This document shows positions 1-64,000 of a stretch of 64,000 bases of DNA, in pieces. The translations under genes were made by a program, and so were the position numbers. How positions within the stretch are numbered: the stretch's first letter is position 1; every line of letters starts with the position of its first letter. The notes under the pieces were generated by a model. It worked only from the letters and a program-made list of their open reading frames with translations, was not told the DNA's origin and ran no database searches. The DNA lies in the IMG/VR virus record IMGVR_UViG_3300009159_000032; one strand, written 5' to 3'. Source of the DNA: a virus.

Positions 1-1478
1 TTACTGCACTTGAAAAGAAAAAGAATTGTATTCTATTCATTGACGAAGCACACATGATGAACGGTGCGGGTGCAGCCGGAGGGGGTAGTAACGACATGGC
101 TAATATGCTGAAGCCGGCATTAGGCAAAGGCACACTTAAAGTCGTTGCCTCAACCACGTGGGAAGAATTCCGTAAACACTTTGAAAAGGATCGTGCCCTA
201 ATGCGTCGATTCCAACGTGTGATTGTGAATGAACCAAACGAAGCAACTTCTATTAAGATTATAAAAGGTCTTAAAAAGTATTACGAACAACATCACGGTG
301 TTAAGATTACTAATCAAGCTGTCATTGATAGTGTAAAATACAGTATCAAGTATATGACTGATAAACGCCTGCCAGACAAAGCCATTGATTTAATTGACTG
401 TGCCTGTGCTCGCTTTAAAGTACGTGATCAAGAAAACGGTATTGTTGACCACGACGAAATTGTTTTTGAAGTTAGTAAACTAACAGGTCTTCCATTAGAT
501 CAAATTGCTGCAAAAGAAAATAAAAATCTCAAAGACCTTGACAAGAATATGCGTAGCAAAGTGTATGGTCAAGAATCTGCAATTGAAATTTTGTTAGATA
601 AAATCTTTATTGCTCAAGCAGGTTTAAAATCTCTAAACAAACCTGTAGGTAGTTTCTTGTTTACTGGACCAACAGGCGTTGGTAAAACTGAAACTGCAAA
701 AGTGCTGGCCGCAGGTATGAGTGTAGAACTTGTACGTTTTGATATGAGTGAGTATCAAGAGAAACACAGTGTTGCCAAGTTTATCGGTGCTCCTCCAGGA
801 TATGTTGGTTTTGAAGACAATGCCGGACTGCTGATCACTAAACTACAAGAACATCCTAACTGTATCTTGTTATTTGATGAGATTGAAAAAGCACATCCGG
901 ATGTTAGTAATGTCCTATTACAACTAATGGACAATGGCTACGTTACAGGTAGCAACGGTAAAAAAGCAGATGGCCGCAATGCTATTCTTATCATGACCAG
1001 TAACTTAGGGGCCGCTGATGCAGAACGCAATGCTGTAGGCTTTGGTAGTCTTGAAAGAGATGATGACGGTAAAGATGCTGTTAACAGTTTCTTTAAGCCA
1101 GAATTCCGCAATCGTTTAGACGGTATTATTAAGTTTGGAAAACTTGATCATAACACAATGGCTAAAATTGTTAAGAAGTTTATTGACGAACTTAATAGTC
1201 TGCTTAAAGATAAGAATGTTCACGTTAAACTTAATGCAGATGCTGCTGAACTATTAATCAAGAAAGGCTTTAATCGTAAAATGGGTGCCCGCCCACTGCA
1301 ACGTACTATTGACGACATGATTAAAAAGCCACTAAGTAAAGAAATTTTATTTGGTAGACTTGTTAACGGTGGCATTATTGAAATTACAGTTAAGAACAAC
1401 CAACTGTCAATAACATACCCTGAGATTCTTTCAGTTGAGGCTACAAGTGATAAAGATAAAGAGACTGAAAACCAATAA
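1..1478 (+). CDS. clpA: ClpA-type AAA+ unfoldase (HSP100), 5'-truncated by the window edge
   Basis: The frame is open from position 3 (TALEKKKNCILFIDEAH = NBD1 Walker B). It has NBD2 Walker A GPTGVGKT, RFDMSEY, GAPPGYVG, Walker B LLFDEIEKAH and GARPL. There is no ClpB/C middle coiled coil, and a VGF ClpP-docking loop is present. Confidence 0.9.
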   Translation, partial: TALEKKKNCILFIDEAHMMNGAGAAGGGSNDMANMLKPALGKGTLKVVASTTWEEFRKHFEKDRALMRRFQRVIVNEPNEATSIKIIKGLKKYYEQHHGVKITNQAVIDSVKYSIKYMTDKRLPDKAIDLIDCACARFKVRDQENGIVDHDEIVFEVSKLTGLPLDQIAAKENKNLKDLDKNMRSKVYGQESAIEILLDKIFIAQAGLKSLNKPVGSFLFTGPTGVGKTETAKVLAAGMSVELVRFDMSEYQEKHSVAKFIGAPPGYVGFEDNAGLLITKLQEHPNCILLFDEIEKAHPDVSNVLLQLMDNGYVTGSNGKKADGRNAILIMTSNLGAADAERNAVGFGSLERDDDGKDAVNSFFKPEFRNRLDGIIKFGKLDHNTMAKIVKKFIDELNSLLKDKNVHVKLNADAAELLIKKGFNRKMGARPLQRTIDDMIKKPLSKEILFGRLVNGGIIEITVKNNQLSITYPEILSVEATSDKDKETENQ

Positions 1479-2139
1479 GCTGTTTTTTAACAAGTGGCCT
1501 TACAAGGTCAGTTGTAAAGTTTCTGGTGCAAGCAGGGTTGTTGCACTAGGCTTAGATCGTGCCGAAAAATGGTGTAAGGGAGAGTGGTCACCTCCTTTTA
1601 ATTCCTCTCGTATGAATGTTACTGATAAACCAGATCTATTAAAGTTTGTTAGGTCCATTAAAAGTTTAACTCTATTAAAAGAAGACGTTAAGGTTAGAGC
1701 CGAAGGCGCACATTTTAATATGTTTTTTAAAGATCCTACAATTTTGAAAAAAATTGAAAGGAAACTTAGTCCCTGGATTGAAAGCATTACTGAACCTAAT
1801 AGTCAAGAAGAACACGACTTTTTAATGTCTGGTAACAGTAAAAAAGTTCTCTGTGACGAAATACCCAAAGGCAAATATGTGTTTAAAGTGTATCTCAAAG
1901 AATCTATAAAATCAGATACACGAGAACAGTTCCTTCAATGGAGTGAAAAATACGGAGAGGATATAATTTTAGTCAGTCCTACAACATTGCGATGGTTAGC
2001 AGGGCAAAAATTGTACAAGCAAGACCCGTTTTTCTATGTCAACAACGCCTCAATGATGACTATGGTTAGAATTTTCCTTGGTGACAACGTAAGACGTGTG
2101 CATGAATACGTGCCCAGAAATAAGCTAGAACCAGTATAA
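1435..2139 (+). CDS. hypothetical protein (234 aa)
   Basis: Long ORF with a TTG start, colinear with and overlapping the clpA end; no recognisable motif. Confidence 0.7.
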   Translation: MRLQVIKIKRLKTNKLFFNKWPYKVSCKVSGASRVVALGLDRAEKWCKGEWSPPFNSSRMNVTDKPDLLKFVRSIKSLTLLKEDVKVRAEGAHFNMFFKDPTILKKIERKLSPWIESITEPNSQEEHDFLMSGNSKKVLCDEIPKGKYVFKVYLKESIKSDTREQFLQWSEKYGEDIILVSPTTLRWLAGQKLYKQDPFFYVNNASMMTMVRIFLGDNVRRVHEYVPRNKLEPV

Positions 2140-2142
2140 ATA
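2135..2142 (+). promoter_or_regulatory. T4-like late promoter TATAAATA
   Basis: Exact T4 late consensus 21 nt upstream of the ATG at 2164; it overlaps the upstream stop codon. Confidence 0.6.
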
Positions 2143-2163
2143 CAGTATCAACCACTGTAAAAT

Positions 2164-2625
2164 ATGCCATCATTAAGTAAAAGTTTCAAATTTGTTGTTC
2201 ATACAGGAGTAGGCTCAACCGCTACTAGTGTAGCAGTAGGATATCCTTTGTATCCCTTTGGAATCTCTGGTACACAGATTTTTACTAGTATAAAAGAGCA
2301 GGGTGCCGGTTATTACGGTACTACTAACGGGTTACATACCCTAGTGGTAGCAACTACCCCAAGTTTTAGAGGTACTGCAACTGTACAGGCAACACTAACA
2401 ACAGACCCTCAAGAAGCAGATTGGTTCAATGTCAGTCCTGCAGAATTCACTTATACAGCTTCAAGTCCAGGATATATCCCCGGACAGTTAATAGGTGCAA
2501 ACCCCAATGGCACTAGCCCCGGTCCTAGAAACGATTACTCAACATTTAATGGTCAATTTACTTGGTTACGTACACGTATTGCAATCGACGAAGGTGCTGT
2601 ACTGTCTATCAAGTACAACTACTAA
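2164..2625 (+). CDS. hypothetical, probably structural beta-rich protein
   Basis: 153-aa G/T/S-rich ORF behind a late promoter. Confidence 0.65.
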   Translation: MPSLSKSFKFVVHTGVGSTATSVAVGYPLYPFGISGTQIFTSIKEQGAGYYGTTNGLHTLVVATTPSFRGTATVQATLTTDPQEADWFNVSPAEFTYTASSPGYIPGQLIGANPNGTSPGPRNDYSTFNGQFTWLRTRIAIDEGAVLSIKYNY

Positions 2626-2638
2626 GTCAAAAAAATAG

Positions 2639-2645
2639 CTAAATA
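2639..2645 (+). promoter_or_regulatory. putative late promoter CTAAATA
   Basis: TAAATA core in the intergenic gap, followed by a GGAG RBS at 2656-2659 and ATG 2666. Confidence 0.45.
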
Positions 2646-2665
2646 CTCAAATAACGGAGTTTGGC

Positions 2666-3043
2666 ATGCTATTGAACGAATTTTTTGGGTCTATTAATCT
2701 AAAAACAAATACTGAATCTTCAAAAAAAGAAGAACACAAAAAAGTTAAACAACAGGCCCTTGCTGACGATATTTTTGAATATATCATTAATAATAATAAG
2801 CTACACAAAAATGTATTCTTTCCCATTGCCGAAAAAATAGTTAAAGAAGCAACTAAAGAACATGATCCAAAAATGTGGATGCCTATAGTTAACAAAGGCT
2901 GTATGGAATTTTACAATCACATAAAATTAAAAGATAATCCCAAAGAACTTTTTACAGAAGAATTCCGTGAAGAATTGTGTCACAAAATGGCAGAACACTA
3001 CAACCGTGATATATTAACCGGCATATATAATCTAGGAAAATAA
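2666..3043 (+). CDS. hypothetical, candidate head-associated protein
   Basis: 125 aa with a GGAG RBS. The N-terminus MLLNEFF resembles that of the next gene (MLLNQLF). Confidence 0.7.
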   Translation: MLLNEFFGSINLKTNTESSKKEEHKKVKQQALADDIFEYIINNNKLHKNVFFPIAEKIVKEATKEHDPKMWMPIVNKGCMEFYNHIKLKDNPKELFTEEFREELCHKMAEHYNRDILTGIYNLGK

Positions 3044-6000
3044 ATGCTGTTAAATCAATTATTTTCTCCTAAAAAATTATTCGAGGGCGGCAACTTAGCC
3101 AGTCACAAAGCTGACGGACAACCTATGCCAGGATGGCAGGGGATTCCTGGACAACATCAAGCACAAGAACTAGATTTAAACGTACACAACCGTACAGAAG
3201 TAGTAGCTGTACTATCTGATTTATTACACGGTATTAATGATGCATTTGCACAACAATTTAAAGAACCGCTTTGGCATGAAAATTCTGTAAAGGCTCAAAA
3301 GTTCTTAAGTGGTAGTACTATGCGATTCTTTGATAAGAAAATTTCAGACGAAGAATTTGTACGTGTCAAACCTACAGTAGGTGATATTGATACACAGGCG
3401 CCCGATAAACACGAAGGAACAATCAAACAATTCCTTACAGGATTAATTGGTAAGAAAGTAGGCGATGCTAAATTTATTGGATTTAGTGCTGGTAACAATC
3501 AATACACTAGTATGTGGGAAGTTTTACTAAAGGATCTTCCAGTTAAATTACAGATCGACTTTGAATACGGAGCACACGATCCAGAAACTGGATTACCCAC
3601 TCCGTGGCAAGAATACAGTCATAGCAGTTCTTGGGAAGATTTATCAGCAGGTATCAAAGGTGTATTTCACAAATACATCGATCGCGCCTTGCCATACGCT
3701 TCTACTGTTAGCACTAAGTATGTTGCTCGTGTATTAAAGAAAAGTACAAAAATCAGTGATGAACCTGTAACAGATTCAGATTACAGTTTTGCTGTCAGTG
3801 GTCAAGGCGGTGGTGGTGTAAGTAGAAAGTATGTTCCTTATAATGATCCAGCTACTGGTGCTCCTATGGAAAGAGACGGCATACCAGTTATGCAGTTATT
3901 AGATCCAGCAAACAGACAATACATTCAAAATCTTGGACAACAATTTGAAATTTTCTTTGGTCGTAAACCCAAAGGTAATGATCAGCAACTTAAAAATAGT
4001 TTTGTGGGCACTGTAGAACTAGCCAACAAATATCTAGACGACCAACAACGTACAGAATTATTCAACAGATTTGTATCTATATGTTTCGAACCTGGTAGTC
4101 AAATGATTACCAAAGGCGACCCAGCTAGAGATCGCAATATTAAAATGGCTGCTATTGATTACATGATTCAAAACATGAAACTTGCTAATCCTCAGGGCAT
4201 GAGAAAGCAGGCTATTAAAACAGCCATGGACTATGAGCAGGCCTTTACTTCAAAGCAGGCAGGTAAGGGCTTGAACGAAGCAGAAGTTAAGGCACAGTTT
4301 CGTAAAAACATGCCTCACCTTAAGGATCTAAAGCCCATTGATTTTTTAGATTTGTTAGATGAATTGCATCAAGGCAACGGACAATTTAAATTAAAGAATA
4401 TTCCATTAAATGTCAAAGTAGATGGCTTTGGTGGCCGCTTTGGTAAGAACTCAGACGGCAAGCCATTTATGGCCACAAGTAGAACAGAGCCGCGTTATCA
4501 AGCAGGCTTTGTTGACTATCATCAAAAGAAAGGCACAACTGATCCCGAAATACTAGGTCGTGCTCAACTTTTTGACGATTTGTTTGCAGAAATGATGAGT
4601 GCTGTACAACTTGTTGACAGCAAACTAGGTCCTGATTTTTTAATTAACAAACAAGTAACCTGCGAAGTTTTATATCTGCCATTTGCTACAGAAACTCCAG
4701 AAGGCAGGTTAAAATTTGTAGGTATACACTATGACAAACTTCCACAGGGTGTTCAATTAGCACTAGTTCCGTTCCGCGTAACAGATGCAACCACAGGCGA
4801 AGACCTTCCAGAGTCAAATAAAATAGTTAAAGAATTAACCAGCGTAGGTCGTCAAGGCAGTGTAATGTTTATTGACAACAGTCTAACACAAAACGAAGAA
4901 TTAGATGTTACTGAAATTATTAATGTGTTAGATAATATTGAAGAATTAAAACAGATTGTGTCGGACACTGCTGGTAAAAGAGATCGTGCTAGTTTAGATC
5001 TTAGACGTCAAGTTGAAGAAAAATTACAACCAGTTAAAGTAGAACTTGAAAAAGCAATTATTAACGATCCTAACATCATTGGTAAAGATTTATTGGGCAA
5101 AGACTACGAAGGTATTGTTATCAATAGTCGCCTTGGTCCTATTAAAATTACCAGTCAAGAACAACGTGATGTTATTAGTGCTAAAAATGCAGCTAAAGTA
5201 AGTGCAAGAACAGAACAGCCACGTGCAAATTCTAATAAAACAGCAGTAGTAGCAATAGGATCTTTTATTGGTCATAAAGGGCACGAAGAACTTTGGGACT
5301 ATACTGTTAAGAAAGCAGAACAAGTTGGCGGTGATCCTTATCTGTTTATCGGTAATGCAGAAGGCAAAGACGATCCTATTCCTCCTTCAGTTAAAGTACA
5401 GACATGGCATAAACTATATCCAGAATATGCTAAGAATATCAGCACAGTACAAGAAGGCGGACAGCTAATACAAAAGATCAAACACGAATTAATTAATCCA
5501 CTTCCAGGTAAACCTCCACGCTATGATAACATTATTATCATGGTTGGCGAAGATAGAGCAGGTATTAACATGCCTAATGCTTTAATGAAAGCTGTGAACA
5601 AATTCCAAGGATATGAACATGTTAAGGTAAGCCTTGATGTTACTCCGCGTGGCACTGGAATTAGCGGAACTGCGTTACGTAATAGTCTAAAAAATGATCC
5701 TCCAGAAAAAGCATTGGCTACATGGTCTAATGCATTTGATGTAAACAAACTTGGTGTTGATTGGATCAAACACTTAATGGATATAACGAGAAAAGGTATG
5801 GGCATACAACAAACACAACCACAACAACCTGCATCGCAGCCCACACCAATGGCTGAGATGAGACTGTTCAACGCTCTTGTAGCACCAAAACATAGTATGC
5901 AAGAAGGCTTAGGTAAACACGTTGCTAGTGCTGCATTAGCAGGTGCTATGGCATTCGGTGGTGCAGGAGCACATGCCCAGAGTTCAGGAGAAGATTTTTT

Positions 6001-7117
6001 ACCCGATATTGTTGCTCACGTTACTTTTAAAGTTAACGGCAAAGAAATATCAAAAGATATTAATCTAGGAACAACATATAAATCTCCCGGTGAAGCGTCA
6101 GCTGCACTTGAAAAATTCTTAAAATCTAAAGGCATCAAGTATTTTGAATATAGTCTTGAGCGTGTAAAATCAAAAGATGACGACTATATAGATAAAACTC
6201 CGGCATCAGATACAAGTACATCGGGTTCCGTAGACAGTCGTCCTTACAGTTCAACTGGAAATTCACCAAGTAACTATATGGCTAAAGAAAATGTAGAAGA
6301 AGCTAAGTCTGCTAGTAGACGTTGGCATGATGCATTACAGCGTGAAAAAGAACGCCGTGAACGCAATGAACGTGCAGGTCAAGAACTTCTAAATCCTAAA
6401 AAGAAAGAAGAACCTAAAGAAAAAGATGTGGCGGAAGGCTCCTTAGAAGCAAATACTCCAAATCCTGTTGTAGTAGTACAAGACTTAAAAGGTAAGATTT
6501 TAGATAAAGTAAATCTATCAATGGCTGTACAAAAATATAAATTAGGCAACCCGCAAGATATAAAAAATCAATTAGCACATCAAAACTATACTCAAATTGG
6601 AAATTATATTATAGTGTCACCTATGAGCGGACAGCCGCAAGATGCAACAACGCAAGGTGTGGCGGAAGGTGACAGTGGTGCAAAATATAAAGTAAGAAGT
6701 ATTGGGCACGATGCCAAAGGTGATTATTATATCAGCCCAAGCACAGGAAAAAAAGTTTATAAAAAGGGTGCCAAAGTCGGTGATCACGAAAATCCCAAAA
6801 CGGGCGAGCACAAAGGTGTAGCGGAAGGTGATAGTCCAGCAATGGCACATACTACCAAGAGCTTGGAAAATCCTCCTAAGGTTATGCAACACCGTGCCAA
6901 ACGTGATCAAGAACGTGATAAGCAACTACAATATAGAAATATTTCTAAACGAGATGAAGATCTAGACGAAAAAATCAAAGGCGCAGACGGCAAAGCCTGC
7001 TGGCCCAACTATCGTTACAACGGTACAGAGAACGGCTCAGACAAGTGTGTTAAAATTGGCGAAGCATGGGAATTAGAAATGTCTAATGCTATTAGTAAAC
7101 TATTTGAAAACCGATGA
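3044..7117 (+). CDS. 1357-aa multidomain protein/polyprotein: Pol-beta-type NTase + ligase-type (KxDG) NTase + HIGH-type cytidylyltransferase-like domain + short modules
   Basis: Motifs GS..GDID (3311-3391), NVKVDG (4409-4426), YEGIVI/PIKI (about 5105-5150), GHKGH (5270-5284), MVGEDR and GISGTALR. The C-terminal modules are separated by VAEG repeats. Confidence 0.75.
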   Translation: MLLNQLFSPKKLFEGGNLASHKADGQPMPGWQGIPGQHQAQELDLNVHNRTEVVAVLSDLLHGINDAFAQQFKEPLWHENSVKAQKFLSGSTMRFFDKKISDEEFVRVKPTVGDIDTQAPDKHEGTIKQFLTGLIGKKVGDAKFIGFSAGNNQYTSMWEVLLKDLPVKLQIDFEYGAHDPETGLPTPWQEYSHSSSWEDLSAGIKGVFHKYIDRALPYASTVSTKYVARVLKKSTKISDEPVTDSDYSFAVSGQGGGGVSRKYVPYNDPATGAPMERDGIPVMQLLDPANRQYIQNLGQQFEIFFGRKPKGNDQQLKNSFVGTVELANKYLDDQQRTELFNRFVSICFEPGSQMITKGDPARDRNIKMAAIDYMIQNMKLANPQGMRKQAIKTAMDYEQAFTSKQAGKGLNEAEVKAQFRKNMPHLKDLKPIDFLDLLDELHQGNGQFKLKNIPLNVKVDGFGGRFGKNSDGKPFMATSRTEPRYQAGFVDYHQKKGTTDPEILGRAQLFDDLFAEMMSAVQLVDSKLGPDFLINKQVTCEVLYLPFATETPEGRLKFVGIHYDKLPQGVQLALVPFRVTDATTGEDLPESNKIVKELTSVGRQGSVMFIDNSLTQNEELDVTEIINVLDNIEELKQIVSDTAGKRDRASLDLRRQVEEKLQPVKVELEKAIINDPNIIGKDLLGKDYEGIVINSRLGPIKITSQEQRDVISAKNAAKVSARTEQPRANSNKTAVVAIGSFIGHKGHEELWDYTVKKAEQVGGDPYLFIGNAEGKDDPIPPSVKVQTWHKLYPEYAKNISTVQEGGQLIQKIKHELINPLPGKPPRYDNIIIMVGEDRAGINMPNALMKAVNKFQGYEHVKVSLDVTPRGTGISGTALRNSLKNDPPEKALATWSNAFDVNKLGVDWIKHLMDITRKGMGIQQTQPQQPASQPTPMAEMRLFNALVAPKHSMQEGLGKHVASAALAGAMAFGGAGAHAQSSGEDFLPDIVAHVTFKVNGKEISKDINLGTTYKSPGEASAALEKFLKSKGIKYFEYSLERVKSKDDDYIDKTPASDTSTSGSVDSRPYSSTGNSPSNYMAKENVEEAKSASRRWHDALQREKERRERNERAGQELLNPKKKEEPKEKDVAEGSLEANTPNPVVVVQDLKGKILDKVNLSMAVQKYKLGNPQDIKNQLAHQNYTQIGNYIIVSPMSGQPQDATTQGVAEGDSGAKYKVRSIGHDAKGDYYISPSTGKKVYKKGAKVGDHENPKTGEHKGVAEGDSPAMAHTTKSLENPPKVMQHRAKRDQERDKQLQYRNISKRDEDLDEKIKGADGKACWPNYRYNGTENGSDKCVKIGEAWELEMSNAISKLFENR

Positions 7118-7383
7118 AACAATATAGAATATCAGGATTCCCAATAGATGCATCAACTGATCCAGATTGTGCATTGTCTCCTGACGATCCTATACATAAA
7201 CTAAAGGCCAGTAATTGGCTAGGTGAATTAGGCGCCGAAGCTAGGATGGCAGAATACAATAACAGCAGTCGTACGCCTACATGGAATGATCCACGTAGCG
7301 AAAATGCACGTATTATGCGTGAACAAGGTATTAAACCAGGTACTCCTGCTTGGTTCGAGCTTTGGTTTGGAAAAAATAAATAA
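7114..7383 (+). CDS. hypothetical protein (89 aa)
   Basis: ATGA-coupled to the upstream gene; ends in KPGTPAWFELWF. Confidence 0.7.
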   Translation: MKQYRISGFPIDASTDPDCALSPDDPIHKLKASNWLGELGAEARMAEYNNSSRTPTWNDPRSENARIMREQGIKPGTPAWFELWFGKNK

Positions 7384-7389
7384 CATATT

Positions 7390-7764
7390 ATGAGAATATC
7401 TGAATTACTCACCGAAGTTAAGTCTGGCAAAATCAGCAAGAGAGCACAACAACCCAGTCGTGGCATTAACACCTATGGCGATGTTGAACACGCAAACAGC
7501 GACTATGTAGGCTTTAAGCTAGGGCAGGCTATGGCAATGAGTGACGGTTCGGGTGCTCCGATAAACATTGACCCTAAGAGCTGGTACGGTAAAAAGAAAA
7601 CTGTGCATCCTTATTCAGAAATAGAACAACAGATGTTTAAAGATGCGGCTAAGGTAGTCGGAGCTAGTTATAAAGATATAAACAAAGGCGATATGAAAAG
7701 CAAAGAGCTAGACAGTACTCACAATATTAGTCCTGTGCCTGATAGAAAGAAGCTAGCAAAATGA
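7390..7764 (+). CDS. candidate internal head protein
   Basis: N-terminus MRISELLTE resembles a T4 capsid-targeting sequence; ATAAATA lies at 7376-7382. Confidence 0.7.
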   Translation: MRISELLTEVKSGKISKRAQQPSRGINTYGDVEHANSDYVGFKLGQAMAMSDGSGAPINIDPKSWYGKKKTVHPYSEIEQQMFKDAAKVVGASYKDINKGDMKSKELDSTHNISPVPDRKKLAK

Positions 7765-7925
7765 AAATACAAGAACTCTTAGAAACAGCAACAGGTATGG
7801 GCACCAGTGCTATTGCAACCAGCATGCCTGCAAAGAAACCTAAGAAGGGACAGAAATTAAATCTGCTTGGGACTCCTGTATCTGAGACAGATAAAGAAGT
7901 TAAGATAATAAAGAGACAACCATGA
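7761..7925 (+). CDS. small candidate internal head protein (54 aa, missing from the ORF track)
   Basis: Manual translation gives MKIQELLETATGMGTSAIATSMPAKKPKKGQKLNLLGTPVSETDKEVKIIKRQP. It has ATGA overlaps with both neighbours and fills the gap exactly. Confidence 0.8.
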   Translation: MKIQELLETATGMGTSAIATSMPAKKPKKGQKLNLLGTPVSETDKEVKIIKRQP

Positions 7926-8773
7926 ATCATCCAGACCACGAAATAGAAATGGCACGTTCCGAATTATATTCAATAGCCAAATATGCTATTGCACTTCACG
8001 AGATGTTAGAAAATGTCAGTGAACTAGACGGCATGGAAGGTTGGCAACAGAGTAAAATCACTCGTGCAGCTGACTACATGGAAAGTGTTTATCAAAGCCT
8101 TACACATGAAATGAAATTTGGAGAGTCTGCTCCCAAAGGTTGGGAAGGTACCGTTAAGGCCATGAAGAAACACAAGGAAATTGATAATCCTTGGGCACTA
8201 GCACACTATATGAAAAACAAAGGCTACAAGAGTCACAAGAAAGAAGAAGGTGTGGCAGAAGCAGGATATGGTCGTAACAAAGATTACGATCCCGGATTTG
8301 CCAGTCCACACGCACCAAAGTTAACACCTATTGGTGGTCCAAAACAAGATGACGAATACGTAAACGGTAATCCAGTAAACAATATTGAAGTATCTATTAA
8401 CGGTCGTCCTTGGAAGATATTTCCAGGCAAGGGACCAGATGGTAGTCGGGCATTTTTCCAACAAAAACAAGATGTTGACGAAATGTGTAAACGCAAGACT
8501 GCCGCAACTGGTAAGAAATGGAGTTGGGGTGTTACCGGTGAGCCTGCTACCAATGAAAGTACTGTGCAGGAACACAAGAAAGGTGTACGTGCTATGAAGC
8601 ATACCACTAAGCCAAGAAACCCAGTAATGGCTGGAGACAAACCAGGTAAAGCAACTGTTACTCACAAAAACAAAAAGAAAGATCAACAACGCGGTGTAGA
8701 AAAACACAAAGGCAAAGAACCTGCTTATGAATCGCGCCTGTGGAACGCACTGTCACAACACTTAGAAAAATAA
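7922..8773 (+). CDS. modular hypothetical protein, candidate polyprotein
   Basis: 283 aa of short modules separated by FGE/S, VAE/A, TNE/S and VQE/H; contains one GVAEA repeat. Confidence 0.75.
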   Translation: MNHPDHEIEMARSELYSIAKYAIALHEMLENVSELDGMEGWQQSKITRAADYMESVYQSLTHEMKFGESAPKGWEGTVKAMKKHKEIDNPWALAHYMKNKGYKSHKKEEGVAEAGYGRNKDYDPGFASPHAPKLTPIGGPKQDDEYVNGNPVNNIEVSINGRPWKIFPGKGPDGSRAFFQQKQDVDEMCKRKTAATGKKWSWGVTGEPATNESTVQEHKKGVRAMKHTTKPRNPVMAGDKPGKATVTHKNKKKDQQRGVEKHKGKEPAYESRLWNALSQHLEK

Positions 8774-10026
8774 TGCGTATACAAGAGCTAGTTGAAACAT
8801 CAAAGCGTACACCAGATTTGATGGATGCGTTTAAGGTTTTTATTCCTCTAGCTATGAAAGAGCTAGAGATTGATCAGCTACCTGATATTAAATTACAATC
8901 AAAATTAGAATTAGATGAACAACCTTCATTCGGACGTTTTGTTCAACATGAAAACAGAATTTATCTAGCTTTGGAAAATCGTCATCCTATTGATATACTT
9001 AGAACATTTGCACATGAACTTGTACACTACAAACAAGGTACAGAACACGAGTTAGATTCTAATAGCGGCGACACTGGTAGTCCACAAGAAAACGAAGCAC
9101 ACGAAGTAGCTGGTGTTATTATGAGACATTTTGATAAAATGTATCCTGAGTTTTTTGATACTTCTGCTGTTGATATCAGTGAAAGTTTGCGAAGTAAGGC
9201 AGCAGGGCTGGCATTAGGTGCTTTGTCTCTAGGTGCTCAAGCTACTGCACCACAGATAGTCCAACAAATTGTCGAGCCAGGTGATACAGTTTATAGTATA
9301 GCAAGACAAAATAATGTACCGCCTGCTGAAATTATGAAACTTAATAAAATGGGGCAAAAGACTAAACTTGAAATTGGTCAGAAAGTAAAAGTTCCAGATT
9401 ATTCAAAACCTATTAGCAAAATGCCTGCTACAGTAACTCCTACTGTTAAGCAAGAACCTACTAAAATATCTCCGGATGCACAGGCAGCTCCAATGAAAGT
9501 ATTGCCTAAAGTAGGCAGTGAAGTTTCTTTATTAAGTAATAATACGGATGCTGAGGCTGCATTGCAATCTGCTGCCAAAGCCGCAGGGCTTAAAGGCGCA
9601 GAGCTGGCACAGTTTATGGCGCAGACTAGACATGAAAGTTGGGACTTTGGCAAAATGAAGGAAGTAGGTAACAAGAAAAAATTTGCCAAATATGAAACTC
9701 CACGCAAAGCAAGACAATTAGGCAATAAAGTAAAAGGCGACGGTGAAAGATTTAAAGGTCGTGGCTTTATACAATTAACTGGCAGAGATAATTACACTAG
9801 AGCCAGTGAACAAATTTTTGGTGATGACAGACTAGTTCGTAAACCTGAATTAGCCAGCGATCTTAACATTGCTGCTAAGATTGCACTTTGGTATTGGAAA
9901 AATCAAGTTAGACCTAATGTAAATAACTTTAATAATACAAAAGAAGTGACTAATGCAATTAATCCGGGTCTAAGTGGACTACAAGACCGACACAATAAAT
10001 TTAAGGAGTATCTAGCAGTATTATGA
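8773..10026 (+). CDS. zincin-like (HExxH) + LysM + GH19 chitinase/peptidoglycan hydrolase
   Basis: Likely start is ATG 8773 (TAATG overlap, MRIQELVE). Motifs AHELVH..ENEAH, LysM VEPGDTVYSIARQNNV (about 9271-9396), and GH19 FMAQTRHES, GRGFIQLTGRDNY and ALWYW. Confidence 0.85.
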   Translation: MRIQELVETSKRTPDLMDAFKVFIPLAMKELEIDQLPDIKLQSKLELDEQPSFGRFVQHENRIYLALENRHPIDILRTFAHELVHYKQGTEHELDSNSGDTGSPQENEAHEVAGVIMRHFDKMYPEFFDTSAVDISESLRSKAAGLALGALSLGAQATAPQIVQQIVEPGDTVYSIARQNNVPPAEIMKLNKMGQKTKLEIGQKVKVPDYSKPISKMPATVTPTVKQEPTKISPDAQAAPMKVLPKVGSEVSLLSNNTDAEAALQSAAKAAGLKGAELAQFMAQTRHESWDFGKMKEVGNKKKFAKYETPRKARQLGNKVKGDGERFKGRGFIQLTGRDNYTRASEQIFGDDRLVRKPELASDLNIAAKIALWYWKNQVRPNVNNFNNTKEVTNAINPGLSGLQDRHNKFKEYLAVL

Positions 10027-10715
10027 GAGTCAATGAATTTATAAACGAAGGCTGGAGCCAAAAATATAAAAAAAGCATTAACTGTTCGCACCCAAAAGGT
10101 TTCAGTCAACGTGCTCACTGTGCTGGCAAAAAGAAGCATAACGAAAGCATAGAAACAGAAATGACCTGCCCTGACTGCGGTCTTTGTGAGGCACACGGCA
10201 ATAGTAAAATTTACGATAAGTGCTGGACAGGTTTTAGAAAAGTACCAGGAAAGAAACGTGGTGAAGATGGTAGCTGTAAGAAGATTGGTGAAGATGAAGA
10301 ATTACATCAAGAGTTTGACTTAATTGAACAAATGGTTGAGCATATTGCAAGACAACACGCTATTGATCCTGAATTTGTCTGGGAAGATCTAGAAAGTCTC
10401 ACAGACGACGAACTATATGTATTTGCTGTCACACAAGAACCTGTAATGGAAGATTGGCAAAAAGTTAACAAAAGAGATAAAACCGATGGCATGAGCCGTA
10501 AAGCTGTTAATGCTTATCGAAGAGAAAACCCGGGTAGTAAATTAAAGACCGCCGTAACTACCAAGCCAAGTAAACTAAAGCGTGGTAGCAAGGCCAGCAA
10601 GCGTAGAAGTAGCTATTGTTCTAGGTCCGCTGGACAAAAGAGTATGCATCATATTGATTGCAGCAAAACTCCAGACAAGGCAATTTGCAAAGCACGACGT
10701 CGTTGGAACTGCTGA
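10023..10715 (+). CDS. basic, Cys-containing modular protein, candidate internal head polyprotein
   Basis: Starts MRVNEFINE/GW; K/R-rich modules are separated by HNE/S, IGE/D and VME/D. Confidence 0.75.
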   Translation: MRVNEFINEGWSQKYKKSINCSHPKGFSQRAHCAGKKKHNESIETEMTCPDCGLCEAHGNSKIYDKCWTGFRKVPGKKRGEDGSCKKIGEDEELHQEFDLIEQMVEHIARQHAIDPEFVWEDLESLTDDELYVFAVTQEPVMEDWQKVNKRDKTDGMSRKAVNAYRRENPGSKLKTAVTTKPSKLKRGSKASKRRSSYCSRSAGQKSMHHIDCSKTPDKAICKARRRWNC

Positions 10716-10912
10716 TGCGAATAACAGAGCTTATTGAAAACTTTGCAGATGGTCGTAATCCACAGGATAAAGGCGATGCTAAACGTCACGGAATTAATAC
10801 CAAAGCCAGTGTAAGTAGTTTGCGTAAAACTGCCAAGCAAGGTGGACGCAAAGGACAACTAGCACATTGGCTGGCTAATATGAAAGCTGGTAGAGCTAAG
10901 AAGAAACATTAA
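10715..10912 (+). CDS. small basic candidate internal head protein
   Basis: Likely start is ATG 10715 (TGATG overlap, MRITELIE/N). Confidence 0.7.
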   Translation: MRITELIENFADGRNPQDKGDAKRHGINTKASVSSLRKTAKQGGRKGQLAHWLANMKAGRAKKKH

Positions 10913-10915
10913 TAT

Positions 10916-11593
10916 ATGACCGAAGAATTGCACACTCAACCAATATATCGAAAACATGAGATACCTCTTGTTAATTATCTAATGACTTTTAAAGATGCCC
11001 TAACAGAAGAATTTTTAAAATTTCACGATAATTGGTTTAATCAAGATGAAGATGTAAAAGGCCTTATACTAACTAGACCAGCAGGTCGAAACGTTGACAA
11101 TTATTTAAGCGACCCTAATGCATGGAAATCTTCGTGGATCAGATACGAATATACTCCCGGAGGTAAAGTTCTTAATAATGATAATACTATTTGGACTTTT
11201 CCAACAGCACATAAAATAATGAAACAGTATGAAGGGCAACTTGGAATTGTTATGTATAGTGTGTTAGAAGCAAACAGTGTTATCAGTAGGCATACTGGTC
11301 CAGAAAATCGTACTGGCGAATATTTAAGAATTCATTTGCCTCTTATTGTGCCAGACGGTGATATATTTTTAGAAGTGAACGGGGAAGAAATAGATTGGAG
11401 CGAACCTTTTGGTTTTAATAATCAGTATATTCACAGTGCTCATAATTATAGTCCTAAAAGAAGATTGGTATTTTTGATCGATATTAAAAGAAGTTTTCTA
11501 GGATTACCTCGAGGAGTTCATTTTCGTGCAAAAGATCATATAGCATATCTAGCATCAGTTCAACCTTTTAAAAGAAAAGGTATTACAATATGA
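10916..11593 (+). CDS. aspartyl/asparaginyl beta-hydroxylase-family 2OG-Fe(II) dioxygenase
   Basis: Motifs SRHTGPEN, LRIHLPLIVP, GFNNQYIHSAHN and RRLVFLID. Confidence 0.8.
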   Translation: MTEELHTQPIYRKHEIPLVNYLMTFKDALTEEFLKFHDNWFNQDEDVKGLILTRPAGRNVDNYLSDPNAWKSSWIRYEYTPGGKVLNNDNTIWTFPTAHKIMKQYEGQLGIVMYSVLEANSVISRHTGPENRTGEYLRIHLPLIVPDGDIFLEVNGEEIDWSEPFGFNNQYIHSAHNYSPKRRLVFLIDIKRSFLGLPRGVHFRAKDHIAYLASVQPFKRKGITI

Positions 11594-12129
11594 GAGACTT
11601 ATTGACCATTATAGAAGCTGTAGAAACTAAAAAATTAACTACAGAAAAACTGCCCTACGGCAAGTCTGAACTTAATCCTGTCATGAGTGATGCCACTATC
11701 AATTATCATTACGAAAAACTAGCCAAGGGGTATGCAGAAAAATATAACAAAGGCGAAGGTGATGATGCTTTTAATATTGCAGGAAGTTTTCTTCATAATT
11801 TATTCTTTCCTCAATTACAGCCTCCCAAAACAAATAATAAACCTGTAGGTGCAAGTTTAGCACTTATTGAAAAGAAATTTAAATCATTTGAAAAATTTCA
11901 AGAAGAAATGCAAACTGAAGCTATGAAAATACAAGGCAGCGGATGGATTTACATGAGCACATCCGGTGCTATTAAAACAATTAAGAATCACGAGGTTAGA
12001 AAAGATATAGCATTGTTGATTGACTGGTGGGAACATGCCTGGGCATTGGACTACCAAGCAGACAAGCAAAAATATATCAAAAACATTTGGCGTATAATTA
12101 ATTGGGAAGTTGTTAACTCAAGACTATAA
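11590..12129 (+). CDS. sod: Fe/Mn superoxide dismutase
   Basis: Motifs LPY..ELNP, INYHY, FLHNLFF, QGSGW and IDWWEHAW..DYQ..K..YI..IW..INW. All four metal ligands (H, H, D, H) can be identified. Confidence 0.9.
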   Translation: MRDLLTIIEAVETKKLTTEKLPYGKSELNPVMSDATINYHYEKLAKGYAEKYNKGEGDDAFNIAGSFLHNLFFPQLQPPKTNNKPVGASLALIEKKFKSFEKFQEEMQTEAMKIQGSGWIYMSTSGAIKTIKNHEVRKDIALLIDWWEHAWALDYQADKQKYIKNIWRIINWEVVNSRL

Positions 12130-12130
12130 T

Positions 12131-12652
12131 ATGAATCAGAGACCATTGTATTTTATATCCCAAAAAAAAGAGTTAGAATTAATTAATAAATTAGAAACTA
12201 TTGTTGATAATAGGTTATTTCATCCTTCTAATACTGCTGTTATACAAGCCAGTGTTGATTTTGCAGGGACTGCGGCTATGCATCTTGCACATTCTTGGTC
12301 CGTAGGCGGAGAAATTATTCCAATTATTCCAATCGAAGTGACATACCCCGGCGAAACCTACGACTATGTTAGATCAAAATTTCAATATGATATGCGTTGG
12401 CATTTAGAACATTTTGATTATCAAAGATTTGTTGTTGTTGAAGCGGGCATTATTCGCGGTGGGAATTGGAAATGGATTTTAGAAGAATTTGCTCTTTTAA
12501 ATGTTCCTCGAGAAAATATCACATTAGTAACTATGGTAGAAAATATTCATTCAATTATAAAATCTGACTACGTCGGCGAATATTATGATGACGATAAGGA
12601 AGATTTAACTTTTTACTTTGAAAAATTTAACAAGCACTGGCCGGTAAAATAA
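12131..12652 (+). CDS. possible phosphoribosyltransferase-fold protein
   Basis: FVVVEAGIIRGGN resembles a degenerate PRPP-binding loop; likely start is ATG 12131. Confidence 0.4.
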   Translation: MNQRPLYFISQKKELELINKLETIVDNRLFHPSNTAVIQASVDFAGTAAMHLAHSWSVGGEIIPIIPIEVTYPGETYDYVRSKFQYDMRWHLEHFDYQRFVVVEAGIIRGGNWKWILEEFALLNVPRENITLVTMVENIHSIIKSDYVGEYYDDDKEDLTFYFEKFNKHWPVK

Positions 12653-12661
12653 CCAAACAGG

Positions 12662-12690
12662 TTGATTTCTGCCTAAATAATCTATACTAT
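12662..12690 (+). promoter_or_regulatory. sigma70-like promoter with embedded CTAAATA
   Basis: TTGATT-N17-TACTAT, with CTAAATA at 12673-12679 and an AGGAG RBS at 12699-12703. Confidence 0.6.
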
Positions 12691-12710
12691 AACACACAAG
12701 GAGATAATCT

Positions 12711-12983
12711 ATGGGAAAAGCATTTGGAGCCCCAGAGCAGGCCAAAATTAAACAAATCGTTGCAGAAGGCATGACTGTAATGCAGGAAATTCAAGACCTT
12801 ACTGAAGGATTGAATGACACAATCAAAGCAGTAGCAGAAGAATTAGAAGTTAAACCTAGTGTGATTAAAAAAGCAATCCGCATTGCACAAAAAGATCAAT
12901 GGGATCAAGTTTGGAGAGAATTTGACGACCTAGAAACTATTGTTGACATCAGTGGACATAGTTTCCGTAAAAAAGATGAATGA
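12711..12983 (+). CDS. T4 DsbA-like / DUF2312-like double-stranded DNA-binding protein
   Basis: 90-aa helical protein with IKAVAEELEVKPSVIKKAIRIA, two genes upstream of the DNA polymerase. Confidence 0.65.
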   Translation: MGKAFGAPEQAKIKQIVAEGMTVMQEIQDLTEGLNDTIKAVAEELEVKPSVIKKAIRIAQKDQWDQVWREFDDLETIVDISGHSFRKKDE

Positions 12984-13266
12984 TATCTTATTGGGTATTC
13001 TTAATTGGATACGCGATGATTACAAAAGCAATAGAGTTCGTTTTTGTCTTGAGGTCCTTGCTTGGGCTATTTCTATTGGCTGTAGTATCACTATGGCACT
13101 CACCGTTCCGACCCCACCTTTACTCTATATGTACCCAGTGTGGATCACTGGCTGTGCTATATATGCTGGGTGTGCTTATAGTCGGCGTTCCTTTGGTATG
13201 CTTGCTAATTACCTGCTTCTTACCACAATCGACTCAATAGGGTTGATTAGAATGTTAAATAATTAA
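12976..13266 (+). CDS. small membrane protein
   Basis: About three hydrophobic segments; likely start is ATG 12976. Confidence 0.65.
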   Translation: MNDILLGILNWIRDDYKSNRVRFCLEVLAWAISIGCSITMALTVPTPPLLYMYPVWITGCAIYAGCAYSRRSFGMLANYLLLTTIDSIGLIRMLNN

Positions 13267-13276
13267 GAGAAAGGTT

Positions 13277-13324
13277 TAACCAGCCACAAATGGTTATAAA
13301 GGTATTTGTCAGCCGCAAGTGACA
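13277..13324 (+). promoter_or_regulatory. two tandem hairpins (candidate translational operator of the DNA polymerase gene)
   Basis: TAACCA-GCCACAAA-TGGTTA (13277-13296) and TGTCA-GCCGCAAG-TGACA (13307-13324), next to the GGAGA RBS at 13326-13330. Confidence 0.6.
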
Positions 13325-13334
13325 TGGAGAAAAT

Positions 13335-16004
13335 ATGAGTTATGTTGATTCCGTCTGGGATCGCGACAAAGACACCATTCGAGTTGTCGAGCGAGACCTT
13401 ACTAAAGGTAGACAGTTTAAAGACTTTCCTGCCAAATATGTTTTTTACTATCCAGACCCAAAAGGAAAATATCAATCCATTCATGGAGATCCCTTAACTA
13501 AGGTCAGTGTAAAAAGTCATAAAGAATTCCAAAAAGAACTACGCATACACAGCGGCAAGAAACTTTTTGAAAGTGATATTAATCCAGTATTCCGATGTCT
13601 AGAAGAAAACTATCTAGGTAAAGATGCTCCAACACTAAATGTAGCGTTTTGGGATATTGAAGTGGACTTTGATCCCGAGCGTGGATATGCAAGTCCTGAT
13701 GATCCGTTCATGCCAATCACTGCCATTGCTGTTCACCTACAGTGGATGGACACACTGGTATGTCTTGCTATACCACCAAAGACCATGACCATGGAACAGG
13801 CCAAGGAAGCAGTTAAAGATTTCCCTAACACTATCTTATTTGATTCAGAATATGATATGTTGGATACTTTTTTAAATTTAATCCAAGATGCAGATGTGTT
13901 ATCAGGTTGGAACAGCGAGGGATTCGATATGCCCTATACTGTTAATCGCGTTATTAAAGTTTTAAGCAAAGAAGATACACGTAGATTCTGTTTGTTTAAT
14001 CATTATCCTAAAAGGAGAGAATATGAGAAATATGGTAAAGATGCTGTCACTTATGATCTTATTGGTCGCGTCCATCTTGACAGTCTCGAGTTATACAGGA
14101 AATATACCTATGAAGAAAGACATAGTTATCGACTAGATGCTATTGCTGAATACGAACTAGGCGAAACTAAGACTGTGTACGAAGGAACACTGGATCAACT
14201 TTACAACAATGACTTTAAAAAGTTCATCGAATATAACAGACAAGACTGTGCCCTGCTTGACAAACTAGATAAAAAACTTAAATTTATTGATCTTGCCAAT
14301 ACTGTTGCTCATGAAAACACAGTGTTGATTCAAACCACAATGGGTGCTGTGGCTGTAACAGAACAGGCAATTGTCAATGAAGCTCATCACAGAGGTATGA
14401 TTGTTCCAGGGCGTCCTAAACGTGATGAAGAAGTCGATACACAGGCCGCAGGTGCTTATGTAGCATATCCTAAAAAAGGACTACATGACTGGATCGGCTC
14501 AATGGATATTAACAGTTTGTATCCTTCGGCAATTCGTGCGTTGAACATGGGTCCAGAAACTATTATAGGTCAACTGCGTCAAGATTACACCAAATCAGAA
14601 ATATCTAGTAAAATGAGCAAAGGTAGCTCGTTTGCGGCTGCATGGGAAGGTAAGTTTGGTAGCAACGAATATGAATTTGTAATGAGTAAAGATCGGGCAA
14701 CTGATATTACCATTGACTGGGAAGATGGTAGAGTCGACGTGCTCAGCGGTGCTCAAATTTATGAATTGATTTTTGAAAGTAATCAACCTTGGATGCTGAG
14801 TGCTAACGGTACTATCTTTACCTATGAGCGTGAAGGTATTATTCCTGGCTTGTTAAAGCGGTGGTATGCTGAACGTAAAGAAATGCAGGCCAAGTTAAAG
14901 GAAGCCATTGCCGCAGGAGACAAAGTACAAGAAGAATACTGGGACAAACGTCAACTAGTTAAGAAGATTAACTTGAACAGTTTATATGGTGCTATTCTTA
15001 ACGCAGGTTGCCGTTTCTTTGATAATCGTATTGGACAAAGTACTACACTGACTGGTCGAAGAATTGCCCGACACATGGCTAGTAAAGTCAACGAAGTTAT
15101 CACAGGTGAATATAATTACATTGGTAAAAGTATTATCTACGGTGATACTGACTCTGTTTATTTTTCAGCATACACTACGTTGAAAAACGACATCAATAAG
15201 AAACTTATTCCGTGGGACAAAGATACAATTATTCAATTGTATGATACAATCTCAGATGAAGTTAATGGTACATTTTCTCAATATATGTTAGACGATTTTC
15301 ATTGCCCAACTAGCAGGGGCAGTGTTATCAAAGCAGGTCGAGAAATTGTTGCTGTTAAAGGCCTGTTCATTACTAAGAAACGTTATGCTGTTCTTTACTT
15401 TGACAAAGAAGGTAAACGTAGCGATGTAGAGGGCAAGCCAGGAAAAATCAAGGCCATGGGCTTAGACTTGAAGCGTAGTGATACTCCAGAGTTTATGCAA
15501 AAGTTTCTAGAAGAAGTACTAACTAAAGTGCTTAATGGTGCTGAAGAAAAAGATATTCTAGAAATGATTGGCGAATTCCGAACTGAGTTTAAAGCAAGAC
15601 CTGGTTGGGAAAAAGGCAGTCCCAAACGTGCCAACAACATTGCTGAGTACCAGGCTAAAGAAGTCAAGGCTGGCAAGACTAATATGCCAGGCCACGTTAG
15701 AGCAAGTATTAATTGGAATACGCTCAAAAGAATGAACGGTGACAAATACAGTCAACAGATTGTAGACGGTATGAAAGTCATTGTTTGTAAACTAAAAGAC
15801 AATCCATTAGGATATACATCAGTGGCATATCCAGTAGACGAATTACGTCTACCTAAGTGGTTTCAAGAACTTCCATTTGATCACGGTGAAATGGAAACAA
15901 CAATTATCAATAACAAACTTGATAACTTAATCGGTGTGTTGGAATGGGACTTAGAATCAACAACACAAAATAACACCTTTGGTAGTTTATTCAGCTTTGA
16001 ATAA
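13335..16004 (+). CDS. polB: family B DNA polymerase (T4 gp43-like)
   Basis: Exonuclease motifs WDIE, SGWNSEGFD and YNRQD; polymerase motifs DINSLYPS, KINLNSLYG, YGDTDS and KKRYA. Confidence 0.97.
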   Translation: MSYVDSVWDRDKDTIRVVERDLTKGRQFKDFPAKYVFYYPDPKGKYQSIHGDPLTKVSVKSHKEFQKELRIHSGKKLFESDINPVFRCLEENYLGKDAPTLNVAFWDIEVDFDPERGYASPDDPFMPITAIAVHLQWMDTLVCLAIPPKTMTMEQAKEAVKDFPNTILFDSEYDMLDTFLNLIQDADVLSGWNSEGFDMPYTVNRVIKVLSKEDTRRFCLFNHYPKRREYEKYGKDAVTYDLIGRVHLDSLELYRKYTYEERHSYRLDAIAEYELGETKTVYEGTLDQLYNNDFKKFIEYNRQDCALLDKLDKKLKFIDLANTVAHENTVLIQTTMGAVAVTEQAIVNEAHHRGMIVPGRPKRDEEVDTQAAGAYVAYPKKGLHDWIGSMDINSLYPSAIRALNMGPETIIGQLRQDYTKSEISSKMSKGSSFAAAWEGKFGSNEYEFVMSKDRATDITIDWEDGRVDVLSGAQIYELIFESNQPWMLSANGTIFTYEREGIIPGLLKRWYAERKEMQAKLKEAIAAGDKVQEEYWDKRQLVKKINLNSLYGAILNAGCRFFDNRIGQSTTLTGRRIARHMASKVNEVITGEYNYIGKSIIYGDTDSVYFSAYTTLKNDINKKLIPWDKDTIIQLYDTISDEVNGTFSQYMLDDFHCPTSRGSVIKAGREIVAVKGLFITKKRYAVLYFDKEGKRSDVEGKPGKIKAMGLDLKRSDTPEFMQKFLEEVLTKVLNGAEEKDILEMIGEFRTEFKARPGWEKGSPKRANNIAEYQAKEVKAGKTNMPGHVRASINWNTLKRMNGDKYSQQIVDGMKVIVCKLKDNPLGYTSVAYPVDELRLPKWFQELPFDHGEMETTIINNKLDNLIGVLEWDLESTTQNNTFGSLFSFE

Positions 16005-16012
16005 AAATTTCA

Positions 16013-16041
16013 TTGACTTCTACCAATTTTCTAAATATACT
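16013..16041 (+). promoter_or_regulatory. sigma70-like promoter overlapping CTAAATA
   Basis: TTGACT-N17-TATACT, with CTAAATA at 16031-16037. Confidence 0.7.
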
Positions 16042-16059
16042 TAACAAAAGGATTTTATC

Positions 16060-16794
16060 ATGCAAGATTTATTAAAAGATATCGTAGGTCACACACATAA
16101 CCTTGGCTTCCTAAATGTTGTGAAAATTACAGGCGAAGATACTAAAACCAGTATCGACAGTATGGCAGATGACCGTACTGTTATCATGTACGCAGAAACT
16201 GCCAATCCATATCCAGACATGATTGGTGTGTTTGGTATGCCTCAACTAAACAAACTACGCTATCACTTAGATTGCCCAGAATATAAAGAGGGTGCTAAGA
16301 TTGAAGTTGTCAAGGCAGAACGCAACGGCGAAACTATGCCAATTGGTTTACACTTTGAAAATGCAACTAAAGACTTTAAAAACGATTATCGTTTTATGAG
16401 CACAGAGATTATCAACGAAAAACTTAAAACTGTTAAGTTCCGTGGTGTTAAGTGGGATGTTGAGATCGAGCCTTCAGTGCAGTCTATCCAACGTTTCCAA
16501 TTCCAAGCAGCCGCTAACAATGAGCACACAACATTCTTGGCAAAGACTGACGGTGATAAATTGATTTTTACCTTTGGTGATCAAAGCACACATGGCGGTG
16601 AATTTGTATTTGCCACAGGTGTCACAGGTAAAATTACCAAGGCTTGGACATGGCCCGTTGTCAGTGTTTTGAGTATTCTTAAAATTGCTGATGCTAACAA
16701 TGCTAAACTGAGTTTTAGTAATGAAGGTGCTATGCAAATTACCTTAGACAGCGGCCTGGCTACTTACAAATATATTATTCCGGCAAACGCATGA
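16060..16794 (+). CDS. probable sliding clamp (T4 gp45-like)
   Basis: 244 aa, directly after polB, with a clamp-like alternating alpha/beta pattern and an AT(YKY)IIPA C-terminus. Confidence 0.65.
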   Translation: MQDLLKDIVGHTHNLGFLNVVKITGEDTKTSIDSMADDRTVIMYAETANPYPDMIGVFGMPQLNKLRYHLDCPEYKEGAKIEVVKAERNGETMPIGLHFENATKDFKNDYRFMSTEIINEKLKTVKFRGVKWDVEIEPSVQSIQRFQFQAAANNEHTTFLAKTDGDKLIFTFGDQSTHGGEFVFATGVTGKITKAWTWPVVSVLSILKIADANNAKLSFSNEGAMQITLDSGLATYKYIIPANA

Positions 16795-17174
16795 TAAAAG
16801 GTATAATGGGATCTAATGGGATTGCTGTCGAAGGCGGTAACACCAGTGTGCCATACGTTAATGAAAATAAAAATAATCCCCTAACAGGTATGATACGTGT
16901 ATGGGGTAATGACATGCAGGTATTTGATGGTACTGCATGGTTACATATGAACACTAGTTATGCTACTGTTGAGTTTGACACTGAATCGAAAAATCTGTTA
17001 GAATGGACAAAGAAAAAGAAGGGTGAGGAAGAGGCATTGATATCTTTGCCGTCAGATCATCCAGCTGTCAAAGTTGCCAAAGAAAATCTAAATAAAGCCA
17101 AGCAAGAAGTAAAAAGACTAGAAGAACAATTACGAATAACAGAGATATTAATACATGAAGAATCCACCAGTTAA
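16791..17174 (+). CDS. hypothetical protein
   Basis: ATGA-coupled; C-terminal coiled coil. Confidence 0.65.
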   Translation: MIKGIMGSNGIAVEGGNTSVPYVNENKNNPLTGMIRVWGNDMQVFDGTAWLHMNTSYATVEFDTESKNLLEWTKKKKGEEEALISLPSDHPAVKVAKENLNKAKQEVKRLEEQLRITEILIHEESTS

Positions 17175-18774
17175 TTTAACACCGTTACAGAAAGACTATG
17201 CTGTGTATTTGCCAGCTATTAGTAGTTTCTATTCAACTTATGTTGCAAAACAACGACTAGAAGAATTTGTTCCTAAGAATCGTATTCCTGCAGGATTTGA
17301 TCGTGGTATCGAAGGTATGAACTTTCTTAATCCAGAACAAGGATACTTTACCTACAAATATGGATTGTATTCAGCAGGTCATGCACAATTAGATCTCAAC
17401 AAGTCAATGACACAAGAATCTATGATCCAACAACGTGATCGTGCTAACACAATGATCCTAGGCGACTCTGGTGGATACCAAATTGGTAAAGGCGTTCTTA
17501 AATTTGATTGGTTAGATTTTGAAGGTAAGTCGGCAAATAAAACTCGTCAAAGTATTTTAGAGTGGCTTGAATTAACTGCTGACTGGTCAATGATGCTAGA
17601 CGTTCCTACGTGGGCCTGTGACCATATTCATAGTCCAAAGACCGGACTAAAAACATTTGAAGATTGTTTAGAAAAGACACGCTTTAATAATGACTATTTC
17701 TTAATGAATAGAATTGGCCAAACTAAATGGCTAAACGTTCTGCAAGGCGGAGATTGGGATACTGCTGAAAAGTGGTATAACGGTGTTAAAGAATTCAGCG
17801 ACCCTAAAGGAAAGTATAAAGGGCGTGAAGCAGAAGGTTGGGCCTTTGGTGGTGCTAACATGTGTAAAATGGATATTACTCTTAAACGTCTTATGACACT
17901 AAGAGACGACGGTTTGCTAGAAAGCAAAAACTGGATCCACTTCTTGGGTACAGCTCAGTTGGATTGGTCATGCTATCTAACTTCAATTCAACGACAAATC
18001 AGGAAACATATCAATGAAGAAATTACCATATCTTTTGACTGCGCCAGTCCGTTCATTGCAACAGCCCACGGACTTGTCTATACCAACGCAGTCCACACAC
18101 CAAAAAGGTGGAGTGTTATTATGGACAAAGCCCCTGACAACAAAGCCTTGTCAGGCAGTGACATTCCATTCCCCTTTGAATCAACAATTGGCAGACGCTT
18201 AACAATAGCTGATATTGCCTATTATGATCTAGGCGAACGTAAGACTGATGCAGAATTAGGTAAAGTTAAATTTGATCATTTAAATCCAGAACATTATCAC
18301 AAAGTTCCCCGACTTAATAAACTAGGTAAAATTCCAAACAAAACATCGTGGGATAGTTTTGCCTACGCATTAATGATGGGACATAATGTTGAATGTCATA
18401 TTGTTGCTGTACAACGTGCTCAACAACTAATGGATATCGAATGTGCTAGACATAAACCAGACTGGCGTATGTGGGGTCTAGAAGGAAAGAAAGAAATTGA
18501 ATTCAGTGATTGGGTTCCACGTAAGATATTGTACTTTGATCGCTTTGTTAAAGAACTGTTTGAAACTAAAACCAAAGCAGAAGCATTTGCAATGATTGAG
18601 CAAGCCATGCCATTCTTACGTAGTTTGGAAGGTGCTAGACTTCAAGGCGGACCTGCTCAAAATACCTTTGGTAATTTGTTTGAAGTAGAACAGGTTGTTA
18701 AACAAGAAGAAATTGATCTTGCTAATCCAGACGATGAAGAATTACGTGCATTAGAAGAAGGACTTGTAGAATGA
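17155..18774 (+). CDS. dpdA: tRNA-guanine transglycosylase-like protein, probable DNA 7-deazaguanine insertase (DpdA-like)
   Basis: TGT motifs LGDSGGYQ, MMLDVP, WLNVLQG, HFLG and SFDCASP; lies in a cluster with queD, folE and queE. Confidence 0.75.
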   Translation: MKNPPVNLTPLQKDYAVYLPAISSFYSTYVAKQRLEEFVPKNRIPAGFDRGIEGMNFLNPEQGYFTYKYGLYSAGHAQLDLNKSMTQESMIQQRDRANTMILGDSGGYQIGKGVLKFDWLDFEGKSANKTRQSILEWLELTADWSMMLDVPTWACDHIHSPKTGLKTFEDCLEKTRFNNDYFLMNRIGQTKWLNVLQGGDWDTAEKWYNGVKEFSDPKGKYKGREAEGWAFGGANMCKMDITLKRLMTLRDDGLLESKNWIHFLGTAQLDWSCYLTSIQRQIRKHINEEITISFDCASPFIATAHGLVYTNAVHTPKRWSVIMDKAPDNKALSGSDIPFPFESTIGRRLTIADIAYYDLGERKTDAELGKVKFDHLNPEHYHKVPRLNKLGKIPNKTSWDSFAYALMMGHNVECHIVAVQRAQQLMDIECARHKPDWRMWGLEGKKEIEFSDWVPRKILYFDRFVKELFETKTKAEAFAMIEQAMPFLRSLEGARLQGGPAQNTFGNLFEVEQVVKQEEIDLANPDDEELRALEEGLVE

Positions 18775-19289
18775 ATAGAGATTATGCAACAGGCACCGCA
18801 GATAATATAGCATTTTTTACAGGACAAGAAATTGAACATAGTCCTGCATACGGAATGTCGACACTATTTGTAACTGGACTTCAAAATCCTGCCGAAGTTT
18901 TAGTATTGGCTAAACAAGAAAAAGTAAAACACATTTATTTTGGTGCTAATCAAAGTTTTAGGCCAACTAGTACAGATGAACTTAATCATTGGCAAAAAAT
19001 GATTATTTCTCTTTTGAAACAAAACTTTTGGTGTACATTAGATTTTGATGTCAAATATGCAGAAGATATTTTGGAAACAGGATTAAATGAAGAAAGAAAA
19101 TTCATTTCGATGATTTCTGTGAAGCTGCCCTACTTGACACAATTTAATTATAATAGTATACTAAAGATTGACGACAAAGACTTTGAGGCAACTAACCCGG
19201 GTGTTTGGACTCATAGGTTGCATGACCTATTGGACAGTAACAAGTTTACTGATTGGGATCAATATAAAGAGGATGAGATTGCAAAATGA
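18771..19289 (+). CDS. hypothetical protein coupled to dpdA
   Basis: ATGA overlap; 172 aa; contains HIYFGANQSF. Confidence 0.7.
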   Translation: MNRDYATGTADNIAFFTGQEIEHSPAYGMSTLFVTGLQNPAEVLVLAKQEKVKHIYFGANQSFRPTSTDELNHWQKMIISLLKQNFWCTLDFDVKYAEDILETGLNEERKFISMISVKLPYLTQFNYNSILKIDDKDFEATNPGVWTHRLHDLLDSNKFTDWDQYKEDEIAK

Positions 19290-19489
19290 AAGAATTTGTA
19301 ATTAAAGATAGCGCCGCATTTCGACTACGTGTTAAAATGTGGAAGTGTTTAAACCCTTCAGATTTGAACAGTATTGAATTTATTCAAGAATGTAAAGATG
19401 AAAAAGGTGAAGTTAATTTTAGTTCAACCTATAATTACTTTCTTACCGATGAAGATATTAAAGCAATGGTGGATGGTTTTTCAAAATGA
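19286..19489 (+). CDS. hypothetical protein
   Basis: ATGA overlaps on both sides; GAGG RBS. Confidence 0.65.
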   Translation: MKEFVIKDSAAFRLRVKMWKCLNPSDLNSIEFIQECKDEKGEVNFSSTYNYFLTDEDIKAMVDGFSK

Positions 19490-19884
19490 ACCAATCAATT
19501 ATGAGACAAGACTGGCGCCCAAATAAAATGATTTGGGTTACCTTCCGTAAAGAAGGTATGCATCGTTATCCAGCAGCCGCTACAGATCCTAATCTAGCTA
19601 CAGGTGACGAATATGATGTTTCGTTCCTTGCTAATGAACATCGCCATATCTTTCACTTCCGCGTTTGGATTGGTGTAACACACAATGATCGCGACATTGA
19701 ATTTATTCAATTCAAACGTTGGTTGGAAAATCTTTATAAAGATAGTACACTAACATTAGATCACAAGAGTTGCGAGATGATGAGCGATGATTTATATGCT
19801 CAGATTCACGCAAAGTATCCAGACCGTGAGGTTTGGATTGAGGTCTCCGAAGACGGAGAAAATGGTTCTTTTATCAAATATTAA
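19486..19884 (+). CDS. queD: QueD-like 6-carboxytetrahydropterin synthase (T-fold)
   Basis: Motifs EGMHRYP, HRHIFHFRV, DIEFIQFKRWL, SCEMMS and VSEDGENG. Confidence 0.75.
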   Translation: MNQSIMRQDWRPNKMIWVTFRKEGMHRYPAAATDPNLATGDEYDVSFLANEHRHIFHFRVWIGVTHNDRDIEFIQFKRWLENLYKDSTLTLDHKSCEMMSDDLYAQIHAKYPDREVWIEVSEDGENGSFIKY

Positions 19885-19897
19885 TAAGGAAATTTAA

Positions 19898-20146
19898 ATG
19901 GCATTGCCATCTTTTATTCAAAAAACTCTTGTAATGAAACCCGAAGTTGAGAAAATCTTTGATGATCTTGATGCATGGTTAGATCATTGTCGTTTTAACA
20001 TGTTGCCTTTTAATCCTGCAGATCTTTATAGATCTCAAGAATATCGCAACTTCCAGCGTTATCAAAACGGTGGTGAGCGCCGTCCGTACTTAGGCAAAAA
20101 GCCTCGTTTTGAGAACAAGAGCAATGGCGAACGTTTTTCTCGTTGA
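19898..20146 (+). CDS. hypothetical protein
   Basis: AAGGAA RBS; 82 aa. Confidence 0.65.
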   Translation: MALPSFIQKTLVMKPEVEKIFDDLDAWLDHCRFNMLPFNPADLYRSQEYRNFQRYQNGGERRPYLGKKPRFENKSNGERFSR

Positions 20147-21221
20147 TTTAGAATCAGTTGAAACAAGGTACACGGGACAATGGAAGTCTCATGTACCTGC
20201 TCTCTTACGAAAGGCAGGACACAATGTCAACATTATATCAGGTCCTACGGACATTCCTAGTGCTACCACTCCTGGGGCATTTCTCAACTTTGGCGGAACT
20301 AATATCTACAAGGCTAGCCAGGTTGAGCAAATGGGCCGTTTATTTTGTAGTGGATCCGTTCATCCTGGCGACCACTTTATTTTTACTGACGCTTGGCATC
20401 CAGGCATTATAAATTTAAAGTACATGAGTGAGTTATTGGGCATTCCAGTAGTCACACACGGCTTGTGGCATGCCGGATCATATGATCCTCAGGACTTTCT
20501 TGGACGCCTAGTTGGCAATAAACCTTGGGTTAGAAATGCTGAGAAAAGTTTCTATTGTGCGTTTGATCACAACTATTTTGCCACAGAGTTTCATGTACAC
20601 CTGTTTATGAAACAGTTACTCAACGATGGTTATACTGTCGAAAATCCTTGGTGGCATGAAGATTGGCATGAACGATACGACAGTGGCAAAATTGTCAAGA
20701 CTGGTTGGCCTATGGAGTATATGGACAATGCTCTTGTAGAATATAAGAACATGCCCAAACGTGATCTTATCTTATTTCCGCATCGCATTGCTCCAGAGAA
20801 ACAAGTTGAGATCTTCCGCGACTTAAAAGAACAACTGCCACAGTATGAATTTGTAGTGTGTCAGGACCAACAACTAACTAAAAATGAATATCATAATTTG
20901 CTGGGCGAAGCTAAAATTGTTTTTAGTGCTAGCCTACAAGAAACATTAGGTATTGGCTGCTACGAAGGTGCCTTAGTTGATGCTATGCCTATGGTACCTG
21001 ATCGACTAAGCTATAAAGAAATGTACTATGATACATTTAAGTATCCTAGTATTTGGACACAAGATTGGGAAAACTATAATGCATATCGTCCAAACTTATG
21101 TCGACTAATAATTGAACATATGGCAAATTACAAAACTAGAATTCCACAATTACGCAAACAAACAGAAGACTTGTCTAAATATTTCTTTAGTGCAGGTCGT
21201 CTGCTGGAGAATATAAAATGA
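20124..21221 (+). CDS. GT-B fold glycosyltransferase (GT4-like)
   Basis: Motifs FPHRIAPEKQ and EX7E (ETLGIGCYE); likely start is ATG 20124. Confidence 0.8.
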   Translation: MANVFLVDLESVETRYTGQWKSHVPALLRKAGHNVNIISGPTDIPSATTPGAFLNFGGTNIYKASQVEQMGRLFCSGSVHPGDHFIFTDAWHPGIINLKYMSELLGIPVVTHGLWHAGSYDPQDFLGRLVGNKPWVRNAEKSFYCAFDHNYFATEFHVHLFMKQLLNDGYTVENPWWHEDWHERYDSGKIVKTGWPMEYMDNALVEYKNMPKRDLILFPHRIAPEKQVEIFRDLKEQLPQYEFVVCQDQQLTKNEYHNLLGEAKIVFSASLQETLGIGCYEGALVDAMPMVPDRLSYKEMYYDTFKYPSIWTQDWENYNAYRPNLCRLIIEHMANYKTRIPQLRKQTEDLSKYFFSAGRLLENIK

Positions 21222-22021
21222 GTGATCCTTTTCAATTACCGAAGATTGGTATTATTGGTTTAGGCTTTGTTGGTCAGGCCATTAGAGAAAGTATTGGTGG
21301 CTATAATGTAGTTACAGTTGATAAAGACCCTAGCAAGGGTGCTGATAAATTTGAAGATTTATTTGACTGCGAAGGAATTTTTATCTGTGTACCTAGTCCG
21401 CAAGCAGATGACGGTACTTGCGACACATCAATCTTGGAAGATGTCTTAGAAAAACTACAAGAATTTAAAGGTGTCATTATTAGTAAATGCACAGCACCGC
21501 CAGATGTTTACAAACGATTAAATGATCTTTATCCAAATCTTGTTCATGCTCCGGAGTTTTTAACTGCTGCTAATGCCAAGCGTGATTATATAAATGGTAA
21601 ATTTGCGTTTATTGGTGGAAATGTTCTTGCTTATCAACACGAAGCAGAACGCATGATTAGAATCACACAGCACAGTCTTAATAAAGTTATATATTGCACA
21701 ATCAGTGAAGCTGCATTGGCCAAATACACTATCAATAGTTTCTTAGCTACTAAGGTAACTTTTATGAATGAAATTTACATGCTGGCACAAAATCTAGGAC
21801 TTAACTATAACAAAGTTGCAGAGATGGTTGTTTGCGATGATCGTATAGGCAAGAGTCACATGCAGGTTCCCGGTACTGACGGAGTGTTTGGTTTTGGTGG
21901 AATGTGTTTTCCTAAAGACACAGCCGCACTGATCAAATTTGCAGAACAAGCCGGCGTACACGTTAATGTTGTTGATGCCGCAGTAAAGAAAAATACTTTA
22001 CTTCGCTTGACAAAAACCTAA
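21218..22021 (+). CDS. UDP-glucose/GDP-mannose dehydrogenase family protein lacking the C-terminal domain
   Basis: Rossmann GIIGLGFVG, CVPSP, APEFL, AKYTINSFLATKVTFMNE, DDRIG and catalytic GFGGMCFPKD; only 267 aa. Confidence 0.85.
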   Translation: MSDPFQLPKIGIIGLGFVGQAIRESIGGYNVVTVDKDPSKGADKFEDLFDCEGIFICVPSPQADDGTCDTSILEDVLEKLQEFKGVIISKCTAPPDVYKRLNDLYPNLVHAPEFLTAANAKRDYINGKFAFIGGNVLAYQHEAERMIRITQHSLNKVIYCTISEAALAKYTINSFLATKVTFMNEIYMLAQNLGLNYNKVAEMVVCDDRIGKSHMQVPGTDGVFGFGGMCFPKDTAALIKFAEQAGVHVNVVDAAVKKNTLLRLTKT

Positions 22022-22035
22022 ATAAACTATACAAT
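22007..22035 (+). promoter_or_regulatory. sigma70-like promoter with embedded CTAAATA, upstream of folE
   Basis: TTGACA-N17-TACAAT, with CTAAATA at 22018-22024. Confidence 0.75.
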
Positions 22036-22079
22036 AAACAAATGGCAATCCTCTGCCTTAACATCGGAGAATAATAAAA

Positions 22080-22859
22080 ATGGTATATCAAAATGCGTAC
22101 GAAAGTCACGACGAGGAACCTAGTGACAAAAAAGAATCAATTTTAGATATTGATGAAAAAGGTTACGAAGTAGGTTACTTAGGTAATGCTATTCGTGCAA
22201 AAATGAAACGTGATAAAAAACGTTTCTGGGCAGGCGACAACGTAAGTGAATATCTTATGCCTGGCGATAAAGAAATGCTAATTGACGATGCTACAGAAGC
22301 ATTTGAAAGTGTATTAGATGCACTGTTGATTGATCGTGAGAATGATCCTAACAGCAAGGGTACAGCACGTAGGCTTGCTAAAATGTATTTTAACGAGATA
22401 ATGGCAGGAAGATATGAACCAGCACCAGACGCAACAGCATTTCCAAATGATTCAGCAGACAGATACGAAGGTATGTTGGTTGTGCGTAGCGAACTACGTA
22501 GTATGTGCAGTCATCATCATCAACCTGTTAGTGGAGTGGCATACATTGGAATTATTGCGGCAGAAAAACTTATCGGCTTGTCCAAGTATACACGCATTGC
22601 CCAATGGTGTGCTCGTCGAGGAACATTACAGGAAGAATTGTGTATTGACATAACCAACAAGATTATGGCTGCAACTGGTAGCAAGGACGTAGGTGTGTAC
22701 ATTCAAGCAGTGCATGGATGCTGTGAGAATCGTGGCATTATGGCACATAGTAGTTTGACTCAGACTACTGTACTTAGAGGTGCATTTAAAGATGACCCTA
22801 ACACTAAAAAAGAATTCATGGACAATGTTAAACTACAGCAAGAATTTGCGCCTCGATGA
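22080..22859 (+). CDS. folE: GTP cyclohydrolase I
   Basis: Motifs GTARRLAKMY, SMCSHHHQP, IGLSKYTRI, RRGTLQEEL, HGCCENRG and TTVLRGAF. Confidence 0.95.
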   Translation: MVYQNAYESHDEEPSDKKESILDIDEKGYEVGYLGNAIRAKMKRDKKRFWAGDNVSEYLMPGDKEMLIDDATEAFESVLDALLIDRENDPNSKGTARRLAKMYFNEIMAGRYEPAPDATAFPNDSADRYEGMLVVRSELRSMCSHHHQPVSGVAYIGIIAAEKLIGLSKYTRIAQWCARRGTLQEELCIDITNKIMAATGSKDVGVYIQAVHGCCENRGIMAHSSLTQTTVLRGAFKDDPNTKKEFMDNVKLQQEFAPR

Positions 22860-23002
22860 AATACATCACTAACATTACAGGGGAGATTAAACTTCCCTGG
22901 GAACCTGGACTTTTAGAATGGTTGCAGGAACAATATCCTTATTCAAAATATCGCGTAGTGGAAGAACATCAAGATGAAGAAATTTCTCAATTGGTTGGAT
23001 AA
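22856..23002 (+). CDS. small hypothetical protein (48 aa, missing from the ORF track)
   Basis: Manual translation gives MKYITNITGEIKLPWEPGLLEWLQEQYPYSKYRVVEEHQDEEISQLVG; ATGA-coupled to folE. Confidence 0.6.
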   Translation: MKYITNITGEIKLPWEPGLLEWLQEQYPYSKYRVVEEHQDEEISQLVG

Positions 23003-23435
23003 GTTAGGTCGCAAACGTATTGTTATGGATCGTATTAATAACGAACCATATTTAGAACGTTATTATCTATTCCTTAAAGATCGCAAACGTTTTCCGTTTA
23101 ATGTGTTCCTACATAAATTTTTAAAGAGTGATCCAGATGATGTACATGATCATCCATGGCCGTATGCCACACTAATTTTAAAAGGCGGATACTATGAATG
23201 GATTCCCCAGTTTGATACAGATGGCAAGAAGTTTGGAGAAATAGCTCATTGGCGTGGCCCTGGACATTTTCGCATTTGCAAAGAAAACAGCTACCATCGC
23301 ATTGAACTTGATCCCAGCGTAACTGCATGGACATTGTTTATGCCAGGACCACAACGTAGAGAATGGGGATTCCTTGTTAACAATAAGTGGATCCATAACG
23401 AAACATACTTAACAGAAAGAGCAAAAAATGGATGA
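22974..23435 (+). CDS. cupin-fold protein
   Basis: Motifs HKFLKSD..VHDHPW, GGYYE, HRIEL and WTLF. Confidence 0.6.
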   Translation: MKKFLNWLDKLGRKRIVMDRINNEPYLERYYLFLKDRKRFPFNVFLHKFLKSDPDDVHDHPWPYATLILKGGYYEWIPQFDTDGKKFGEIAHWRGPGHFRICKENSYHRIELDPSVTAWTLFMPGPQRREWGFLVNNKWIHNETYLTERAKNG

Positions 23436-23718
23436 TAAAGTAAACGAAATTCTTCATATTCTACAAGAAGAATGTGCAGAAGTTACGCAGGCAATTAGTA
23501 AATGTTTTCGATTTGGTTTAGATAATGCTAAACCTGGAAAGCCATTAACTAATGTAGAGCATCTAGAAGGTGAAATTGGGGATTTACTTGCAATGGTAGA
23601 TCTGTTAAAATATTATAATGTTGTCAGTGAAGAAGGCCTAAATACTGCCAAACAAGCAAAAATTGAAAAATTAAAAATGTGGTCTAACATTTACGAAGGT
23701 GGAACAGATGGTATATAA
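23428..23718 (+). CDS. mazG: MazG-like nucleotide pyrophosphohydrolase
   Basis: Acidic metal-binding pattern LQEECAEV...EGEIGDL. Confidence 0.7.
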   Translation: MDDKVNEILHILQEECAEVTQAISKCFRFGLDNAKPGKPLTNVEHLEGEIGDLLAMVDLLKYYNVVSEEGLNTAKQAKIEKLKMWSNIYEGGTDGI

Positions 23719-23935
23719 AACAGTTTACACAGAAGTGGAAGTAGATGTAGATATCGGTGATTTTGATACTGATGATCTATTAGAAGAATTAGAACAACGT
23801 GGTTCATTACCACCAGAAGGCGATACCAATGCCAAAGAACTAGTTGAACAGATGTACTACTTACACCGCCAAGGACAAGACTGTACACATCTGTTAGATC
23901 GTCTGTTCTATTCTGTATTAGGAAAAATAGTATGA
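23708..23935 (+). CDS. hypothetical protein
   Basis: Acidic small ORF overlapping both neighbours; the start may be GTG 23699 or ATG 23708. Confidence 0.6.
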   Translation: MVYKTVYTEVEVDVDIGDFDTDDLLEELEQRGSLPPEGDTNAKELVEQMYYLHRQGQDCTHLLDRLFYSVLGKIV

Positions 23936-24780
23936 GCAAAATTAAAATAGCAGAATTATTTTACAGTATTCAAGGTGAAGGAAGGTACATGGGTGTACCT
24001 TCCGTGTTCTTACGCACGTTTGGTTGCAATTTTAAATGTCAAGGTTTCGGCATGCCTAGGGGAGAACTAAGCAATGAAGCAGATGAGTTAGGTAGTCTTG
24101 CTCATATGTTTAACAAGTATGAAGAGCTACCGCTAGTTAGCACAGGCTGTGATAGCTATGCTAGTTGGCATCCAGACTTTAAAGAACTTAGTCCAATGCT
24201 TACCAGCGAAGCAATCGCAGATCGTATTATGGAAATTCTCCCACACGGCGAATGGCAAGATGAACATCTTGTTATTACAGGTGGTGAGCCATTACTAGGG
24301 TGGCAACGTGCTTATCCAGAGTTGTTAGAGCATCCTAAGATGGCGGGCTTAAAAGAGATCACATTTGAAACAAACGGTACTCAAAAACTAACTGAAGAAT
24401 TTAAACATTACCTAGGTGAGTGGACTGCTGAACATTGGGATAGAGAAATTACATTCTCAGTAAGTGCTAAACTGCCAGCCAGTGGTGAGAAGTGGGAAGA
24501 AGCTATTTGTCCGGAAGTAGTGTGCGAGTATGAAAAACGTGGCACTGCGTATCTTAAATTAGTTGTATCTACGGCAGATGATATTTTAGATGCAGAACGT
24601 GCTGTTAAACAATTTAAAGATGCAGGATTTAAAGGACACATTTATCTGATGCCTGTCGGTGGTGTGGAAAGTGTTTATACGCTAAATGCAAAGAATGTAG
24701 CATTAGCCGCTATGAATCGTGGATGGCGATACAGTGATAGACTACAGGTGCCGTTGTTTAAGAATGAGTGGGGAACCTAA
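23932..24780 (+). CDS. queE: 7-carboxy-7-deazaguanine synthase (radical SAM)
   Basis: Motifs IAELFYSIQGEG, VFLRTFGCNFKC...CDS, VITGGEPL, FETNGT, SVSAKL and RLQVPLF. Confidence 0.9.
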   Translation: MSKIKIAELFYSIQGEGRYMGVPSVFLRTFGCNFKCQGFGMPRGELSNEADELGSLAHMFNKYEELPLVSTGCDSYASWHPDFKELSPMLTSEAIADRIMEILPHGEWQDEHLVITGGEPLLGWQRAYPELLEHPKMAGLKEITFETNGTQKLTEEFKHYLGEWTAEHWDREITFSVSAKLPASGEKWEEAICPEVVCEYEKRGTAYLKLVVSTADDILDAERAVKQFKDAGFKGHIYLMPVGGVESVYTLNAKNVALAAMNRGWRYSDRLQVPLFKNEWGT

Positions 24781-24986
24781 TGGAAACTAAAAAACGAACT
24801 GTGGTAAGGATGCTTACTTATCGGTTAACTGCATGGCTATTTACAATCTTTTGGACGTGGCTATTCACTGGCAATATCGCCAGTGCTACAGGGTTTGCTA
24901 CAGCATTACACATTCTTTTGAGTGTCGATTATTACATACATGAACGTATTTGGCTTAAGATTAAATGGGGCAGAATTGATGCGTAA
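24780..24986 (+). CDS. DUF2061-like small membrane protein
   Basis: Pattern KRTVVRMLTYR...YYIHERIWLKIKWG; TAATG overlap with queE. Confidence 0.65.
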   Translation: METKKRTVVRMLTYRLTAWLFTIFWTWLFTGNIASATGFATALHILLSVDYYIHERIWLKIKWGRIDA

Positions 24987-25164
24987 TGTTAACTATTGTC
25001 ATTTTGATGATAGATACGCATCGTCTTGGACTTTGAGATTTAAAAGAATTTATGTTTCACTGCGTCGAGATAAGGTAGCAAAGACCTGGCATTTTTACAT
25101 TAAGCAGATAACTGATCTAGATATACTAGGTCTATACCACGAAGTAAATTGGAAAATTAAATGA
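24979..25164 (+). CDS. hypothetical protein (61 aa)
   Basis: Fills the gap between neighbours; likely start is ATG 24979. Confidence 0.45.
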   Translation: MRNVNYCHFDDRYASSWTLRFKRIYVSLRRDKVAKTWHFYIKQITDLDILGLYHEVNWKIK

Positions 25165-25589
25165 TTAGAAATTTTATTAAAAAATTAATCGGTTTGGATA
25201 AAATTGAAGCCGAAGTTGCCGAAGCTACAAAAAGAAAAGTCGAAGCTGAAATCGAAGCTACCGCTGCCGTAGAGGGGGCAAGACTTGCAAAACTATCTCC
25301 AAAGGAACGTGCTACTGAAGCTAAGGAACCTTGGGTAGAAGTTTTGGACACTCATGTTAATAAAGAAAATGTTCGTAACGGATTCTTCGAACTTGACTGG
25401 AATGAATATTTTGTGCTACAATTACGTAGCAATGGTTATCAAGGTGATACCGATGAATCCATTGTTGATCAATGGTTCCAAGATCTTTGCAGAAATATCG
25501 GTGCCGAGGCCGGTGTTGATATGGAACGTAGAGGTAGTGGATTTGTTAACAGAGCGTTACGAGATGACGGAAAAACTGAGATAGGTTAA
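25161..25589 (+). CDS. hypothetical protein
   Basis: 142 aa; overlaps both neighbours. Confidence 0.7.
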   Translation: MIRNFIKKLIGLDKIEAEVAEATKRKVEAEIEATAAVEGARLAKLSPKERATEAKEPWVEVLDTHVNKENVRNGFFELDWNEYFVLQLRSNGYQGDTDESIVDQWFQDLCRNIGAEAGVDMERRGSGFVNRALRDDGKTEIG

Positions 25590-26575
25590 TGACATATATT
25601 CTAGTAGATACTGCTAATACATTTTTTAGAGCACGGCATGTTACTCGTGGAGACCTTAACGACAAGGTTGGTATGAGTATACATGTCATTCTTAATTCAG
25701 TTCGCAAGGCATGGAAAGACTTTAACGGCAGTCACGTTATTTTCTGCTTAGAAGGTCGCAGTTGGCGGAAGGATCATTATGCTCCGTACAAGAGAAACCG
25801 CACCGACGCTCGGGCTCTGCAAAGTCCTCGCGAGGCTGAAGAGGATCGCGTGTTTTGGGAAACATTTGATAAGTTCAAAGATTTTGTTACAGAAAAAACT
25901 AACTGTACAGTATTACAACATCCGCAATTAGAAGCAGATGATTTGATCGCTGGTTGGATACAAGCACATCCAAATGATGATCATGTTATTATTTCGACAG
26001 ACGGCGATTTTGCACAATTGATTGCTCCTAACGTTAAACAGTATAACGGTGTAATGGGCATCACAACTACGCACGAAGGATACTTCGATGACAAAAATAA
26101 ACCTGTCACTGATAAGAAAACTAAACAAGTCAAAGGGGCGCCGGATCCAGAATGGTTACTATTTGAGAAGTGTATGCGTGGAGACACCTCCGACAACATC
26201 TTTAGTGCTTATCCGGGAGTACGTGAGAAAGGCACAAAGAATAAAATTGGTCTCCGTGAAGCATTTGCCGATAGAAAAACCAAAGGATATTCTTGGAACA
26301 ATATGATGCTCCAGCGTTGGGCCGACCACGAAGGTGTCGAACATCGTGTATTAGACGACTACGAAAGAAATCGATTACTGTGCGATCTTACTGCACAACC
26401 AGAAGAGATTCGAAATATTATTAAAGAAACAATTAATGCATCAACTACTAGCAATAAAAATGTTAGTCAGGTTGGTATTAGACTACTGAAATTTTGTGCG
26501 GCTTATGACCTTATTAAGGTCAGTGAGCAGGTACAAAGTTACGCCGACCCACTTAATGCAAGGTATATATTATGA
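25589..26575 (+). CDS. rnh: T4 RNase H-like 5'-3' exonuclease / flap endonuclease
   Basis: Motifs LVDTAN, CLEG.SWRK, YKRNR, EADDLIA, STDGDF and GDTSDNI. Confidence 0.9.
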   Translation: MTYILVDTANTFFRARHVTRGDLNDKVGMSIHVILNSVRKAWKDFNGSHVIFCLEGRSWRKDHYAPYKRNRTDARALQSPREAEEDRVFWETFDKFKDFVTEKTNCTVLQHPQLEADDLIAGWIQAHPNDDHVIISTDGDFAQLIAPNVKQYNGVMGITTTHEGYFDDKNKPVTDKKTKQVKGAPDPEWLLFEKCMRGDTSDNIFSAYPGVREKGTKNKIGLREAFADRKTKGYSWNNMMLQRWADHEGVEHRVLDDYERNRLLCDLTAQPEEIRNIIKETINASTTSNKNVSQVGIRLLKFCAAYDLIKVSEQVQSYADPLNARYIL

Positions 26576-27060
26576 CTACAACAGCAAAAGTATTAATTCC
26601 AAATAAAAGTTGGTTATTAGAAGACAATGGTTTAAAAATTGGAACACTAAGTAAAGAACGAAGCTCGTATTCTATCATTAAAAATGGTCAAAAAATTCCA
26701 GTTGGCACAGTCAAAGATGTTAAAGAAAAATTAGGAATTGTTTTTAACGATTCAAATGTTAAATCTGAAAAAGTAGTAACTAAAGAATATAGTGTCTATG
26801 ATTTTCCGTGTGGATCTAAACCTTACGGATCAGTTTATAATATTCGAAAAAAACTTCCTATCTATGCTAAGAGCTCAAAAAGCAAAAGTCAATATTGTGC
26901 AGGTTTTTATGTAATTAAATTCCGTAAAGGTTGGGTTAAAAGTTTCTGTCCTAAACTAATTACACTAGAACGGTATCCATTTCATGGACCGTTTAAAAGC
27001 GAAAGCGAAATGAAACAGATGCTTACTGTACTAGGTAGAAAAGATAATGAAACAAATTAA
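26572..27060 (+). CDS. hypothetical protein
   Basis: ATGA-coupled; 162 aa. Confidence 0.7.
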   Translation: MTTTAKVLIPNKSWLLEDNGLKIGTLSKERSSYSIIKNGQKIPVGTVKDVKEKLGIVFNDSNVKSEKVVTKEYSVYDFPCGSKPYGSVYNIRKKLPIYAKSSKSKSQYCAGFYVIKFRKGWVKSFCPKLITLERYPFHGPFKSESEMKQMLTVLGRKDNETN

Positions 27061-27286
27061 CACATTACCAATTGAAATATACCTAGAAAAGGCTCGAATT
27101 GCAAATAAATCTGGTCAGAAAACTCTAGTTCTTGACATTAAAGATGCCGTGGCTCTTTCAGATAGCCTAGCGGTAGTAATGACTAGATTAACTGGACAGT
27201 TAGAAGAACTTATAGTGCAGTCACAACGAACACAACCCCAGGAAGAAGTTATCCAGGTCAGTATGGACGGGGGCGGATTTAGGTAA
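27047..27286 (+). CDS. hypothetical protein
   Basis: 79 aa; overlapping start. Confidence 0.65.
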   Translation: MKQINTLPIEIYLEKARIANKSGQKTLVLDIKDAVALSDSLAVVMTRLTGQLEELIVQSQRTQPQEEVIQVSMDGGGFR

Positions 27287-27293
27287 TTTTTAA

Positions 27294-27329
27294 ATAAATA
27301 AATGCGTATATTTCTGGAACATACGCATT
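27294..27329 (+). promoter_or_regulatory. late-type promoter ATAAATA followed by a perfect 9-bp inverted repeat
   Basis: ATAAATA 27294-27300; AATGCGTAT (27301-27309) and ATACGCATT (27321-27329) abut ATG 27330. Confidence 0.55.
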
Positions 27330-27629
27330 ATGAGTCGACCAAAACCAAACATATTATTAGAAGTAACGAACAAGAAAAATTACAAGACAGAACAGGTTTT
27401 GGAAGCAGATGCCATTTGGGCAGTTTTTTACAAAGACAAACCTGTTAATCTCAAAACCACCAGTATTGTAGCTCAGGATCTTGGACCAAAATATAAAAAA
27501 GTCAGTTTTTCAAACGCAGGACATGCTTTTAATCTTGCAGAAAAATTAAACAAACTTTTTAACTGTGAAGATTTTTCTGTATATAAATTAACCACAGGTC
27601 AAAAACTTAAAGATGAATCAGAAGGATGA
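27330..27629 (+). CDS. hypothetical protein
   Basis: 99 aa, starting MSRPKPNILLE. Confidence 0.7.
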   Translation: MSRPKPNILLEVTNKKNYKTEQVLEADAIWAVFYKDKPVNLKTTSIVAQDLGPKYKKVSFSNAGHAFNLAEKLNKLFNCEDFSVYKLTTGQKLKDESEG

Positions 27630-28008
27630 AATCACCAAGTATGTAATGACCCATTTGGGCTTGCCTATTGATGATAAAACTTTTAAACGAGCTACATTTG
27701 CTTGGTGGCAAAATCCAAGAAAAAAATCAAGTGGCGGATTTCGATTATCTGATAAAGGATATGAATTCCTAAAAAGAGCAGATATCAAAGACTACGAAAT
27801 TAAATTACCCAAAGACACAGAATTTACTAGTCAATTGATAATTTGGTTAGACAAGTTTATTGATTGCCCATTTTACATTACTAAAAAATCTATTTTTGTC
27901 TTTGGAGAAAGAATGGCTGTGCAATTAATCCTATTTTCTGGAGACCTTAAAAAATACGGTTGGAGTAGGGCAAGAAGTGTTGCAAAATCACAACTTGACG
28001 AGATCTAA
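27613..28008 (+). CDS. hypothetical protein
   Basis: 131 aa; overlapping start. Confidence 0.7.
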   Translation: MNQKDEITKYVMTHLGLPIDDKTFKRATFAWWQNPRKKSSGGFRLSDKGYEFLKRADIKDYEIKLPKDTEFTSQLIIWLDKFIDCPFYITKKSIFVFGERMAVQLILFSGDLKKYGWSRARSVAKSQLDEI

Positions 28009-28023
28009 GAAAGAGCATATAAT
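27995..28023 (+). promoter_or_regulatory. sigma70-like promoter
   Basis: TTGACG-N17-TATAAT. A 7-bp hairpin ATACGTT-AAAA-AACGTAT follows at 28030-28047. Confidence 0.75.
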
Positions 28024-28075
28024 TTATGCATACGTTAAAAAACGTATCAAAATTCAACTCAACAAAGGTTTTAAA

Positions 28076-29158
28076 ATGGCAGAAAAAATCAGCGGTAACC
28101 GCACTGTTACTCCTAATGAAGCTAAAAAAAGCATTCGTAAATGTGTAAAAATTAAACGCCCTGTATTCTTGTGGGGGCCTCCAGGTATTGGCAAATCCGA
28201 TATTGTTAAACAAATTGGTGACGAACAAGATCGCGAAGTTATTGACGTTCGTTTGTCACTTTGGGAACCTACTGATATTAAAGGTATTCCATATTTTGAC
28301 TCAAATGCAAACACCATGACTTGGGCACCTCCTGCAGAATTGCCTACTGATCCAGAGTCTACTGCTATTCTGTTCCTAGATGAATTGAATTCTGCGGCTC
28401 CTGCTACACAGGCAGCGGCTTTCCAATTAGTGCTTAACCGTCGTGTTGGCACTTATGTACTACCAAAAGGTGTTAGTATTATTGCCGCCGGTAACCGTGA
28501 AACTGACAAGGGTGTTACTTATCGTATGCCTGCTCCGTTGGCTAATCGTTTCCTGCACTTGGAATTGCGTACCGACTTTGACGACTGGTTGATGTGGGCT
28601 ACTAAAAATAAATTGCATGAACAGGTTGTTGGTTACTGCTCTTTTGCCAAACAAGACTTGTACGACTTTGATCCAAAGAGTGCAAGCAAGGCATTTGCTA
28701 CTCCCCGTTCTTGGTCATTTGTTAGCGAGTTGTTAATAGATGATGACTTGGACGAAGGTACACTGACTGATTTGGTGTCAGGTGCTATTGGCGAAGGTTT
28801 GGCAGTTAAGTTTATGGCACACCGTAAAGTTGCTAAACAAATGCCCAAGCCTGAGGATATTTTGAGTGGTAAAATTGATAAAATTTCTATCAAAGAAATC
28901 TCAGCTATGTACTCTTTGACTACTTCTTTGAGCTACGAGCTTCAAGAAGCAGATCGTAAGAAAGCCAAAGATTGGGACAAAATGGCTGATAACTTCTTCA
29001 AATTCATGATGGATAATTTCCCAACTGAATTGGTTGTTATGGGTGCCAAGGTTGCACTTACAAACTATCAACTGCCATTTGATTCCAGCAAAATGGATCA
29101 CTTTGACAAATTCCATGACAAGTACGGCAAGTACATTATCACTGCAATGGAACAGTAA
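28076..29158 (+). CDS. MoxR-family AAA+ ATPase
   Basis: Motifs GPPGIGKS, LFLDELN, AAGNR, PAPLANRF and TPRSW; likely start is ATG 28076 (AAAGG RBS). Confidence 0.85.
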   Translation: MAEKISGNRTVTPNEAKKSIRKCVKIKRPVFLWGPPGIGKSDIVKQIGDEQDREVIDVRLSLWEPTDIKGIPYFDSNANTMTWAPPAELPTDPESTAILFLDELNSAAPATQAAAFQLVLNRRVGTYVLPKGVSIIAAGNRETDKGVTYRMPAPLANRFLHLELRTDFDDWLMWATKNKLHEQVVGYCSFAKQDLYDFDPKSASKAFATPRSWSFVSELLIDDDLDEGTLTDLVSGAIGEGLAVKFMAHRKVAKQMPKPEDILSGKIDKISIKEISAMYSLTTSLSYELQEADRKKAKDWDKMADNFFKFMMDNFPTELVVMGAKVALTNYQLPFDSSKMDHFDKFHDKYGKYIITAMEQ

Positions 29159-29162
29159 AATT

Positions 29163-29182
29163 GGCCCGCAAGGGCCTTTTTT
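29163..29182 (+). terminator. intrinsic terminator
   Basis: GGCCC-GCAA-GGGCC followed by T6. Confidence 0.8.
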
Positions 29183-29184
29183 AC

Positions 29185-29213
29185 TTGACTTTAGAGTATT
29201 TTGAATATATAAT
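29185..29213 (+). promoter_or_regulatory. sigma70-like promoter
   Basis: TTGACT-N17-TATAAT. Confidence 0.75.
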
Positions 29214-29238
29214 AATACATCAACAGCAAAGGATTACT

Positions 29239-30492
29239 ATGACATCAGTAATGAAGACCGAAAAGGTTAAAAAAGCAGTTCCTACTAAAGAATACACTGC
29301 TTCAGAAAAATCCAAAATTTTAGATAAACTTATCACTGCCCGTGTAGGTTTATTGTTGCGTCATCCGTTTTTTGGCAATCTTGCTACACGTATGAAATTA
29401 ATTGATGCCAGTGATTGGTGTCCTACACTAGCCACAGACGGACGTAATTTTTATTACAATAACGATTTTGTTTACAAGTTAAAACCAAAAGAAGCAGAGT
29501 TTGGCTTTGCTCACGAAGTATTGCACAATGTATTTGATCACATGGGGCGTCGTGATCATCGAGATCCAGTTATTTCTAACATTTCCGCAGACTATGCCGC
29601 AAATCAAATTCTTAAAGATGAAGGTATTGGAGAAGTTCCAAGTTGGATTAAAATTTATCAAGACAACAAATATCGTGGCTGGAGTTACGAACAGATTTAT
29701 GAAGAGCTCGAATCCAAAGCAACTAAAATTGATTTAAGTACACTTGGAGAGTTACTCGACGAACATTTGGATGGTGAAGGTGACGACGGTGACGAGGATG
29801 AAAACGGCAACAAAAATGGTAGCGGTCGTCCAAAATTAACTGCTGAAGAAAAGAAAGCAATCAAAGACGAAATTAAAGAAGCTATGGTTGCGGCTGCTCA
29901 GGCTGCAGGTGCCGGGCGTGTACCGGCAGGTGTACAACGTCTAATCCAAACTTTTACTGAACCTAAAATGGATTGGCGTCAAATGTTGCGTATGAATATC
30001 CAAAGCATTATTAAAAGCAATTTTAGTTTTGCTCGTCCAAATCGCAAGTCACAGCACTGCGGTGCAATTTTGCCCGGTTTGATGAACGAAGAAACAATCG
30101 ATGTAGCAGTAGCTATTGATATGAGTGGCAGTATTTCGGACAAAATGGCCAATGACTTTATCAGTGAAGTCAAAGGTATTATGGACGAATATGTTGACTT
30201 TAAATTGGATCTATGGTGTTTTGATACAGCAGTGTATGGTTACCAACAATTCACAGGCGATAACGCTGACGAAATTATGGAATACAAATGCAAAGGAGGT
30301 GGTGGCACTGACTTTGATGTTAACTACGAGTTCATGAAAGAAAACGACATCAATCCAAAACGTTTCATTATGTTTACAGACGGCTATCCTTGCGGTAGCT
30401 GGGGTGACGAGGATTATTGCGAATCATTGTTCATTGTACACGGAAATGATAAGATCATTTCTCCATTCGGCCAGACTGCACATTATAAATAA
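29239..30492 (+). CDS. HExxH metallopeptidase-like + vWA domain protein (MoxR partner)
   Basis: Motifs ATDG, AHEVLH, acidic linker, MIDAS VAIDMSGSI, GGGGTDF and MFTDGY; likely start is ATG 29239. Confidence 0.85.
   Translation: MTSVMKTEKVKKAVPTKEYTASEKSKILDKLITARVGLLLRHPFFGNLATRMKLIDASDWCPTLATDGRNFYYNNDFVYKLKPKEAEFGFAHEVLHNVFDHMGRRDHRDPVISNISADYAANQILKDEGIGEVPSWIKIYQDNKYRGWSYEQIYEELESKATKIDLSTLGELLDEHLDGEGDDGDEDENGNKNGSGRPKLTAEEKKAIKDEIKEAMVAAAQAAGAGRVPAGVQRLIQTFTEPKMDWRQMLRMNIQSIIKSNFSFARPNRKSQHCGAILPGLMNEETIDVAVAIDMSGSISDKMANDFISEVKGIMDEYVDFKLDLWCFDTAVYGYQQFTGDNADEIMEYKCKGGGGTDFDVNYEFMKENDINPKRFIMFTDGYPCGSWGDEDYCESLFIVHGNDKIISPFGQTAHYK
30484..30491 (+). promoter_or_regulatory. T4-like late promoter TATAAATA
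   Basis: Exact consensus overlapping the upstream stop, 13 nt before ATG 30505. Confidence 0.45.
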
Positions 30493-30504
30493 AGTAGGTA
30501 TATT

Positions 30505-30783
30505 ATGGGAATAAGCAAAGGTAAGGTGAATCCGTTAAATGTTTTAAATGTAAGACGTTTGAATCGAATTCCTCCAAACTTTGCTAAGATCCATCTAAAA
30601 GATTTTTTTGATATTCAAAAACTCGATAGCTGGATCTACCTAAATCTCGACAGTAGATACTGTGTCAGAAAAACCAGTGTCATAAGTGATAATAAGCTAA
30701 TTACTGTTGTTGAGGTAGGGGTTGAAGAAGCTAAAGAACTTTCTATGTTAACTTTAGCCTGCCCATTACTAGATAAACAATAA
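30505..30783 (+). CDS. hypothetical protein
   Basis: 92 aa. Confidence 0.65.
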   Translation: MGISKGKVNPLNVLNVRRLNRIPPNFAKIHLKDFFDIQKLDSWIYLNLDSRYCVRKTSVISDNKLITVVEVGVEEAKELSMLTLACPLLDKQ

Positions 30784-30792
30784 GGAAATATA

Positions 30793-30993
30793 ATGTCAGA
30801 AGAACAAAAAGGTCCAGAATTAACTGTAACAGATTTACAGAATATTCGTGCTATTATTGATGTGGCTGCAACACGCGGTGCGTTTAAGGCTGCAGAGATG
30901 ACTGCTGTTGGAACAGTTTTTAATAAATTAGACACATTTTTAAATGCTGTTACTCCTGCCCAGCCCGCAGATCAACCTGCGGCAACTGAATGA
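30793..30993 (+). CDS. hypothetical protein
   Basis: 66 aa; AAGGA RBS. Confidence 0.7.
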   Translation: MSEEQKGPELTVTDLQNIRAIIDVAATRGAFKAAEMTAVGTVFNKLDTFLNAVTPAQPADQPAATE

Positions 30994-31004
30994 GGAATCA
31001 CAAT

Positions 31005-31622
31005 ATGAAACACGTTGGAAAAATGAAAAATAACGGGGCTCGAGTAGCCGTTGCGTTTAGAACTATTCCTGGAGATCCGCATAGTGCCTTAGTAATTGGT
31101 ACCAACGGGTTAGCTGATGCTTATCACGATTCTCTCATGAGTCTGATTGAATCAGAAGGTGCTCAACAAGCCAACGAATTAGCAGATGTACTTGCTGTTC
31201 GCAAATTCCCAGATGGTAGCAATATGTTAGAATGGTTGCATAGCCGAGGAAGTCTTAAAAAGGTTCCAACTAATCTAGTGTTAATGACTCCGGACACAAA
31301 AAGTTCAATTCAATTAGACGAATTGAATATATTGATTGCAGACCAAAAAGGTCTAACATTAGAACAACTTGCAATCACCGAAGGTGAAATGATTGTTGTA
31401 GAACCTAATGCTCCAGCAACACAGAACAAATGGGACAAGGCTAGAGAAGATCGAGCCACTGCCAAGGCAGCAAAAGAAGAAGCAGAAATGGTTTCATCTA
31501 TTTCTCTAAGTCCTGCAGAAATGCGGTCACGTGCAGATGCACTTTATAAAGAAGCTGCAAGACTACGTAAAGAAGCAGATGCTGTTGATCCGCCAAAAAA
31601 GAAAACTAAAGTTGAAGCATAA
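31005..31622 (+). CDS. hypothetical protein with C-terminal coiled coil
   Basis: GAGGA RBS before ATG 31005. Confidence 0.7.
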   Translation: MKHVGKMKNNGARVAVAFRTIPGDPHSALVIGTNGLADAYHDSLMSLIESEGAQQANELADVLAVRKFPDGSNMLEWLHSRGSLKKVPTNLVLMTPDTKSSIQLDELNILIADQKGLTLEQLAITEGEMIVVEPNAPATQNKWDKAREDRATAKAAKEEAEMVSSISLSPAEMRSRADALYKEAARLRKEADAVDPPKKKTKVEA

Positions 31623-31649
31623 AAAAAGCACCCTTGGGTGCTTTTTTTT
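31621..31649. terminator. bidirectional intrinsic terminator between the convergent blocks
   Basis: AAAAAAAGCACC-CTTG-GGTGCTTTTTTTT, with A and T tracts on both sides. Confidence 0.9.
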
Positions 31650-33132
31650 AGACCAATATTTCTATAATTCCTAAATCACCGTCAAAGTCTTGAAGTGCTT
31701 TACCAACTACTGCCAAAGGATTCACTGTAGATGTACGGCGAACTTCAGCATAACCTACAGTATCTGACGATACTAGGATATTACCCTTGCGTACAGGACC
31801 TTTAACTTTACAAGGTACCCGCCCTTTTAATGCAATTGCAACACCACCAAACAACTCACTATTCATTAGATAAGCAGGATTAGTTGATACAACTCCAATT
31901 ACTGCATCACATTCATATTCATCACAAACTGTAACTTCAGCACTACCACCAATTTTTAAAACAGTGCCAGATTCATATTCAGCATCAGCTAGATAGTTTT
32001 CAGCCAAGTCAGCGTAGGTAGCACTGTTTGTAGTAGCATTGAGTGTTGTGGCATATACCGTACCAAACCTGTTTGCAACTTGTCCGATATTTCCAGACCC
32101 GCTTGTTCCGTTTTTTGTTATGCTAGATGCTACAAAAGTATCTGCATAAACTGCTCCAAAAGGATTATTGGTACTTCCAATATCAGTATCCTGACCAGTT
32201 GCTGTTGTTGGTAATATTCTTAAACCAGATGTAGCATCTAAACTAATAATATTATACAATGTTCCGCCTTCAGTTGATGAAACACCAAATCCCATATTAG
32301 TAAGTCTAGTTGTAAATTGAGCAGAATCAACTAAACTATCTTGTATAAAAAATCTTAAATTTCCAGACTGGATATTAATTCCTGAACTATTACTTGTAGT
32401 TATTTGAGAAGAAAATGACGGATTTGTATATAGTACATACTCCGAAGCGTTTCTACCACCTAGTCTAAAAGTATCAGCGGCACTGCCCCATATTACTGGA
32501 TTTCCGCTAACAGATTCTCCAGTAGTTGGATCAGAATTTACAAAAGTCATTCCTTGTACTACTTTTCCAAACCCAGCAACAACAGGAGTGCCTATTTCAA
32601 ATTCATCATAAGAAGTTATTGCAACTGTAACAACATCTAATGATTCTGTTGAAGGTTGAATTTGATGCAATAATACATTATGATCATTACCTAACGTATC
32701 AGTTAACTTAGTAAAAACAATATTAGTTGCATTTTGTTCAACAGTTTGAGGTCCGATTAGTTCCTCAACTGTACCGTTCCAATAGAATAATTGCCCTCTA
32801 GATTCATCATACCATAAATCTCCCTTGGTTAGAGAAAGGTCACTGCTATTTGAACCTACTCCTAGAGCCGGTAAACCTTTGAATTCTGATCCGTTATAAA
32901 ATTTTAATTTTTTATTTGACGTATCATACCATATTTGTCCTGTAACTGGTCTAGCTGGTTGTTTTGAATTTGCAAAATTTTCTAAAAGTTTAATCGAATT
33001 GTCATTGACAAATTGTCCGTAACCTGCATAATTTTTTCCTACTAGTGTAAGGTCGCAGGCTGTGGCATTGATTGCGCCGTCGTCGACTGTAGTAAGTTTT
33101 GAACCATTTGTTTTATTAATATTATATGCCAT
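31648..33132 (-). CDS. tail fibre/spike paralogue with C-terminal intramolecular-chaperone (peptidase G2-like) domain
   Basis: Shared N-domain LVGKN..YG..N.N...LLENFA..P..GQIWYD; C-terminal YADLAENY...GVVSTNPAYLMN...ALKGRVPCKV...GKAL. Confidence 0.75.
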   Translation of the reverse strand: MAYNINKTNGSKLTTVDDGAINATACDLTLVGKNYAGYGQFVNDNSIKLLENFANSKQPARPVTGQIWYDTSNKKLKFYNGSEFKGLPALGVGSNSSDLSLTKGDLWYDESRGQLFYWNGTVEELIGPQTVEQNATNIVFTKLTDTLGNDHNVLLHQIQPSTESLDVVTVAITSYDEFEIGTPVVAGFGKVVQGMTFVNSDPTTGESVSGNPVIWGSAADTFRLGGRNASEYVLYTNPSFSSQITTSNSSGINIQSGNLRFFIQDSLVDSAQFTTRLTNMGFGVSSTEGGTLYNIISLDATSGLRILPTTATGQDTDIGSTNNPFGAVYADTFVASSITKNGTSGSGNIGQVANRFGTVYATTLNATTNSATYADLAENYLADAEYESGTVLKIGGSAEVTVCDEYECDAVIGVVSTNPAYLMNSELFGGVAIALKGRVPCKVKGPVRKGNILVSSDTVGYAEVRRTSTVNPLAVVGKALQDFDGDLGIIEILV

Positions 33133-33135
33133 TTT

Positions 33136-34593
33136 TTATCCTCTTACTACCATTACTTCAATTGTTCCTATATCATCAGAATCGTAGTCCTCTAATGCTT
33201 TTCCGATCAATGCTCCTGGTTTAGGAAATATTGTACTAATTGCTGTTCCTATTAGTTCTCCAGAGACCAATAAATCTCCTTTAGAAATTTTTCCAACTAC
33301 ACGACAAGGCACACGCCCAACAAGAGCAATTGCCACAGAATTTTCTAATTCTGAATTTAGTATCTGAGCAGGATCTGTTGTGACTATGCCAGCAACTTTT
33401 GAAGAATTAATATCTGTACAGGCAGTCACTTCGGCAGATCCGCCAAACATCACTACTGTCCCAGACGAATAATCTTTATCTGAAGAATATCTTTCTGCAA
33501 TATCGGCATAATATGATCTAGTTCCTGCAGGCAGTGTTAAAGCCGATCCGCCACTAAAAGTCCATTGACCGGTTATTATTCCAGATGCACTAGCTCCACC
33601 AGCATTTAACCCAGAAGTAAACACACTGGCCCAACGTGCATTGGCTGCGCCAAGACTAATAGTAGCGTCGGCTCCTGGAGAAAGTTTTCCAGCAACACTA
33701 AAGTCACCTGTTAACGTAACTGGAGATATACTAGACCCGCCATTTAATTCACTGGCATAAACTTTTGCAAATTTAAGGCTAGAGCTTCCTAACAGTGTAC
33801 TTGAATTCCCCGGAACTATGCTAGTTGCAATGATTTGAAATGGGTTTCCTTGAGTGTCAATATAGGCATTATTACCACCGTCTATGCCAATTTTAGTATT
33901 ATTAAAACTAACTGCATTTGTAAAAGTATAATTTCCAGTTATTGTTTCATTACTAGATTTATTAGCATAAGCTAGTTCAGAAGATACATCGGCTCCTGCA
34001 TCCATTGTGATGCCTCGACTAATAGAAGTTATGCCTGCTTGATATACTGCTTCTGTTGATTTTGCAGTAAAAGCATCATTAGAAATTACTCCGATTATCG
34101 CATCGTCAGCATACAATACGATACAATCGTGTGATACTGATCCAGCATCTAAAATTGCAACTGATTCTAATTTTGTTTTAGTTGTAGCGCCGATTACTTT
34201 TTCTGGACCGATTAAAATAAATCCATTATCGCCCTTAACATATAATTGCTCGTTATCTGTATCAAACCAATAGTCCCCTGTTTGGGCATTAATTGGTAAT
34301 GTTCCTGTTGATTCTGAGAAATTAAAAGACTTCCACTCGCTACCGTCATAGATTTTAGGTTTTAAAACGCCAGGAGTTCTATCAAACCAAATTTGACCTT
34401 GTATTTTATTAACAGGTTCTACTGTTCCAGCAAAATTTTCTAGCAACCATAAAAAATTATCATTTTGATATGTTCCATAACTAGTTACATTCTTACCAAT
34501 TAGATAAAGACTAGAAGAAGCCTGTTGATCAATTACACCATCTGCAATGGTAGTAAATGCCCTTCCGTCAAAATTATTTAAATTATATGACAC
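33136..34593 (-). CDS. tail fibre/spike paralogue with C-terminal chaperone domain
   Basis: Same N-domain; C-terminal YADIAERY...ALVGRVPCRV...GKAL; GTG start. Confidence 0.75.
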   Translation of the reverse strand: MSYNLNNFDGRAFTTIADGVIDQQASSSLYLIGKNVTSYGTYQNDNFLWLLENFAGTVEPVNKIQGQIWFDRTPGVLKPKIYDGSEWKSFNFSESTGTLPINAQTGDYWFDTDNEQLYVKGDNGFILIGPEKVIGATTKTKLESVAILDAGSVSHDCIVLYADDAIIGVISNDAFTAKSTEAVYQAGITSISRGITMDAGADVSSELAYANKSSNETITGNYTFTNAVSFNNTKIGIDGGNNAYIDTQGNPFQIIATSIVPGNSSTLLGSSSLKFAKVYASELNGGSSISPVTLTGDFSVAGKLSPGADATISLGAANARWASVFTSGLNAGGASASGIITGQWTFSGGSALTLPAGTRSYYADIAERYSSDKDYSSGTVVMFGGSAEVTACTDINSSKVAGIVTTDPAQILNSELENSVAIALVGRVPCRVVGKISKGDLLVSGELIGTAISTIFPKPGALIGKALEDYDSDDIGTIEVMVVRG

Positions 34594-37017
34594 TTACGCT
34601 CCTCCTAGAGAAATTAGCCAATTTGAATATGTTCCAGTTGATCCAATAGTTGCACTTGCAATGGTTATGCCCACTGTTACTGTACTGATATATGATGAAC
34701 TAGATCTACTTGTGAGTGTTCCTGTTAATAAGTTTAACAGTGTTGTTTTATCTTGAACTACTACAGGTGCACCAAGTCCTAATGTTGCTGGTCCGCTGGC
34801 CTGCATGTAAATTACAGCACCCGGCGAGTAAGAGAATGTTACTGTAGTGGCCGCAGGTAATAGCGTTGGCAATGCTGGAGTAATTGTCACTGTACTGGCG
34901 GTAGTGTTTACACTAACAACTGTGGTATTTGTAGTGATAGGATTAGCAGTTATCTTATGACCACTTCTAATTCCAGCAACACTTGGCAATGATATTGAAG
35001 TCAATGACGATGTAGTCGGTGCTACTGAGTTAAATCTCACAGCATCTGGTATATCAGCCACATATATGCTGTCATATGAATTTAGATATTGTGTGTCAAT
35101 TGTTCTTACAAATGTCCAAGATCCTGCAAGAACTTGATAAAGTCTCACTGTTCTCTCAATCAAAGGCATAGGAGATGTAATGGTTATACTACCAGCTAGT
35201 TCAAAATCTGTAACCACAGTAGTTGTATTAGTGACAGTAGACCCTACAGACGGAACGTAAGTGATAGTCTGTCTTCTTGTACTGGTATTAAGATTGTCAA
35301 TAATATAAGTTGCTGTGGTTGCTACGTAATTTGTACACAATACTGAAACACGGGATCCATCAGGCTGTGCATATTCAGCATCACCATATCCGTCAACAGG
35401 TAGAGTAAGTTCTAAATAAGACAATATATCATCATCAATATTATCAAAATCAGTAATATCTAATGATAATGTGTAGGGTTTACGTCCATAATAACCGCCT
35501 AACTGTAATGCCAGTTCATTATCAACATATCTTTTGTTTGCACCATCATAACCTGCTGTAGGATCAGGCATATGAATAATTTTATTTGCATAGTTTAAAT
35601 TAACATTGCCACTACTAGGAGCCAGATATAAATCAGTAATACTAGGATTTACTAGTGTTGTGATACTGGTTCCAGTTAATTGAATATTAGTAATTGTTAA
35701 TGCTGATAACACAGGAAGATTTGTTAATCCTGGAGCAGCAGTAACATCATCACCGAGTCTATATTTTCCAGGACGGCTAGTGTCTGCCAATAAAACATTA
35801 GTTCCGCTGATTTTATATCTTTGATTATCGCTGGCTAAATTAACATCAATGTTTGACTGCCAAGCACTTATTAGAACACTGTTAACTACAGCATTTGTAT
35901 AGGTAAATTTATGATCTGTAGTTCCATGTAATATAATGCCGCCGCCCTCAACATAGGCGTTAGTTGCAGTTGTCTGTCCTGTGGCTAATTCAATATTAAT
36001 ATCTTGAACTTTAATTACACTTACATCTAAAGATGTTTGTGTTCCGATAACTGTTAGTCCGCCTCGAACGATTACATCACCTTGAATATCGACATCTGCA
36101 AGAGGGTTACGTCTACGTATACCTATTCTACTATTTGTAGAATCAATATGCATTGCCACTGCATTGGTGCCGGAAGAAACATTGTTGTAACGAATTTCTA
36201 AAGGTCTACCTTCAACTGTTCCACCAATAACACTTGTTCTAATTCCAGATGTTGTAACAAAAATTGCAATATCTGTATCTGTACCGATGCGAAGGCCATA
36301 GTCATTATATACATTAATTTTGCCAGTAAGGTTAAGATCGTCAACTTCAGTTAGTGCTGTAGTTGGATCAAATCCTGCTATTGTTTCGGCACTGGTAGCA
36401 GTTCCATAAAATTTAACACCAATTGTGGGATTAAGTGTAAGGCCAGGACGAATAGTTGAAGTATTATAATAAGCAAATTGACTGGAAAGAGGATTAATAT
36501 TAATAGTCGAAGTTGTCATTATTGCCCATCTTAGACCATTAGAGTAAAACTCAGTGGTAGGCACATCATCATTTAGTATGTAATCAAAGATACTAGATTC
36601 CTGCCAACCTTCAAGACCTGTTGTATCTGAATAACCTTTACCTGCTAATACCCACTCAGAACCATTCCACCATTTGAGAATACCGTCATTGGTGTCAACC
36701 CACATATCACCTACTACTGGATTAGTAGGTGAAGTATTGCTAATAATTGGACTACCGATTGGTTTAAATGTACCTGTGGTGTATACTTTTAATCTATTTT
36801 CACTGGTATCATACCATGTTTGACCTGTTATAGGAGATAGTGGTGCTGTTAGTCCCGCAAAATTTTCTAGTAATCCTACAAAATTAGTGTTTAAATACTC
36901 TCCGTAGTTGTTAATATTTTTTCCTACTAGAGTTAAACTAGTAGAAACTTGGTCTACACTTTGATCTGCTATTACTGCTAATGTTCGTCCATTTGTAAAT
37001 TTAATAGTGTAAGACAT
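34594..37017 (-). CDS. tail fibre paralogue (807 aa)
   Basis: Same N-domain; T/S-rich beta-structured body; DGANKRYVD repeat-type motif. Confidence 0.75.
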   Translation of the reverse strand: MSYTIKFTNGRTLAVIADQSVDQVSTSLTLVGKNINNYGEYLNTNFVGLLENFAGLTAPLSPITGQTWYDTSENRLKVYTTGTFKPIGSPIISNTSPTNPVVGDMWVDTNDGILKWWNGSEWVLAGKGYSDTTGLEGWQESSIFDYILNDDVPTTEFYSNGLRWAIMTTSTININPLSSQFAYYNTSTIRPGLTLNPTIGVKFYGTATSAETIAGFDPTTALTEVDDLNLTGKINVYNDYGLRIGTDTDIAIFVTTSGIRTSVIGGTVEGRPLEIRYNNVSSGTNAVAMHIDSTNSRIGIRRRNPLADVDIQGDVIVRGGLTVIGTQTSLDVSVIKVQDINIELATGQTTATNAYVEGGGIILHGTTDHKFTYTNAVVNSVLISAWQSNIDVNLASDNQRYKISGTNVLLADTSRPGKYRLGDDVTAAPGLTNLPVLSALTITNIQLTGTSITTLVNPSITDLYLAPSSGNVNLNYANKIIHMPDPTAGYDGANKRYVDNELALQLGGYYGRKPYTLSLDITDFDNIDDDILSYLELTLPVDGYGDAEYAQPDGSRVSVLCTNYVATTATYIIDNLNTSTRRQTITYVPSVGSTVTNTTTVVTDFELAGSITITSPMPLIERTVRLYQVLAGSWTFVRTIDTQYLNSYDSIYVADIPDAVRFNSVAPTTSSLTSISLPSVAGIRSGHKITANPITTNTTVVSVNTTASTVTITPALPTLLPAATTVTFSYSPGAVIYMQASGPATLGLGAPVVVQDKTTLLNLLTGTLTSRSSSSYISTVTVGITIASATIGSTGTYSNWLISLGGA

Positions 37018-37023
37018 TTTTTG

Positions 37024-39261
37024 TTAAACCTTGATAATATAGTTCATAGCCAGATACGGATTCATTACCTTTGATCGATAGAAGCTAGATGTTGTTCCGC
37101 CGAATGTTGCAACTGGTGATAAACTATCTTGTACTGCATATTCCGATCCACCAGTTACTGTTGATGTACTGCCGCTTACTGCTTGAGCTACGTTTGGAGA
37201 ATTTGCTCCAGTTACTCGATAAGCAGTTCCTGGACTACTCGAAAATCCGTTATTCATATCATCAAATCCCAAAGGAAATCTACCTCTTAAATCTGGTAAT
37301 TTAAACTGACTTGCAATAATTGTTTTTCCGTAGGTATAGCCTATTGCAGAAAATAATTGTGGATAGTCGGTTTTATCAACTGTTGAGCCGTCACATAATA
37401 ACCACCATGTTCCGCCGGGAGGATTAGGTAATTCAATGCCGGCAAAAGGTATTACAGTACCTGCTGGAATTAAAAATTCATATACATCAGCTAACATTGT
37501 AGATTTTGTTGCACGATTAAGACCTTGTACAGCTGGATAACCAGCTAGTCCTCCTGGTCCAGGAAAAGAAAATCCTGTAATACTGCCTTGACTATTAATA
37601 CTATCAACTTCTATTTCAATGTTATTGATACCGTTTTGACCGCCTAGTGCTGATCCAAGAAGTATAATAGTATCATTGACTAGATAATCAGTACCTGTTG
37701 ATACAATAGTTGCAGTAGTATATGCTCCGCTAATTCTAGTAACGTTAAAAGTTGCACCAAAGCCTGTGCCTTGCCTTGCTGAAATATTTGTAAAATTAGT
37801 TCCGCCAACTGCAACCAATATCTCATCTTCTCCGACCATAGTTCCTAAAGGATTTCTATTTTGAATTGCAGACGAATCTAGCGTAGTGACCATTGTATAA
37901 GTTCCGCCAATACCTCTGTATCCTACTTTATTTGATGTAATTTCTCCTGCTAGATTAAAATCTGAAATAGCAGTTAATTGTGTGGCGCTAGTTGCCTTAC
38001 CGGTTAAATCACCAATAAATCTATTTGAATATATTTCATAGAAAGTTGAGGAACTTGTTCCTATTCTATATTTGTTACCTGTTAAAGGAGAAATAAGATC
38101 TCTAGCAGGACCTGTATAACCAAGTGCGCCAACAAATACTCCGTTGACTAATGTTGCGGTACTATTGAAAGTTGCTGTAGTGGACAATGTTATAGAATTA
38201 GAAAATACAGCTCTATTAGTAACAGTAAAAATTCCAGTAACTTCTAAGTTACCCGTGATCAGTGCATCGCCTATTAAATCAAATTCTTTTCTTGGTAATA
38301 TATTGTTAATACCTACTCTAGGAGGATATGTGCTACCTTCTAGTGTTAATACTTCGTTGTATAGATCATCTCTAAGAATTCTAAACCCAAATTTTCCTGC
38401 ATCATTTATATTTTCTGTTGCAAAACTATTATAGAAATTATTTTCTCTTGTGGCTTCTTTTTTTAATTCAAATGTGGGATCAAGGCCAATTGTTAGTCCA
38501 TTTTTTAAATTTAATTTTCCGTTTATAGCATTATCAATATCATTGCGAACAAAACTATTTCCAGGAACATAGGCTCTTGCTGGACTGGTAACAAATACAT
38601 TCTTAGATGCATAAGCAGTGGCATTGAGAGCTGCACCATTTGCAGAAGTAAGATTTAAACCTGCTTGTATTGTTGGGATTCCGTCAATTTTTGTCTGTGG
38701 TGTAAAACTATCATAACTAATAATTTCAACAGCATTGCCGTCAACATAATTTATAACAATATTGTGATAATTTCCTGATGTGTCTTTAATGCTTTCTGGT
38801 ATTGATCCTGTTTTTAACTCAGTACTTAGACTAGGACCTACTAATGTCCATGCAGCACCATCTAGTGTCAAAAACAACTGAGCTCTAGCAGTGTCAACCC
38901 AAATGTCACCAGCCACTGCACCGTTTGGTGAGGTTCCTTGCTGATAAATTCCGTTAATTGGTTTCCAATTTGCACCGGCTGCGGTGCCGTCATTGATTCT
39001 AAGTTTTTTATTGTTTTCGTCTGACGTATCAAACCATAACTGCCCTTCTATAGGATTTCTTGGTGGTTCGTTATTAGCAAAATTTTCTAACAGATGCAAG
39101 AAATTTGTTGATATCGCTTCTGCATATCCAGATGCATTTTTTCCCACAAAGGTAAGACTAGTGGCATCTCTGTTTAATCCTGCATTGCCTAATGTTGCAT
39201 CTTCTACAACAATGGGATCATTAATTTTTGCACCATCGGAAAATTTAATAGTATAACTCAT
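37024..39261 (-). CDS. short tail fibre with phage tail collar domain
   Basis: Same N-domain; collar motif PAGTVIPFAG..WLLCDG..YPQLFSAIG..FKLPDLRGRFPLG; C-terminal NPYLAMNYIIK. Confidence 0.85.
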   Translation of the reverse strand: MSYTIKFSDGAKINDPIVVEDATLGNAGLNRDATSLTFVGKNASGYAEAISTNFLHLLENFANNEPPRNPIEGQLWFDTSDENNKKLRINDGTAAGANWKPINGIYQQGTSPNGAVAGDIWVDTARAQLFLTLDGAAWTLVGPSLSTELKTGSIPESIKDTSGNYHNIVINYVDGNAVEIISYDSFTPQTKIDGIPTIQAGLNLTSANGAALNATAYASKNVFVTSPARAYVPGNSFVRNDIDNAINGKLNLKNGLTIGLDPTFELKKEATRENNFYNSFATENINDAGKFGFRILRDDLYNEVLTLEGSTYPPRVGINNILPRKEFDLIGDALITGNLEVTGIFTVTNRAVFSNSITLSTTATFNSTATLVNGVFVGALGYTGPARDLISPLTGNKYRIGTSSSTFYEIYSNRFIGDLTGKATSATQLTAISDFNLAGEITSNKVGYRGIGGTYTMVTTLDSSAIQNRNPLGTMVGEDEILVAVGGTNFTNISARQGTGFGATFNVTRISGAYTTATIVSTGTDYLVNDTIILLGSALGGQNGINNIEIEVDSINSQGSITGFSFPGPGGLAGYPAVQGLNRATKSTMLADVYEFLIPAGTVIPFAGIELPNPPGGTWWLLCDGSTVDKTDYPQLFSAIGYTYGKTIIASQFKLPDLRGRFPLGFDDMNNGFSSSPGTAYRVTGANSPNVAQAVSGSTSTVTGGSEYAVQDSLSPVATFGGTTSSFYRSKVMNPYLAMNYIIKV

Positions 39262-39263
39262 TA

Positions 39264-39923
39264 TTATGCTCCGACTCCGCTAATGCTTTGAACTCGCACA
39301 GTATAATCAATCTGTATCATTCTGTTTAGACTTTTTTGTATAGGATGGAAAATCACATGTGTTAGTAATAACGTGCCACCAGTAGAATCATATCCTACAA
39401 GACCAAGTTCATCAAACACATACTCACCGTCCAAATTAGAACTATTATCAAAGGCTGCTTGACCGCTAGGTTCTCCAAAATCTAATAAACAACTGACTAA
39501 TAAGTCACTATAGGTAGTCCCAATCAAATGTCTAGACTCCATAAAATTTCTTGTAGGGTCTAAATTTGCTGAACTAGCAGCGTCTACTGATTTAGAATAT
39601 GTTTCATTGTACAGTGTAGAATTCTGACCAATTGTATTAGGTGTTAGATATGTGATAATTCCTGTTGGATCAACACGACTGCCACCATTGCCAAAAGCCA
39701 TTTTACTGACCCATCCATATCCTTGATTACCAATACTGTTTACTAATGCAAGACTAAAATTTTCATAATGAATGGCATTGCGTTTGCTTACAAACACTTC
39801 TTTGGTTTGAGGATCAAAAATTTTAATGTGCCCTTGAAGGCTCACACCGCCAGTTTCGTCTGGTTTTTTGTTTTGTTCCTGTTGTTTATTTTGTTTTATT
39901 GTATTTTTTTCTTGCATGTTCAT
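39264..39923 (-). CDS. structural protein of the tail module
   Basis: 219 aa within the tail operon; GGAT RBS. Confidence 0.7.
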   Translation of the reverse strand: MNMQEKNTIKQNKQQEQNKKPDETGGVSLQGHIKIFDPQTKEVFVSKRNAIHYENFSLALVNSIGNQGYGWVSKMAFGNGGSRVDPTGIITYLTPNTIGQNSTLYNETYSKSVDAASSANLDPTRNFMESRHLIGTTYSDLLVSCLLDFGEPSGQAAFDNSSNLDGEYVFDELGLVGYDSTGGTLLLTHVIFHPIQKSLNRMIQIDYTVRVQSISGVGA

Positions 39924-39932
39924 ACTTATCCA

Positions 39933-41576
39933 TTATGTAACTACGTTGATTGTATTGCCCATTGCAGCATGAATTGTACATTGGTAATATAATGTTGTTG
40001 GGGCATTCATTGGTACTGTTATTACTGTTGTTCCTGTTGAACTACCACTAACTCCTGCGGTATAGGCTGCACCACCATTGCTTACTCTAATTTGAAAAGG
40101 GTGACTTGCGCCTGCATTATTAACAAAAGCATACGTAAAACCTCTATGTAGATAAAGAATAGGATCGTCAGTGTTACCTGCTACAATACCTGGTCCAGTA
40201 AATGTGTAAGCGCCTGTTCCGTTATTGGTAATATCCCAGGTCAATCCAGAAATACCTATTCCAGTAGCTCCTGTCGGTCCAGTTGCACCGGTCGATCCTT
40301 GAGGACCGGTAGCGCCGCCTGGATCCCCTGTTGCACCAACTGGGCCTGTTGCACCTGTGGCACCTGAGCCAGTAGCACCAATTGGGCCAGTAGCACCTGT
40401 GCTACCATTATTTCCTATTGGTCCAGTAGCGCCTGTAGAACCAGTAGCGCCTCTCGGACCTGTAGACCCTACAGGTCCTACATCTCCAGTTCTTGCAAAA
40501 GTCAGTACAACATTTGTCTGATCGTCAAATCTATATACACCACTGACATAAGCACAATCAATTTTAAAGTAACCAGATTCTTCAGTGATAGAAGTAATGG
40601 TAAAGATAGTAAAATTGCTAGGCAATGCATCAAGGCCCATTCTAAAATGTCCTTTTAGCGGGCTAGTGCTATCGTCAATAGTTCTTAAAAAACTTTGTAA
40701 ATCTGTACCGTTAATATCGTTATCGTCGATATATAAAATTGTAGCCTCAGGTAAAGATTGACTATCAAACTTAACTCGACCTGCGCCAGGATCTGTATCT
40801 TGAGTATTAGTGGAGAATCTGTAACTAACTGTAAGACCACCAAAACTTCCAGAAGGTCCTGTAGATCCTGTAATACCAGTACTGCCTGTTAGGCCGGTTG
40901 CACCAGTCGAACCTTGTGGTCCTGTACTACCTGTTGACCCAGTTGCACCTTCTCCGGTAGCTCCAGTAGACCCTTGAAGGCCAGTAGCGCCGCCTGGGTT
41001 ACCAGTATCTCCTTTTGGTCCTGTTGCACCTGTTGCGCCAGCAGGTCCTGTTGCACCTGTTGCACCTTGATAACCAGTGTTACCGATTGGACCTTCAGGG
41101 CCGGTAGCACCTGTAGATCCTGTTGTACCTTGTGCGCCTGTTGCGCCGTCTGGGCCTGTTGCACCTACTCCGGTAGCACCTTGAGGACCTGTTGCACCTG
41201 TACTACCAGTAGCACCATTAGGTCCAGTTGCACCAGCGCCTGTAGCACCTGCTAGTCCTGTTGCGCCGATATCTCCAGTAGCGCCAGTAGCGCCAATATT
41301 ACCGGTTGCGCCAGTAGAACCATCAACACCATTTAAACCATTAGAACCAGTTGAGCCCGAAGGACCAGTAGCGCCTTGTACACCAGTAGCACCAGTTGCT
41401 CCTGCGCCAGTAGCACCTTGTAAACCTGTTGCACCGGTTGATCCTTGTGCAGATGCTTGAATTTGTGCTTTAAAGTCGCTAAAAACTACCTTGTAACTAG
41501 TTCCGTCAGAAACAACTGGAAAAATTGTTGCATCTGTTACATTGGTTAGTGTCGTAAGTTGTGATATTCTTGCCAT
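39933..41576 (-). CDS. collagen-like (Gly-X-Y, GAT-rich) fibre with C-terminal cupredoxin-like domain
   Basis: Two long Gly-X-Y tracts around a globular insert; N-terminal RISQL; C-terminal HPF...[11 protein letters not shown]. Confidence 0.85.
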
Positions 41577-41577
41577 G

Positions 41578-44500
41578 TTATTGACCTATTAAAGGATCTC
41601 CTGTTTCACTGTCTAAAGTATCTCCGGATTCAAGCACCAGATATTGATCAGTTGTAGTGTTCTGACCATAGTAATATTTATCTGGCATAAAAGATGGGCT
41701 CTCTAACAAGAACTGTATTTGATCTGTGTTGCGTAAATGGATATTAGAATATTCAAATCCAGTCACAACATCAGTCTTAATTACTACCTTAATTTCAGCA
41801 TCTTCTCTTGGTAAACTAGCCAATACTAAAACGTTAGTTCCAGTTATTGAAAACTCAGGAACAATTGTTTCATTACTTGATGTACCGTATGAATTAACTG
41901 AATCAGAATCGTATGCAATATCAGTACGTGTTCGAACATAGTCTAAACCAGGTTTTGTTAATTGGCGGCCTTGAACAAATACATCAATTTGATACTGTGT
42001 CGCAGTTGATGCGGAAAATGTCAACGGTGTTAGAGCATTTAGATCCCAAGTTGAAGTTCCGTATCTAATATTGTCTGCACCTGTGGCCCAATATGTAGTA
42101 GCAGTGGTCCAGGTTCTAACATTTTCACTTACATAAATTGTCTGTCCTGCACCTTGATCAACAACTATTGAACTTTCTTTGTGCAGAGTTTTAACACCTG
42201 TGCCTAATGTACCTCGTCTTAGGCTACTTAGTTTATTACCAGATAGTCTGTAGAATTCAATTCTTTCGCCGTTAATAAGAATAATACCAGGACGAGATCT
42301 AGCAACGTTAGGCGGTGTTAATACACTGGCATCCTCAACTGTGATCTCAGTGTCAGAGACTGTAAGATCAGCAGCTAATTGTGTAGAATTATTACCGCTT
42401 AGTCGCTTATAATGTGTTCTTCCTAAGTTGTCTCTAAAAATTCTATACCCTAATAACGATTCATTTGTTTTATCAACAACGCTCATTATTACTACAGTGT
42501 CACTTCCTTGTATAGATATTGATGGACTTACTATAATAGTCTTTTGATCACTTTCTAATCTGTAGTGAATATTTTTTGTTAAAGGTTTTCCATTAAGTTC
42601 AACCCATACATAGTTTGTACTTAATGCTGGTCTGGTTAATCTAAAAATTCCACTGCCGTTTCCAGGAAATCTTTCTCTTCTAATCAACGAATTATCGTGA
42701 TTGGTAAAAGTAGTTACTTTTAATGTACTAGAACTAGCAACACTGACTCTATCAGTAAAAATTAAATTTTGTCCTTGAACAATATAGTCATGATCGCGAA
42801 GTATAGTAATTGCAATTGCATCACCTTGTGAAATTGTGTCGACTGCAAATTCAATTAAATTTTCTTCTTGTCGAAGAGATAAGGCTGCACCAAAATATCT
42901 TCTAACGCCATTAACATATACTTCTAAGTGTGCCATGTCAGGAAGACCCTGAACATAATTGTAATGTTGATCAAAAGAGAAAGTTAACTGATTAGTTTCT
43001 GCAATATAATATACAGTATCGGGAGGACTTAATCTTGTACCATTTCTTTCAACAATTATTTGACTATGCAAAGGTCCAATTACACCCGGTGACTGGGATA
43101 ACACAAAAGTGCCGGTGCCAATATTGGCAGAAATATACTGATCATTGACTTCGCTGAATGCTTTGTGTTCGCCGGCAAACGCCCACGCTTGTAGTAGATC
43201 TCCATAATTTAAATTGTTAGTAAATCGTATAATAGCTCTGCCAGACATTCCCCCGTTAGTAGATCCCACTAAGGTATAGGCAGTTGATTTCACTCCGTTA
43301 ACTGTTACATACAAACTTTTAACGCTGGACTTGCTTACTGATAATTCAAAATTATTTTTTCCTGTAGCGGAACTAACGGCATAATGAGCTTTATCAATTA
43401 AATTCTTACCGCCAACATTCATTGTGGTAATTGACAAAAATTGTGGTGCAATCGTCTGAGCTCTAAATGGATCAAAACTGCCTCGGCCTGCATATTTCCA
43501 ATTGCCACCGTTAATTGTACTGTAGAAAACATGGCTAGTATTATTAAGAATTTGTGTGTAGTCTACTTCAACTCCGGTACCGTTAGTTGTTCCTGTTTTG
43601 CCTGTAGCAATACCCGTGATAAATCCTAAATCGCCATTAAAGTTTGCTTCACGCCACGTGTTCTCATAAATCATTTCAACATATTGGTCAGTACCATTAC
43701 TGTACAAAGTAACTTCGTATTGATACGCCGGAACTGTAGGAGTTTGCTCTCTTTTATTATAGTGCGATCCTTGGAATCTTAATCTCCAATATGTAAAATC
43801 ACCTATTGTTCCGCCACTCAAAAATAAGCCAGGAACTTCTCCGGTATCTAAAGGTTGCCCAGAACTTCCTACTGCCTGCCATAAATCGCAATATTCAATA
43901 TATATAGCAGGTTGAGTTAAAAATCCTAATTGAAGAGGTGTCCAAGATGAGTTTCCAGACCCAAATGTTAGGTATCCGTTAGTACCTACATAAACTTCAT
44001 CATATATAGAATCAAACATATTCCACTCAAATCCCAATGAGTACGGACCTGTTGATGTATCATCTCCAGCTGTTGACGCTATAGGAAAACTAATGTTTTC
44101 TTTTCTTGGAAGGACTACGGTTGAACTAAAATAAGGTCCTTGAATTTCAAGTAACGGACTATCTAATAATACTATTTCATTTGTCTCAAAATCAATAGTG
44201 TAATCAATAGCGTATGTTAGCACTGTGCCATCTTTGATAACTTCAACAGAACTAGTGTTTGGAGGAGTCATACCTATTGCATATCTAATAACTCCTACTT
44301 CAAGATAATGTTGTTTATTAATAACTAATCCAGTCCCTGATTCAGGATATGTAAAAATATTAATACCTAAACTATCAGAAACTCTTCCAGGAAGATTTTC
44401 TTCAGGTCCGTAACTATTTGTAGCACTAACAAATGCATCACCGTCAATGTTGATATCTTCGTAGTCGTTAGATTTGGTTAATACCAAATCTCCATCAAGG

Positions 44501-47500
44501 TTAGAATAATAGCCGCCGCCAGAAATATATGTGTCTAGATCAGGATCAACTATTGGACTACTGCCGTCGCTTGACTGTGTTCTAAAAATTATTGTAGCAG
44601 TAGAATTGTATATCTTGTTAACAGTAACAGTACTTTGATATCCGTTACCAACAAATGTAGGCATAATAGCATCTGGATTTGTTGCTGTAGTTCCATCAAT
44701 CCTAATTGTAGCGAACTTATTAGTTACTGTATTAAGAGTTTGAACATAGACATTAATTGATTCATTTAATTCAGGAACAAAATCTAACTGATAAGTGTAA
44801 GGATTGGGATTTAAGAAAGTAACTGTTCCTGTTGTAGTTGCATTAGTAGTTGTTGAAATTGTCACTGCCCATTGCGAAACACTGCCACCTTTGTAAGTTG
44901 AAGATGTAACTGTGTATATTGTGTTTGTTGTTAAGGCAGTAGTAGTGGATCCAACTTTAACTGTTTTAACATCTGGGTAATTGATTAAATCAAAGTAGAA
45001 TGTATTGGTAGTTGCATTAATGTTGGTATCGTTAAACTTAGCAGATATTCTTGGTCCTTTTGCTAGATATGCTCGTTCCTCGGGAATATAATCGTCCCAA
45101 TTGTTTACACCGTATGGCAATGAATCAAAACCACTAGATAAACCAAATGGTAATGTATCAACAGTAACCCCCGGATATTCTAATCCGTTCATTAATAGAG
45201 TTGCAGTATTACCTGGCATACCTGATGTAGGCTCATAGTAATCTCTAATACGATCAATAGCATTATATAACGCAGTGTCTTTTCTATATTCAATCTCAAT
45301 TTCTGTACGTTTAGAAATAATCTGATCAAATACTAGTCTTCCGTATTTTTTAGTGTAGCCTCTAAATTTATCAGTATAAGTTTCTATTGAGTAGTCGCCA
45401 GATAACACTCGTATACCGTTAAGGGTAACTGTTATATAATTTTTGTCTGGATTTGGTGCCCATGAAAGATCAAACTTGTTTGTTAATCCAGATGCAATAA
45501 ATCTGTCAGTGGCAGTTTTAGCGATAATTTCATCATATCCTGCAACACGATCAAATTTCATCTTAACAATGTTTGATCGAATTTTATTGTTTGACATAAT
45601 TACGCTAACCTTAGCAGGCGTCAGTGTAGACGGTCCTCCACCAATAACGTTTATAATTGGTGTAGCAGTATACCCAGAACCAGGATCTGTTACTATAATT
45701 TGTGTAACTTTTCCTAGTGCAATATAAGCAGTTGCTTTTGCGCCAGATCCAGTATCTCCAGCTTGTGGTACAATTTCAATTACCGGAGGAGTATCGTATC
45801 CAGCACCACCATCATATACCTGTACCGACTCTACAGAGTATCCGTAATTTTCTGCCCATGCCTTCCATGGGTAAACTGTTAGTTCTGGTCTACCAAATGT
45901 GATAGGCGTAAATTGTTTAGTTGATGTATCATACACAGACGGTAAATCAAAGTCTGTAGTAATAGACCGTGTAATATCAGTAGCTGTATAATTTGAAGAA
46001 AAGTTTCTTATTTTTGTATGATAAGGTTTAGTTTCTTCAATATAACTTTGATAATAACTTTCGTTGTTTAGTTTATAAACAGGTCTTTGATCCAAAGCAC
46101 CAGCATAATTAACTACATCAACTAGTGATGTTTTTAAAACCCAATCAAGCGATTTTTGTTCTGTTAACGCATGTTTGATTAATTTAAAGAACAATAAATT
46201 GTAGTATACTTTTAATTCTTTAACAAATACATCTTCAAGTAATCCTAAGAAAATATTTTTAATTTCTTTTGTAGGAGTTTGATCAAATAATGTTTGATCA
46301 AATCCAGCTATTTGGTCAAATCCGTATATTGATTCTGAATAATTCCATAAAGAATCAAGAAGTTGAATTGTTCCGTTTTCTTGATAGACTAAATCATAAG
46401 AATTATTGTAGGTACCAGTTGTTTGTGTGCTAGAAATTTTGCGAAGAATAATATATCTACCATCACCTGCATTTCTAATCTTAACATAATTACCTTCTGG
46501 AACTTCAATTAATGCAGATAATTGATACGGTGCATCTATAGTAGCTAATAGATCTTGAGCATTATTAAATGTTGCGTCAACCCAATCTATGTATTTCCAA
46601 TATAATGTTGTATCATAACTTTGTGAAGAAGCTCTATAGTACTCTTTTTTACTGTAGTCCCATTCGTACTTACTCCATTTATTATTAACATTACTATCAA
46701 CAGATACAATAACTGTAAATGGACGGACTACCACAGTTGGAGCAGTTACATATCCTGATCCAGGATTTATAATAGTTGCCTTAACTACTTGGCCAACAAT
46801 ATTAATTTCAGTTTCAATTATTGCACCATGGCCAGTACCTTCTATTGTTACAGTAGGACCAATATAATTTTTAGATGAAGAGATTGACGATGATAATTTT
46901 AAATTCTCAGCATGGTAGCCATAACCGCGATTAGTTATTACTACATTAACTATTTTTCCGTTCGTTACATTACATGACAATTCTGCACGTTTTAAATTTC
47001 TAGTGACAATGCTAAAATCTTTTTCTATTAAATCTTCTACTAAGAAATCATATTGTCCTAATAATGGGTTAGGCGGAGTATCTTTATCTAAAAATCTAGT
47101 TAGATTAACATAGTCAACTATATTATTCTTTTTAAGAATTGAATTTGCATATTCAACAAGAACTCGAGTAGCCCCTTGTTTGCTTACAAACATTGATTGT
47201 CTTGGTCTAACTGATACACCATAACGATTTCGACTAGATAATTTTTCATCAGGTACAGTATTGTTTAAACTGTCTACACCTACTATACTATCTAACATTT
47301 TGCTGATTAATTTTTTAGGAGGAATACTTGATTTATTACCTTCTTGTAATAACAACCATTCTGTATGTTTATTATTAATATTGTTTATTGAATCTAAACT
47401 AATTGACAAATTAATTTTAGTTCCAATCACACTTGATTGCATATTGGTTAACATGACTGCATTATCAGCAATTATGCCTGCAAATTTAATTCCTTGAGCT

Positions 47501-50500
47501 TTAGGATCTGCAATTATAGTTGCAACATTATAAGCACTTATTTTTCTTTCTACTCCTGCAGGAACTGTAGTTTTATTTTTTACCCAATAGTAATAAAAAT
47601 TACTAAAAGAATTAGATACTGGGTCCCATACTTGTTTTACAGATACAACTGAGTTATCAGAAAATTTTGGTTGTCCGCTTATGCTTTGGGCAAGGCCGTC
47701 AGTTGTATCAGATATCGCTAGCCACTGGCTAGGCAAGTAAGGAGTGCCCACCCATTCATAGACGTCAATCATCGATCCCGGAAACATACTATTCCAATTA
47801 TTTTTTCTAAATTCTAATTCGCCTTGTTCGTACCAAGTATACTTTATCGAACTTAGATCCCACCATAATTCGCCAACATGTTCATCTAACCAATTAGCTG
47901 TAGTATCTACAGATACGCCTGGAAGTCCAATAGAATAAATTGCAGGATCAAATAATGATTTATAACGAAGTTCTTGGTCTGCTATTCCTGAAATTTTTCC
48001 TTTAATAGGATCAATAATTTCTAAGTAATCGACAATACTATCTGTCTCAGTATCGATAGTTTTTATATTTTTAATATTATCTAGATCAACCAATGCTGTT
48101 TCTTCACGTAATGGGTACCAACTGTCTAAAGTGGTAGATTTAGATTCATATAGATACAACGCACCTATTTGATTGTTAATATAATTTTGGCCTGGTGCTC
48201 CTACAGTTATGTAACTATCAGCAACAAACATACTTTTTCCGTATATTTGATCAGTTGATACTCTATTATCAAATAGTTCTTCGGCAAAAACAAATTTATT
48301 TTGTTTTTTAACAAAAGAAAATACTGCACCCGAATTTTTTACTGTGGAATAAAAATTCACTGTGCCTGAGTCAAATGTTGTAGCAGACTCTCTAAGAGCA
48401 CTGTTTGAATCAAGAACATATTTAGGTGAGCCTGATTTTTGTTTTGAAAACACATCAAAGGTTAGGTAAGGTCGATGTGTAGACCCAATACTTGATACTA
48501 CTAACGTTTTTCCGTCAGACGATAAAGACATGTTAGCACCAAAATCATAACCATTATCAATAAACGGATTGCTAATTATTTGATTTAAACTATAACCAGT
48601 TAAATTTCCTATAGAATTGTATTGTGCTTCAAACACAAAAATCTTTCCAACTTTACCATTATCGCCCAGTGCTTTGGGTGCTGACACATATAGATAATCG
48701 CCAGAAGTATCCAATAATATTTTTTCTCCAAAACTATCACCAACTTTAACGTGATCAATTAACTCTGCATCAGTTATATCTTTTGTTATAATGATAGCAT
48801 TTGGTAAGAATGATGCTAGTCTTACATACCCACCGCCAATTGCTGACACTGCTAGTCTTTTAACTTGTCCTTTGTTTACTGCTATGCTATGACCGTATCT
48901 GTCGCCTGATGCAGGCACATGCCCTGACTGTCCAAAAAAGTTGATTACTGTGCTTGTAGACACAACATTGGTGCTTAAATTTAATGTAGTATAGAATATT
49001 GTTCCAGCATCATTATTAAATCCTGGGGCTGATACAACAACAAATTTAGAAAGATTAGAATTAGATGACACTGCTACATCCCAACCAAATTGTGCATATG
49101 ATTGAGGTATTGGACTTGTGAATACTGCTCTGTCAACAGCAGCCGCTGTAGGATTTTCAAAATCAAATTTAACTATCTGTATCAATCCTTCTTCAATTTT
49201 ATTTGATGCTGTGCTATTAGGATTCACAGTTGTAAAATGACTAGATGTATTTCCATACTTAACATGAGATGCCTTAGGTGCTCCGACTAATACCCACCCA
49301 CTGTCTTCGTCAAATTCAATTGACTGGCCAAACATAGGAACATTTGTTCCTGTAAAATATGTTGAGATTGACGAAGGATTAATATTTCTACCACCTGCAT
49401 AAATTAAACCGTTGGCGCCCTTGCCTGATTTATTATAAGCATACAATCTTCCGTATGATGGAGAAATTGATGATTTATAATTAGTTGAGGCAACAATTAA
49501 TTTACTACCTTTACTATTTCCTACTATTGAATACCCGTATTGTTGATTACTGTTAGCACCGAAATTTGTAGGAGAATCATAAAGTGTAGATTCAAAATTA
49601 TTAGTTTTTTGATATACTGCCCATTTTCCAGACCCACTATCATTGACCCAAATTTTTTCTTTGTTCCTAAATTTGTCAAAGGTTGGTAAAGTAGTTAGAT
49701 CATCAAATGAATCAAATCTAGAACTAACAAATTTGAATAATATTCCTATCTGAGGATCGTACGGTGTTGTTAAATCAGTTATAGTTGATTCAAGAATTAT
49801 TTGATTTAGCTCTGGTATAGATTCAACAGTATATACTCCATCAAGATACGGATCAAATTGTGAAATACTAATTATATCTCCAACAGATAGATTATGAAAA
49901 GAATCTGTAGTAACTAATAATGACGATCCAGGAATATAAATTGCAACATCAATTACTTTAGATGATAACTGTGTATAACGATAAACTCCCCAGTCTCCAT
50001 TATTTTCAAATCCAAGCCAAACTGTGTCACCGTCTTTAAGGGCTCTATTATTTGCAATATCTAATAGACTGTTTTTATTAAAAGCTGTTGCTGTAATATC
50101 ATCAATCCTCACATAACCGGCTACAGGAAGAGTACTGGCAATATCGCTGTACTTAGTTGTAGTACTAAATGGGGAGTTTCCATAATTATCAGGTTTTATT
50201 TGTACGTCTTTTGATTCAATATAAGAAATAAAATCTTTTGTAACGACAGGTTTTGTTTGAACAAAGTTAACAATCTGTGGATTTTCTTTAAACTCTGATT
50301 CATTTAAATTAAACTCAAGAGTTTGATCTGTAGAATACGCTCCATATTCGCCAACTCGAACTGCCCAGTCTTCGTAAAAATCTATATAACTTCCTTGAGA
50401 AATTACACTGGCTTTACTTAATTTTTCAACTGTATTCCTTGTGCCTTTTTCTTTGATAAATCCTTGATAAAACTTGTACTGACTAATTGCATTTGTAAAA

Positions 50501-53500
50501 ATATTATTAAGATAGGGTCTTGGTGTATATCCTATCAAATGTTGAGCCAACGATTGTTGACTTTGATCAAAGTTATCAATGTCTAAACTATAAAAATCGT
50601 CAAACTGTGCAATTTTATAATCAAAGTTTGGTAATAATTCTGCAACAGGTTTGCTACCTAATATTGACCATTGGTTGAAATTAAAAGTGTCTCCTCCAAT
50701 AATTTTTGTAATAGCAGTATAGTAATTGCCTGCATAAAATACAACATTACTTGCAGCATAATCGGTATATGGAGTCCAAGATGTAATATCAGCTTCGTCA
50801 TAGATAAAGCCAGGACTGAATAAATCTCCGTTCCAATTGTCAGTAATAAACCCTGATAGTTTGATTCGACGTTGTCTATATCCTGACTCATTATCGTATA
50901 TGACATCATTAAAATATGTATGATTGTTTAATACCAGTGTATGTTCTTTTTGTATTAAATTTAATCTAACAAAATAAATCCCGTCAGTGGTGTTTAGAGT
51001 TTTTAATGTAAAATCATTTTCTTCTCTATATGTTGAAATATTTTTACTTGATAACACTGCACCGTCGGCTTTTAAAACACTGTATTCGTAGAAAATATTA
51101 GTCAGGCTATCAACTACGGCTGAAGAATTTTTAAATTTTAATTTTTCTGCAAAGGGACTTAGTGTAATTACACTGCCTATTGCCCAATTTTGAGTTGACC
51201 AATAAATCAATTCTTTAGCTGAAAATTTCCAATCTACAATTTCTTGTACTTCTTTACTGTACTCATCAAAAATCAAACCTTGAGATTCTAGCCAGGTGCC
51301 ATATCCTAGTAATGCTGCATACACATCGTTGATATCTGCATATTCAATCCCGTAAGGTATTAAGGTAGTTACTTTTTCAAACCTTTTAGGATTTTTAATT
51401 GTTACACCGCCAATTTTAGGTAATTCAACAAGAGCTTGAAAATTTGCTGTGTTAAAAACTTTACCAGAATTATGACTTACTTTTACTCTGTAAAACTTTT
51501 CAAGATGTCTTACAATCTGTCCTTGTTTGTAAAATCTATAGCCATCATTGGTACTAACGGACACTGTATCAAAACCAGACATAGGATTTGCAGCAGAAGG
51601 TGCCCAATCAACATACGGAGAACTTTTTCCTCCTATTGTAATTGCAGGATCCACTGCTGTGAACACAGGCATATAACAAGTAAAATAAGGATTTTGTGTG
51701 TCATATCCTTTGATAGAATATCCCTTGTCCGTTTTTTGGACAATTACTCCACTAACTCCAATACTTTTTACTGGGCTACTTTTATCAAGGAAAATAGAAT
51801 AATCATTATCTGAAAGAAAAACTCCAGAACTAGCACTAGACGGACTAACACTGTCAATGGTAATTTTAAACTTGTCTTTATTAACAAAACCGCCTATTTT
51901 ATGTGTAAGTTTTGAATATACAAATGATGTTTCTGTTTTTAATTTTTCAAGATAGTTTCTATTTTTTTGTTTTCCTGCCTCAATTAAAAATACACTATAA
52001 CCAGATCCTAACAATTCAGAACCGGCTACTGTGTCTTGATAAAATTTTAAAACATCAAAACTATGAAAATCTACATTGTCTCCATATGTATATTGTCCAG
52101 CTAGATTCTTTTTGGTTCTGCTTGTGTCAAATAATAACGAACTATATGATGCTGGATCGGTCAAAGCCATTAATATCTGTACAGCATATGGCCATAAACT
52201 ACTTCTTCTCCACGATGTTTCAACTGGTCCTTGATCTCCAAATTCCCAGTTGGCATCAGTAGTTAGGTAGTCTACTCCGGTAGCAATATTTGCCTGTGTT
52301 GGCATCAATAATTTTCCGTTGTTGTCAACGGGTATAATATCTGCAAGACCGGGACGTGCATAGAGACTATTAATAGCTGTATTATTGGGATCTTTAACTA
52401 GTCCCTGTTCTAAATCATTCCATAAGATTTTATTACCTCGAGTGTATGGTGCAGGTCCGTATTCATTTTCCCACCATTGAGGTTGTTCTCTAAAACCCAG
52501 CATCTCCCATGGATGGGTATGAGGACGGTCTGTGTCAAAAAAGTATTTGTATGTAGCTCTCCATCCTCCAGGTAAAGGTAGTTTAGTAACTAAATCTTTC
52601 CCTGATTTAATATTCCAAGTCTTTGGATTATCAGACGCAGTTGTATTTTGTGAAAAATTAAATCCGTAAAATGCATCCCATTTTAAAAATTCTCTTGCAA
52701 GTATTGCGTTAATTTCTTTAGGTGCATAATCATTATTTCTAAATGCTCCAGGAAATACAGTATCAATATTAACTAATTCTGAGTCGTATTGCACTTTAAG
52801 ATTATTATAAATTCTACGCTCATACTCAAGAATCACAGCATCTCGGCTGTCACCAAAAGCAATCATTATACTGCCATCGTGCCCCTGGATCACTGTTTGA
52901 GATTCAACATAGGTATCGTCAACAAATATTTTTGGTTCAAATTTAGGATACAGTCCTAATTTAGTAGGTGTTGGCGGAATATAACATCCACGAGTGCTTG
53001 CATAGTCATCGACTCTAATCACATCACCTTTTGTTAAAGGAACTTTAATATGTACACTAGAATCATATAAATCAAATTCATAATCTGCACCGTGTAATAA
53101 CTGTGTTATATTGCCAATAGAATCAGTGTGATAAATGATTACTGATCTTTCAGATATTGTAGTTAAATTAAAATTAGACAATAAAGAATAGACAGTATTT
53201 CTACTATCGGTTACTGTGTAATTTCTTGTAACTGCATCTGTTCCATACCCTATCATATCGCTCATAGAATAAGGAAACATAACATCCTTGTTTACATTAA
53301 CATTATATAATGCAATATCAAGTGCTCTTGATGGAGTATACACTCCTGCTAGATTTGCAATCTGTTCTATTAATGCTAATTTAAATTGATTATAATGCTG
53401 TCCAACTAATCTTGTTGCAGAAATTAAATTAAACTCGTCATTAGCTACAAAATAACCTGCAAATACTAAAGGATTTTTATTAGAAATTAATCTTGTTCCA

Positions 53501-55887
53501 TATATTGAAGAATCTGGCAAATCACGTAGATTGCTAACACCTGGAAACATTCCCAAAAATTCCGGATGTCTATCAACTATTGTCTTGACATGGTCAGATA
53601 ATTCCGATAAAGTAAATTCAGATATAGGACCATTTAACGGGTTATTTGTCCACCCAGGAGAAGTCTCGTAATATCCAGTTGCACTAGGAATTGCAGAAGT
53701 GTTAATTCTAAACAACACCTTATCGCCGACTGTTAATGCTGATTTAAAAACTACAGAATAATTTCTACCAGAAGCAAATAAAGTATACTCATCTCCTAAA
53801 ACTTTTTTATCCTGATTAACATATACTTCAATGTTCAATGTTTGATAACCTGGATTATCAACTGCGGTAATTTGAAGTTCAGTAGTTGACTCAGAAATAA
53901 TATTATATTGTAGAATTGGTATCTGATATTCTGGTGTTTCTGACCAAACATTTACAAATGTAACACTGTTACGAGATATATTTTGTTTAATAAAGCCGCT
54001 AGAAACATTTATATCATAAGAAATATTATTATCAACAATAGTATTCGTATCGTTCATAAAATAGTTTTCAAATAGATAGTATGCTTGATTAGCTACATTT
54101 TTATATTTTAACGGGAAACCTAAAACTGAGTCTTTGATTCCTGAGCCGATCGCATATCCAAATATTTTTGTTCCTACAAAACCGCCTTTATACACAGATT
54201 CGTCACTGTAACTTATGCCAGTATTGTCAAATATATCAAATCTTGGAGCTTGATTAATAGCAGTTTTTTGCTGTGCTAAAATCCACTCAGTTCCGTTAAA
54301 CCACCAATTGGTGCCTTTATACTCTGTACCTTTTGTAACTGTAACTGAATCGCCCAATAAAGGCGTAACATCGTCTGCTTCTTCTAAACTAATTCTAAAT
54401 TTATCTTGTATTTTAACAAAGTTAACAACAAATGTTTTTCCATTAACAAAATTATCAGCGTCTGCTGTAAAAATAATTCTGTCACCTTGACCTATTTCTA
54501 CTCCGTCTACATAATAACCTAACTGTCCTTCAATTTCAGTAAAGACATCAGTAGTTGAAGTATCAATAAATTGAATATTAGGTTTAGCAAAACTTCCAAA
54601 ATTATCAAGCTGAAGATTAGCTTCAAACTCTATGATTGGTCTTTTGGCTTTATTTGCTACAGGGAATAGTAAAGGAATTTTATTTGCTTCAGCAGATATT
54701 TTAATTACATCTTCATGGAACCATCTATTATATCGAGACCAAGGATTTTTATCTTGACTAGCTCTATTAATAGTAACGTATTCTGGGGTTTCAGGAAAAT
54801 TGTTTGACTGATCAAATGCGTATTGATCAAACGCTTCAGTGTCAAATCTTTCGTCAAAAATAGATGTAAATTTTTCAGGTGTTTCTAAACTATCAATGTC
54901 AATTAATTTAATTTTATCTCCAACACCTTCAACGATAAAATGTTTATTTTTATATTCTGTAGGAGTAACATTGCCAACAAAGTCTATCACTAAACCGTTA
55001 GTTAATTGTATTCCATTATAAGAAGTATATTGTTTTTTTCCTACAATTTCTTTTTCTACATCAATACTACTGTTTTCTTCAATGTCTTTGATAACAAATT
55101 CGCCGCCGTTTAATTTGTCGGTTTCAGATACAAAATACAAAATTTTAGGTGATGTATTATCAATTTTAAGTGTAATGATGCCTTTTTTAATACCGTTATT
55201 TTCTGTGACTCTATACGGTGCTTCTTTACCGTCAACTCGACTTGTCTTAATCCAAAAAGGATTCTTAGAGTCTACATTAAACTTATAAGTCACTCCTCGG
55301 TATAATGTTAACTGCGGTGCAGGAGTTAGTCCGTCGGGTGTAAACACAAAATAAAAGCCGTCAGCGGTGTCTGTAACATTATAGGTGCTGACAATTTCTC
55401 TTTGCTGATTTCCTATAGCAACAGAGTCAGGCCCGTTAGGAAGCCAATAATAATTTTCAAAATTGACAAATTTATCCCAGTCAATATGTGGATTGTAAGA
55501 ATAAAATTTAGGTTTAAATAATCGATCTAATCTGCTAACATTTGCGCCTTCGAATTCAAGTTGATTGATAAGATCGTCATAAGAAGTTGATTTAATAATT
55601 TTTAAAATTTCATCTGTTATTACCAAAGCAGGTTCTAATTGATAATCTTGACGCAATTTTGAATTTGAATTAAGATAAAAATCTTTCTCAACATTATACG
55701 TTGGTGTGATTTTTCCACCAACCCAACCGTCAACTCTTTTTAATTGAGGAGGCTGTATTAACTGATCAATTGTTCCTGATAAAAATTTTGAATTCTTATC
55801 TGTTCTAAACAATACAGGCAACAGATTAGCCGATTTTCTCATCGGGTTATTATTTTTATCTGTTACTTGTGATAAATCATCTGACAT
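41578..55887 (-). CDS. giant (4769 aa) baseplate/tail structural protein
   Basis: Directly follows the gp6-like wedge gene. It contains GSGY..P.V.I repeats, seven FG-GAP-like repeats and a NIDO-like insert. Confidence 0.8.
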
Positions 55888-58800
55888 TAATATACTCCTA
55901 CTGAAGTGCTGTTAACAATATTTTCTGTTGTTCTAATTTGATTGGCTGTTATAGCATCAATAATTTCGATATCATTAATCGATGCTCCATTAATAAAAAT
56001 TTCATTATTTTGACAAGCAATTTCATACAAACTTCCAAATGGAATATCTGCTTTTGGCACTATAATAAAATTTGTAATGTCTGGTGTTAGTGAATTCATT
56101 ATATAAGTTGATAGTTCGCTGAAATAAAATGTTTGTCCAAATTCCCAATTTTCTAAATTAAAGAAATTCTCAATAGCTAATAAAATTTTTGTTTTCAATT
56201 CGTTGTCTGTTGTTGATCTAGAAGTATTTCTTACAGCCTTAAATGTTGCCTGTAAATTTCTAGTTGCTTTTGTACCAAATAAAACTTTATATTTTACAGG
56301 TTGGTATACTAGTTCATCACTTATTGATTTAATAGTTTCAAGAGATGATGAATAATTTTCTTCTAATGCCGAGCTTGTTGGAGGGAAAGGTTCGTTGCCA
56401 GAAGTTGTTGTTAACCAGTTTCTATATTCAGTATCATAACTCTTTGTTAATATAAAAATATCAATTAAGTTTGTTTTACTTGGATCTAGTCTTCTATCTT
56501 CACCACTGTTATGTCTATATTGGAACGTTAATCCTCTACGACCAGGTTTAGCAAAGTAATCAGATTCTAAGGTAAAAGAGTCTGTTGTGCTTGTTGAATA
56601 ACTTTTAATAACATCTACAGAAGAATCGTAGAAATAAAATAATTGACCGTCACTATATTGAGTTAGCGGTAATGGCACATCGTCTTCTGTAGGATAAGAT
56701 AAAATATTAGTTCCGTCTACAATAGAATATGTTAGGCCGTCAGTAGATTGTTTAAAAAATATAAACTTGTCTTTTTTACCTGTTTGAAAACTAACCGAGT
56801 CAGTGGCAACAATATTGTCAAATGCATCAGGATTTTCAATTTGTCCATCATCATATTCATCTAAGAACGATATTTTAATTTTTTTAGGTTCAACGTAGCC
56901 GTCTGCTTCAATAATATTCCCATCAATTTGCCATCCATAATCAAGACCTAATGGCAAAGTAGAGTACGCGGCATCAGAAACTCCCACTGTTACTGAGCAA
57001 GTTGAACGATAACCGCTTCCAGAATTTACAACTACTATTTCTGAAATACTGCCATTTTTTAGTAGAGGAATGAAATTTCCTCCAGTGCCAGGCAACGATA
57101 TTGTTATGTTAGGAGTTGTAACAAATCCAGAACCCCTGTTCTCTATATTAAAAGATGTAACACTACCTGCACTATTTGTATTAATTGATAATACTGCATT
57201 TCCGTAGTAGCTTGCAGGGGCAGGGTTGGTTGATAATATCTTAATTTGATCTTTAACTACTGTGTTTTTAATGAAGTCAAAGTTCTTTGATGTATTATCA
57301 AAATAAAACGCTGTTTCGTTTTCGCTTTCAAAAATATAATCAGTTACTCTGTATTTTACCTGATACCCAATACCTGTCCATTGAAATGCAAAAAGCCAAC
57401 TGGCATCTCTGTTATTGTTAGTGACGTCTTTCTGATAGACAATAGAAAAATTACCGTTTGAATTTAGATTTGTATCAGTAATAATGTACCACTGCCGAGT
57501 ATCAAGAGCAAAACTTAAACCAAAATTTCTTTTAGATAAACACAAATTAACTATATCAGTTTGCAGTGTATAACTGAATACCGTATCAAAAGAGGGGATA
57601 ATTTCTTTTGCAACAGCACCAGTTGGAACAAATTGTGTTAAAATTATTGGACCAGTACCGTCTGGTAATGTGCCTAAACCGCCATATGATCCGTCACCAA
57701 TTATCAATGCAGTTTTAGTCCATTGGAACTCTCGTGTTGTAGAATCCTGAACCGTGGTTAATGTGCCGTTAGGTAAAAAATATTTTCCTTCAGGGGGAAT
57801 AAATTTAATTAAACTGTTAGGTCTAATATAAGATAAATTATTTGAAGAAAATACACCTGCTTGCAATGGCGTGTTTAAAGAATCTTTAAAATAGCCAGTT
57901 GTTTGATTTGTTGACTTTGTAATCTGTTGCCAGTATACTTTAGGATCCAATAATTGTGGTCTTGCCCAATTATTCAGATAAAAGTTCCTCATGCTTGTTG
58001 ACTCGACAATAGGAATCATTTGATTTATAATTGCAGCATAAATTTCATTTTTATTGGTGTAAGAAAAATCAAAAGTTAACACAGTATTATCTTGATAGAT
58101 AGCACCGTCGCTGCCAAATACATTTGTACTAGAATATTTTCCGCTGACATCACTTAATTCAAAATATTTAGATATGCCACTAGAGATTCTGTTAACGCTC
58201 TTAACTTTAATAATATCTGCACCAGCAGTCAACGGAGCAATATTATAGTCTTCTCCTGTAACCATTCGATTTTGTGTATAATAAGCCTGCGGTGCTTTTA
58301 ATTTAATATTAGTATCAGATTCAGATCCTTCACTGTTAGTCACAGTATACTGAAGACTAAAAGTCATTGTAAGGTTATGTCTTTGACCAGATTTATTATA
58401 GTACGGAACTTGAATTTGTACTCCGTTAATTTGTTCGGGCTTGATAGAATATTTTAACCCGTTACTCTGTCTATAAAAAAATATAAAATTACCTTTGGGT
58501 AAGTTTCCGAAAAGGCCGTCGGCAAAGTTTAAATCAATTTGATCATTTTCTCGTGTAGTGACTGCAAAAATATTTCTTTGATTATTATTAAGACTATTAT
58601 AGATAACATTATTTCCTACAACATTATTAACCTTAGTCCAATTAACTGAATAATTTCCGTTGGCGTCAATCTGCCATAGCCATGTATCTGAATCGTTAAT
58701 ATTGCTGGCATTGATTCCAACAATTTCATTCGGCACAGGAGCATCAATATTAAAACTAGTAAGATTTAGTGTGCCTTGTCTAAAATGTGTAAAGAACCCT

Positions 58801-59552
58801 GTATTAGCACTAGAACTACCTTTTGAATCGTTTCTAAATAAAAGACTGAACTGATCTGCAGGTTTAGGCACAGATTCATAGATATATTCTTTTCCTGTGA
58901 ATTCGCAACTGGTAATTTCAAACGGCATTGAGATTCCGCCAATTGACTTAGAGAATGAAAAAACTGGGACATCGGAATTAGCTGAATTTATTTTATATTG
59001 TTCTGTAGGTATTGAACTGATTAATTTTTTATCGTAAGGTTTGCCAAACGTAGTACTACCTGGCATTGCTGAATTGAGTACGGTAATAAACTGTTGGTAC
59101 CAGTTTAAGTTACTAGAATCATTCCATGCTATAATAGAATTTGCAAGATTGCTACCATTTGCATCAAACACATTATCAGTGGTAGATATTGCTGTTAATT
59201 TCAACAATCCGTTAGCTGGAATATTTCGTGTAGCATTGTAATTGATCAGCTGTGCAAGACGCAGAATACTGTCACGACGCTGTGCAGTTTCTAAGAAATT
59301 TTCGCGGGCATTTAAATCAACACGGAAACTTAAATTCTGTCCAAGATATGCTATTAAGTCAACTAGTGCAATAAACTCGCTTGATTCAATATAATCATTG
59401 AAATCTTCAGGGTATTTTTCACGTAGATATGAAATCATTGTTCTACGTAGAGTTTCAAAATCGTAGCTCTTAAAGTCAGAATTTTTAAAAGATTGGTATA
59501 CCTTTTTCCAATCTTCGGCTACAAGTAATTTAGAATTTGTTGACGGAATCAT
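55887..59552 (-). CDS. baseplate wedge subunit (T4 gp6-like)
   Basis: Motifs DFETLR, EDFNDY..S.FIAL.D..AY.G, ENFLETAQRR.S..RLAQLINY, IK.KAP..Y.TQNRMVT.EDY; follows the gp25-like gene. Confidence 0.85.
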   Translation of the reverse strand: MIPSTNSKLLVAEDWKKVYQSFKNSDFKSYDFETLRRTMISYLREKYPEDFNDYIESSEFIALVDLIAYLGQNLSFRVDLNARENFLETAQRRDSILRLAQLINYNATRNIPANGLLKLTAISTTDNVFDANGSNLANSIIAWNDSSNLNWYQQFITVLNSAMPGSTTFGKPYDKKLISSIPTEQYKINSANSDVPVFSFSKSIGGISMPFEITSCEFTGKEYIYESVPKPADQFSLLFRNDSKGSSSANTGFFTHFRQGTLNLTSFNIDAPVPNEIVGINASNINDSDTWLWQIDANGNYSVNWTKVNNVVGNNVIYNSLNNNQRNIFAVTTRENDQIDLNFADGLFGNLPKGNFIFFYRQSNGLKYSIKPEQINGVQIQVPYYNKSGQRHNLTMTFSLQYTVTNSEGSESDTNIKLKAPQAYYTQNRMVTGEDYNIAPLTAGADIIKVKSVNRISSGISKYFELSDVSGKYSSTNVFGSDGAIYQDNTVLTFDFSYTNKNEIYAAIINQMIPIVESTSMRNFYLNNWARPQLLDPKVYWQQITKSTNQTTGYFKDSLNTPLQAGVFSSNNLSYIRPNSLIKFIPPEGKYFLPNGTLTTVQDSTTREFQWTKTALIIGDGSYGGLGTLPDGTGPIILTQFVPTGAVAKEIIPSFDTVFSYTLQTDIVNLCLSKRNFGLSFALDTRQWYIITDTNLNSNGNFSIVYQKDVTNNNRDASWLFAFQWTGIGYQVKYRVTDYIFESENETAFYFDNTSKNFDFIKNTVVKDQIKILSTNPAPASYYGNAVLSINTNSAGSVTSFNIENRGSGFVTTPNITISLPGTGGNFIPLLKNGSISEIVVVNSGSGYRSTCSVTVGVSDAAYSTLPLGLDYGWQIDGNIIEADGYVEPKKIKISFLDEYDDGQIENPDAFDNIVATDSVSFQTGKKDKFIFFKQSTDGLTYSIVDGTNILSYPTEDDVPLPLTQYSDGQLFYFYDSSVDVIKSYSTSTTDSFTLESDYFAKPGRRGLTFQYRHNSGEDRRLDPSKTNLIDIFILTKSYDTEYRNWLTTTSGNEPFPPTSSALEENYSSSLETIKSISDELVYQPVKYKVLFGTKATRNLQATFKAVRNTSRSTTDNELKTKILLAIENFFNLENWEFGQTFYFSELSTYIMNSLTPDITNFIIVPKADIPFGSLYEIACQNNEIFINGASINDIEIIDAITANQIRTTENIVNSTSVGVY

Positions 59553-59571
59553 ATATTATCCAGTTATAGCA

Positions 59572-59605
59572 TATTTATTTTAATAATAAACTGCGTAGTT
59601 TATTA
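59572..59605 (-). promoter_or_regulatory. late-type promoter ATAAATA preceded by a perfect 9-bp hairpin
   Basis: ATAAATA on the - strand at 59572-59578. The inverted repeat TAATAAACT-GCGT-AGTTTATTA (59584-59605) overlaps the gp25 stop. Confidence 0.55.
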
Positions 59606-60037
59606 GCCGGCCAAGCCAACACGTTTATCAAATGATAATATCATATTATCGCTAACATCTGAGTTTCTATAACTTAAAGTTAACTCAAGAAGAAACCCAT
59701 AATCTTGTTCGACAATATTAATCAGAGTAGGCACTACTCGAGGATCTAAGTTTAATATTCTATCAATATCTGCCGCTATCTGTTGTTTTACTACAGGAGT
59801 TAATGGTTCGTAAATTAAATCCCATATGATAGAACCAAACTCAGGATTCATTACACGCTCGCCTTTACGTGTATTGAACTGATTGAGAATGTCTTGTTTT
59901 ATTAATTCATAGTCGTAGAGCTTGACATTAGTAGTAGTTTCATCAACTGTACTAAATCCTTTATAAAATTGACTGCGTTGTTGAGTTGTTACGTTGTCAG
60001 AATTGGCGGGTGTAATAATAGTATTTTTGTAGGCCAT
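59603..60037 (-). CDS. baseplate wedge protein (T4 gp25 / GPW-gp25-like)
   Basis: Motifs YKGFST, IKQDILNQFNTRKGERVMNPEFGSIIWDLIYEP and DPRV. Likely start is ATG 60037 (MAYKN), with ATAAATA 5 nt upstream. Confidence 0.9.
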   Translation of the reverse strand: MAYKNTIITPANSDNVTTQQRSQFYKGFSTVDETTTNVKLYDYELIKQDILNQFNTRKGERVMNPEFGSIIWDLIYEPLTPVVKQQIAADIDRILNLDPRVVPTLINIVEQDYGFLLELTLSYRNSDVSDNMILSFDKRVGLAG

Positions 60038-60045
60038 GATAGTAT

Positions 60046-62304
60046 TTATTTGGCTGGATAGGGGCCGGCTCTCCAACTCTCGCCACTGCCAGTTTTGATC
60101 GGATTTCCGTCCCTATCTTTCCATACTTGTGCCTCATCTGGTATTTTTAATACTTGTGTTCTAATATAGCTTACTTGATCTCTAACTTTGGCAGCTGCTT
60201 CAGCTTTGGTTATGTTTCCATCTTTGTTAAGATCGAGTCCTTTATTTTGTTCGTAGGCTTTTGAAGGACTCGAAAATAAAACATAATCATTAGGTTTGCC
60301 CACTGCGGCTGGCCAAAGAATAGCCATATAAAGATCTTCTAAAGTTACACTAGATAATTTTGCAATAGGACCTGCTTTAAAATATTTTAACACATAATCC
60401 ATTTGTTGAACTCGTGTCATAGTTCTCAATTCATCTGTTGTTGTACCAAGACTTACCGCAGTTGGTCTAATAAACTGTATTAATCCAGTAGCGCCAATAC
60501 TATTCTGTATCCCAGGATCCATTGTTCTTCCTGTTTCAAAGGCCATACAACATAGTAAATCAAGGTAAGAACATTTTAATTCTGTTGCAACAACTTTGAC
60601 TTTTTTATAAAACTCAATATCCTTTGTCCAGTCAGTGGGCATATTGGCTCTATTATAATTTGGAGGATTAGGGTCTGCCGATGTGGCCGGTCCTTGATTC
60701 TGATAAGGATTAACTACACTACCAAAATTTGTCGGAGTCGGGTTAACCCCTGCTTCAGCATCTGTTTGCGGGCTTGCAAATTGAGCAGCATTTATACTCT
60801 CATGATGATCCCAAGGCTCGTGTGTAGGAACCCGCTTCATTATAGAAGTTAGGTCTTGATCTTTATAAAACTTGCCGTCGTCCCAGCCAACTTCTTTATT
60901 TCTGTTAGGTAATTTAAATTTAGGTAATGCTGTAGGAATTGCCGCAAAATTAGAAGCTGTAGCCTTAGTTGCACTTACTGGAGTTGGGCCATTCATGTGA
61001 ATTTGACTTGCTTTTTCAATGTATTGCCCTGTAGCTTTTACATTAAAACTTGCACCAGATTGTTGGTACATGTCATAACCTGACTTAATATGCATTTCGT
61101 TAGTGGCAAAATTTAACATACTACTACCTGCATAGTTGTGAAAGTTTTGTGCCGCAGTTTGAAATATACCGGCTGCGGCACCTACATTTAAATTATTACC
61201 AACTGAATAGGTAGCATCAGTGTCTACGTTGTGATCAAGAGAACCAGAATAGGTAATATAACCGTTTTTACTAACCATTAGCGTATGATTGCCTACAACG
61301 TCAGTTTGCATATTCCCGCCAACTGACATGTTTAAATTCCTTCCTGCCTCAATATTAATATCTCTATCTGCACGAAAATTAAAATCTTGCTCTGTATGAA
61401 TACTAACACTGTCAGCAGCATATATGTCTATCTTACCGTTACTAGTTAGTTCAATCCAGGCTGTACCTCCAGCATTAGCAATATAGATTAGATCGTGACT
61501 GTTATGTAATAAAATTTGATGCCCTGTTCGAGTGCGGATTCGCACTAATTCATTCTGCCCGTCTTTATCTCCGTCATCCATTACAAAAGTTGTGCCGCCT
61601 AATCTGCTAGTAGGCGCTGTTGCAACAGTAGAATATCCTACATAACTTTTTTTACTATTAGGATCAATAGGGCCAGGTGTTGATATTCCAAAAACTTTGC
61701 TCGGTATTTCTCTACGGGCACTACTTGATGTTATTCCACGAATAGTGTCTGTTAGCAAACCCTGTGCTAATAATCGATCAGCAAAAGGATGTATTGGTTT
61801 GTTAAAACTATCAGGACGAGGATTTGATAAATCTCTACCCTTCTTTAAAAATTCTGCAACAGGCAAATTTCTTGTTCCGTATTTTCTTTCTTGTTCTGCT
61901 GATATTGCAACATTCTGACTGGCAGCAATTCCGGGAACCATATGATTTTGAAATGTAGCGGGAATACAGCCGAGCCAATAACCGTCATTAGGTTCGCCGT
62001 CAATAAACATACAGATCACAGTTGTTCCAACATCTGGAGGTACAAACCACATGCCGTAACTTTTCTGTACGTCTTCAAAATTTGAAGAATTTGCACCTTC
62101 GTAAGCAACTGAACTGACTCCGTAAAAAGGCGTCATCTGTCTAACTATTACTGTTTCATTCTGAAGTGTAAGTGAACCGCTAACTGATTTAGCCAGTACA
62201 ACTTCTAAACTGCCCATACGAGCAGGATCGAGGTAATTAGTTACTACTCCCAACCAAGGACCGGGATGAGGTAATTTTGATTTTCTTCTTTTAAATTCTG
62301 ACAT
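60046..62304 (-). CDS. baseplate hub / tail spike (gp5/VgrG-like) with C-terminal lysozyme-like domain
   Basis: N-terminal OB fold (GVV..YLDP.RMG.LEV; PPDVGT.VIC.F.DG...GYWLG), beta-helix repeats, and C-terminal AFETG..ATGLIQF plus DLNKDGNITKAE. Confidence 0.85.
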   Translation of the reverse strand: MSEFKRRKSKLPHPGPWLGVVTNYLDPARMGSLEVVLAKSVSGSLTLQNETVIVRQMTPFYGVSSVAYEGANSSNFEDVQKSYGMWFVPPDVGTTVICMFIDGEPNDGYWLGCIPATFQNHMVPGIAASQNVAISAEQERKYGTRNLPVAEFLKKGRDLSNPRPDSFNKPIHPFADRLLAQGLLTDTIRGITSSSARREIPSKVFGISTPGPIDPNSKKSYVGYSTVATAPTSRLGGTTFVMDDGDKDGQNELVRIRTRTGHQILLHNSHDLIYIANAGGTAWIELTSNGKIDIYAADSVSIHTEQDFNFRADRDINIEAGRNLNMSVGGNMQTDVVGNHTLMVSKNGYITYSGSLDHNVDTDATYSVGNNLNVGAAAGIFQTAAQNFHNYAGSSMLNFATNEMHIKSGYDMYQQSGASFNVKATGQYIEKASQIHMNGPTPVSATKATASNFAAIPTALPKFKLPNRNKEVGWDDGKFYKDQDLTSIMKRVPTHEPWDHHESINAAQFASPQTDAEAGVNPTPTNFGSVVNPYQNQGPATSADPNPPNYNRANMPTDWTKDIEFYKKVKVVATELKCSYLDLLCCMAFETGRTMDPGIQNSIGATGLIQFIRPTAVSLGTTTDELRTMTRVQQMDYVLKYFKAGPIAKLSSVTLEDLYMAILWPAAVGKPNDYVLFSSPSKAYEQNKGLDLNKDGNITKAEAAAKVRDQVSYIRTQVLKIPDEAQVWKDRDGNPIKTGSGESWRAGPYPAK

Positions 62305-62308
62305 TCTG

Positions 62309-64000
62309 TTAAGCCTGTTCTATCGGTGGTAAACCTAATCTTCTTCTTACAATAGGATCAGTGCCTTTATATGGAGGAGCATTAGGATCTCCTAATTTTT
62401 GTAATGATTGATTCATTAATTTATCTAAAGGAGACCCTACTGAGTTAGATAAACTGCCAAACTGAGATGTAACATTTTTTCCTAAATTTTCTATCTGTGT
62501 TAGATTAGATCCAGGGTTACCAAACGCCTGCTGGATACCACTGAACGCACCTTCTACGGATCCTGCTCCTGATAAACTAGCAGCAGATTTATATCCTATA
62601 CCGCCTAACGGATTTTGTAAACCTGCTGCAACATCATTTGCTGAAGCAGATCTCGGAATTAGATTATTCATCTGTTCTTGTAGTGACGAGAATTTTCCAG
62701 ATAACGAGTCAGTAGTGCCAAGGCCTAGAGCAGATAACGATGCTAGATTCCCAGAGCCAGGTAACGGTTTTGCCCCAGGCATTGGTGCTATACCTAGTCT
62801 AGCACGGATATAAGGATCTGTAGGATCTGCTTTGCCAAGAGCTTTAATTTGCTCAGGGGAAAGTCCTGCATAGGGATCGCCGTTTGCTAGTTTTTGTGCT
62901 GAAGCTGAAAGTCCTTGAACATTTATTCCAAATAAACTAGCGTTTCTTAATGCTTGATCAACTGGAATACCTTTTGCTGTAGCATCGGCAATTACGGCAC
63001 TTCGTTGTGCAGGAGTAAGCTCTGACGAAAAACTTCTTGCCGGAGTTGCCGCATAAGGAGCTTTTTGTTTAGGGGGAACTGCTGGTAGATTTTTCAATGT
63101 ATCTACTGCCAAACTACCCATGATAATTCCCTGCTCCTTAATTGCTTTTAGATTAACGTTTTGAGGAACTTCTTCAGCAATTGCTTTCATCTGAGGTGCA
63201 ACTTTGCTGTCAAGTTCGCCTTTAAGTCCAACTAGTTGTTGTGGGTCAATTCCTAATTTTGCGTATATTGCAGCTGGATTTGCTGTATGTCCGGGTAGAT
63301 TAACTCCGAATAAATCAGCGTTCCTCAATGCTTGTTCTGGGGAAATACCTTTTGATTTTGCATCTGCTATAACGGCTTCACGTTGACCTGCTGTTAAATT
63401 TGCGCCGGGTGCTGAAGCTTTTGGTAATCCGTATGAGTTAACATTTCCAATTTTATCTTTTATTTCAGCACCTAATGCGTCAGCAGATGTTTTAAAATCT
63501 AGGGCAGATTGTCGAGGATTATCTAATATTCCAGAGGCTGCTGTTTGTAGGCTTCTCATATTCGGAGACGATTCTAAATTTAAATTTTGAGTAGCGTCCA
63601 TTAATTTCCCTATGCCGCCCCCCATAGATGACCCTACAGATGAATTTAAAATATCGCCAGACGGGCCTGGTAATATTCCGTTGACTGTATCTCCAATTCT
63701 CCCCATAGCTGATGCCGATGCCGGTAATGCAAGTCCTAGACCTGCCAATGCGCCTGCATCTATTGATATTCCTTTGGCCAAAGGATTTATGCCAGAAAGA
63801 CTATCCCCCACAGATAGTCCCAGTTTATCGCCTACTTGATTTAACACTGACATACCTGGGCCAAGTGCTCCGCTAGTTTTTTTCAGTATTCCTGAAAGAT
63901 TTGCACCGTCTCCAGGTAATCCTGAAGTAGGTAGACCTCTTTGAATTAAACTGGTAAGTTGTACATCGTTTGGTTTTATACCAGATCGTGCCACATCTGG
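62309..64000 (-). CDS. G/A/S-rich structural protein with internal repeats, probably 5'-truncated by the window edge
   Basis: The frame stays open past GTG 63994 to the window end. Two 33-aa repeats lie at 63299-63397 and 62921-63019. Confidence 0.65.
   Translation of the reverse strand, partial: PDVARSGIKPNDVQLTSLIQRGLPTSGLPGDGANLSGILKKTSGALGPGMSVLNQVGDKLGLSVGDSLSGINPLAKGISIDAGALAGLGLALPASASAMGRIGDTVNGILPGPSGDILNSSVGSSMGGGIGKLMDATQNLNLESSPNMRSLQTAASGILDNPRQSALDFKTSADALGAEIKDKIGNVNSYGLPKASAPGANLTAGQREAVIADAKSKGISPEQALRNADLFGVNLPGHTANPAAIYAKLGIDPQQLVGLKGELDSKVAPQMKAIAEEVPQNVNLKAIKEQGIIMGSLAVDTLKNLPAVPPKQKAPYAATPARSFSSELTPAQRSAVIADATAKGIPVDQALRNASLFGINVQGLSASAQKLANGDPYAGLSPEQIKALGKADPTDPYIRARLGIAPMPGAKPLPGSGNLASLSALGLGTTDSLSGKFSSLQEQMNNLIPRSASANDVAAGLQNPLGGIGYKSAASLSGAGSVEGAFSGIQQAFGNPGSNLTQIENLGKNVTSQFGSLSNSVGSPLDKLMNQSLQKLGDPNAPPYKGTDPIVRRRLGLPPIEQA

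Follow-up and report, generated by a model that had tools for sequence, protein, structure and literature searches.

Why do neighbouring genes of an uncultured giant T4-like freshwater phage encode proteins that begin with nearly the same few residues? The window, i.e. the whole stretch of 64,000 nt that was analysed, carries these genes in a locus of about 9.5 kb (2666-12129). Its sequence had led to the prediction that they encode proteins targeted to the head by a T4-like tag, many of them polyproteins that are cut in the prohead. Having compared the locus with three relatives (G001, a complete 367-kb genome, G002 and G003), cultured phages and metagenomic proteins, we consider it probable that its products are cargo carried inside the head of a T4-like jumbo phage and made as tagged, protease-cut polyproteins. 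The features are listed below; genes are named by their first position and a slash marks a predicted cut.

2135-2142, + strand: candidate T4-type late promoter TATAAATA, 21 nt 5' of gene 2164
2666-3043, + strand: 125-aa protein with weak leader MLLNE/FF (MLLxEL class), 85% identical in G003
3044-7117, + strand: 1357-aa predicted polyprotein, from PHROG matches and module comparison with G002 and G003
7114-7383, + strand: 89-aa ORF without leader, 97% identical in G003; start overlaps the preceding stop (ATGA)
7390-7764, + strand: 124-aa protein, leader MRISELLTE/ (7390-7416), 251 metagenomic homologues
7761-7925, + strand: 54-aa peptide, leader MKIQELLE/ (7761-7784); the G002 homologue begins MRASEIVE/S
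7922-8773, + strand: 283-aa protein, untagged N-terminus, internal GVAE/A junction (E113, 8258-8260)
8773-10026, + strand: 417-aa protein, leader MRIQELVE/ (8773-8796); Pfam LysM and Glyco_hydro_19, phrog_87
10023-10715, + strand: 230-aa protein, leader MRVNEFINE/ (10023-10049); Pfam DUF6321
10715-10912, + strand: 65-aa product, leader MRITELIE/ (10715-10738) followed by the basic NFADG module (57 aa)
10916-11593, + strand: AspH-like hydroxylase without leader; Pfam Asp_Arg_Hydrox
11590-12129, + strand: Fe/Mn-SOD-like protein, 9-residue leader MRDLLTIIE/ (11590-11616); Pfam Sod_Fe_C and Sod_Fe_N

Gene 2164 is the first of a tightly coupled gene chain that continues into the locus. The late-promoter motif TATAAATA occurred twice in the window against 9.3 copies expected, both times 13-21 nt before a gene start, and is weak evidence because it was uninformative in G001. 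Pfam and PHROG family searches gave no match for gene 2666. Gene 3044 encodes the leader MLLNQLFSPKKLFE (3044-3085) followed by a phrog_19290 domain, a phrog_12709 domain, a cytidyltransferase-like domain, a small signal-peptide-like domain and four short C-terminal modules, with predicted cuts after E14, E412 (4277-4279), E954 (5903-5905), E1131 (6434-6436), E1208 (6665-6667), E1261 (6824-6826) and E1309 (6968-6970). The product of gene 8773 consists of the leader, an HExxH metalloprotease-like domain, ISE/S (E137, 9181-9183), the signal-peptide-like segment SLRSKAAGLALGALSLGAQA, LysM and a GH19 lysozyme. In gene 10023 the leader is followed by a Cys-rich module, VME/D (E143, 10449-10451) and the C-terminal basic DUF6321 module, which was present in 100 cultured aquatic phage records. 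The original prediction treated all 9.5 kb as a cargo locus, which was too wide: genes 7114 and 10916 lack a leader and gene 7922 is untagged at its N-terminus. There is no evidence that marks the AspH-like product of gene 10916 as cargo despite its position, and a homologue was not found in G001-G003 at E 1e-5.

A conserved N-terminal leader

All eight predicted N-termini were recovered at the starts of their genes. Five adjacent genes (7390-10715) begin M-[RK]-[IV]-x-E-[LF]-[LIV]-x-E, and a search of all six frames of the 64 kb with M[RK][IVL].E[LF][LIV].?E gave five matches, every one at these gene starts, compared to none in 100 shuffles of the window. In G001 all seven matches fell on gene starts (0.2 in shuffles), and a looser pattern matched almost exclusively gene starts across four genomes. 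The window leaders end in LTE, LLE, LVE, INE, LIE and IIE. Low PSSM scores were obtained for the looser leaders MLLNEFF (2666), MLLNQLF..LFE (3044) and MRDLLTIIE (11590), classes that recur in relatives and metagenomes (MLLRELY, MLLTQLF, MRDIISLLE, MREHIDLVE); in the SOD-like homologues, which start MRDIISLLE in G001 and MREHIDLVE in G002, residue 7 is again hydrophobic and residue 9 again Glu. The homologue of gene 7390 in G001 begins MRANEFISE. Among the 120 metagenomic matches listed of 251, 119 start with Met and have M-[RK]-[AVI]-x-[ED]-[FIL]-I-x-E as their first nine residues, with E9 in 113/119 and I7 in 104/119.

Compared beyond their first 10 residues, the tagged proteins showed no mutual similarity, and in G001 the tag heads unrelated proteins dispersed over the 367-kb genome. 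R, L and E of the leader are encoded by synonymous codons that vary between copies, and selection therefore acts at the peptide level. Upstream of the tagged starts a stop codon follows within 2-19 codons with no earlier Met, and the starts overlap the previous stop. Judged by DNA polymerase, the closest cultured relatives are Phosso, Atu_ph07 and Vibrio phage 2.275.O, and these lack the tag.

The T4 capsid-targeting sequence (CTS) is the textbook route for loading phage head proteins and is used for engineered protein delivery. T4 ipII and ipIII start MKTYQEFIAE/A (T4 record), and leaders in this phage group resemble it (MRATEFIAE, MRASEFITE/A, MRVNEFINE/G) with a common core E-F/L-I-x-E. The T4 tag has 10 residues, of which residues 8 and 10 are required for its removal, and gp21 cuts after L/I-x-E (PMC9026906). 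The T4-like tag was thus borne out as a discrete conserved N-terminal leader that is closest to the T4 CTS and ends in a gp21-type L/I-x-E. Homology to IPI, IPII, IPIII or Alt was not found among the Pfam and PHROG matches of the locus proteins, which is expected because the diverse T-even internal proteins have the tag as their sole common feature (PMC3012670). The tag had also been expected on head proteins, but the capsid, scaffold and protease of G001 are untagged; the T4 reviews consulted name the CTS for internal proteins only.

Module borders and junction DNA

All hydrophobic-x-Glu sites named in the original prediction were present. LFE/G, MQE/G, VAE/G (three times), LDE/K, ISE/S, INE/G and VME/D each coincide with a module border found by comparison, and the LNE/A site sits between two PHROG domain matches. 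Every homology breakpoint between the window and its relatives lay directly 3' of a hydrophobic-x-Glu, and the anticipated enrichment at borders was clear, with 10/10 junctions at hydrophobic-x-E against 2.2% of positions in these proteins. In G003 and G002 the modules of gene 3044 stand in another order, with the changes exactly at the Glu residues of the predicted cuts, and modules are re-ordered at (Q)GVAE/G. Similarly, the G003 counterpart of gene 7922 has two added modules bounded by FGVAE/N, SKGVAE/G and TGVAE/A, and the signal-LysM-GH19 unit of gene 8773 is preceded by unrelated N-terminal modules in G001 and G002, with the breakpoint at E/. Fusions with the 7390 module in front and the 7761 module behind it were seen in 24 metagenomic proteins, every one joined at ..T-[TS]-E/[SA]A[ST].., and in the fused forms P3 (the third residue before the cut) is Thr, Lys or Ala. 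The preferred P3 at junctions is Val, compared to Leu or Ile in T4.

The same modules (NFADG, 7761, GLGKHVA and the C-terminal modules of 3044) occur as tag/module in one genome and as E/module within a larger protein in another. Leaderless homologues in cultured phages begin exactly one residue past the Glu: LFE/GGN of gene 3044 aligns with ILE/GGN of CP21 and with the start M/GGN of the Vibrio phage phiKT1024 homologue, and the cyanophage S-SRM01 homologue begins M/GWSEKYKK, aligned to residue 10 of the gene 10023 product. Since tag plus module, E/module and M/module are equivalent, the upstream part is presumably removed. The large ORFs thus behave like the predicted polyproteins, with modules delimited exactly by the hydrophobic-x-Glu motifs at which cleavage would occur.

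The NFADG module (57 residues, basic) matched 1938 representative metagenomic protein clusters and was 71-98% identical over the module in the best 150 of these. At 143 sites P1 was E in every case and P3 was V, L, I, M or F in 87% (24% in the background), in otherwise unrelated upstream contexts and with the consensus Q-G-V-A-E/; the Glu could belong to the module itself. NFADG ends most chains in the metagenomic set, is C-terminal in G002 (..TRTIAE/NFADG) and G003 (..QQGMAE/NFADG), and stands behind an 8-residue leader in gene 10715. Its wide spread was not remarked upon in the original prediction.

At the DNA level the junction is mostly one GC-rich 14-mer, GGTGTGGCGGAAGG, which encodes G-V-A-E-G and is near-identical across genomes despite its rare codons (GTG, 9% of Val codons; GCG, 4% of Ala codons). 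Recombination, not proteolysis, could maintain it, and the comparisons support an exchange of modules between genes and genomes at this junction. Conservation of the junction as DNA had been overlooked before.

An alternative, which we regard as unlikely, is that the long ORFs encode ordinary uncut multidomain proteins with GVAEG as a flexible linker, kept as DNA for recombination or cassette exchange. The leader would then serve otherwise, for example as a helix for oligomerisation or docking, as a signal recognised by the ClpA-like unfoldase of the phage or to help translation to initiate. Both the near-identical junction DNA with its rare codons and the demonstrable shuffling of modules agree with such a linker; however, the amino-acid motif is kept where the DNA differs (GGAGTAGCCGAGGGA, GACGTAGCAGAAGGC and GVSE or GMAE variants), and P1 Glu with a hydrophobic P3 precedes NFADG in about 140 unrelated contexts. 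A ClpA-like ATPase gene does directly precede the locus both in the window and in G002, but in G001 some 80 kb or more separate it from the tagged clusters. A role of the leader at the mRNA level is unlikely because the tag codons vary, and the equivalence of tag plus module, E/module and M/module fits only removal of the upstream part.

Head protease, signal-like segments and a proposed mechanism

The search for a gp21-like protease was successful in G001. This protein matches PF03420 (Peptidase_S77) with 99.5 bits, is 36% identical to T4 gp21 and retains GE.xHP and GVSSRG. PHROGs recognise portal, protease and capsid in this genome, and its head genes run, much as in T4, from the portal through two small ORFs, the protease and a candidate scaffold to the capsid. 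A scan of the G001 proteome found GVAE in just two proteins, one of them tagged and the other beginning with the tag-like MRAHELEE, and three proteins, the candidate scaffold among them, have at least two VAE[GSAND] sites.

Several modules begin in a Sec/Tat-like manner, with a basic n-region, an Ala/Gly-rich core and A-x-A, and include canonical SRRGFLK Tat motifs. These segments lie 4-8 residues past hydrophobic-x-Glu in the window, the three relatives and metagenomic proteins. A signal-peptide or SAR endolysin carries a signal or a weakly hydrophobic anchor at its N-terminus, immediately ahead of the muralytic domain. An Ala/Gly-rich A-x-A segment, signal-like by sequence pattern, precedes LysM-GH19 in 4/4 genomes and is internal, 137-790 residues from the N-terminus. 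Such signals complicate a simple picture of injection into the cytoplasm, being odd for proteins of the next host's cytoplasm. They had been missed in the earlier analysis.

The same segments, the resemblance of the LysM-GH19 unit to an exported endolysin and the presence of an HExxH domain would suit another explanation, which appears even less probable than uncut proteins. Here a non-head protease (the 8773-type HExxH domain or a host enzyme) would cut the products in the cytoplasm, the leader would be an inactivating pro-peptide, and modules would be exported through Sec or Tat of the host (lysozyme for lysis, periplasmic enzymes) with nothing packaged. To our knowledge, however, gp21 is the sole Glu-specific protease family in T4-type phages, and it is present in G001. 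The leader is closest to the T4 head-targeting tag, the HExxH domain is absent from many tagged proteins, and most modules are without a signal peptide (nucleotidyltransferase-type, GNAT, deaminase, basic peptides). A further GH19 paralogue in both G001 and G002 could be the true endolysin. Common descent as diverged paralogues, or starts called too far upstream, might be suggested by the adjacent genes, packed tightly like tandem duplicates, but we give this hardly any credence and rejected it, as similarity ends at residue 10, the tag is kept in hundreds of homologues and heads unrelated proteins across 367 kb, and the starts, which overlap the prior stop, have a stop codon 2-19 codons before them and no Met in between.

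We therefore return to head-internal cargo, for which sequence comparison establishes the tag and its conservation, a motif at the junctions, exact borders of the modules and the protease gene of G001. The leader (8-14 residues, consensus M-R/K-A/I/V-x-E-F/L-I/L-x-E) would act like the T4 CTS and dock the product on the scaffolding core during prohead assembly. A gp21-type serine protease would then cut after the Glu of hydrophobic-x-Glu, stripping the leader and splitting long products at inter-module junctions, typically (Q)G-V-A-E/G/N/A/S. Predicted products are nucleotidyltransferase-type, cytidyltransferase-like and metalloprotease-like domains, the LysM-GH19 lysozyme and small basic peptides (NFADG, DUF6321), which would remain in the filled head and exit with the DNA at the next infection. 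Being mostly one 14-mer, the GGTGTGGCGGAAGG junction also serves, as the comparisons support, as microhomology for module swaps, giving a highly changeable payload. Overall, the original prediction was supported in part: the tag, the protease (in G001) and the polyprotein layout stood, whereas the tag on head proteins did not, and the extent and size of the cargo were overstated.

Comparison with known systems

The comparison suggests a variation on the T4 internal-protein theme with a large, reshufflable protein payload. As in T4 IPI, IPII, IPIII and Alt, a short leader of the same type with a hydrophobic-x-Glu end is all that unrelated proteins have in common, the locus of the genes is variable, and G001 has a gp21-family protease and a T4-like head order. 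Unlike in T4, there are several leader classes, the leader has 8-9 residues (one shorter than T4), and many products, instead of being single small proteins, string enzyme modules into long chains with (Q)GVAE/G junctions. Modules are shuffled at the junction, which is also conserved at the DNA level, most metagenomic chains bear a 57-residue basic module, and some modules start Sec/Tat-like. Homology to IPI-III or Alt is lacking, and packaging is predicted.

In phiKZ-type giants (phiKZ, 201phi2-1, SPN3US) a diverged gp21 homologue cuts many head-internal proteins after Glu, SPN3US gp53 has several cut sites in one protein, and the head protein mass is large (PMC9026906, PMC10052503). The SPN3US head holds a protein payload of >40 MDa, so that a payload larger than that of T4, as predicted here, would not be unprecedented by size alone. 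Cutting after Glu at a minimal motif, here predicted from sequence, is common to both, but the motif is S/A-x-E there and has a hydrophobic P3 here. T4-like tags are found here, whereas the papers cited describe no common short N-terminal tag for the phiKZ type, which is not T4-type in replication and tail genes; recognisable enzymes are shuffled as cassettes here. Picornavirus and potyvirus polyproteins similarly have a short conserved junction motif between independently folding modules in varied orders and combinations. In these RNA viruses the polyprotein is the main expression strategy, whereas in the dsDNA phage it would concern the presumed payload only, with an assembly protease inside the prohead as the presumed enzyme.

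A wider reading, to which we give only a rather low probability, is an undescribed, widespread cassette system of aquatic T4-like phages with four linked features. Enzyme and peptide modules would be strung into head-targeted polyproteins; the 14-nt GGTGTGGCGGAAGG junction would be recombination point and head-protease site at once; most chains would end in the near-invariant NFADG peptide, released in many copies as a DNA-associated internal protein; and cleavage would unmask Sec/Tat signals, so that some injected modules, lysozyme included, would be exported again, into the periplasm of the new host.

If the cargo reading is true, uncultured giant T4-like phages would have scaled up the T4 tag to kilobases of cleavable, reshufflable enzyme cassettes, probably as weapons for taking over the host or countering its defences. 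This would account for what many 'hypothetical' multi-domain phage proteins of freshwater and marine metagenomes do. It also yields a compact natural tag and a testable cleavage consensus, Q-G-V-A-E/, and the abundant NFADG module (about 1,900 clusters) is searchable in existing viral metaproteomes.

A conserved N-terminal leader

The window belongs to a T4-type jumbo myovirus that has not been cultured. By DNA polymerase it is nearest to Sinorhizobium phage Phosso (51%), followed by Atu_ph07 (46%) and Rak2/121Q-like phages (43%), and baseplate, hub and fibre genes of T4 type are encoded on the minus strand. A single ORF of 4,769 aa lies between the baseplate and fibre genes (41578-55887, minus strand), and G001, an IMG/VR relative, has an ORF of 8,153 aa. 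At the DNA level the candidate cargo locus (2666-12129) had zero matches among 50,697 phage records. Four relatives were found in IMG/VR, namely G001, G002, G003 and a second fragment of 6.9 kb. Comparisons used G001 (complete, 367 kb), G002 (225 kb) and G003 (a 22-kb contig with an 89% identical homologue of the window lysozyme protein), each in full.

The original prediction listed eight related N-termini among the products of this locus, and all eight were found at their positions. In six frames of the 64-kb window, the pattern M[RK][IVL].E[LF][LIV].?E matched five times, always at a gene start (genes 7390 to 10715, named by start coordinate), with 0 matches in 100 shuffles of the window. 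Each tagged start is preceded by a stop codon 2-19 codons upstream with no Met between, and most overlap the previous stop, so the tagged starts are real and translationally coupled. Since the Arg, Leu and Glu codons vary among the leader copies, it is the peptide that is conserved. Paralogy was ruled out as the origin of the shared N-termini because the tagged proteins show no similarity past residue 10. The leaders of genes 2666, 3044 and 11590 are looser than the pattern, yet each recurs: MLL.[EQ]L leaders begin many metagenomic relatives, and homologues of the SOD-like gene 11590 begin MRDIISLLE in G001 and MREHIDLVE in G002. The Fe/Mn-SOD-like protein itself (11590-12129; 9-residue leader) reads HYEKLA in place of the H-x-K-H-H of cellular SODs, so that its activity is uncertain.

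The 124-aa product of gene 7390 had 251 metagenomic homologues. Among the 119 Met-initial homologues listed, the first nine residues follow M-[RK]-[AVI]-x-[ED]-[FIL]-I-x-E, with Glu9 in 113 and Ile7 in 104 of them. Scanned genome-wide, G001 gave seven leader matches (367 kb, six frames; 0.2 in shuffles), all seven at starts of genes for mutually unrelated proteins scattered across 160 kb, and a looser pattern was likewise confined almost entirely to gene starts in all four genomes. Judged by these N-termini, the tag is in general use across this phage group. The in-frame tag DNA pattern was absent from the nearest cultured relatives (Phosso, Atu_ph07 and Vibrio phage 2.275.O), P-TIM68 and phiKT1024. 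Not every gene of the locus is tagged: a leader is missing from 7114 and 10916, and 7922 lacks one at its N-terminus, and these three are therefore not countable as cargo at present.

Module borders, the NFADG module and junction DNA

The 65-aa product of gene 10715 reads MRITELIE/NFADGRNP... (slash, predicted cut after Glu), and its basic NFADG module forms the C-terminal end of a 435-aa protein in G002 (..LTRTIAE/NFADGKNP) and of a 172-aa protein in G003 (..DQQGMAE/NFADGKNP). Likewise, the product of gene 7761 begins MKIQELLE/TATGMGTS..., and this module is fused C-terminally to the 7390 module in 24 metagenomic proteins, always as ..T-[TS]-E/[SA]A[ST]. The gene 3044 product (1357 aa) has its C-terminal modules in a different order in G003.

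Module borders of the gene 3044 product and their counterparts
HSMQE/GLGKHVAS in the window; HKGVAE/GLGKHVAG in G003
EKDVAE/GSLEANTP in the window; EQGVAE/GQLELNTP in G003; DQGVSE/GQLELNTP in G002
TQGVAE/GDSGAKYK in the window; EKDVAE/GSGGAQYK in G003
LDE/KIKGADGKACW in the window; VGE/TDKKKGADGKACW in G003

The G003 homologue of gene 7922 has two added modules with borders FGVAE/N, SKGVAE/G and TGVAE/A, and upstream of the signal-LysM-GH19 unit (gene 8773) the modules are quite different in G001 and G002, with the breakpoint at the predicted cut. Some homologues have no leader at all. The 3044 product reads MLLNQLFSPKKLFE/GGN and Campylobacter phage CP21_014 MKLSELILILE/GGN, whereas the homologue of Vibrio phage phiKT1024 starts M/GGN; gene 10023 encodes MRVNEFINE/GWSQKYKK against M/GWSEKYKK in cyanophage S-SRM01, BLASTP pairing residue 10 with residue 2. 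This interchange of tag plus module, ...E/module and M/module is the strongest argument that the part upstream of the Glu is removed. The predicted enrichment of Glu sites at domain borders was also confirmed: in the locus proteins 2.2% of positions are the end of a hydrophobic-x-Glu motif, and all 10 borders lie at most 1 residue from such an end (rough chance 1e-12). At the sequence level, the tag and predicted cut-site architecture is real, conserved and far beyond chance. Chains in G002 (L004:7607-10831) and in the metagenomic proteins P0179 and P0231 add a nucleotidyltransferase-like domain, dCMP/cytidine deaminase, GNAT, a ParB-like DGHHR motif, amidoligase, DUF6934 and DUF6886.

The NFADG module (10739-10909; 57 residues; ENFADG[RK]NPQDKGD..GGRKGQLAHW[LM]ANMK.GRAKKK) matched 1,938 representative clusters; among the 150 best, whose proteins range from 80 to 2,006 residues, identity across the module was 71-98%, and the following figures refer to these 150. 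The module was C-terminal at 111 of 143 sites, and the sequences upstream were otherwise unrelated except for Glu at P1, directly before the predicted cut, in 143/143. At P3, three residues before the cut, V/L/I/M/F were found in 87% (background 24%); P2 was Ala in 34%, P4 Gly in 36% and P5 Gln in 31%, which yields the junction consensus Q-G-V-A-E/N-F-A-D-G. At least 70 of the 130 Met-initial proteins bearing the module carried a leader of one of the classes described above. No Pfam or PHROG family, cultured-phage match or mention in the literature searched was found for it, and in the protein atlas it matched only unnamed viral hypothetical clusters. An AlphaFold model (pLDDT 70) has a disordered head and two helices, too simple an architecture for fold matching to be informative. 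DUF6321, a second basic C-terminal module (gene 10023), is present in cultured cyanomyoviruses and pelagiphages.

In three diverged genomes (the window, G001 and G003), most G-V-A-E-G junctions share an almost identical GC-rich coding 14-mer, GGTGTGGCGGAAGG.

G-V-A-E-G junctions in the window
6425-6439, junction
6656-6670, junction
6815-6829, junction
8249-8263, junction

The 14-mer includes codons of low frequency here (GTG, 9% of Val codons; GCG, 4% of Ala codons), and the junction peptide is retained where the DNA departs from it (GGAGTAGCCGAGGGA, GACGTAGCAGAAGGC). We read selection on the junction as two-layered: a peptide motif is selected, and beside it a DNA microhomology promotes or records cassette exchange; the 14-mer is a probable exchange site. 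GVAE occurs in only two proteins of the G001 proteome (115,697 residues), one tagged and the other starting with the tag-like MRAHELEE.

Proposed head targeting and processing

The closest known system is clearly that of the T4 internal proteins. In T4 the tag has 10 residues, of which 4 and 7 serve targeting and 8 and 10 processing, gp21 cuts after L/I-x-E, the diverse internal proteins of T-even phages have the tag alone in common, and reviews name the tag for internal proteins only (PMC9026906, PMC3012670). According to the T4 record ipII and ipIII begin MKTYQEFIAE/A, and ipI begins MKTFKEF...ITE/A. The E-F-I-x-E core is common to MRATEFIAE, MRASEFITE/A and MRVNEFINE/G here, and the leaders here are one residue shorter. 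In T4, Asp in place of the Glu before the cut stops processing and leaves targeting intact. Two starts in cultured phages were noted separately: T4 gp61.1, a 54-aa hypothetical protein (NC_000866 18966-19130), has the capsid-targeting-like leader MKTFKEFIKE ending in I-K-E, and a reading frame of the freshwater cyanomyovirus Synechococcus phage S-SRM01 (MW015081.1 47292-47321) starts with MKSFQEFLFE, targeting-like and of T4 length (10 residues).

The gp21-like protease that was sought is present in G001 (L009:5183-5818; PF03420, 99.5 bits), with 36% identity to gp21 and the GE.xHP and GVSSRG motifs retained. The head genes are ordered portal, two small ORFs, protease, coiled-coil scaffold candidate and capsid. 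The capsid and scaffold proteins had been expected to carry the tag; this did not hold, both scoring low in G001 leader scoring. Both have hydrophobic-x-Glu sites of the ordinary kind towards their N-termini: the first 45 residues of the capsid protein contain LLE, LLE, ILE and LAE, and the scaffold candidate contains LVAE/G and FVAE/S.

Head targeting with cutting by a gp21-type protease at leaders and junctions is, in our judgement, moderately probable, and cutting by some protease after these Glu residues is likelier than this full reading. Weak points of the full reading are a P3 that favours Val and is non-hydrophobic in the 7390-7761 fusions, the junction DNA conservation, the export-like signals of some modules and the nearest cultured relatives without the tag. 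The cargo system had been considered far larger than T4 IPI-III, but large head protein loads are already known (phiKZ, SPN3US); what is new is a T4-type tag combined with seemingly cleavable, shuffled enzyme cassettes and a universal basic module.

ClpA/ClpB-like double-AAA+ unfoldase genes were found in the window (3-1478), G002 (contig L004:1651-3903) and G001 (271741-273045). A ClpA-like unfoldase as tag reader was set aside, as only the window and G002 have its gene immediately 5' of the cargo locus; in G001 it lies elsewhere. The motif TATAAATA, examined as a late promoter, is strongly depleted in the window, with 2 copies where 9.3 would be expected. Each of the two (2135-2142 and 30484-30491, plus strand) lies 13-21 nt upstream of a gene start, one heading the cargo operon. 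The motif does not mark the head genes of G001, and this evidence was therefore given little weight.

Export-signal-like segments and lysozymes

The main unexplained point is a set of export-like segments. Starting 4-8 residues past several predicted cuts, they comprise a basic start, a 13-18-residue Ala/Gly/Leu core and A-x-A. Sec-like examples are ISE/SLRSK-AAGLALGALSLGA-QA, MQE/GLGKH-VASAALAGAMAFGGAGA-HA and, in a metagenomic protein, GVAE/GWKD-VVAGGALALGALGAGA-Q; LDE/DLSRRGFLK-GAGAAAMAGAAGSAMA is of twin-arginine type (Tat-type, SRRGFLK).

Sec/Tat-like segments
9184-9243, window
5906-5980, window
L004:5573-6619, contig of G002
P0160, P0161, P0215 and P0224, metagenomic proteins

Cleavage would turn these internal segments into N-terminal export signals. 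This fits payload parts that act in the envelope, reached by ejection into the periplasm or by re-export. The rival reading, in which chain cleavage takes place in the producing cell and is followed by secretion of the parts, fits equally well. Second GH19 paralogues, with 30-34% identity to the tagged LysM-GH19 unit, are encoded in G001 (285132-285617) and G002 (101678-102166) and may be the actual endolysins.

What the first reader, a model, noticed from the sequence alone, without database searches (positions are those of the whole stretch)
5903..5980. Cryptic internal signal peptide right after a predicted cleavage Glu (polyprotein 3044)
Seen: after MQE (GAA 5903-5905) comes GLGKHVASAALAGAMAFGGAGAHA/Q, with a basic n-region, a hydrophobic h-region and an AHA signal-peptidase-type site, about 950 aa into a cytoplasmic-looking protein. 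Inference: proteolysis in the prohead exposes a Sec-type leader (or membrane anchor), so the downstream module reaches the host membrane or periplasm after injection.
Basis: partly seen in the sequence, partly recalled or inferred. Interest (0 to 1): 0.7.

Follow-up and report, generated by a model that had tools for sequence, protein, structure and literature searches.

The report
Buried export signal in phage polyprotein
A giant uncultured T4-like phage hides a bacterial export (signal-peptide) address about 950 residues inside a long modular protein, directly behind a head-protease-type cut site. Related phages keep this layout and swap Sec-type and Tat-type addresses, which suggests, untested, that cutting in the capsid unmasks a periplasm address on a protein delivered with the DNA.

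Summary
Residues 955-978 of the 1357-aa ORF 3044-7117 form an n/h/c signal-peptide-like segment ending A-H-A|Q, directly after M-Q-E.

Comparative data show it is not chance:
- The leader and a following ~75-aa beta-beta-alpha-beta domain form a mobile cassette in hundreds of metagenomic phage proteins.
- No genuinely N-terminal copy of the cassette was seen.
- In 58 of 61 distinct junctions it is preceded by V/L/I/M-x-E.
- The leader comes in three poorly alignable flavours. One is a twin-arginine (Tat) signal that passes the curated Pfam and TIGRFAM cut-offs. All three occur on one otherwise ~80% identical backbone.
- Similar leaders precede LysM-GH19 (also in this window, 9184-9243) and TonB_C modules, which are domain types that act in the periplasm.
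- Internal translation initiation is rejected, because the P3 codons in relatives are mostly not start codons.
- Relatives, including a complete 367-kb genome with the same architecture, encode a T4 gp21-type prohead protease.

Best reading (about 50%): the polyprotein is loaded into the head, cut after Glu, and the cut piece is exported by host Sec after ejection. Cleavage, packaging and export are all untested.

This scan has found buried Tat signals of the same kind in at least eight other phage genomes. I found no published precedent.

The parts
3044..7117 (+). 1357-aa modular ORF ('polyprotein'). It holds three nucleotidyltransferase-like blocks (aa ~39-926), then the leader cassette, then several short modules separated by V-x-E junctions.
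3044..3085 (+). N-terminal tag MLLNQLFSPKKLFE ending L-F-E. It resembles a capsid-targeting sequence, and the same tag family heads most full-length relatives.
   Evidence: T4 CTS facts from PMC9026906
5897..5905 (+). M-Q-E junction (P3-P1), the predicted prohead-protease site. The P3 codon is ATG here but GTA, ATA, GTT, TTA, GTC or GTG in relatives.
5906..5977 (+). Internal Sec-type leader, aa 955-978 (n-region GLGKH, A/G-rich h-region, c-region A-H-A).
5972..5980 (+). A-H-A|Q, the predicted signal peptidase I site.
   Evidence: A and Q invariant in alignment A1
5978..6301 (+). Predicted exported fragment, aa 979-1086, running up to the next V-E-E|A junction (6293-6301).
6005..6166 (+). Conserved ~55-residue beta-beta-alpha-beta core of the cargo domain; function unknown.
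   Evidence: pLDDT 70-83; no informative fold match; 75 representative clusters
9175..9243 (+). Second case in the same locus: I-S-E, then a 20-residue leader ending A-Q-A|T (9184-9243).
9244..10023 (+). LysM (aa 178-219) and GH19 (aa 284-392) peptidoglycan-binding and hydrolase module behind the second leader.

Best explanation
The segment is a genuine host-type export signal, Sec/SPase I type here and replaceable by a Tat signal in relatives. It belongs to a mobile 'leader + small domain' cassette embedded in a head-targeted polyprotein. The proposed steps, all inferred, are as follows. The N-terminal tag takes the whole 1357-aa protein into the prohead. The T4 gp21-type prohead protease cuts after Glu954 (M-Q-E|G) and at the other V-x-E junctions. 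The resulting fragment now begins with the leader. It is ejected with the DNA into the cytoplasm, probably unfolded, and is taken up by SecA/SecYEG (by Tat in the RR variants). Signal peptidase I then cuts after A-H-A, and the ~108-residue piece acts in the periplasm. What is shown is the sequence anatomy, its conservation, the leader interchange, the junction motif, the tag, and the protease gene in relatives.
For: (1) The leader cassette is conserved at 60-90% identity in hundreds of phage proteins and lies at positions 14-954, median 200. The only near-N-terminal cases are truncated gene calls on short contigs. (2) The smallest natural forms (177-179 aa) still carry a 50-residue tagged prefix ending V-D-E, so no genuine N-terminal version was seen. 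(3) Three poorly alignable leader flavours occur on one ~80% identical backbone (A2). One is S-R-R-G-F-L, scoring above the curated cut-offs of PF10518 (24.5-26.4 vs 22.7) and TIGR01409 (17.7-24.0 vs 16.7) at internal positions. (4) P3 is V/M/L/I in 58 of 61 distinct junctions across more than 40 upstream contexts, and P1' is G, D or S. The wider family behaves the same way. This matches gp21's L/I-X-E rule (PMC9026906). (5) Such leaders precede periplasm-type modules: LysM-GH19 in the window and in L103-L106, and TonB_C in P0098 and P0109. (6) The cassette has moved within the polyprotein between the window and L001, whose first 890 aa are 92% identical, and its boundary is exactly E|G. (7) Peptidase_S77 (gp21) occurs in 4 of 5 long relatives and in a 100%-complete 367-kb relative that also has the leader-LysM-GH19 polyprotein. 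(8) In that genome, ordinary Leu-rich N-terminal signal peptides sit only on untagged genes, and the one internal A/G-rich leader sits on a tagged polyprotein. (9) The N-terminal tag is confined to the 2666-12129 locus in the window and heads most full-length relatives.
Against: There is no experimental datum of any kind: no virion proteome, cleavage mapping or export assay. The protease gene was not seen in the window, and no whole genome is held. P3 is mostly Val rather than T4's Leu or Ile. A few junctions have K-x-E. The window's own n-region is only weakly basic (one Lys), and no trained signal-peptide predictor could be run. An internal signal could work without any cut. It is unclear why a phage would deliver a peptidoglycan hydrolase to the periplasm at the start of infection. 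The function of the cargo domain is unknown.
Confidence: 0.5

Rival explanations
1. The internal signal works in cis in the producing cell, with no capsid step. When the leader emerges from the ribosome, or after translation, it engages Sec or Tat as an N-in/C-out signal. The downstream part is translocated and released by signal peptidase, and the upstream enzymes stay cytoplasmic. This would resemble the internal signal of the Bradyrhizobium cytochrome b/c1 precursor or of flavivirus polyproteins (both recalled from general knowledge).
For: Internal signal or anchor segments can function in bacteria (general knowledge). The n/h/c anatomy and the A-x-A site need no free N-terminus. For LysM-GH19, a Sec-exported or SAR-like endolysin made late in infection would make biological sense.
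Against: It does not explain why V/L/I/M-x-E abuts the leader in 58 of 61 junctions, whatever the upstream module. It does not explain why no genuinely N-terminal version was seen. It does not explain why unrelated cytoplasmic enzyme modules are freely swapped in front. The same phage lineage puts ordinary N-terminal signal peptides on untagged genes when it wants export during infection. The weak A/G-rich h-regions (KD 1.2-1.5) are poor candidates for co-translational capture.
Confidence: 0.2
2. The segment is a membrane-active or structural hydrophobic piece rather than an export signal. It might insert into the inner membrane during ejection, or tether cargo to the scaffold or capsid interior.
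For: It is the only hydrophobic stretch in the protein. Ejection proteins of other phages act at the envelope (general knowledge).
Against: The interchange with a bona fide Tat motif that passes curated HMM cut-offs, the invariant A-x-A|Q site, and the periplasm-type domains behind such leaders all point to Sec/Tat targeting. The A/G-rich composition is too weakly hydrophobic for a stable transmembrane anchor (inference).
Confidence: 0.1
3. Internal translation initiation at ATG 5897 yields a separate, ordinary secreted protein with an N-terminal signal peptide (MQEGLGKH...).
For: In the window the P3 codon happens to be ATG.
Against: In relatives the same position is GTA, ATA, GTT, TTA or GTC, and only sometimes GTG. 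There is no Shine-Dalgarno-like sequence upstream of 5897, although only about half of the real starts here have one. The Tat and other leaders likewise lack a start codon.
Confidence: 0.04
4. The leader is a non-functional relic, carried along when a secreted host protein was captured into the polyprotein.
For: Cassettes are clearly shuffled.
Against: No cellular or stand-alone homologue with an N-terminal leader was found among 75 representative clusters from 1.8 billion proteins. Signal features are maintained through three different leader flavours and down to ~40% identity of the domain.
Confidence: 0.04

Closest known systems
T4 internal proteins IPI/IPII/IPIII and Alt (capsid-targeting sequence, gp21 processing, delivery with the DNA)
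   Same: There is a short N-terminal tag of the M-x-x-x-E-F/L-I/F-x-E type. The predicted cuts come after Glu in a hydrophobic-x-E motif. A gp21-family protease occurs in the clade. The cargo genes are clustered and variable.
   Different: Here many unrelated modules are strung into one ORF behind a single tag, and some modules begin with a Sec or Tat signal. T4 internal proteins are single-module proteins, and IPI acts on a host restriction enzyme in the cell. No export signal behind a gp21 site turned up in the literature searches.
phiKZ / SPN3US head and ejection proteins processed by gp175 / gp245
   Same: These are giant phages in which many head-internal proteins are cut after Glu at short motifs, sometimes at several sites per protein (PMC9026906, PMC10052503).
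   Different: The motif there is S/A-X-E. The cuts remove propeptides rather than separating independent modules, and no export signals were found reported for them.
Internal signal peptides of polyproteins (flavivirus C-prM; Bradyrhizobium FbcH cytochrome b/c1 precursor)
   Same: An export signal lies inside a precursor and is cut by host signal peptidase. In flaviviruses, a viral-protease cut just upstream controls signal-peptidase processing (general knowledge).
   Different: Those act co-translationally at the membrane of the producing cell. Here the proposed unmasking happens inside a capsid and the export happens in the next host cell.
Bacterial Sec (SPase I) and Tat signal peptides; SAR endolysin domains
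   Same: The n/h/c layout, the A-x-A site, the S-R-R-x-F-L motif in relatives, and the weakly hydrophobic Gly/Ala-rich core (as in Tat and SAR segments) all match.
   Different: The leader is not at the N-terminus. It sits 14 to 954 residues inside the protein and directly follows an acidic V-x-E.

Membership tests
Sec-type (signal peptidase I) signal peptide | Positively charged n-region | tested here: met
   One Lys (K958) plus one His. This is weak, but relatives have K-S-K or K-K-F-G-K-K.
Sec-type (signal peptidase I) signal peptide | Uncharged hydrophobic h-region of about 10-20 residues | tested here: met
   There are 17 uncharged residues with mean KD 1.45, and they hold the most hydrophobic window of the protein.
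Sec-type (signal peptidase I) signal peptide | Small residues at -3 and -1 (A-x-A) | tested here: met
   The site is A-H-A|Q. The last Ala of the site and the following Gln are invariant in alignment A1.
Sec-type (signal peptidase I) signal peptide | Located at the N-terminus of the translated protein | tested here: not met
   It starts at residue 955 of 1357. It is internal in all full-length relatives seen.
Sec-type (signal peptidase I) signal peptide | Directs export and is cleaved | not testable with these tools
   This needs PhoA or Bla fusions. No SignalP-type predictor was on hand.
Twin-arginine (Tat) signal peptide | S/T-R-R-x-F-L-K motif with a match to the curated HMMs | tested here: not met
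   The window's own leader has no RR and no hit. At the homologous position, relatives P0036, P0054, P0068, P0126, P0127 and P0131 pass the PF10518 and/or TIGR01409 cut-offs.
T4-type capsid-targeted, gp21-processed head cargo | N-terminal capsid-targeting-like tag | tested here: met
   The tag MLLNQLFSPKKLFE and related tags are confined to the locus 2666-12129 and head most full-length relatives. The resemblance to T4's CTS is by motif only.
T4-type capsid-targeted, gp21-processed head cargo | Cleavage motif hydrophobic-X-Glu at the processed site | tested here: met
   The junction is M-Q-E here, and V/L/I/M-x-E in 58 of 61 distinct junctions. The T4 rule is L/I-X-E (PMC9026906).
T4-type capsid-targeted, gp21-processed head cargo | gp21-family prohead protease (Peptidase_S77) in the same genome | tested here: inconclusive
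   It is not in the window, and no whole genome is held. It is present in relatives G006, G007, G008 and G010 and in the complete G011, which has the same architecture.
T4-type capsid-targeted, gp21-processed head cargo | Protein present in virions in cleaved form and ejected | not testable with these tools
   This needs virion proteomics of a cultured relative.
SAR (signal-arrest-release) domain | N-terminal, weakly hydrophobic Gly/Ala/Ser-rich transmembrane segment on a muralytic enzyme | tested here: inconclusive
   The composition fits and one such leader precedes LysM-GH19. However, the segment is internal and carries an A-x-A site.

The most novel reading that the evidence does not exclude
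Giant T4-like lake phages pack pre-made, periplasm-directed effectors into the head as polyproteins. The effectors seen are a small beta-beta-alpha-beta domain, TonB_C modules and LysM-GH19 hydrolases. Their Sec or Tat addresses are masked until the prohead protease cuts after Glu. After ejection the host's own export machinery sends them back across the inner membrane. That would be a protease-gated, two-cell protein-targeting scheme with no described counterpart in phages.
Probability: 0.45. Interest if true: 0.85.

Novelty: new variant of a known kind. Interest (0 to 1): 0.75.

Why it matters
If the reading is true, virion-delivered phage proteins are not limited to the cytoplasm. A phage could modify the periplasm within seconds of infection, before any gene is expressed, for example cell wall, TonB-dependent uptake or superinfection exclusion. 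It would also be a natural example of a protease-unmasked targeting signal in bacteria. The interchange of Sec and Tat leaders on one backbone would be a ready-made natural experiment on pathway choice. The scheme is directly testable with T4's CTS packaging system and standard PhoA or Bla reporters.

Tried and rejected
- **Internal initiation at ATG 5897:** rejected, because the P3 codons in relatives are mostly non-start codons. The Shine-Dalgarno check was uninformative.
- **Stand-alone secreted homologues:** a word-index search at 56-179 aa and an exhaustive phmmer search of 1.8 billion representatives found none. The apparent N-terminal cases are truncated gene calls.
- **Function of the cargo domain:** Pfam, NCBIfam and PHROGs gave nothing. 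The AlphaFold core has pLDDT 70-83. Foldseek against PDB had no hit at E<=0.001. VIA-align's best Z was 7.1, to generic small alpha/beta folds.
- **Pfam on long relatives,** to look for cytoplasmic enzymes downstream of a leader: no hits.
- **Protease in the window's own genome:** no genome is held. The five module-bearing viral fragments had none, at 10-32% completeness.
- **The cassette in five long relatives:** absent, so it is accessory.
- **Nucleotide search of cultured phages:** no match. The protein search gave only distant hits to the N-terminal enzyme block.
- **Enrichment of [VLIM]-x-E in the cargo ORFs** against shuffles: only modest, 49 observed vs 38 expected.
- **Literature searches for a phage precedent:** nothing found.

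Full report
**1. Observation**

The window is part of a large T4-like myovirus. It encodes a family-B DNA polymerase and baseplate wedge, hub and tail-fibre genes. Relatives with 83% identical polymerase have 330-367 kb genomes.

ORF 3044-7117 (+) encodes 1357 aa. The coordinates in the finding are exact:
- ATG-CAA-GAA at 5897-5905 encodes M-Q-E (aa 952-954).
- 5906-5977 encodes a 24-residue segment with a short n-region (one Lys, one His), 17 uncharged A/G-rich residues and A-H-A.
- CAG 5978-5980 encodes Gln979.

The segment holds the most hydrophobic 15-residue window of the protein. Upstream lie three nucleotidyltransferase-like blocks (PHROG hits at 39-383, 434-584 and 712-926). Downstream lie short modules separated by V-x-E junctions.

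A permissive scan of all ORFs in the window found only one other canonical internal n/h/c segment in a real gene. It lies at 9184-9243, also follows x-S-E, and is in the same locus.

**2. The leader is a conserved, mobile cassette**

A search with the C-terminal 406 aa found 461 proteins. The stretch they share is the leader plus about 75 residues behind it, at 60-90% identity. In those proteins it lies at positions 14-954, median 200.

An exhaustive phmmer search of 1.8 billion representatives with the mature domain found only 75 clusters. Those inspected have modular, phage-like architectures. Down to about 40% identity they keep a leader in front of the domain.

No stand-alone form with the leader at a true N-terminus was seen. 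The few apparent ones are truncated gene calls that begin at an internal Met or inside the leader. The smallest complete forms (177-179 aa) still carry a 50-residue basic prefix with an M-R-A-K-D-F-I start, ending V-D-E.

The closest relative, L001, is 92% identical over the first 890 aa. There the cassette sits at a different place in the polyprotein, behind a module that lies downstream of it in the window. Its boundary is exactly ...V-A-E|G-L-G-K-H.

**3. It behaves as an export signal**

The leader occurs in at least three flavours that align poorly with one another:
- G-W-K-S-K plus an A/G-rich core. The window's G-L-G-K-H leader is a variant of this.
- G-W-D-D-I-K-K-F-G-K-K plus a core.
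- D-I-S-R-R-G-F-L-R/K plus a core.

All end in A-x-A followed by Q, G or D. The third flavour is a twin-arginine signal:
- PF10518 scores 24.5-26.4 bits against a cut-off of 22.7 in P0054, P0068 and P0036.
- TIGR01409 scores 17.7-24.0 bits against a cut-off of 16.7 in P0126, P0127, P0068, P0036 and P0131.
- All these matches are at internal positions, and the HMM match starts at or next to the residue after the Glu.

All three flavours occur on one otherwise ~80% identical 177-aa backbone (alignment A2). In effect this is a natural swap experiment that keeps signal-peptide properties rather than sequence.

Such leaders also precede other modules whose known relatives work in the periplasm:
- LysM (2e-11) plus GH19 (1.9e-8) in the window, and in L103-L106 behind quite different upstream modules. 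Those junctions read N-I-S-E|S-F-K-K-K, E-L-E-E|D-W-K-S and D-L-E-E|G-I-K-S.
- A TonB C-terminal domain (PF13103, 1e-15) behind L-E-E|V-D-R-R-G-F-L-K in P0098 and P0109.

**4. The residues in front of the leader**

I counted 61 distinct junction-plus-leader sequences with more than 40 different upstream contexts. P3 is V in 45, M in 5, L in 5, I in 3, K in 2 and E in 1. P1' is G in 44, D in 16 and S in 1. P1 = Glu was used as the anchor for that count. It can be seen directly in the alignments.

T4 gp21 cuts after Glu in L/I-X-E. A 10-residue N-terminal capsid-targeting sequence suffices to load foreign proteins into the head and deliver them into the host (PMC9026906).

Most full-length relatives start with a tag of the form M-x-x-x-[DE]-[LF]-[FIV]-x-[ED]. 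In the window this tag is confined to the 2666-12129 locus.

A Peptidase_S77 (gp21) gene was found in 4 of 5 long relatives. It was also found in G011, a 367-kb, 100%-complete relative that carries the tagged polyprotein with the internal leader and LysM-GH19. The window's own genome could not be searched.

**5. Rivals**

*Internal initiation.* The P3 codon is ATG in the window but GTA, ATA, GTT, TTA, GTC or GTG in relatives, so a conserved internal start is excluded.

*An internal signal acting in the producing cell, without a capsid step.* This cannot be excluded. However, it leaves four things unexplained:
- the V-x-E that abuts the leader;
- the absence of any genuinely N-terminal version;
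- the free shuffling of unrelated cytoplasmic enzyme modules in front;
- the fact that in G011 ordinary Leu-rich N-terminal signal peptides and lipoboxes occur on untagged genes only, while the one internal A/G-rich leader is on a tagged polyprotein.

*A structural or membrane-anchor role.* This is unlikely given the Tat interchange and the weak hydrophobicity (KD 1.2-1.5).

*A non-functional relic.* This is unlikely given the maintained features across flavours.

**6. Mechanism proposed**

The tag loads the polyprotein into the prohead. The prohead protease cuts at M-Q-E|G and at the other V-x-E junctions. The fragment 955-1086 then carries the leader at its new N-terminus. It is ejected with the DNA, exported by Sec (by Tat in the RR relatives), and trimmed after A978.

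Shown:
- the anatomy and its conservation;
- the leader interchange;
- the junction motif and the tag;
- the protease gene in relatives.

Inferred:
- packaging, cleavage and ejection;
- export;
- the periplasmic role.

The function of the beta-beta-alpha-beta cargo domain is unknown. The AlphaFold core has pLDDT 70-83, and there was no informative fold match.

**7. Relation to what is known**

The design works like T4 internal proteins (CTS plus gp21) combined with ordinary Sec and Tat signals. In logic it resembles the internal signal peptides of eukaryotic viral polyproteins.

It is not a member of the class of N-terminal signal peptides, because the position criterion is not met.

Full-text searches found no phage precedent.

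Earlier notes of this scan report buried Tat signals behind protease-type sites in at least eight other phage genomes. I saw the Tat variant independently before reading those notes.

New in this report:
- the Sec-type member;
- the three-way leader interchange on one backbone;
- the codon test against internal initiation;
- the failure to find any genuinely N-terminal form;
- the comparison with ordinary N-terminal signal peptides in a complete relative.

**8. Verdict**

A real export signal is likely (about 0.8). Unmasking by the head protease and delivery are plausible (about 0.5) and untested.
- This is a new variant of known kinds, and interest is high because it is directly testable.

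Noticed in passing
window 54-1478 (+): A ClpB/ClpA-type AAA+ ATPase (PF07724 8e-51, ClpB_D2-small 1e-21) lies directly upstream of the tagged cargo locus. It might unfold or load cargo.
   Followed up: no
window 3044-7117 vs L001:2-4732: Two lineages whose first 890 aa are 92% identical have the short C-terminal modules in a different order. The leader cassette has moved as a unit, with its boundary at E|G.
   Followed up: partly
G011 (L108-L127), e.g. 198207-198515, 191477-193816, 219261-220055, 350226-350513, 364641-365192: A complete 367-kb relative has ordinary Leu-rich N-terminal signal peptides and lipoboxes on untagged genes. Its only internal A/G-rich leader is on a tagged polyprotein (188945-190945).
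   Followed up: partly
P0098 / P0109 (metagenomic relatives): A Tat leader behind L-E-E precedes a TonB C-terminal domain inside a tagged polyprotein. This could be a phage-delivered TonB decoy.
   Followed up: partly
window 22080-22859 and 23932-24780 (+): GTP cyclohydrolase and QueE-like radical SAM genes are present, pointing to 7-deazaguanine modification of the phage DNA.
   Followed up: no
window 41578-55887 (-): A 4769-aa ORF lies between the tail-fibre and baseplate-wedge genes. Relative G011 has an 8153-aa ORF.
   Followed up: no
window 10023-10715 (+): A tagged 230-aa protein (M-R-V-N-E-F-I-N-E start) ends in DUF6321 (8e-9). The same domain occurs as a module in relatives such as P0049.
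   Followed up: no

What the first reader, a model, noticed from the sequence alone, without database searches (positions are those of the whole stretch)
9181..10026. Second cryptic signal peptide in front of the LysM-GH19 cell-wall hydrolase
Seen: after DISE (GAA 9181-9183) comes SLRSKAAGLALGALSLGAQA/T (9184-9243), a typical n/h/c signal with an AQA site. It is directly followed by LysM and GH19 domains and preceded by an unrelated HExxH module with the MRIQELVE leader. Established: LysM binds peptidoglycan, and phage GH19 proteins are cell-wall hydrolases. Inference: a packaged muralytic enzyme with a hidden export signal exposed by head maturation. An internal translation start (secreted endolysin) is the alternative, but there is no in-frame ATG at the junction. 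Two independent cases in one locus argue against chance.
Basis: partly seen in the sequence, partly recalled or inferred. Interest (0 to 1): 0.75.

Follow-up and report, generated by a model that had tools for sequence, protein, structure and literature searches.

The report
Masked export signal in phage lysin cargo
A giant uncultured T4-like phage buries a bacterial export signal in the middle of a protein, just behind a capsid-protease-type cut site and in front of a cell-wall-cutting enzyme; relatives keep this layout, which suggests (untested) that cutting in the capsid frees an enzyme that is injected and then sent to the new host's periplasm.

Summary
Residues 138-157 (window 9184-9243) of the 417-aa protein at 8773-10026 form a Sec-type signal. 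It has 5 residues carrying Arg and Lys, a 13-residue hydrophobic core and AQA|T. It lies between a minimal HExxH zincin and LysM+GH19 and belongs to no folded domain.

It is not chance. In 79 distinct junctions from relatives, [L/V/I]-x-Glu precedes the stretch in 72 (background 14.5%). The stretch after that Glu is always net positive and the 10 residues ending in it always net acidic. The -3/-1 positions obey the signal-peptidase rule. Some relatives carry a textbook Tat motif (SRRGFLGG, DRRSFLKG) in the same slot.

About 65-80% of 150 diverse relatives start with a T4 capsid-targeting-like leader. Related records at least 90% complete (3 of 3) encode a T4 gp21-family protease. One complete relative has a separate plain GH19 endolysin candidate. 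No internal start is supported.

Best reading, at about 0.5: a capsid-loaded cargo polyprotein is cut at ISE|S in the prohead, which unmasks an export signal on an injected muralytic module. Packaging, cleavage and export are all inferred.

This scan reached the same principle earlier for the neighbouring gene (5903-5980).

The parts
8773..10026 (+). Gene for the 417-aa modular protein (leader, zincin, masked signal, LysM, GH19); stop codon at 10024-10026
   Evidence: ORF list; Pfam and PHROG hits; identical 417-aa protein P0001 in the protein collection
8773..8796 (+). Leader MRIQELVE, similar to the T4 capsid-targeting sequence and ending in L-V-E
   Evidence: The same type of leader sits on genes at 7390, 7761, 8773, 10023 and 10715, with a looser form at 2666 and 3044. 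T4 CTS is MKTYQEFIAE (PMC8442874). AF2 pLDDT is below 50 for residues 1-11
8806..9180 (+). Minimal zincin metallopeptidase module (residues 12-136); HELVH at 9013-9027, ENE at residues 106-108
   Evidence: H81, E82, H85, E106 and N107 are invariant in the alignments. The AF2 domain model has pLDDT 84. Top Foldseek hits are abylysin, Wss1, selecase, SPRTN and IrrE, at weak E-values of 0.013-0.1. phrog_87 metallo-protease, E 2.5e-5
9175..9183 (+). I-S-E (residues 135-137), the predicted prohead-protease site, with the cut after Glu137
   Evidence: E137 is invariant. P3 is L/V/I in 72 of 79 junctions, against 14.5% background. T4 Alt is cut at ITE-6 and LTE-619 (PMC5694885). Zincin-module borders in other phages fall at ISE, LDE, LEE, INE, LPE and VME
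9184..9243 (+). Masked Sec-type signal SLRSKAAGLALGALSLGAQA, with predicted signal-peptidase cleavage AQA|T
   Evidence: AF2 pLDDT is below 50 for residues 137-159, so it is part of no domain
9250..9405 (+). LysM peptidoglycan-binding domain (residues 160-211)
   Evidence: Pfam PF01476, E 2.3e-11; folded unit in the AF2 model
9406..9522 (+). Pro/Thr/Lys-rich disordered linker (residues 212-250)
   Evidence: AF2 pLDDT below 50
9523..10023 (+). GH19 muralytic domain (residues 251-417), with catalytic Glu288 (9634-9636) and Glu297 (9661-9663)
   Evidence: Pfam PF00182; phrog_181 endolysin, E 2e-31. PDB sequence matches to phage GH19 endolysins (7r6s, 9ms7, 9hqw, 4ok7). H287, E288 and E297 are invariant
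5903..5980 (+). First case of the same grammar, in the 1357-aa leader protein (gene 3044-7117): MQE|GLGKH-VASAALAGAMAFGGAGA-HA|Q
   Evidence: ORF translation; grammar scan

Best explanation
The gene encodes a small 'polyvalent' capsid cargo protein of a T4-related jumbo phage. Step 1 (inferred): the N-terminal leader MRIQELVE brings the precursor into the prohead core, as the T4 capsid-targeting sequence does. Step 2 (inferred): the gp21-family prohead serine protease cuts after hydrophobic-x-Glu sites, namely LVE|T at the leader and ISE|S at the module border. This separates the zincin module from the LysM-GH19 module. Step 3 (shown by sequence only): the new N-terminus SLRSK-AAGLALGALSLGA-QA|T is a canonical Sec signal peptide. 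In the precursor it is masked, because it lies 137 residues from the N-terminus behind an acidic linker. The muralytic module therefore stays in the cytoplasm of the producing cell and can be packaged. Step 4 (inferred): the module is injected with the DNA into the next host, is exported by Sec (by Tat in some relatives) and is trimmed by signal peptidase. It then binds and cuts peptidoglycan from the periplasmic side. What an early periplasmic lysin achieves is unknown. One candidate role is a glycosidase partner for a tail spike that shows no lysozyme domain. Others are wall remodelling or action against competing phages.
For: The feature and its grammar are real and selected. E137 is invariant in relatives down to 41% identity. 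Across 79 distinct junctions, P3 is L/V/I in 72, against 14.5% of all Glu. The n-region after the cut is 3-5 aa in 75 of 79 and net +1 to +4 in all 79. The 10 residues ending in the Glu are net -1 to -7 in all 79. The h-region is 12-19 aa. The signal-peptidase pattern holds in 60 junctions of the LysM clade: -3 is Ala in 59, -2 takes six different residues, -1 is Ala or Gly in all 60, and +1 is never Pro. Nine of 132 scorable diverse representatives carry a twin-arginine motif in the same slot after hydrophobic-x-Glu (SRRGFLGG, DRRSFLKG, SRRDFLLG). Some of these lie 570-670 residues into the protein, where only a proteolytically freed N-terminus could present them as an N-terminal signal. Of 150 representatives, 98 start with M-[RK]-x-x-[ED]-[FLIV] and 120 fit a looser pattern. 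In the 367-kb relative, 7 genes carry the related pattern MR-x-x-E-F-[IL]-x-E. T4 CTS is MKTYQEFIAE, and T4 Alt is cut at ITE-6 (PMC8442874 and PMC5694885). The complete relative G001 has Peptidase_S77 (E 3e-29), a scaffold protein and a Gp23-type capsid protein (E 2e-99). The capsid protein's propeptide holds four hydrophobic-x-Glu sites. S77 is present in 3 of 3 related records at least 90% complete and in 7 of 8 at least 50% complete. Module borders coincide with such sites. The AF2 model places residues 137-159 outside all folded domains. G001 also has a separate 206-aa GH19 with no leader and no signal, which is a better endolysin candidate. As a precedent, the ejection protein gp47 of phage SPN3US gains an N-terminal transmembrane helix after prohead-protease cleavage (PMC5694885).
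Against: There is no direct evidence of packaging, cleavage, injection or export. No cultured phage has this architecture, so no virion proteome exists. The window's own genome is not held, so its protease was not seen, and G001 is only a distant relative (baseplate wedge 39% identical). An injected lysin that must be re-exported is a roundabout route with no clear benefit. Many distant family members lack AxA and have 17-21-residue Gly/Ala-rich stretches that look more like membrane anchors or SAR domains. In stand-alone forms the leader is only 9-16 residues long, so the signal might work uncut as an ordinary N-terminal signal in the producing cell. SignalP and TatP were not run. The sequences are phylogenetically related, so the counts overstate independence.
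Confidence: 0.5

Rival explanations
1. The protein is a producer-cell secreted endolysin. The precursor is cut in the cytoplasm of the producing cell, by its own zincin module or by another protease. The freed signal-LysM-GH19 is then exported by Sec or Tat late in infection to lyse the cell. On this view the leader is not a capsid tag.
For: GH19 domains are classic phage endolysins. The zincin-signal-GH19 architecture is conserved down to 41% identity with an intact active site, which fits a cis-acting latch. Sec and Tat signals work from the cytoplasm.
Against: Only 15 of 150 representatives carry the zincin, so a cis-cleavage mechanism cannot be general. The cut-site grammar matches the gp21 type, and the same motif ends the T4-like leader. 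G001 has a separate plain GH19 endolysin candidate. The diverse unrelated N-terminal modules (GNAT, deaminase, HAD-like, nucleotidyltransferase) fit co-delivered cargo better than a lysis enzyme.
Confidence: 0.17
2. The protein is an uncut bitopic membrane protein. The hydrophobic stretch acts as an internal signal-anchor in the producing cell, with the zincin in the cytoplasm and LysM-GH19 in the periplasm, possibly released by signal peptidase.
For: Internal signal-anchors are common in bacteria (established knowledge). The AxA site could release the periplasmic part. Some distant relatives have 17-21-residue stretches of anchor length.
Against: The h-region here is 13 residues, too short for a stable span. 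The N-terminal flank is net acidic in all 79 junctions, against the positive-inside rule for an N-in orientation. Internal Tat motifs 570-670 residues into a protein are not known to function. This reading explains neither the invariant P1 Glu nor the leader.
Confidence: 0.13
3. The stretch is a membrane-insertion peptide of an ejection protein. After the capsid cut, the Gly/Ala-rich N-terminus inserts directly into a host membrane during ejection, without Sec or Tat. This would anchor the lysin at the entry site, as proposed for SPN3US gp47 and similar in logic to the T7 gp16 lytic transglycosylase.
For: The SPN3US gp47 precedent. The stretches contain small-xxx-small (GxxxG-like) spacing. 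A lysin is useful at the moment of entry, and polyvalent-protein lysozymes have been proposed to breach the wall at invasion (PMC5512222). The gp5-like hub at 60046-62304 shows no lysozyme domain.
Against: The conserved -3/-1 pattern with a free -2 position, and the replacement by canonical twin-arginine motifs, point to the export machinery rather than spontaneous insertion.
Confidence: 0.12
4. The stretch is a chance hydrophobic linker with no function.
For: Ala/Gly-rich linkers occur in many proteins.
Against: The grammar is conserved across more than 100 clusters at 50% identity, and it is rare in the window and in G001.
Confidence: 0.02

Closest known systems
T4 internal proteins IPI-III and Alt (capsid-targeting sequence cargo processed by gp21)
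   Same: A short N-terminal leader ending in hydrophobic-x-Glu (MRIQELVE, or MRASEFITE in relatives, against T4 MKTYQEFIAE and the Alt ITE-6 cut). Related complete genomes have the gp21-family protease, scaffold and gp23-type capsid. The cargo is diverse, fast-shuffling and non-structural, and the genes sit in a cluster.
   Different: Here the cargo is multi-module polyproteins with internal cut sites. One module carries a Sec (or Tat) signal that becomes N-terminal only after the cut. No T4 internal protein is known to be re-exported to the periplasm.
Polyvalent proteins of phages and conjugative elements (Iyer, Burroughs, Anand, de Souza, Aravind 2017, PMC5512222)
   Same: Several unrelated effector domains lie in one polypeptide, including a zincin-like metallopeptidase fused to a lysozyme-type domain. 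These proteins were proposed to be packaged in the head and delivered at invasion.
   Different: That paper does not mention signal peptides or transmembrane segments (0 occurrences). It proposes autoprocessing by the metallopeptidase, whereas here the border grammar matches the prohead serine protease.
SPN3US gp47 ejection protein
   Same: The prohead protease removes a propeptide (AVE-79, ALE-111), and the mature fragment then starts with a hydrophobic helix thought to meet the host membrane.
   Different: gp47 has a predicted transmembrane helix and no muralytic domain, and it belongs to a phiKZ-like phage with an A-x-E motif. Here the stretch is signal-peptide length with an AxA site, and Tat variants occur.
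Secreted and SAR endolysins (for example Lys44 of Oenococcus phage fOg44; P1 Lyz and phage 21 R; named from my own knowledge)
   Same: A muralytic enzyme carries a Sec-dependent N-terminal signal or a weakly hydrophobic Gly/Ala-rich signal-anchor.
   Different: In those enzymes the signal is at the true N-terminus and acts in the producing cell. Here it is internal, or at the least sits behind a capsid-type leader and an acidic cut site, and in one complete relative a separate plain GH19 candidate endolysin exists.

Membership tests
T4-type capsid-targeted cargo (CTS proteins) | An N-terminal leader of about 10 residues, resembling the CTS and ending in hydrophobic-x-Glu | tested here: met
   MRIQELVE compared with T4 MKTYQEFIAE. 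The leader is on 98-120 of 150 family representatives
T4-type capsid-targeted cargo (CTS proteins) | The phage encodes a gp21-family (Peptidase_S77) prohead protease and a T4-type scaffold and capsid | tested here: inconclusive
   Met in relatives: G001, 3 of 3 records at least 90% complete and 7 of 8 at least 50% complete. The window's own genome is not held and the 64-kb window contains no protease gene
T4-type capsid-targeted cargo (CTS proteins) | The protein is physically present in virions with its leader removed | not testable with these tools
   There is no cultured relative and no proteome
Sec / signal peptidase I signal peptide | Positive n-region, hydrophobic h-region of about 7-15 residues, and small residues at -3 and -1 | tested here: met
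   SLRSK / AAGLALGALSLGA / AQA|T. The -3/-1 pattern is conserved in 60 junctions. This is rule-based, as SignalP was not available
Sec / signal peptidase I signal peptide | Location at the N-terminus of the translated protein | tested here: not met
   The stretch starts at residue 138, and no internal start is supported. It becomes N-terminal only if the protein is cut after Glu137
Tat signal peptide | A twin-arginine motif S/T-R-R-x-F-L-K ahead of the h-region | tested here: not met
   The window protein has SLRSK with no RR. Nine relatives have the motif in the same slot
Polyvalent proteins (Iyer et al. 2017) | Two or more unrelated effector domains in one polypeptide of a phage, typically including a zincin peptidase | tested here: met
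   Zincin plus LysM plus GH19. Relatives add GNAT, deaminase, HAD-like and other modules
SAR endolysin | An uncleaved N-terminal, weakly hydrophobic transmembrane domain of about 16-20 residues | tested here: not met
   The stretch is not N-terminal. It is 13 residues long and has a conserved AxA site. Some distant relatives with 17-21 residues and no AxA could be SAR-like
GH19 peptidoglycan hydrolase with LysM | The GH19 fold with its catalytic Glu pair, plus a LysM domain | tested here: met
   PF00182 and PF01476 score over their cut-offs. E288 and E297 are invariant. Phage GH19 endolysin structures match by sequence. Enzyme activity was not tested

The most novel reading that the evidence does not exclude
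A large family of aquatic T4-related phages, at least about 1,900 protein clusters at 50% identity, may use a delivery route from virion to periplasm. Cargo modules would be loaded into the capsid with their Sec or Tat signals masked inside polyproteins, unmasked by the prohead protease, injected with the DNA, and then re-exported by the new host's own secretion machinery. This would let a phage place enzymes in the periplasm within moments of infection, before any phage gene is expressed.
Probability: 0.4. Interest if true: 0.85.

Novelty: new variant of a known kind. Interest (0 to 1): 0.72.

Why it matters
Capsid-packaged proteins are known to reach the host cytoplasm, as T4 IPI and Alt and the N4 virion RNA polymerase do. 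If this reading holds, it adds a second address layer: proteolytic maturation in the capsid would also work as a switch that arms an export signal. That would explain how a muralytic enzyme can be made in the cytoplasm and packaged without being lost to the periplasm or causing early lysis. It would also explain how injected cargo could act outside the cytoplasm. It suggests a general grammar for reading the many unannotated polyproteins of aquatic jumbo phages: leader, modules, hydrophobic-x-Glu borders and masked signals. It further offers a design principle for phage-delivered periplasmic payloads. The hypothesis can be tested directly with reporter fusions and one recombinant protease.

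Tried and rejected
An internal translation start was rejected. The in-frame TTG at 9187 has no Shine-Dalgarno sequence and is not conserved, and the ATG codons at 9121 and 9139 also lack one.

A SAR endolysin reading was rejected for this clade, because the stretch is short and its AxA site is conserved.

I looked for cultured relatives with virion proteomes and found none. tblastn of the window protein and of P0137 against 50,697 phage records matched only the GH19 domain. The cyanophage S-B68 hit is a baseplate-hub GH19, not this family.

The T4 late promoter TATAAATA has only 2 matches against 9.3 expected, so it says nothing about timing.

I could not reach the window's own genome. No genome is held.

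Pfam on the N-terminal module alone gave only sub-threshold peptidase hints. The Foldseek E-values are weak (0.013 and above), although the top hits are nearly all zincins.

SignalP, TatP and TMHMM are not available, so the signal was judged by explicit rules and by comparative patterns. I did not use sequencing-run or complex-prediction tools, because neither could show protein processing.

Full report
**What is there**

The ORF containing the finding starts at ATG 8773 and ends at 10026, giving 417 aa. Translating 9172-9258 gives DISESLRSKAAGLALGALSLGAQATAPQI.

The stretch has three parts:
- a short basic n-region, SLRSK;
- a 13-residue hydrophobic core, AAGLALGALSLGA, with mean Kyte-Doolittle value 1.71;
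- AQA followed by Thr.

Downstream, Pfam finds LysM (residues 167-208, E 2e-11) and GH19 (273-381, E 2e-8). PHROGs call the C-terminal part an endolysin (E 2e-31). The GH19 part matches solved phage GH19 endolysins by sequence, and its two catalytic glutamates, E288 and E297, are invariant in relatives.

Upstream lies an HExxH module. An AlphaFold model built on 23 sequences has pLDDT 84. Its Foldseek hits are nearly all zincins: abylysin, Wss1, selecase, SPRTN, IrrE/PprI and anthrax lethal factor. These hits have weak E-values of 0.013-1. H81, E82, H85, E106 and N107 are invariant.

In the full-length model the folded units are residues 12-136, 160-211 and 251-417. The segments below pLDDT 50 are 1-11 (the leader), 137-159 (exactly the feature) and 212-250 (a linker).

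**Setting**

The window is part of a jumbo myovirus. Its baseplate wedge is about 33% identical to those of Atu_ph07, SCTP-2 and PA5oct. gp25-like and gp5-like genes are present, as are a family B DNA polymerase, a ClpB-like ATPase, a superoxide dismutase and 7-deazaguanine genes. No whole genome is held for the window.

Genes at 7390, 7761, 8773, 10023 and 10715 begin M-[RK]-[IV]-x-E-[LF]. Genes at 2666 and 3044 begin with a looser form of this leader. The T4 capsid-targeting sequence is MKTYQEFIAE, and it is cut off by gp21 (PMC8442874). T4 Alt is cut at ITE-6 and LTE-619 (PMC5694885).

**The family**

A homology search found hundreds of metagenomic relatives. The LysM-GH19 part is about 70% identical across them, but the N-terminal parts differ widely. 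Some proteins are 305-aa stand-alone forms. Others, of 415-1074 aa, are fused to zincin, GNAT, deaminase, HAD-like or other modules.

A hydrophobic stretch precedes the muralytic part in nearly every full-length relative, and the stretch is itself preceded by hydrophobic-x-Glu. I measured 79 distinct junctions:
- P3 is L, V or I in 72, whereas only 14.5% of all Glu in these proteins have L, V or I at that position.
- P2 is D, E or S in 75.
- P1' is D, G or S in 77.
- The stretch between the Glu and the hydrophobic core is 3-5 residues in 75. It is net +1 to +4 in all 79 once the new amino terminus is counted.
- The 10 residues ending in the Glu are net -1 to -7 in all 79.
- The core is 12-19 residues long.

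Cutting after the Glu therefore turns an acidic, non-signal context into a canonical signal peptide.

In the LysM clade I examined 60 junctions. Position -4 is Gly in 58, and -3 is Ala in 59. Position -2 takes six different residues. Position -1 is Ala or Gly in all 60, and +1 is Lys or Thr. This is the -3/-1 rule of signal peptidase I.

Glu137 is invariant in 18 zincin-signal-GH19 proteins down to 41% identity, although the surrounding linker is poorly conserved.

**Export signal rather than plain hydrophobic linker**

A profile search of 1.84 billion representative proteins found 1,916 clusters at E<=1e-30. Among the top 150, 132 could be scored:
- 101 carry a Sec-like stretch internally.
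- 12 carry one directly behind a short leader.
- 9 carry a textbook twin-arginine motif in the same slot after hydrophobic-x-Glu.

Examples of the Tat type are VLE|DLSRRGFLGG, VAE|IDRRSFLKG and LSE|ALSRRDFLLG. In P0184 the leader runs straight into the motif: MKAEEFISE|IDRRGFLGA. Two different export systems occupying one slot argues for selection on export from the cytoplasm.

Some Tat motifs lie 570-670 residues into the protein. Only a proteolytically freed N-terminus could present them as an N-terminal signal.

As a caveat, many distant members lack AxA and have 17-21-residue Gly/Ala-rich stretches. These may be anchors or SAR-like domains.

**Link to the capsid protease**

Of the 150 representatives, 98 start with the strict leader and 120 with a loose form. 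Only 15 carry the zincin, and only 20 match a LysM motif.

In the CheckV-complete 367-kb relative G001, only 7 genes match the related leader pattern. Three of them are clustered next to the superoxide dismutase gene, as in the window.

G001 encodes Peptidase_S77, the gp21 family (E 3e-29). Next to it lie a coiled-coil scaffold protein and a Gp23-type capsid protein (E 2e-99). The capsid propeptide reads MSQVLLE|SRWDETKEALLE|GLKGTRRSTMQVILE|NTRKSLLAE|SSAG, which contains four hydrophobic-x-Glu sites.

Among records that hold a zincin-module relative, S77 is present in 3 of 3 that are at least 90% complete and in 7 of 8 that are at least 50% complete.

Module borders coincide with such sites:
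- IWE|AFD in one protein corresponds to the leader end ITE|AFD in another.
- VKE|GWSDKYKK in cyanophage S-SCSM2R corresponds to the window's leader end INE|GWSQKYKK.
- The leader-bearing zincin module ends 8-26 residues after its last helix in 40 of 64 distinct loci. In 21 it continues with other modules after ISE|D, LDE|G, LEE|F, INE|N, LPE|A or VME|K.

**Against an ordinary endolysin or an internal start**

G001 has a second GH19 gene of 206 aa, next to a tail-fibre gene, with neither leader nor signal. It looks like the usual cytoplasmic endolysin. G001 has no Phage_lysozyme match.

The TTG at 9187 lacks a Shine-Dalgarno sequence and is Phe in the 89%-identical relatives. No supported in-frame start exists at the junction in the window, L001, L002 or L003.

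Within the window, only 2 of 7 internal short hydrophobic stretches fit the grammar. These are this one and the one at 5903-5980 in the 1357-aa leader protein.

**Most likely mechanism and what is not shown**

The most coherent model has five steps:
1. The leader loads the precursor into the prohead core.
2. The gp21-type protease cuts at LVE|T and ISE|S.
3. The LysM-GH19 module now starts with a Sec signal.
4. The module is injected with the DNA.
5. It is exported and trimmed at AQA|T, and it then acts on peptidoglycan from the periplasm.

Masking would keep the lysin in the cytoplasm of the producing cell, so that it can be packaged and does no premature damage.

Only the sequence grammar and its conservation are shown. 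Every biochemical step is inferred. The window's own protease gene was not seen. No cultured relative exists. The benefit of an early periplasmic lysin is unknown. One hint is that the gp5-like hub at 60046-62304 shows OB and beta-helix parts but no lysozyme domain.

I put this model at about 0.5. The rivals are:
- cytoplasmic processing and late export as an endolysin, 0.17;
- an uncut signal-anchor, 0.13;
- a direct membrane-insertion peptide, as proposed for SPN3US gp47, 0.12.

**Comparison with what is known**

The closest known systems are these:
- T4 CTS cargo (IPI-III and Alt).
- The polyvalent proteins of Iyer et al. 2017. These include zincin-lysozyme fusions thought to be packaged, but the paper never mentions signal peptides or transmembrane segments.
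- SPN3US gp47.

Full-text searches found no paper that describes an export signal unmasked by a prohead protease. I rate this as a new variant of a known kind.

Earlier notes of this scan reached the same principle for the neighbouring gene (5903-5980) and listed the leader cluster. I had stated my reading before seeing them. The hint about Tat swaps was a lead, which I then tested and confirmed in this gene's own family.

Noticed in passing
window 11590-12129 (+): The Fe/Mn superoxide dismutase has an N-terminal extension, MRDLLTIIE, of the same leader type. Its G001 counterpart starts MRDIISLLE and also sits next to the leader-gene cluster. It may be a packaged SOD.
   Followed up: partly
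window 60046-62304 (-): The gp5-like baseplate hub has an OB domain and a gp5 C-terminal beta-helix but no detectable lysozyme domain. Its C-terminal part (residues 520-709) matches a PHROG annotated as peptidase. The tail spike may therefore lack a glycosidase.
   Followed up: partly
window 9184-10023 compared with L003 (G001): The signal-LysM-GH19 module is 79% identical in protein (tblastn best segment) and 78% in DNA between the window and G001. Their baseplate wedge proteins are only 39% identical. The module therefore seems to move between distantly related phages.
   Followed up: partly
window 41578-55887 (-): A single 4769-aa ORF lies inside the tail-fibre and baseplate block. It was not examined.
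   Followed up: no
L006 1057-3504 (Synechococcus phage S-SCSM2R, PQ898602.1): An 815-aa 'hypothetical protein' of a cultured T4-like cyanophage ends with the same Cys-rich plus DUF6321 module as window gene 10023-10715, joined at VKE|GWSDKYKK. This cultured phage could be used to test whether such junctions are cut.
   Followed up: partly
L028 1375-1995 (-) (G001 about 285.1-285.7 kb): A stand-alone 206-aa GH19 with no leader and no signal lies directly downstream of a tail-fibre-like gene. It is the likely true endolysin of that phage.
   Followed up: partly
window, whole: The T4 late-promoter octamer TATAAATA occurs only twice, against 9.3 expected from shuffles. It is either avoided or not used by this phage.
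   Followed up: no
P0246 (family representative, 233 aa): One family member has no leader. Instead it has a classical 28-residue N-terminal membrane anchor in front of GH19, which is the ordinary signal-anchor endolysin layout within the same family.
   Followed up: no
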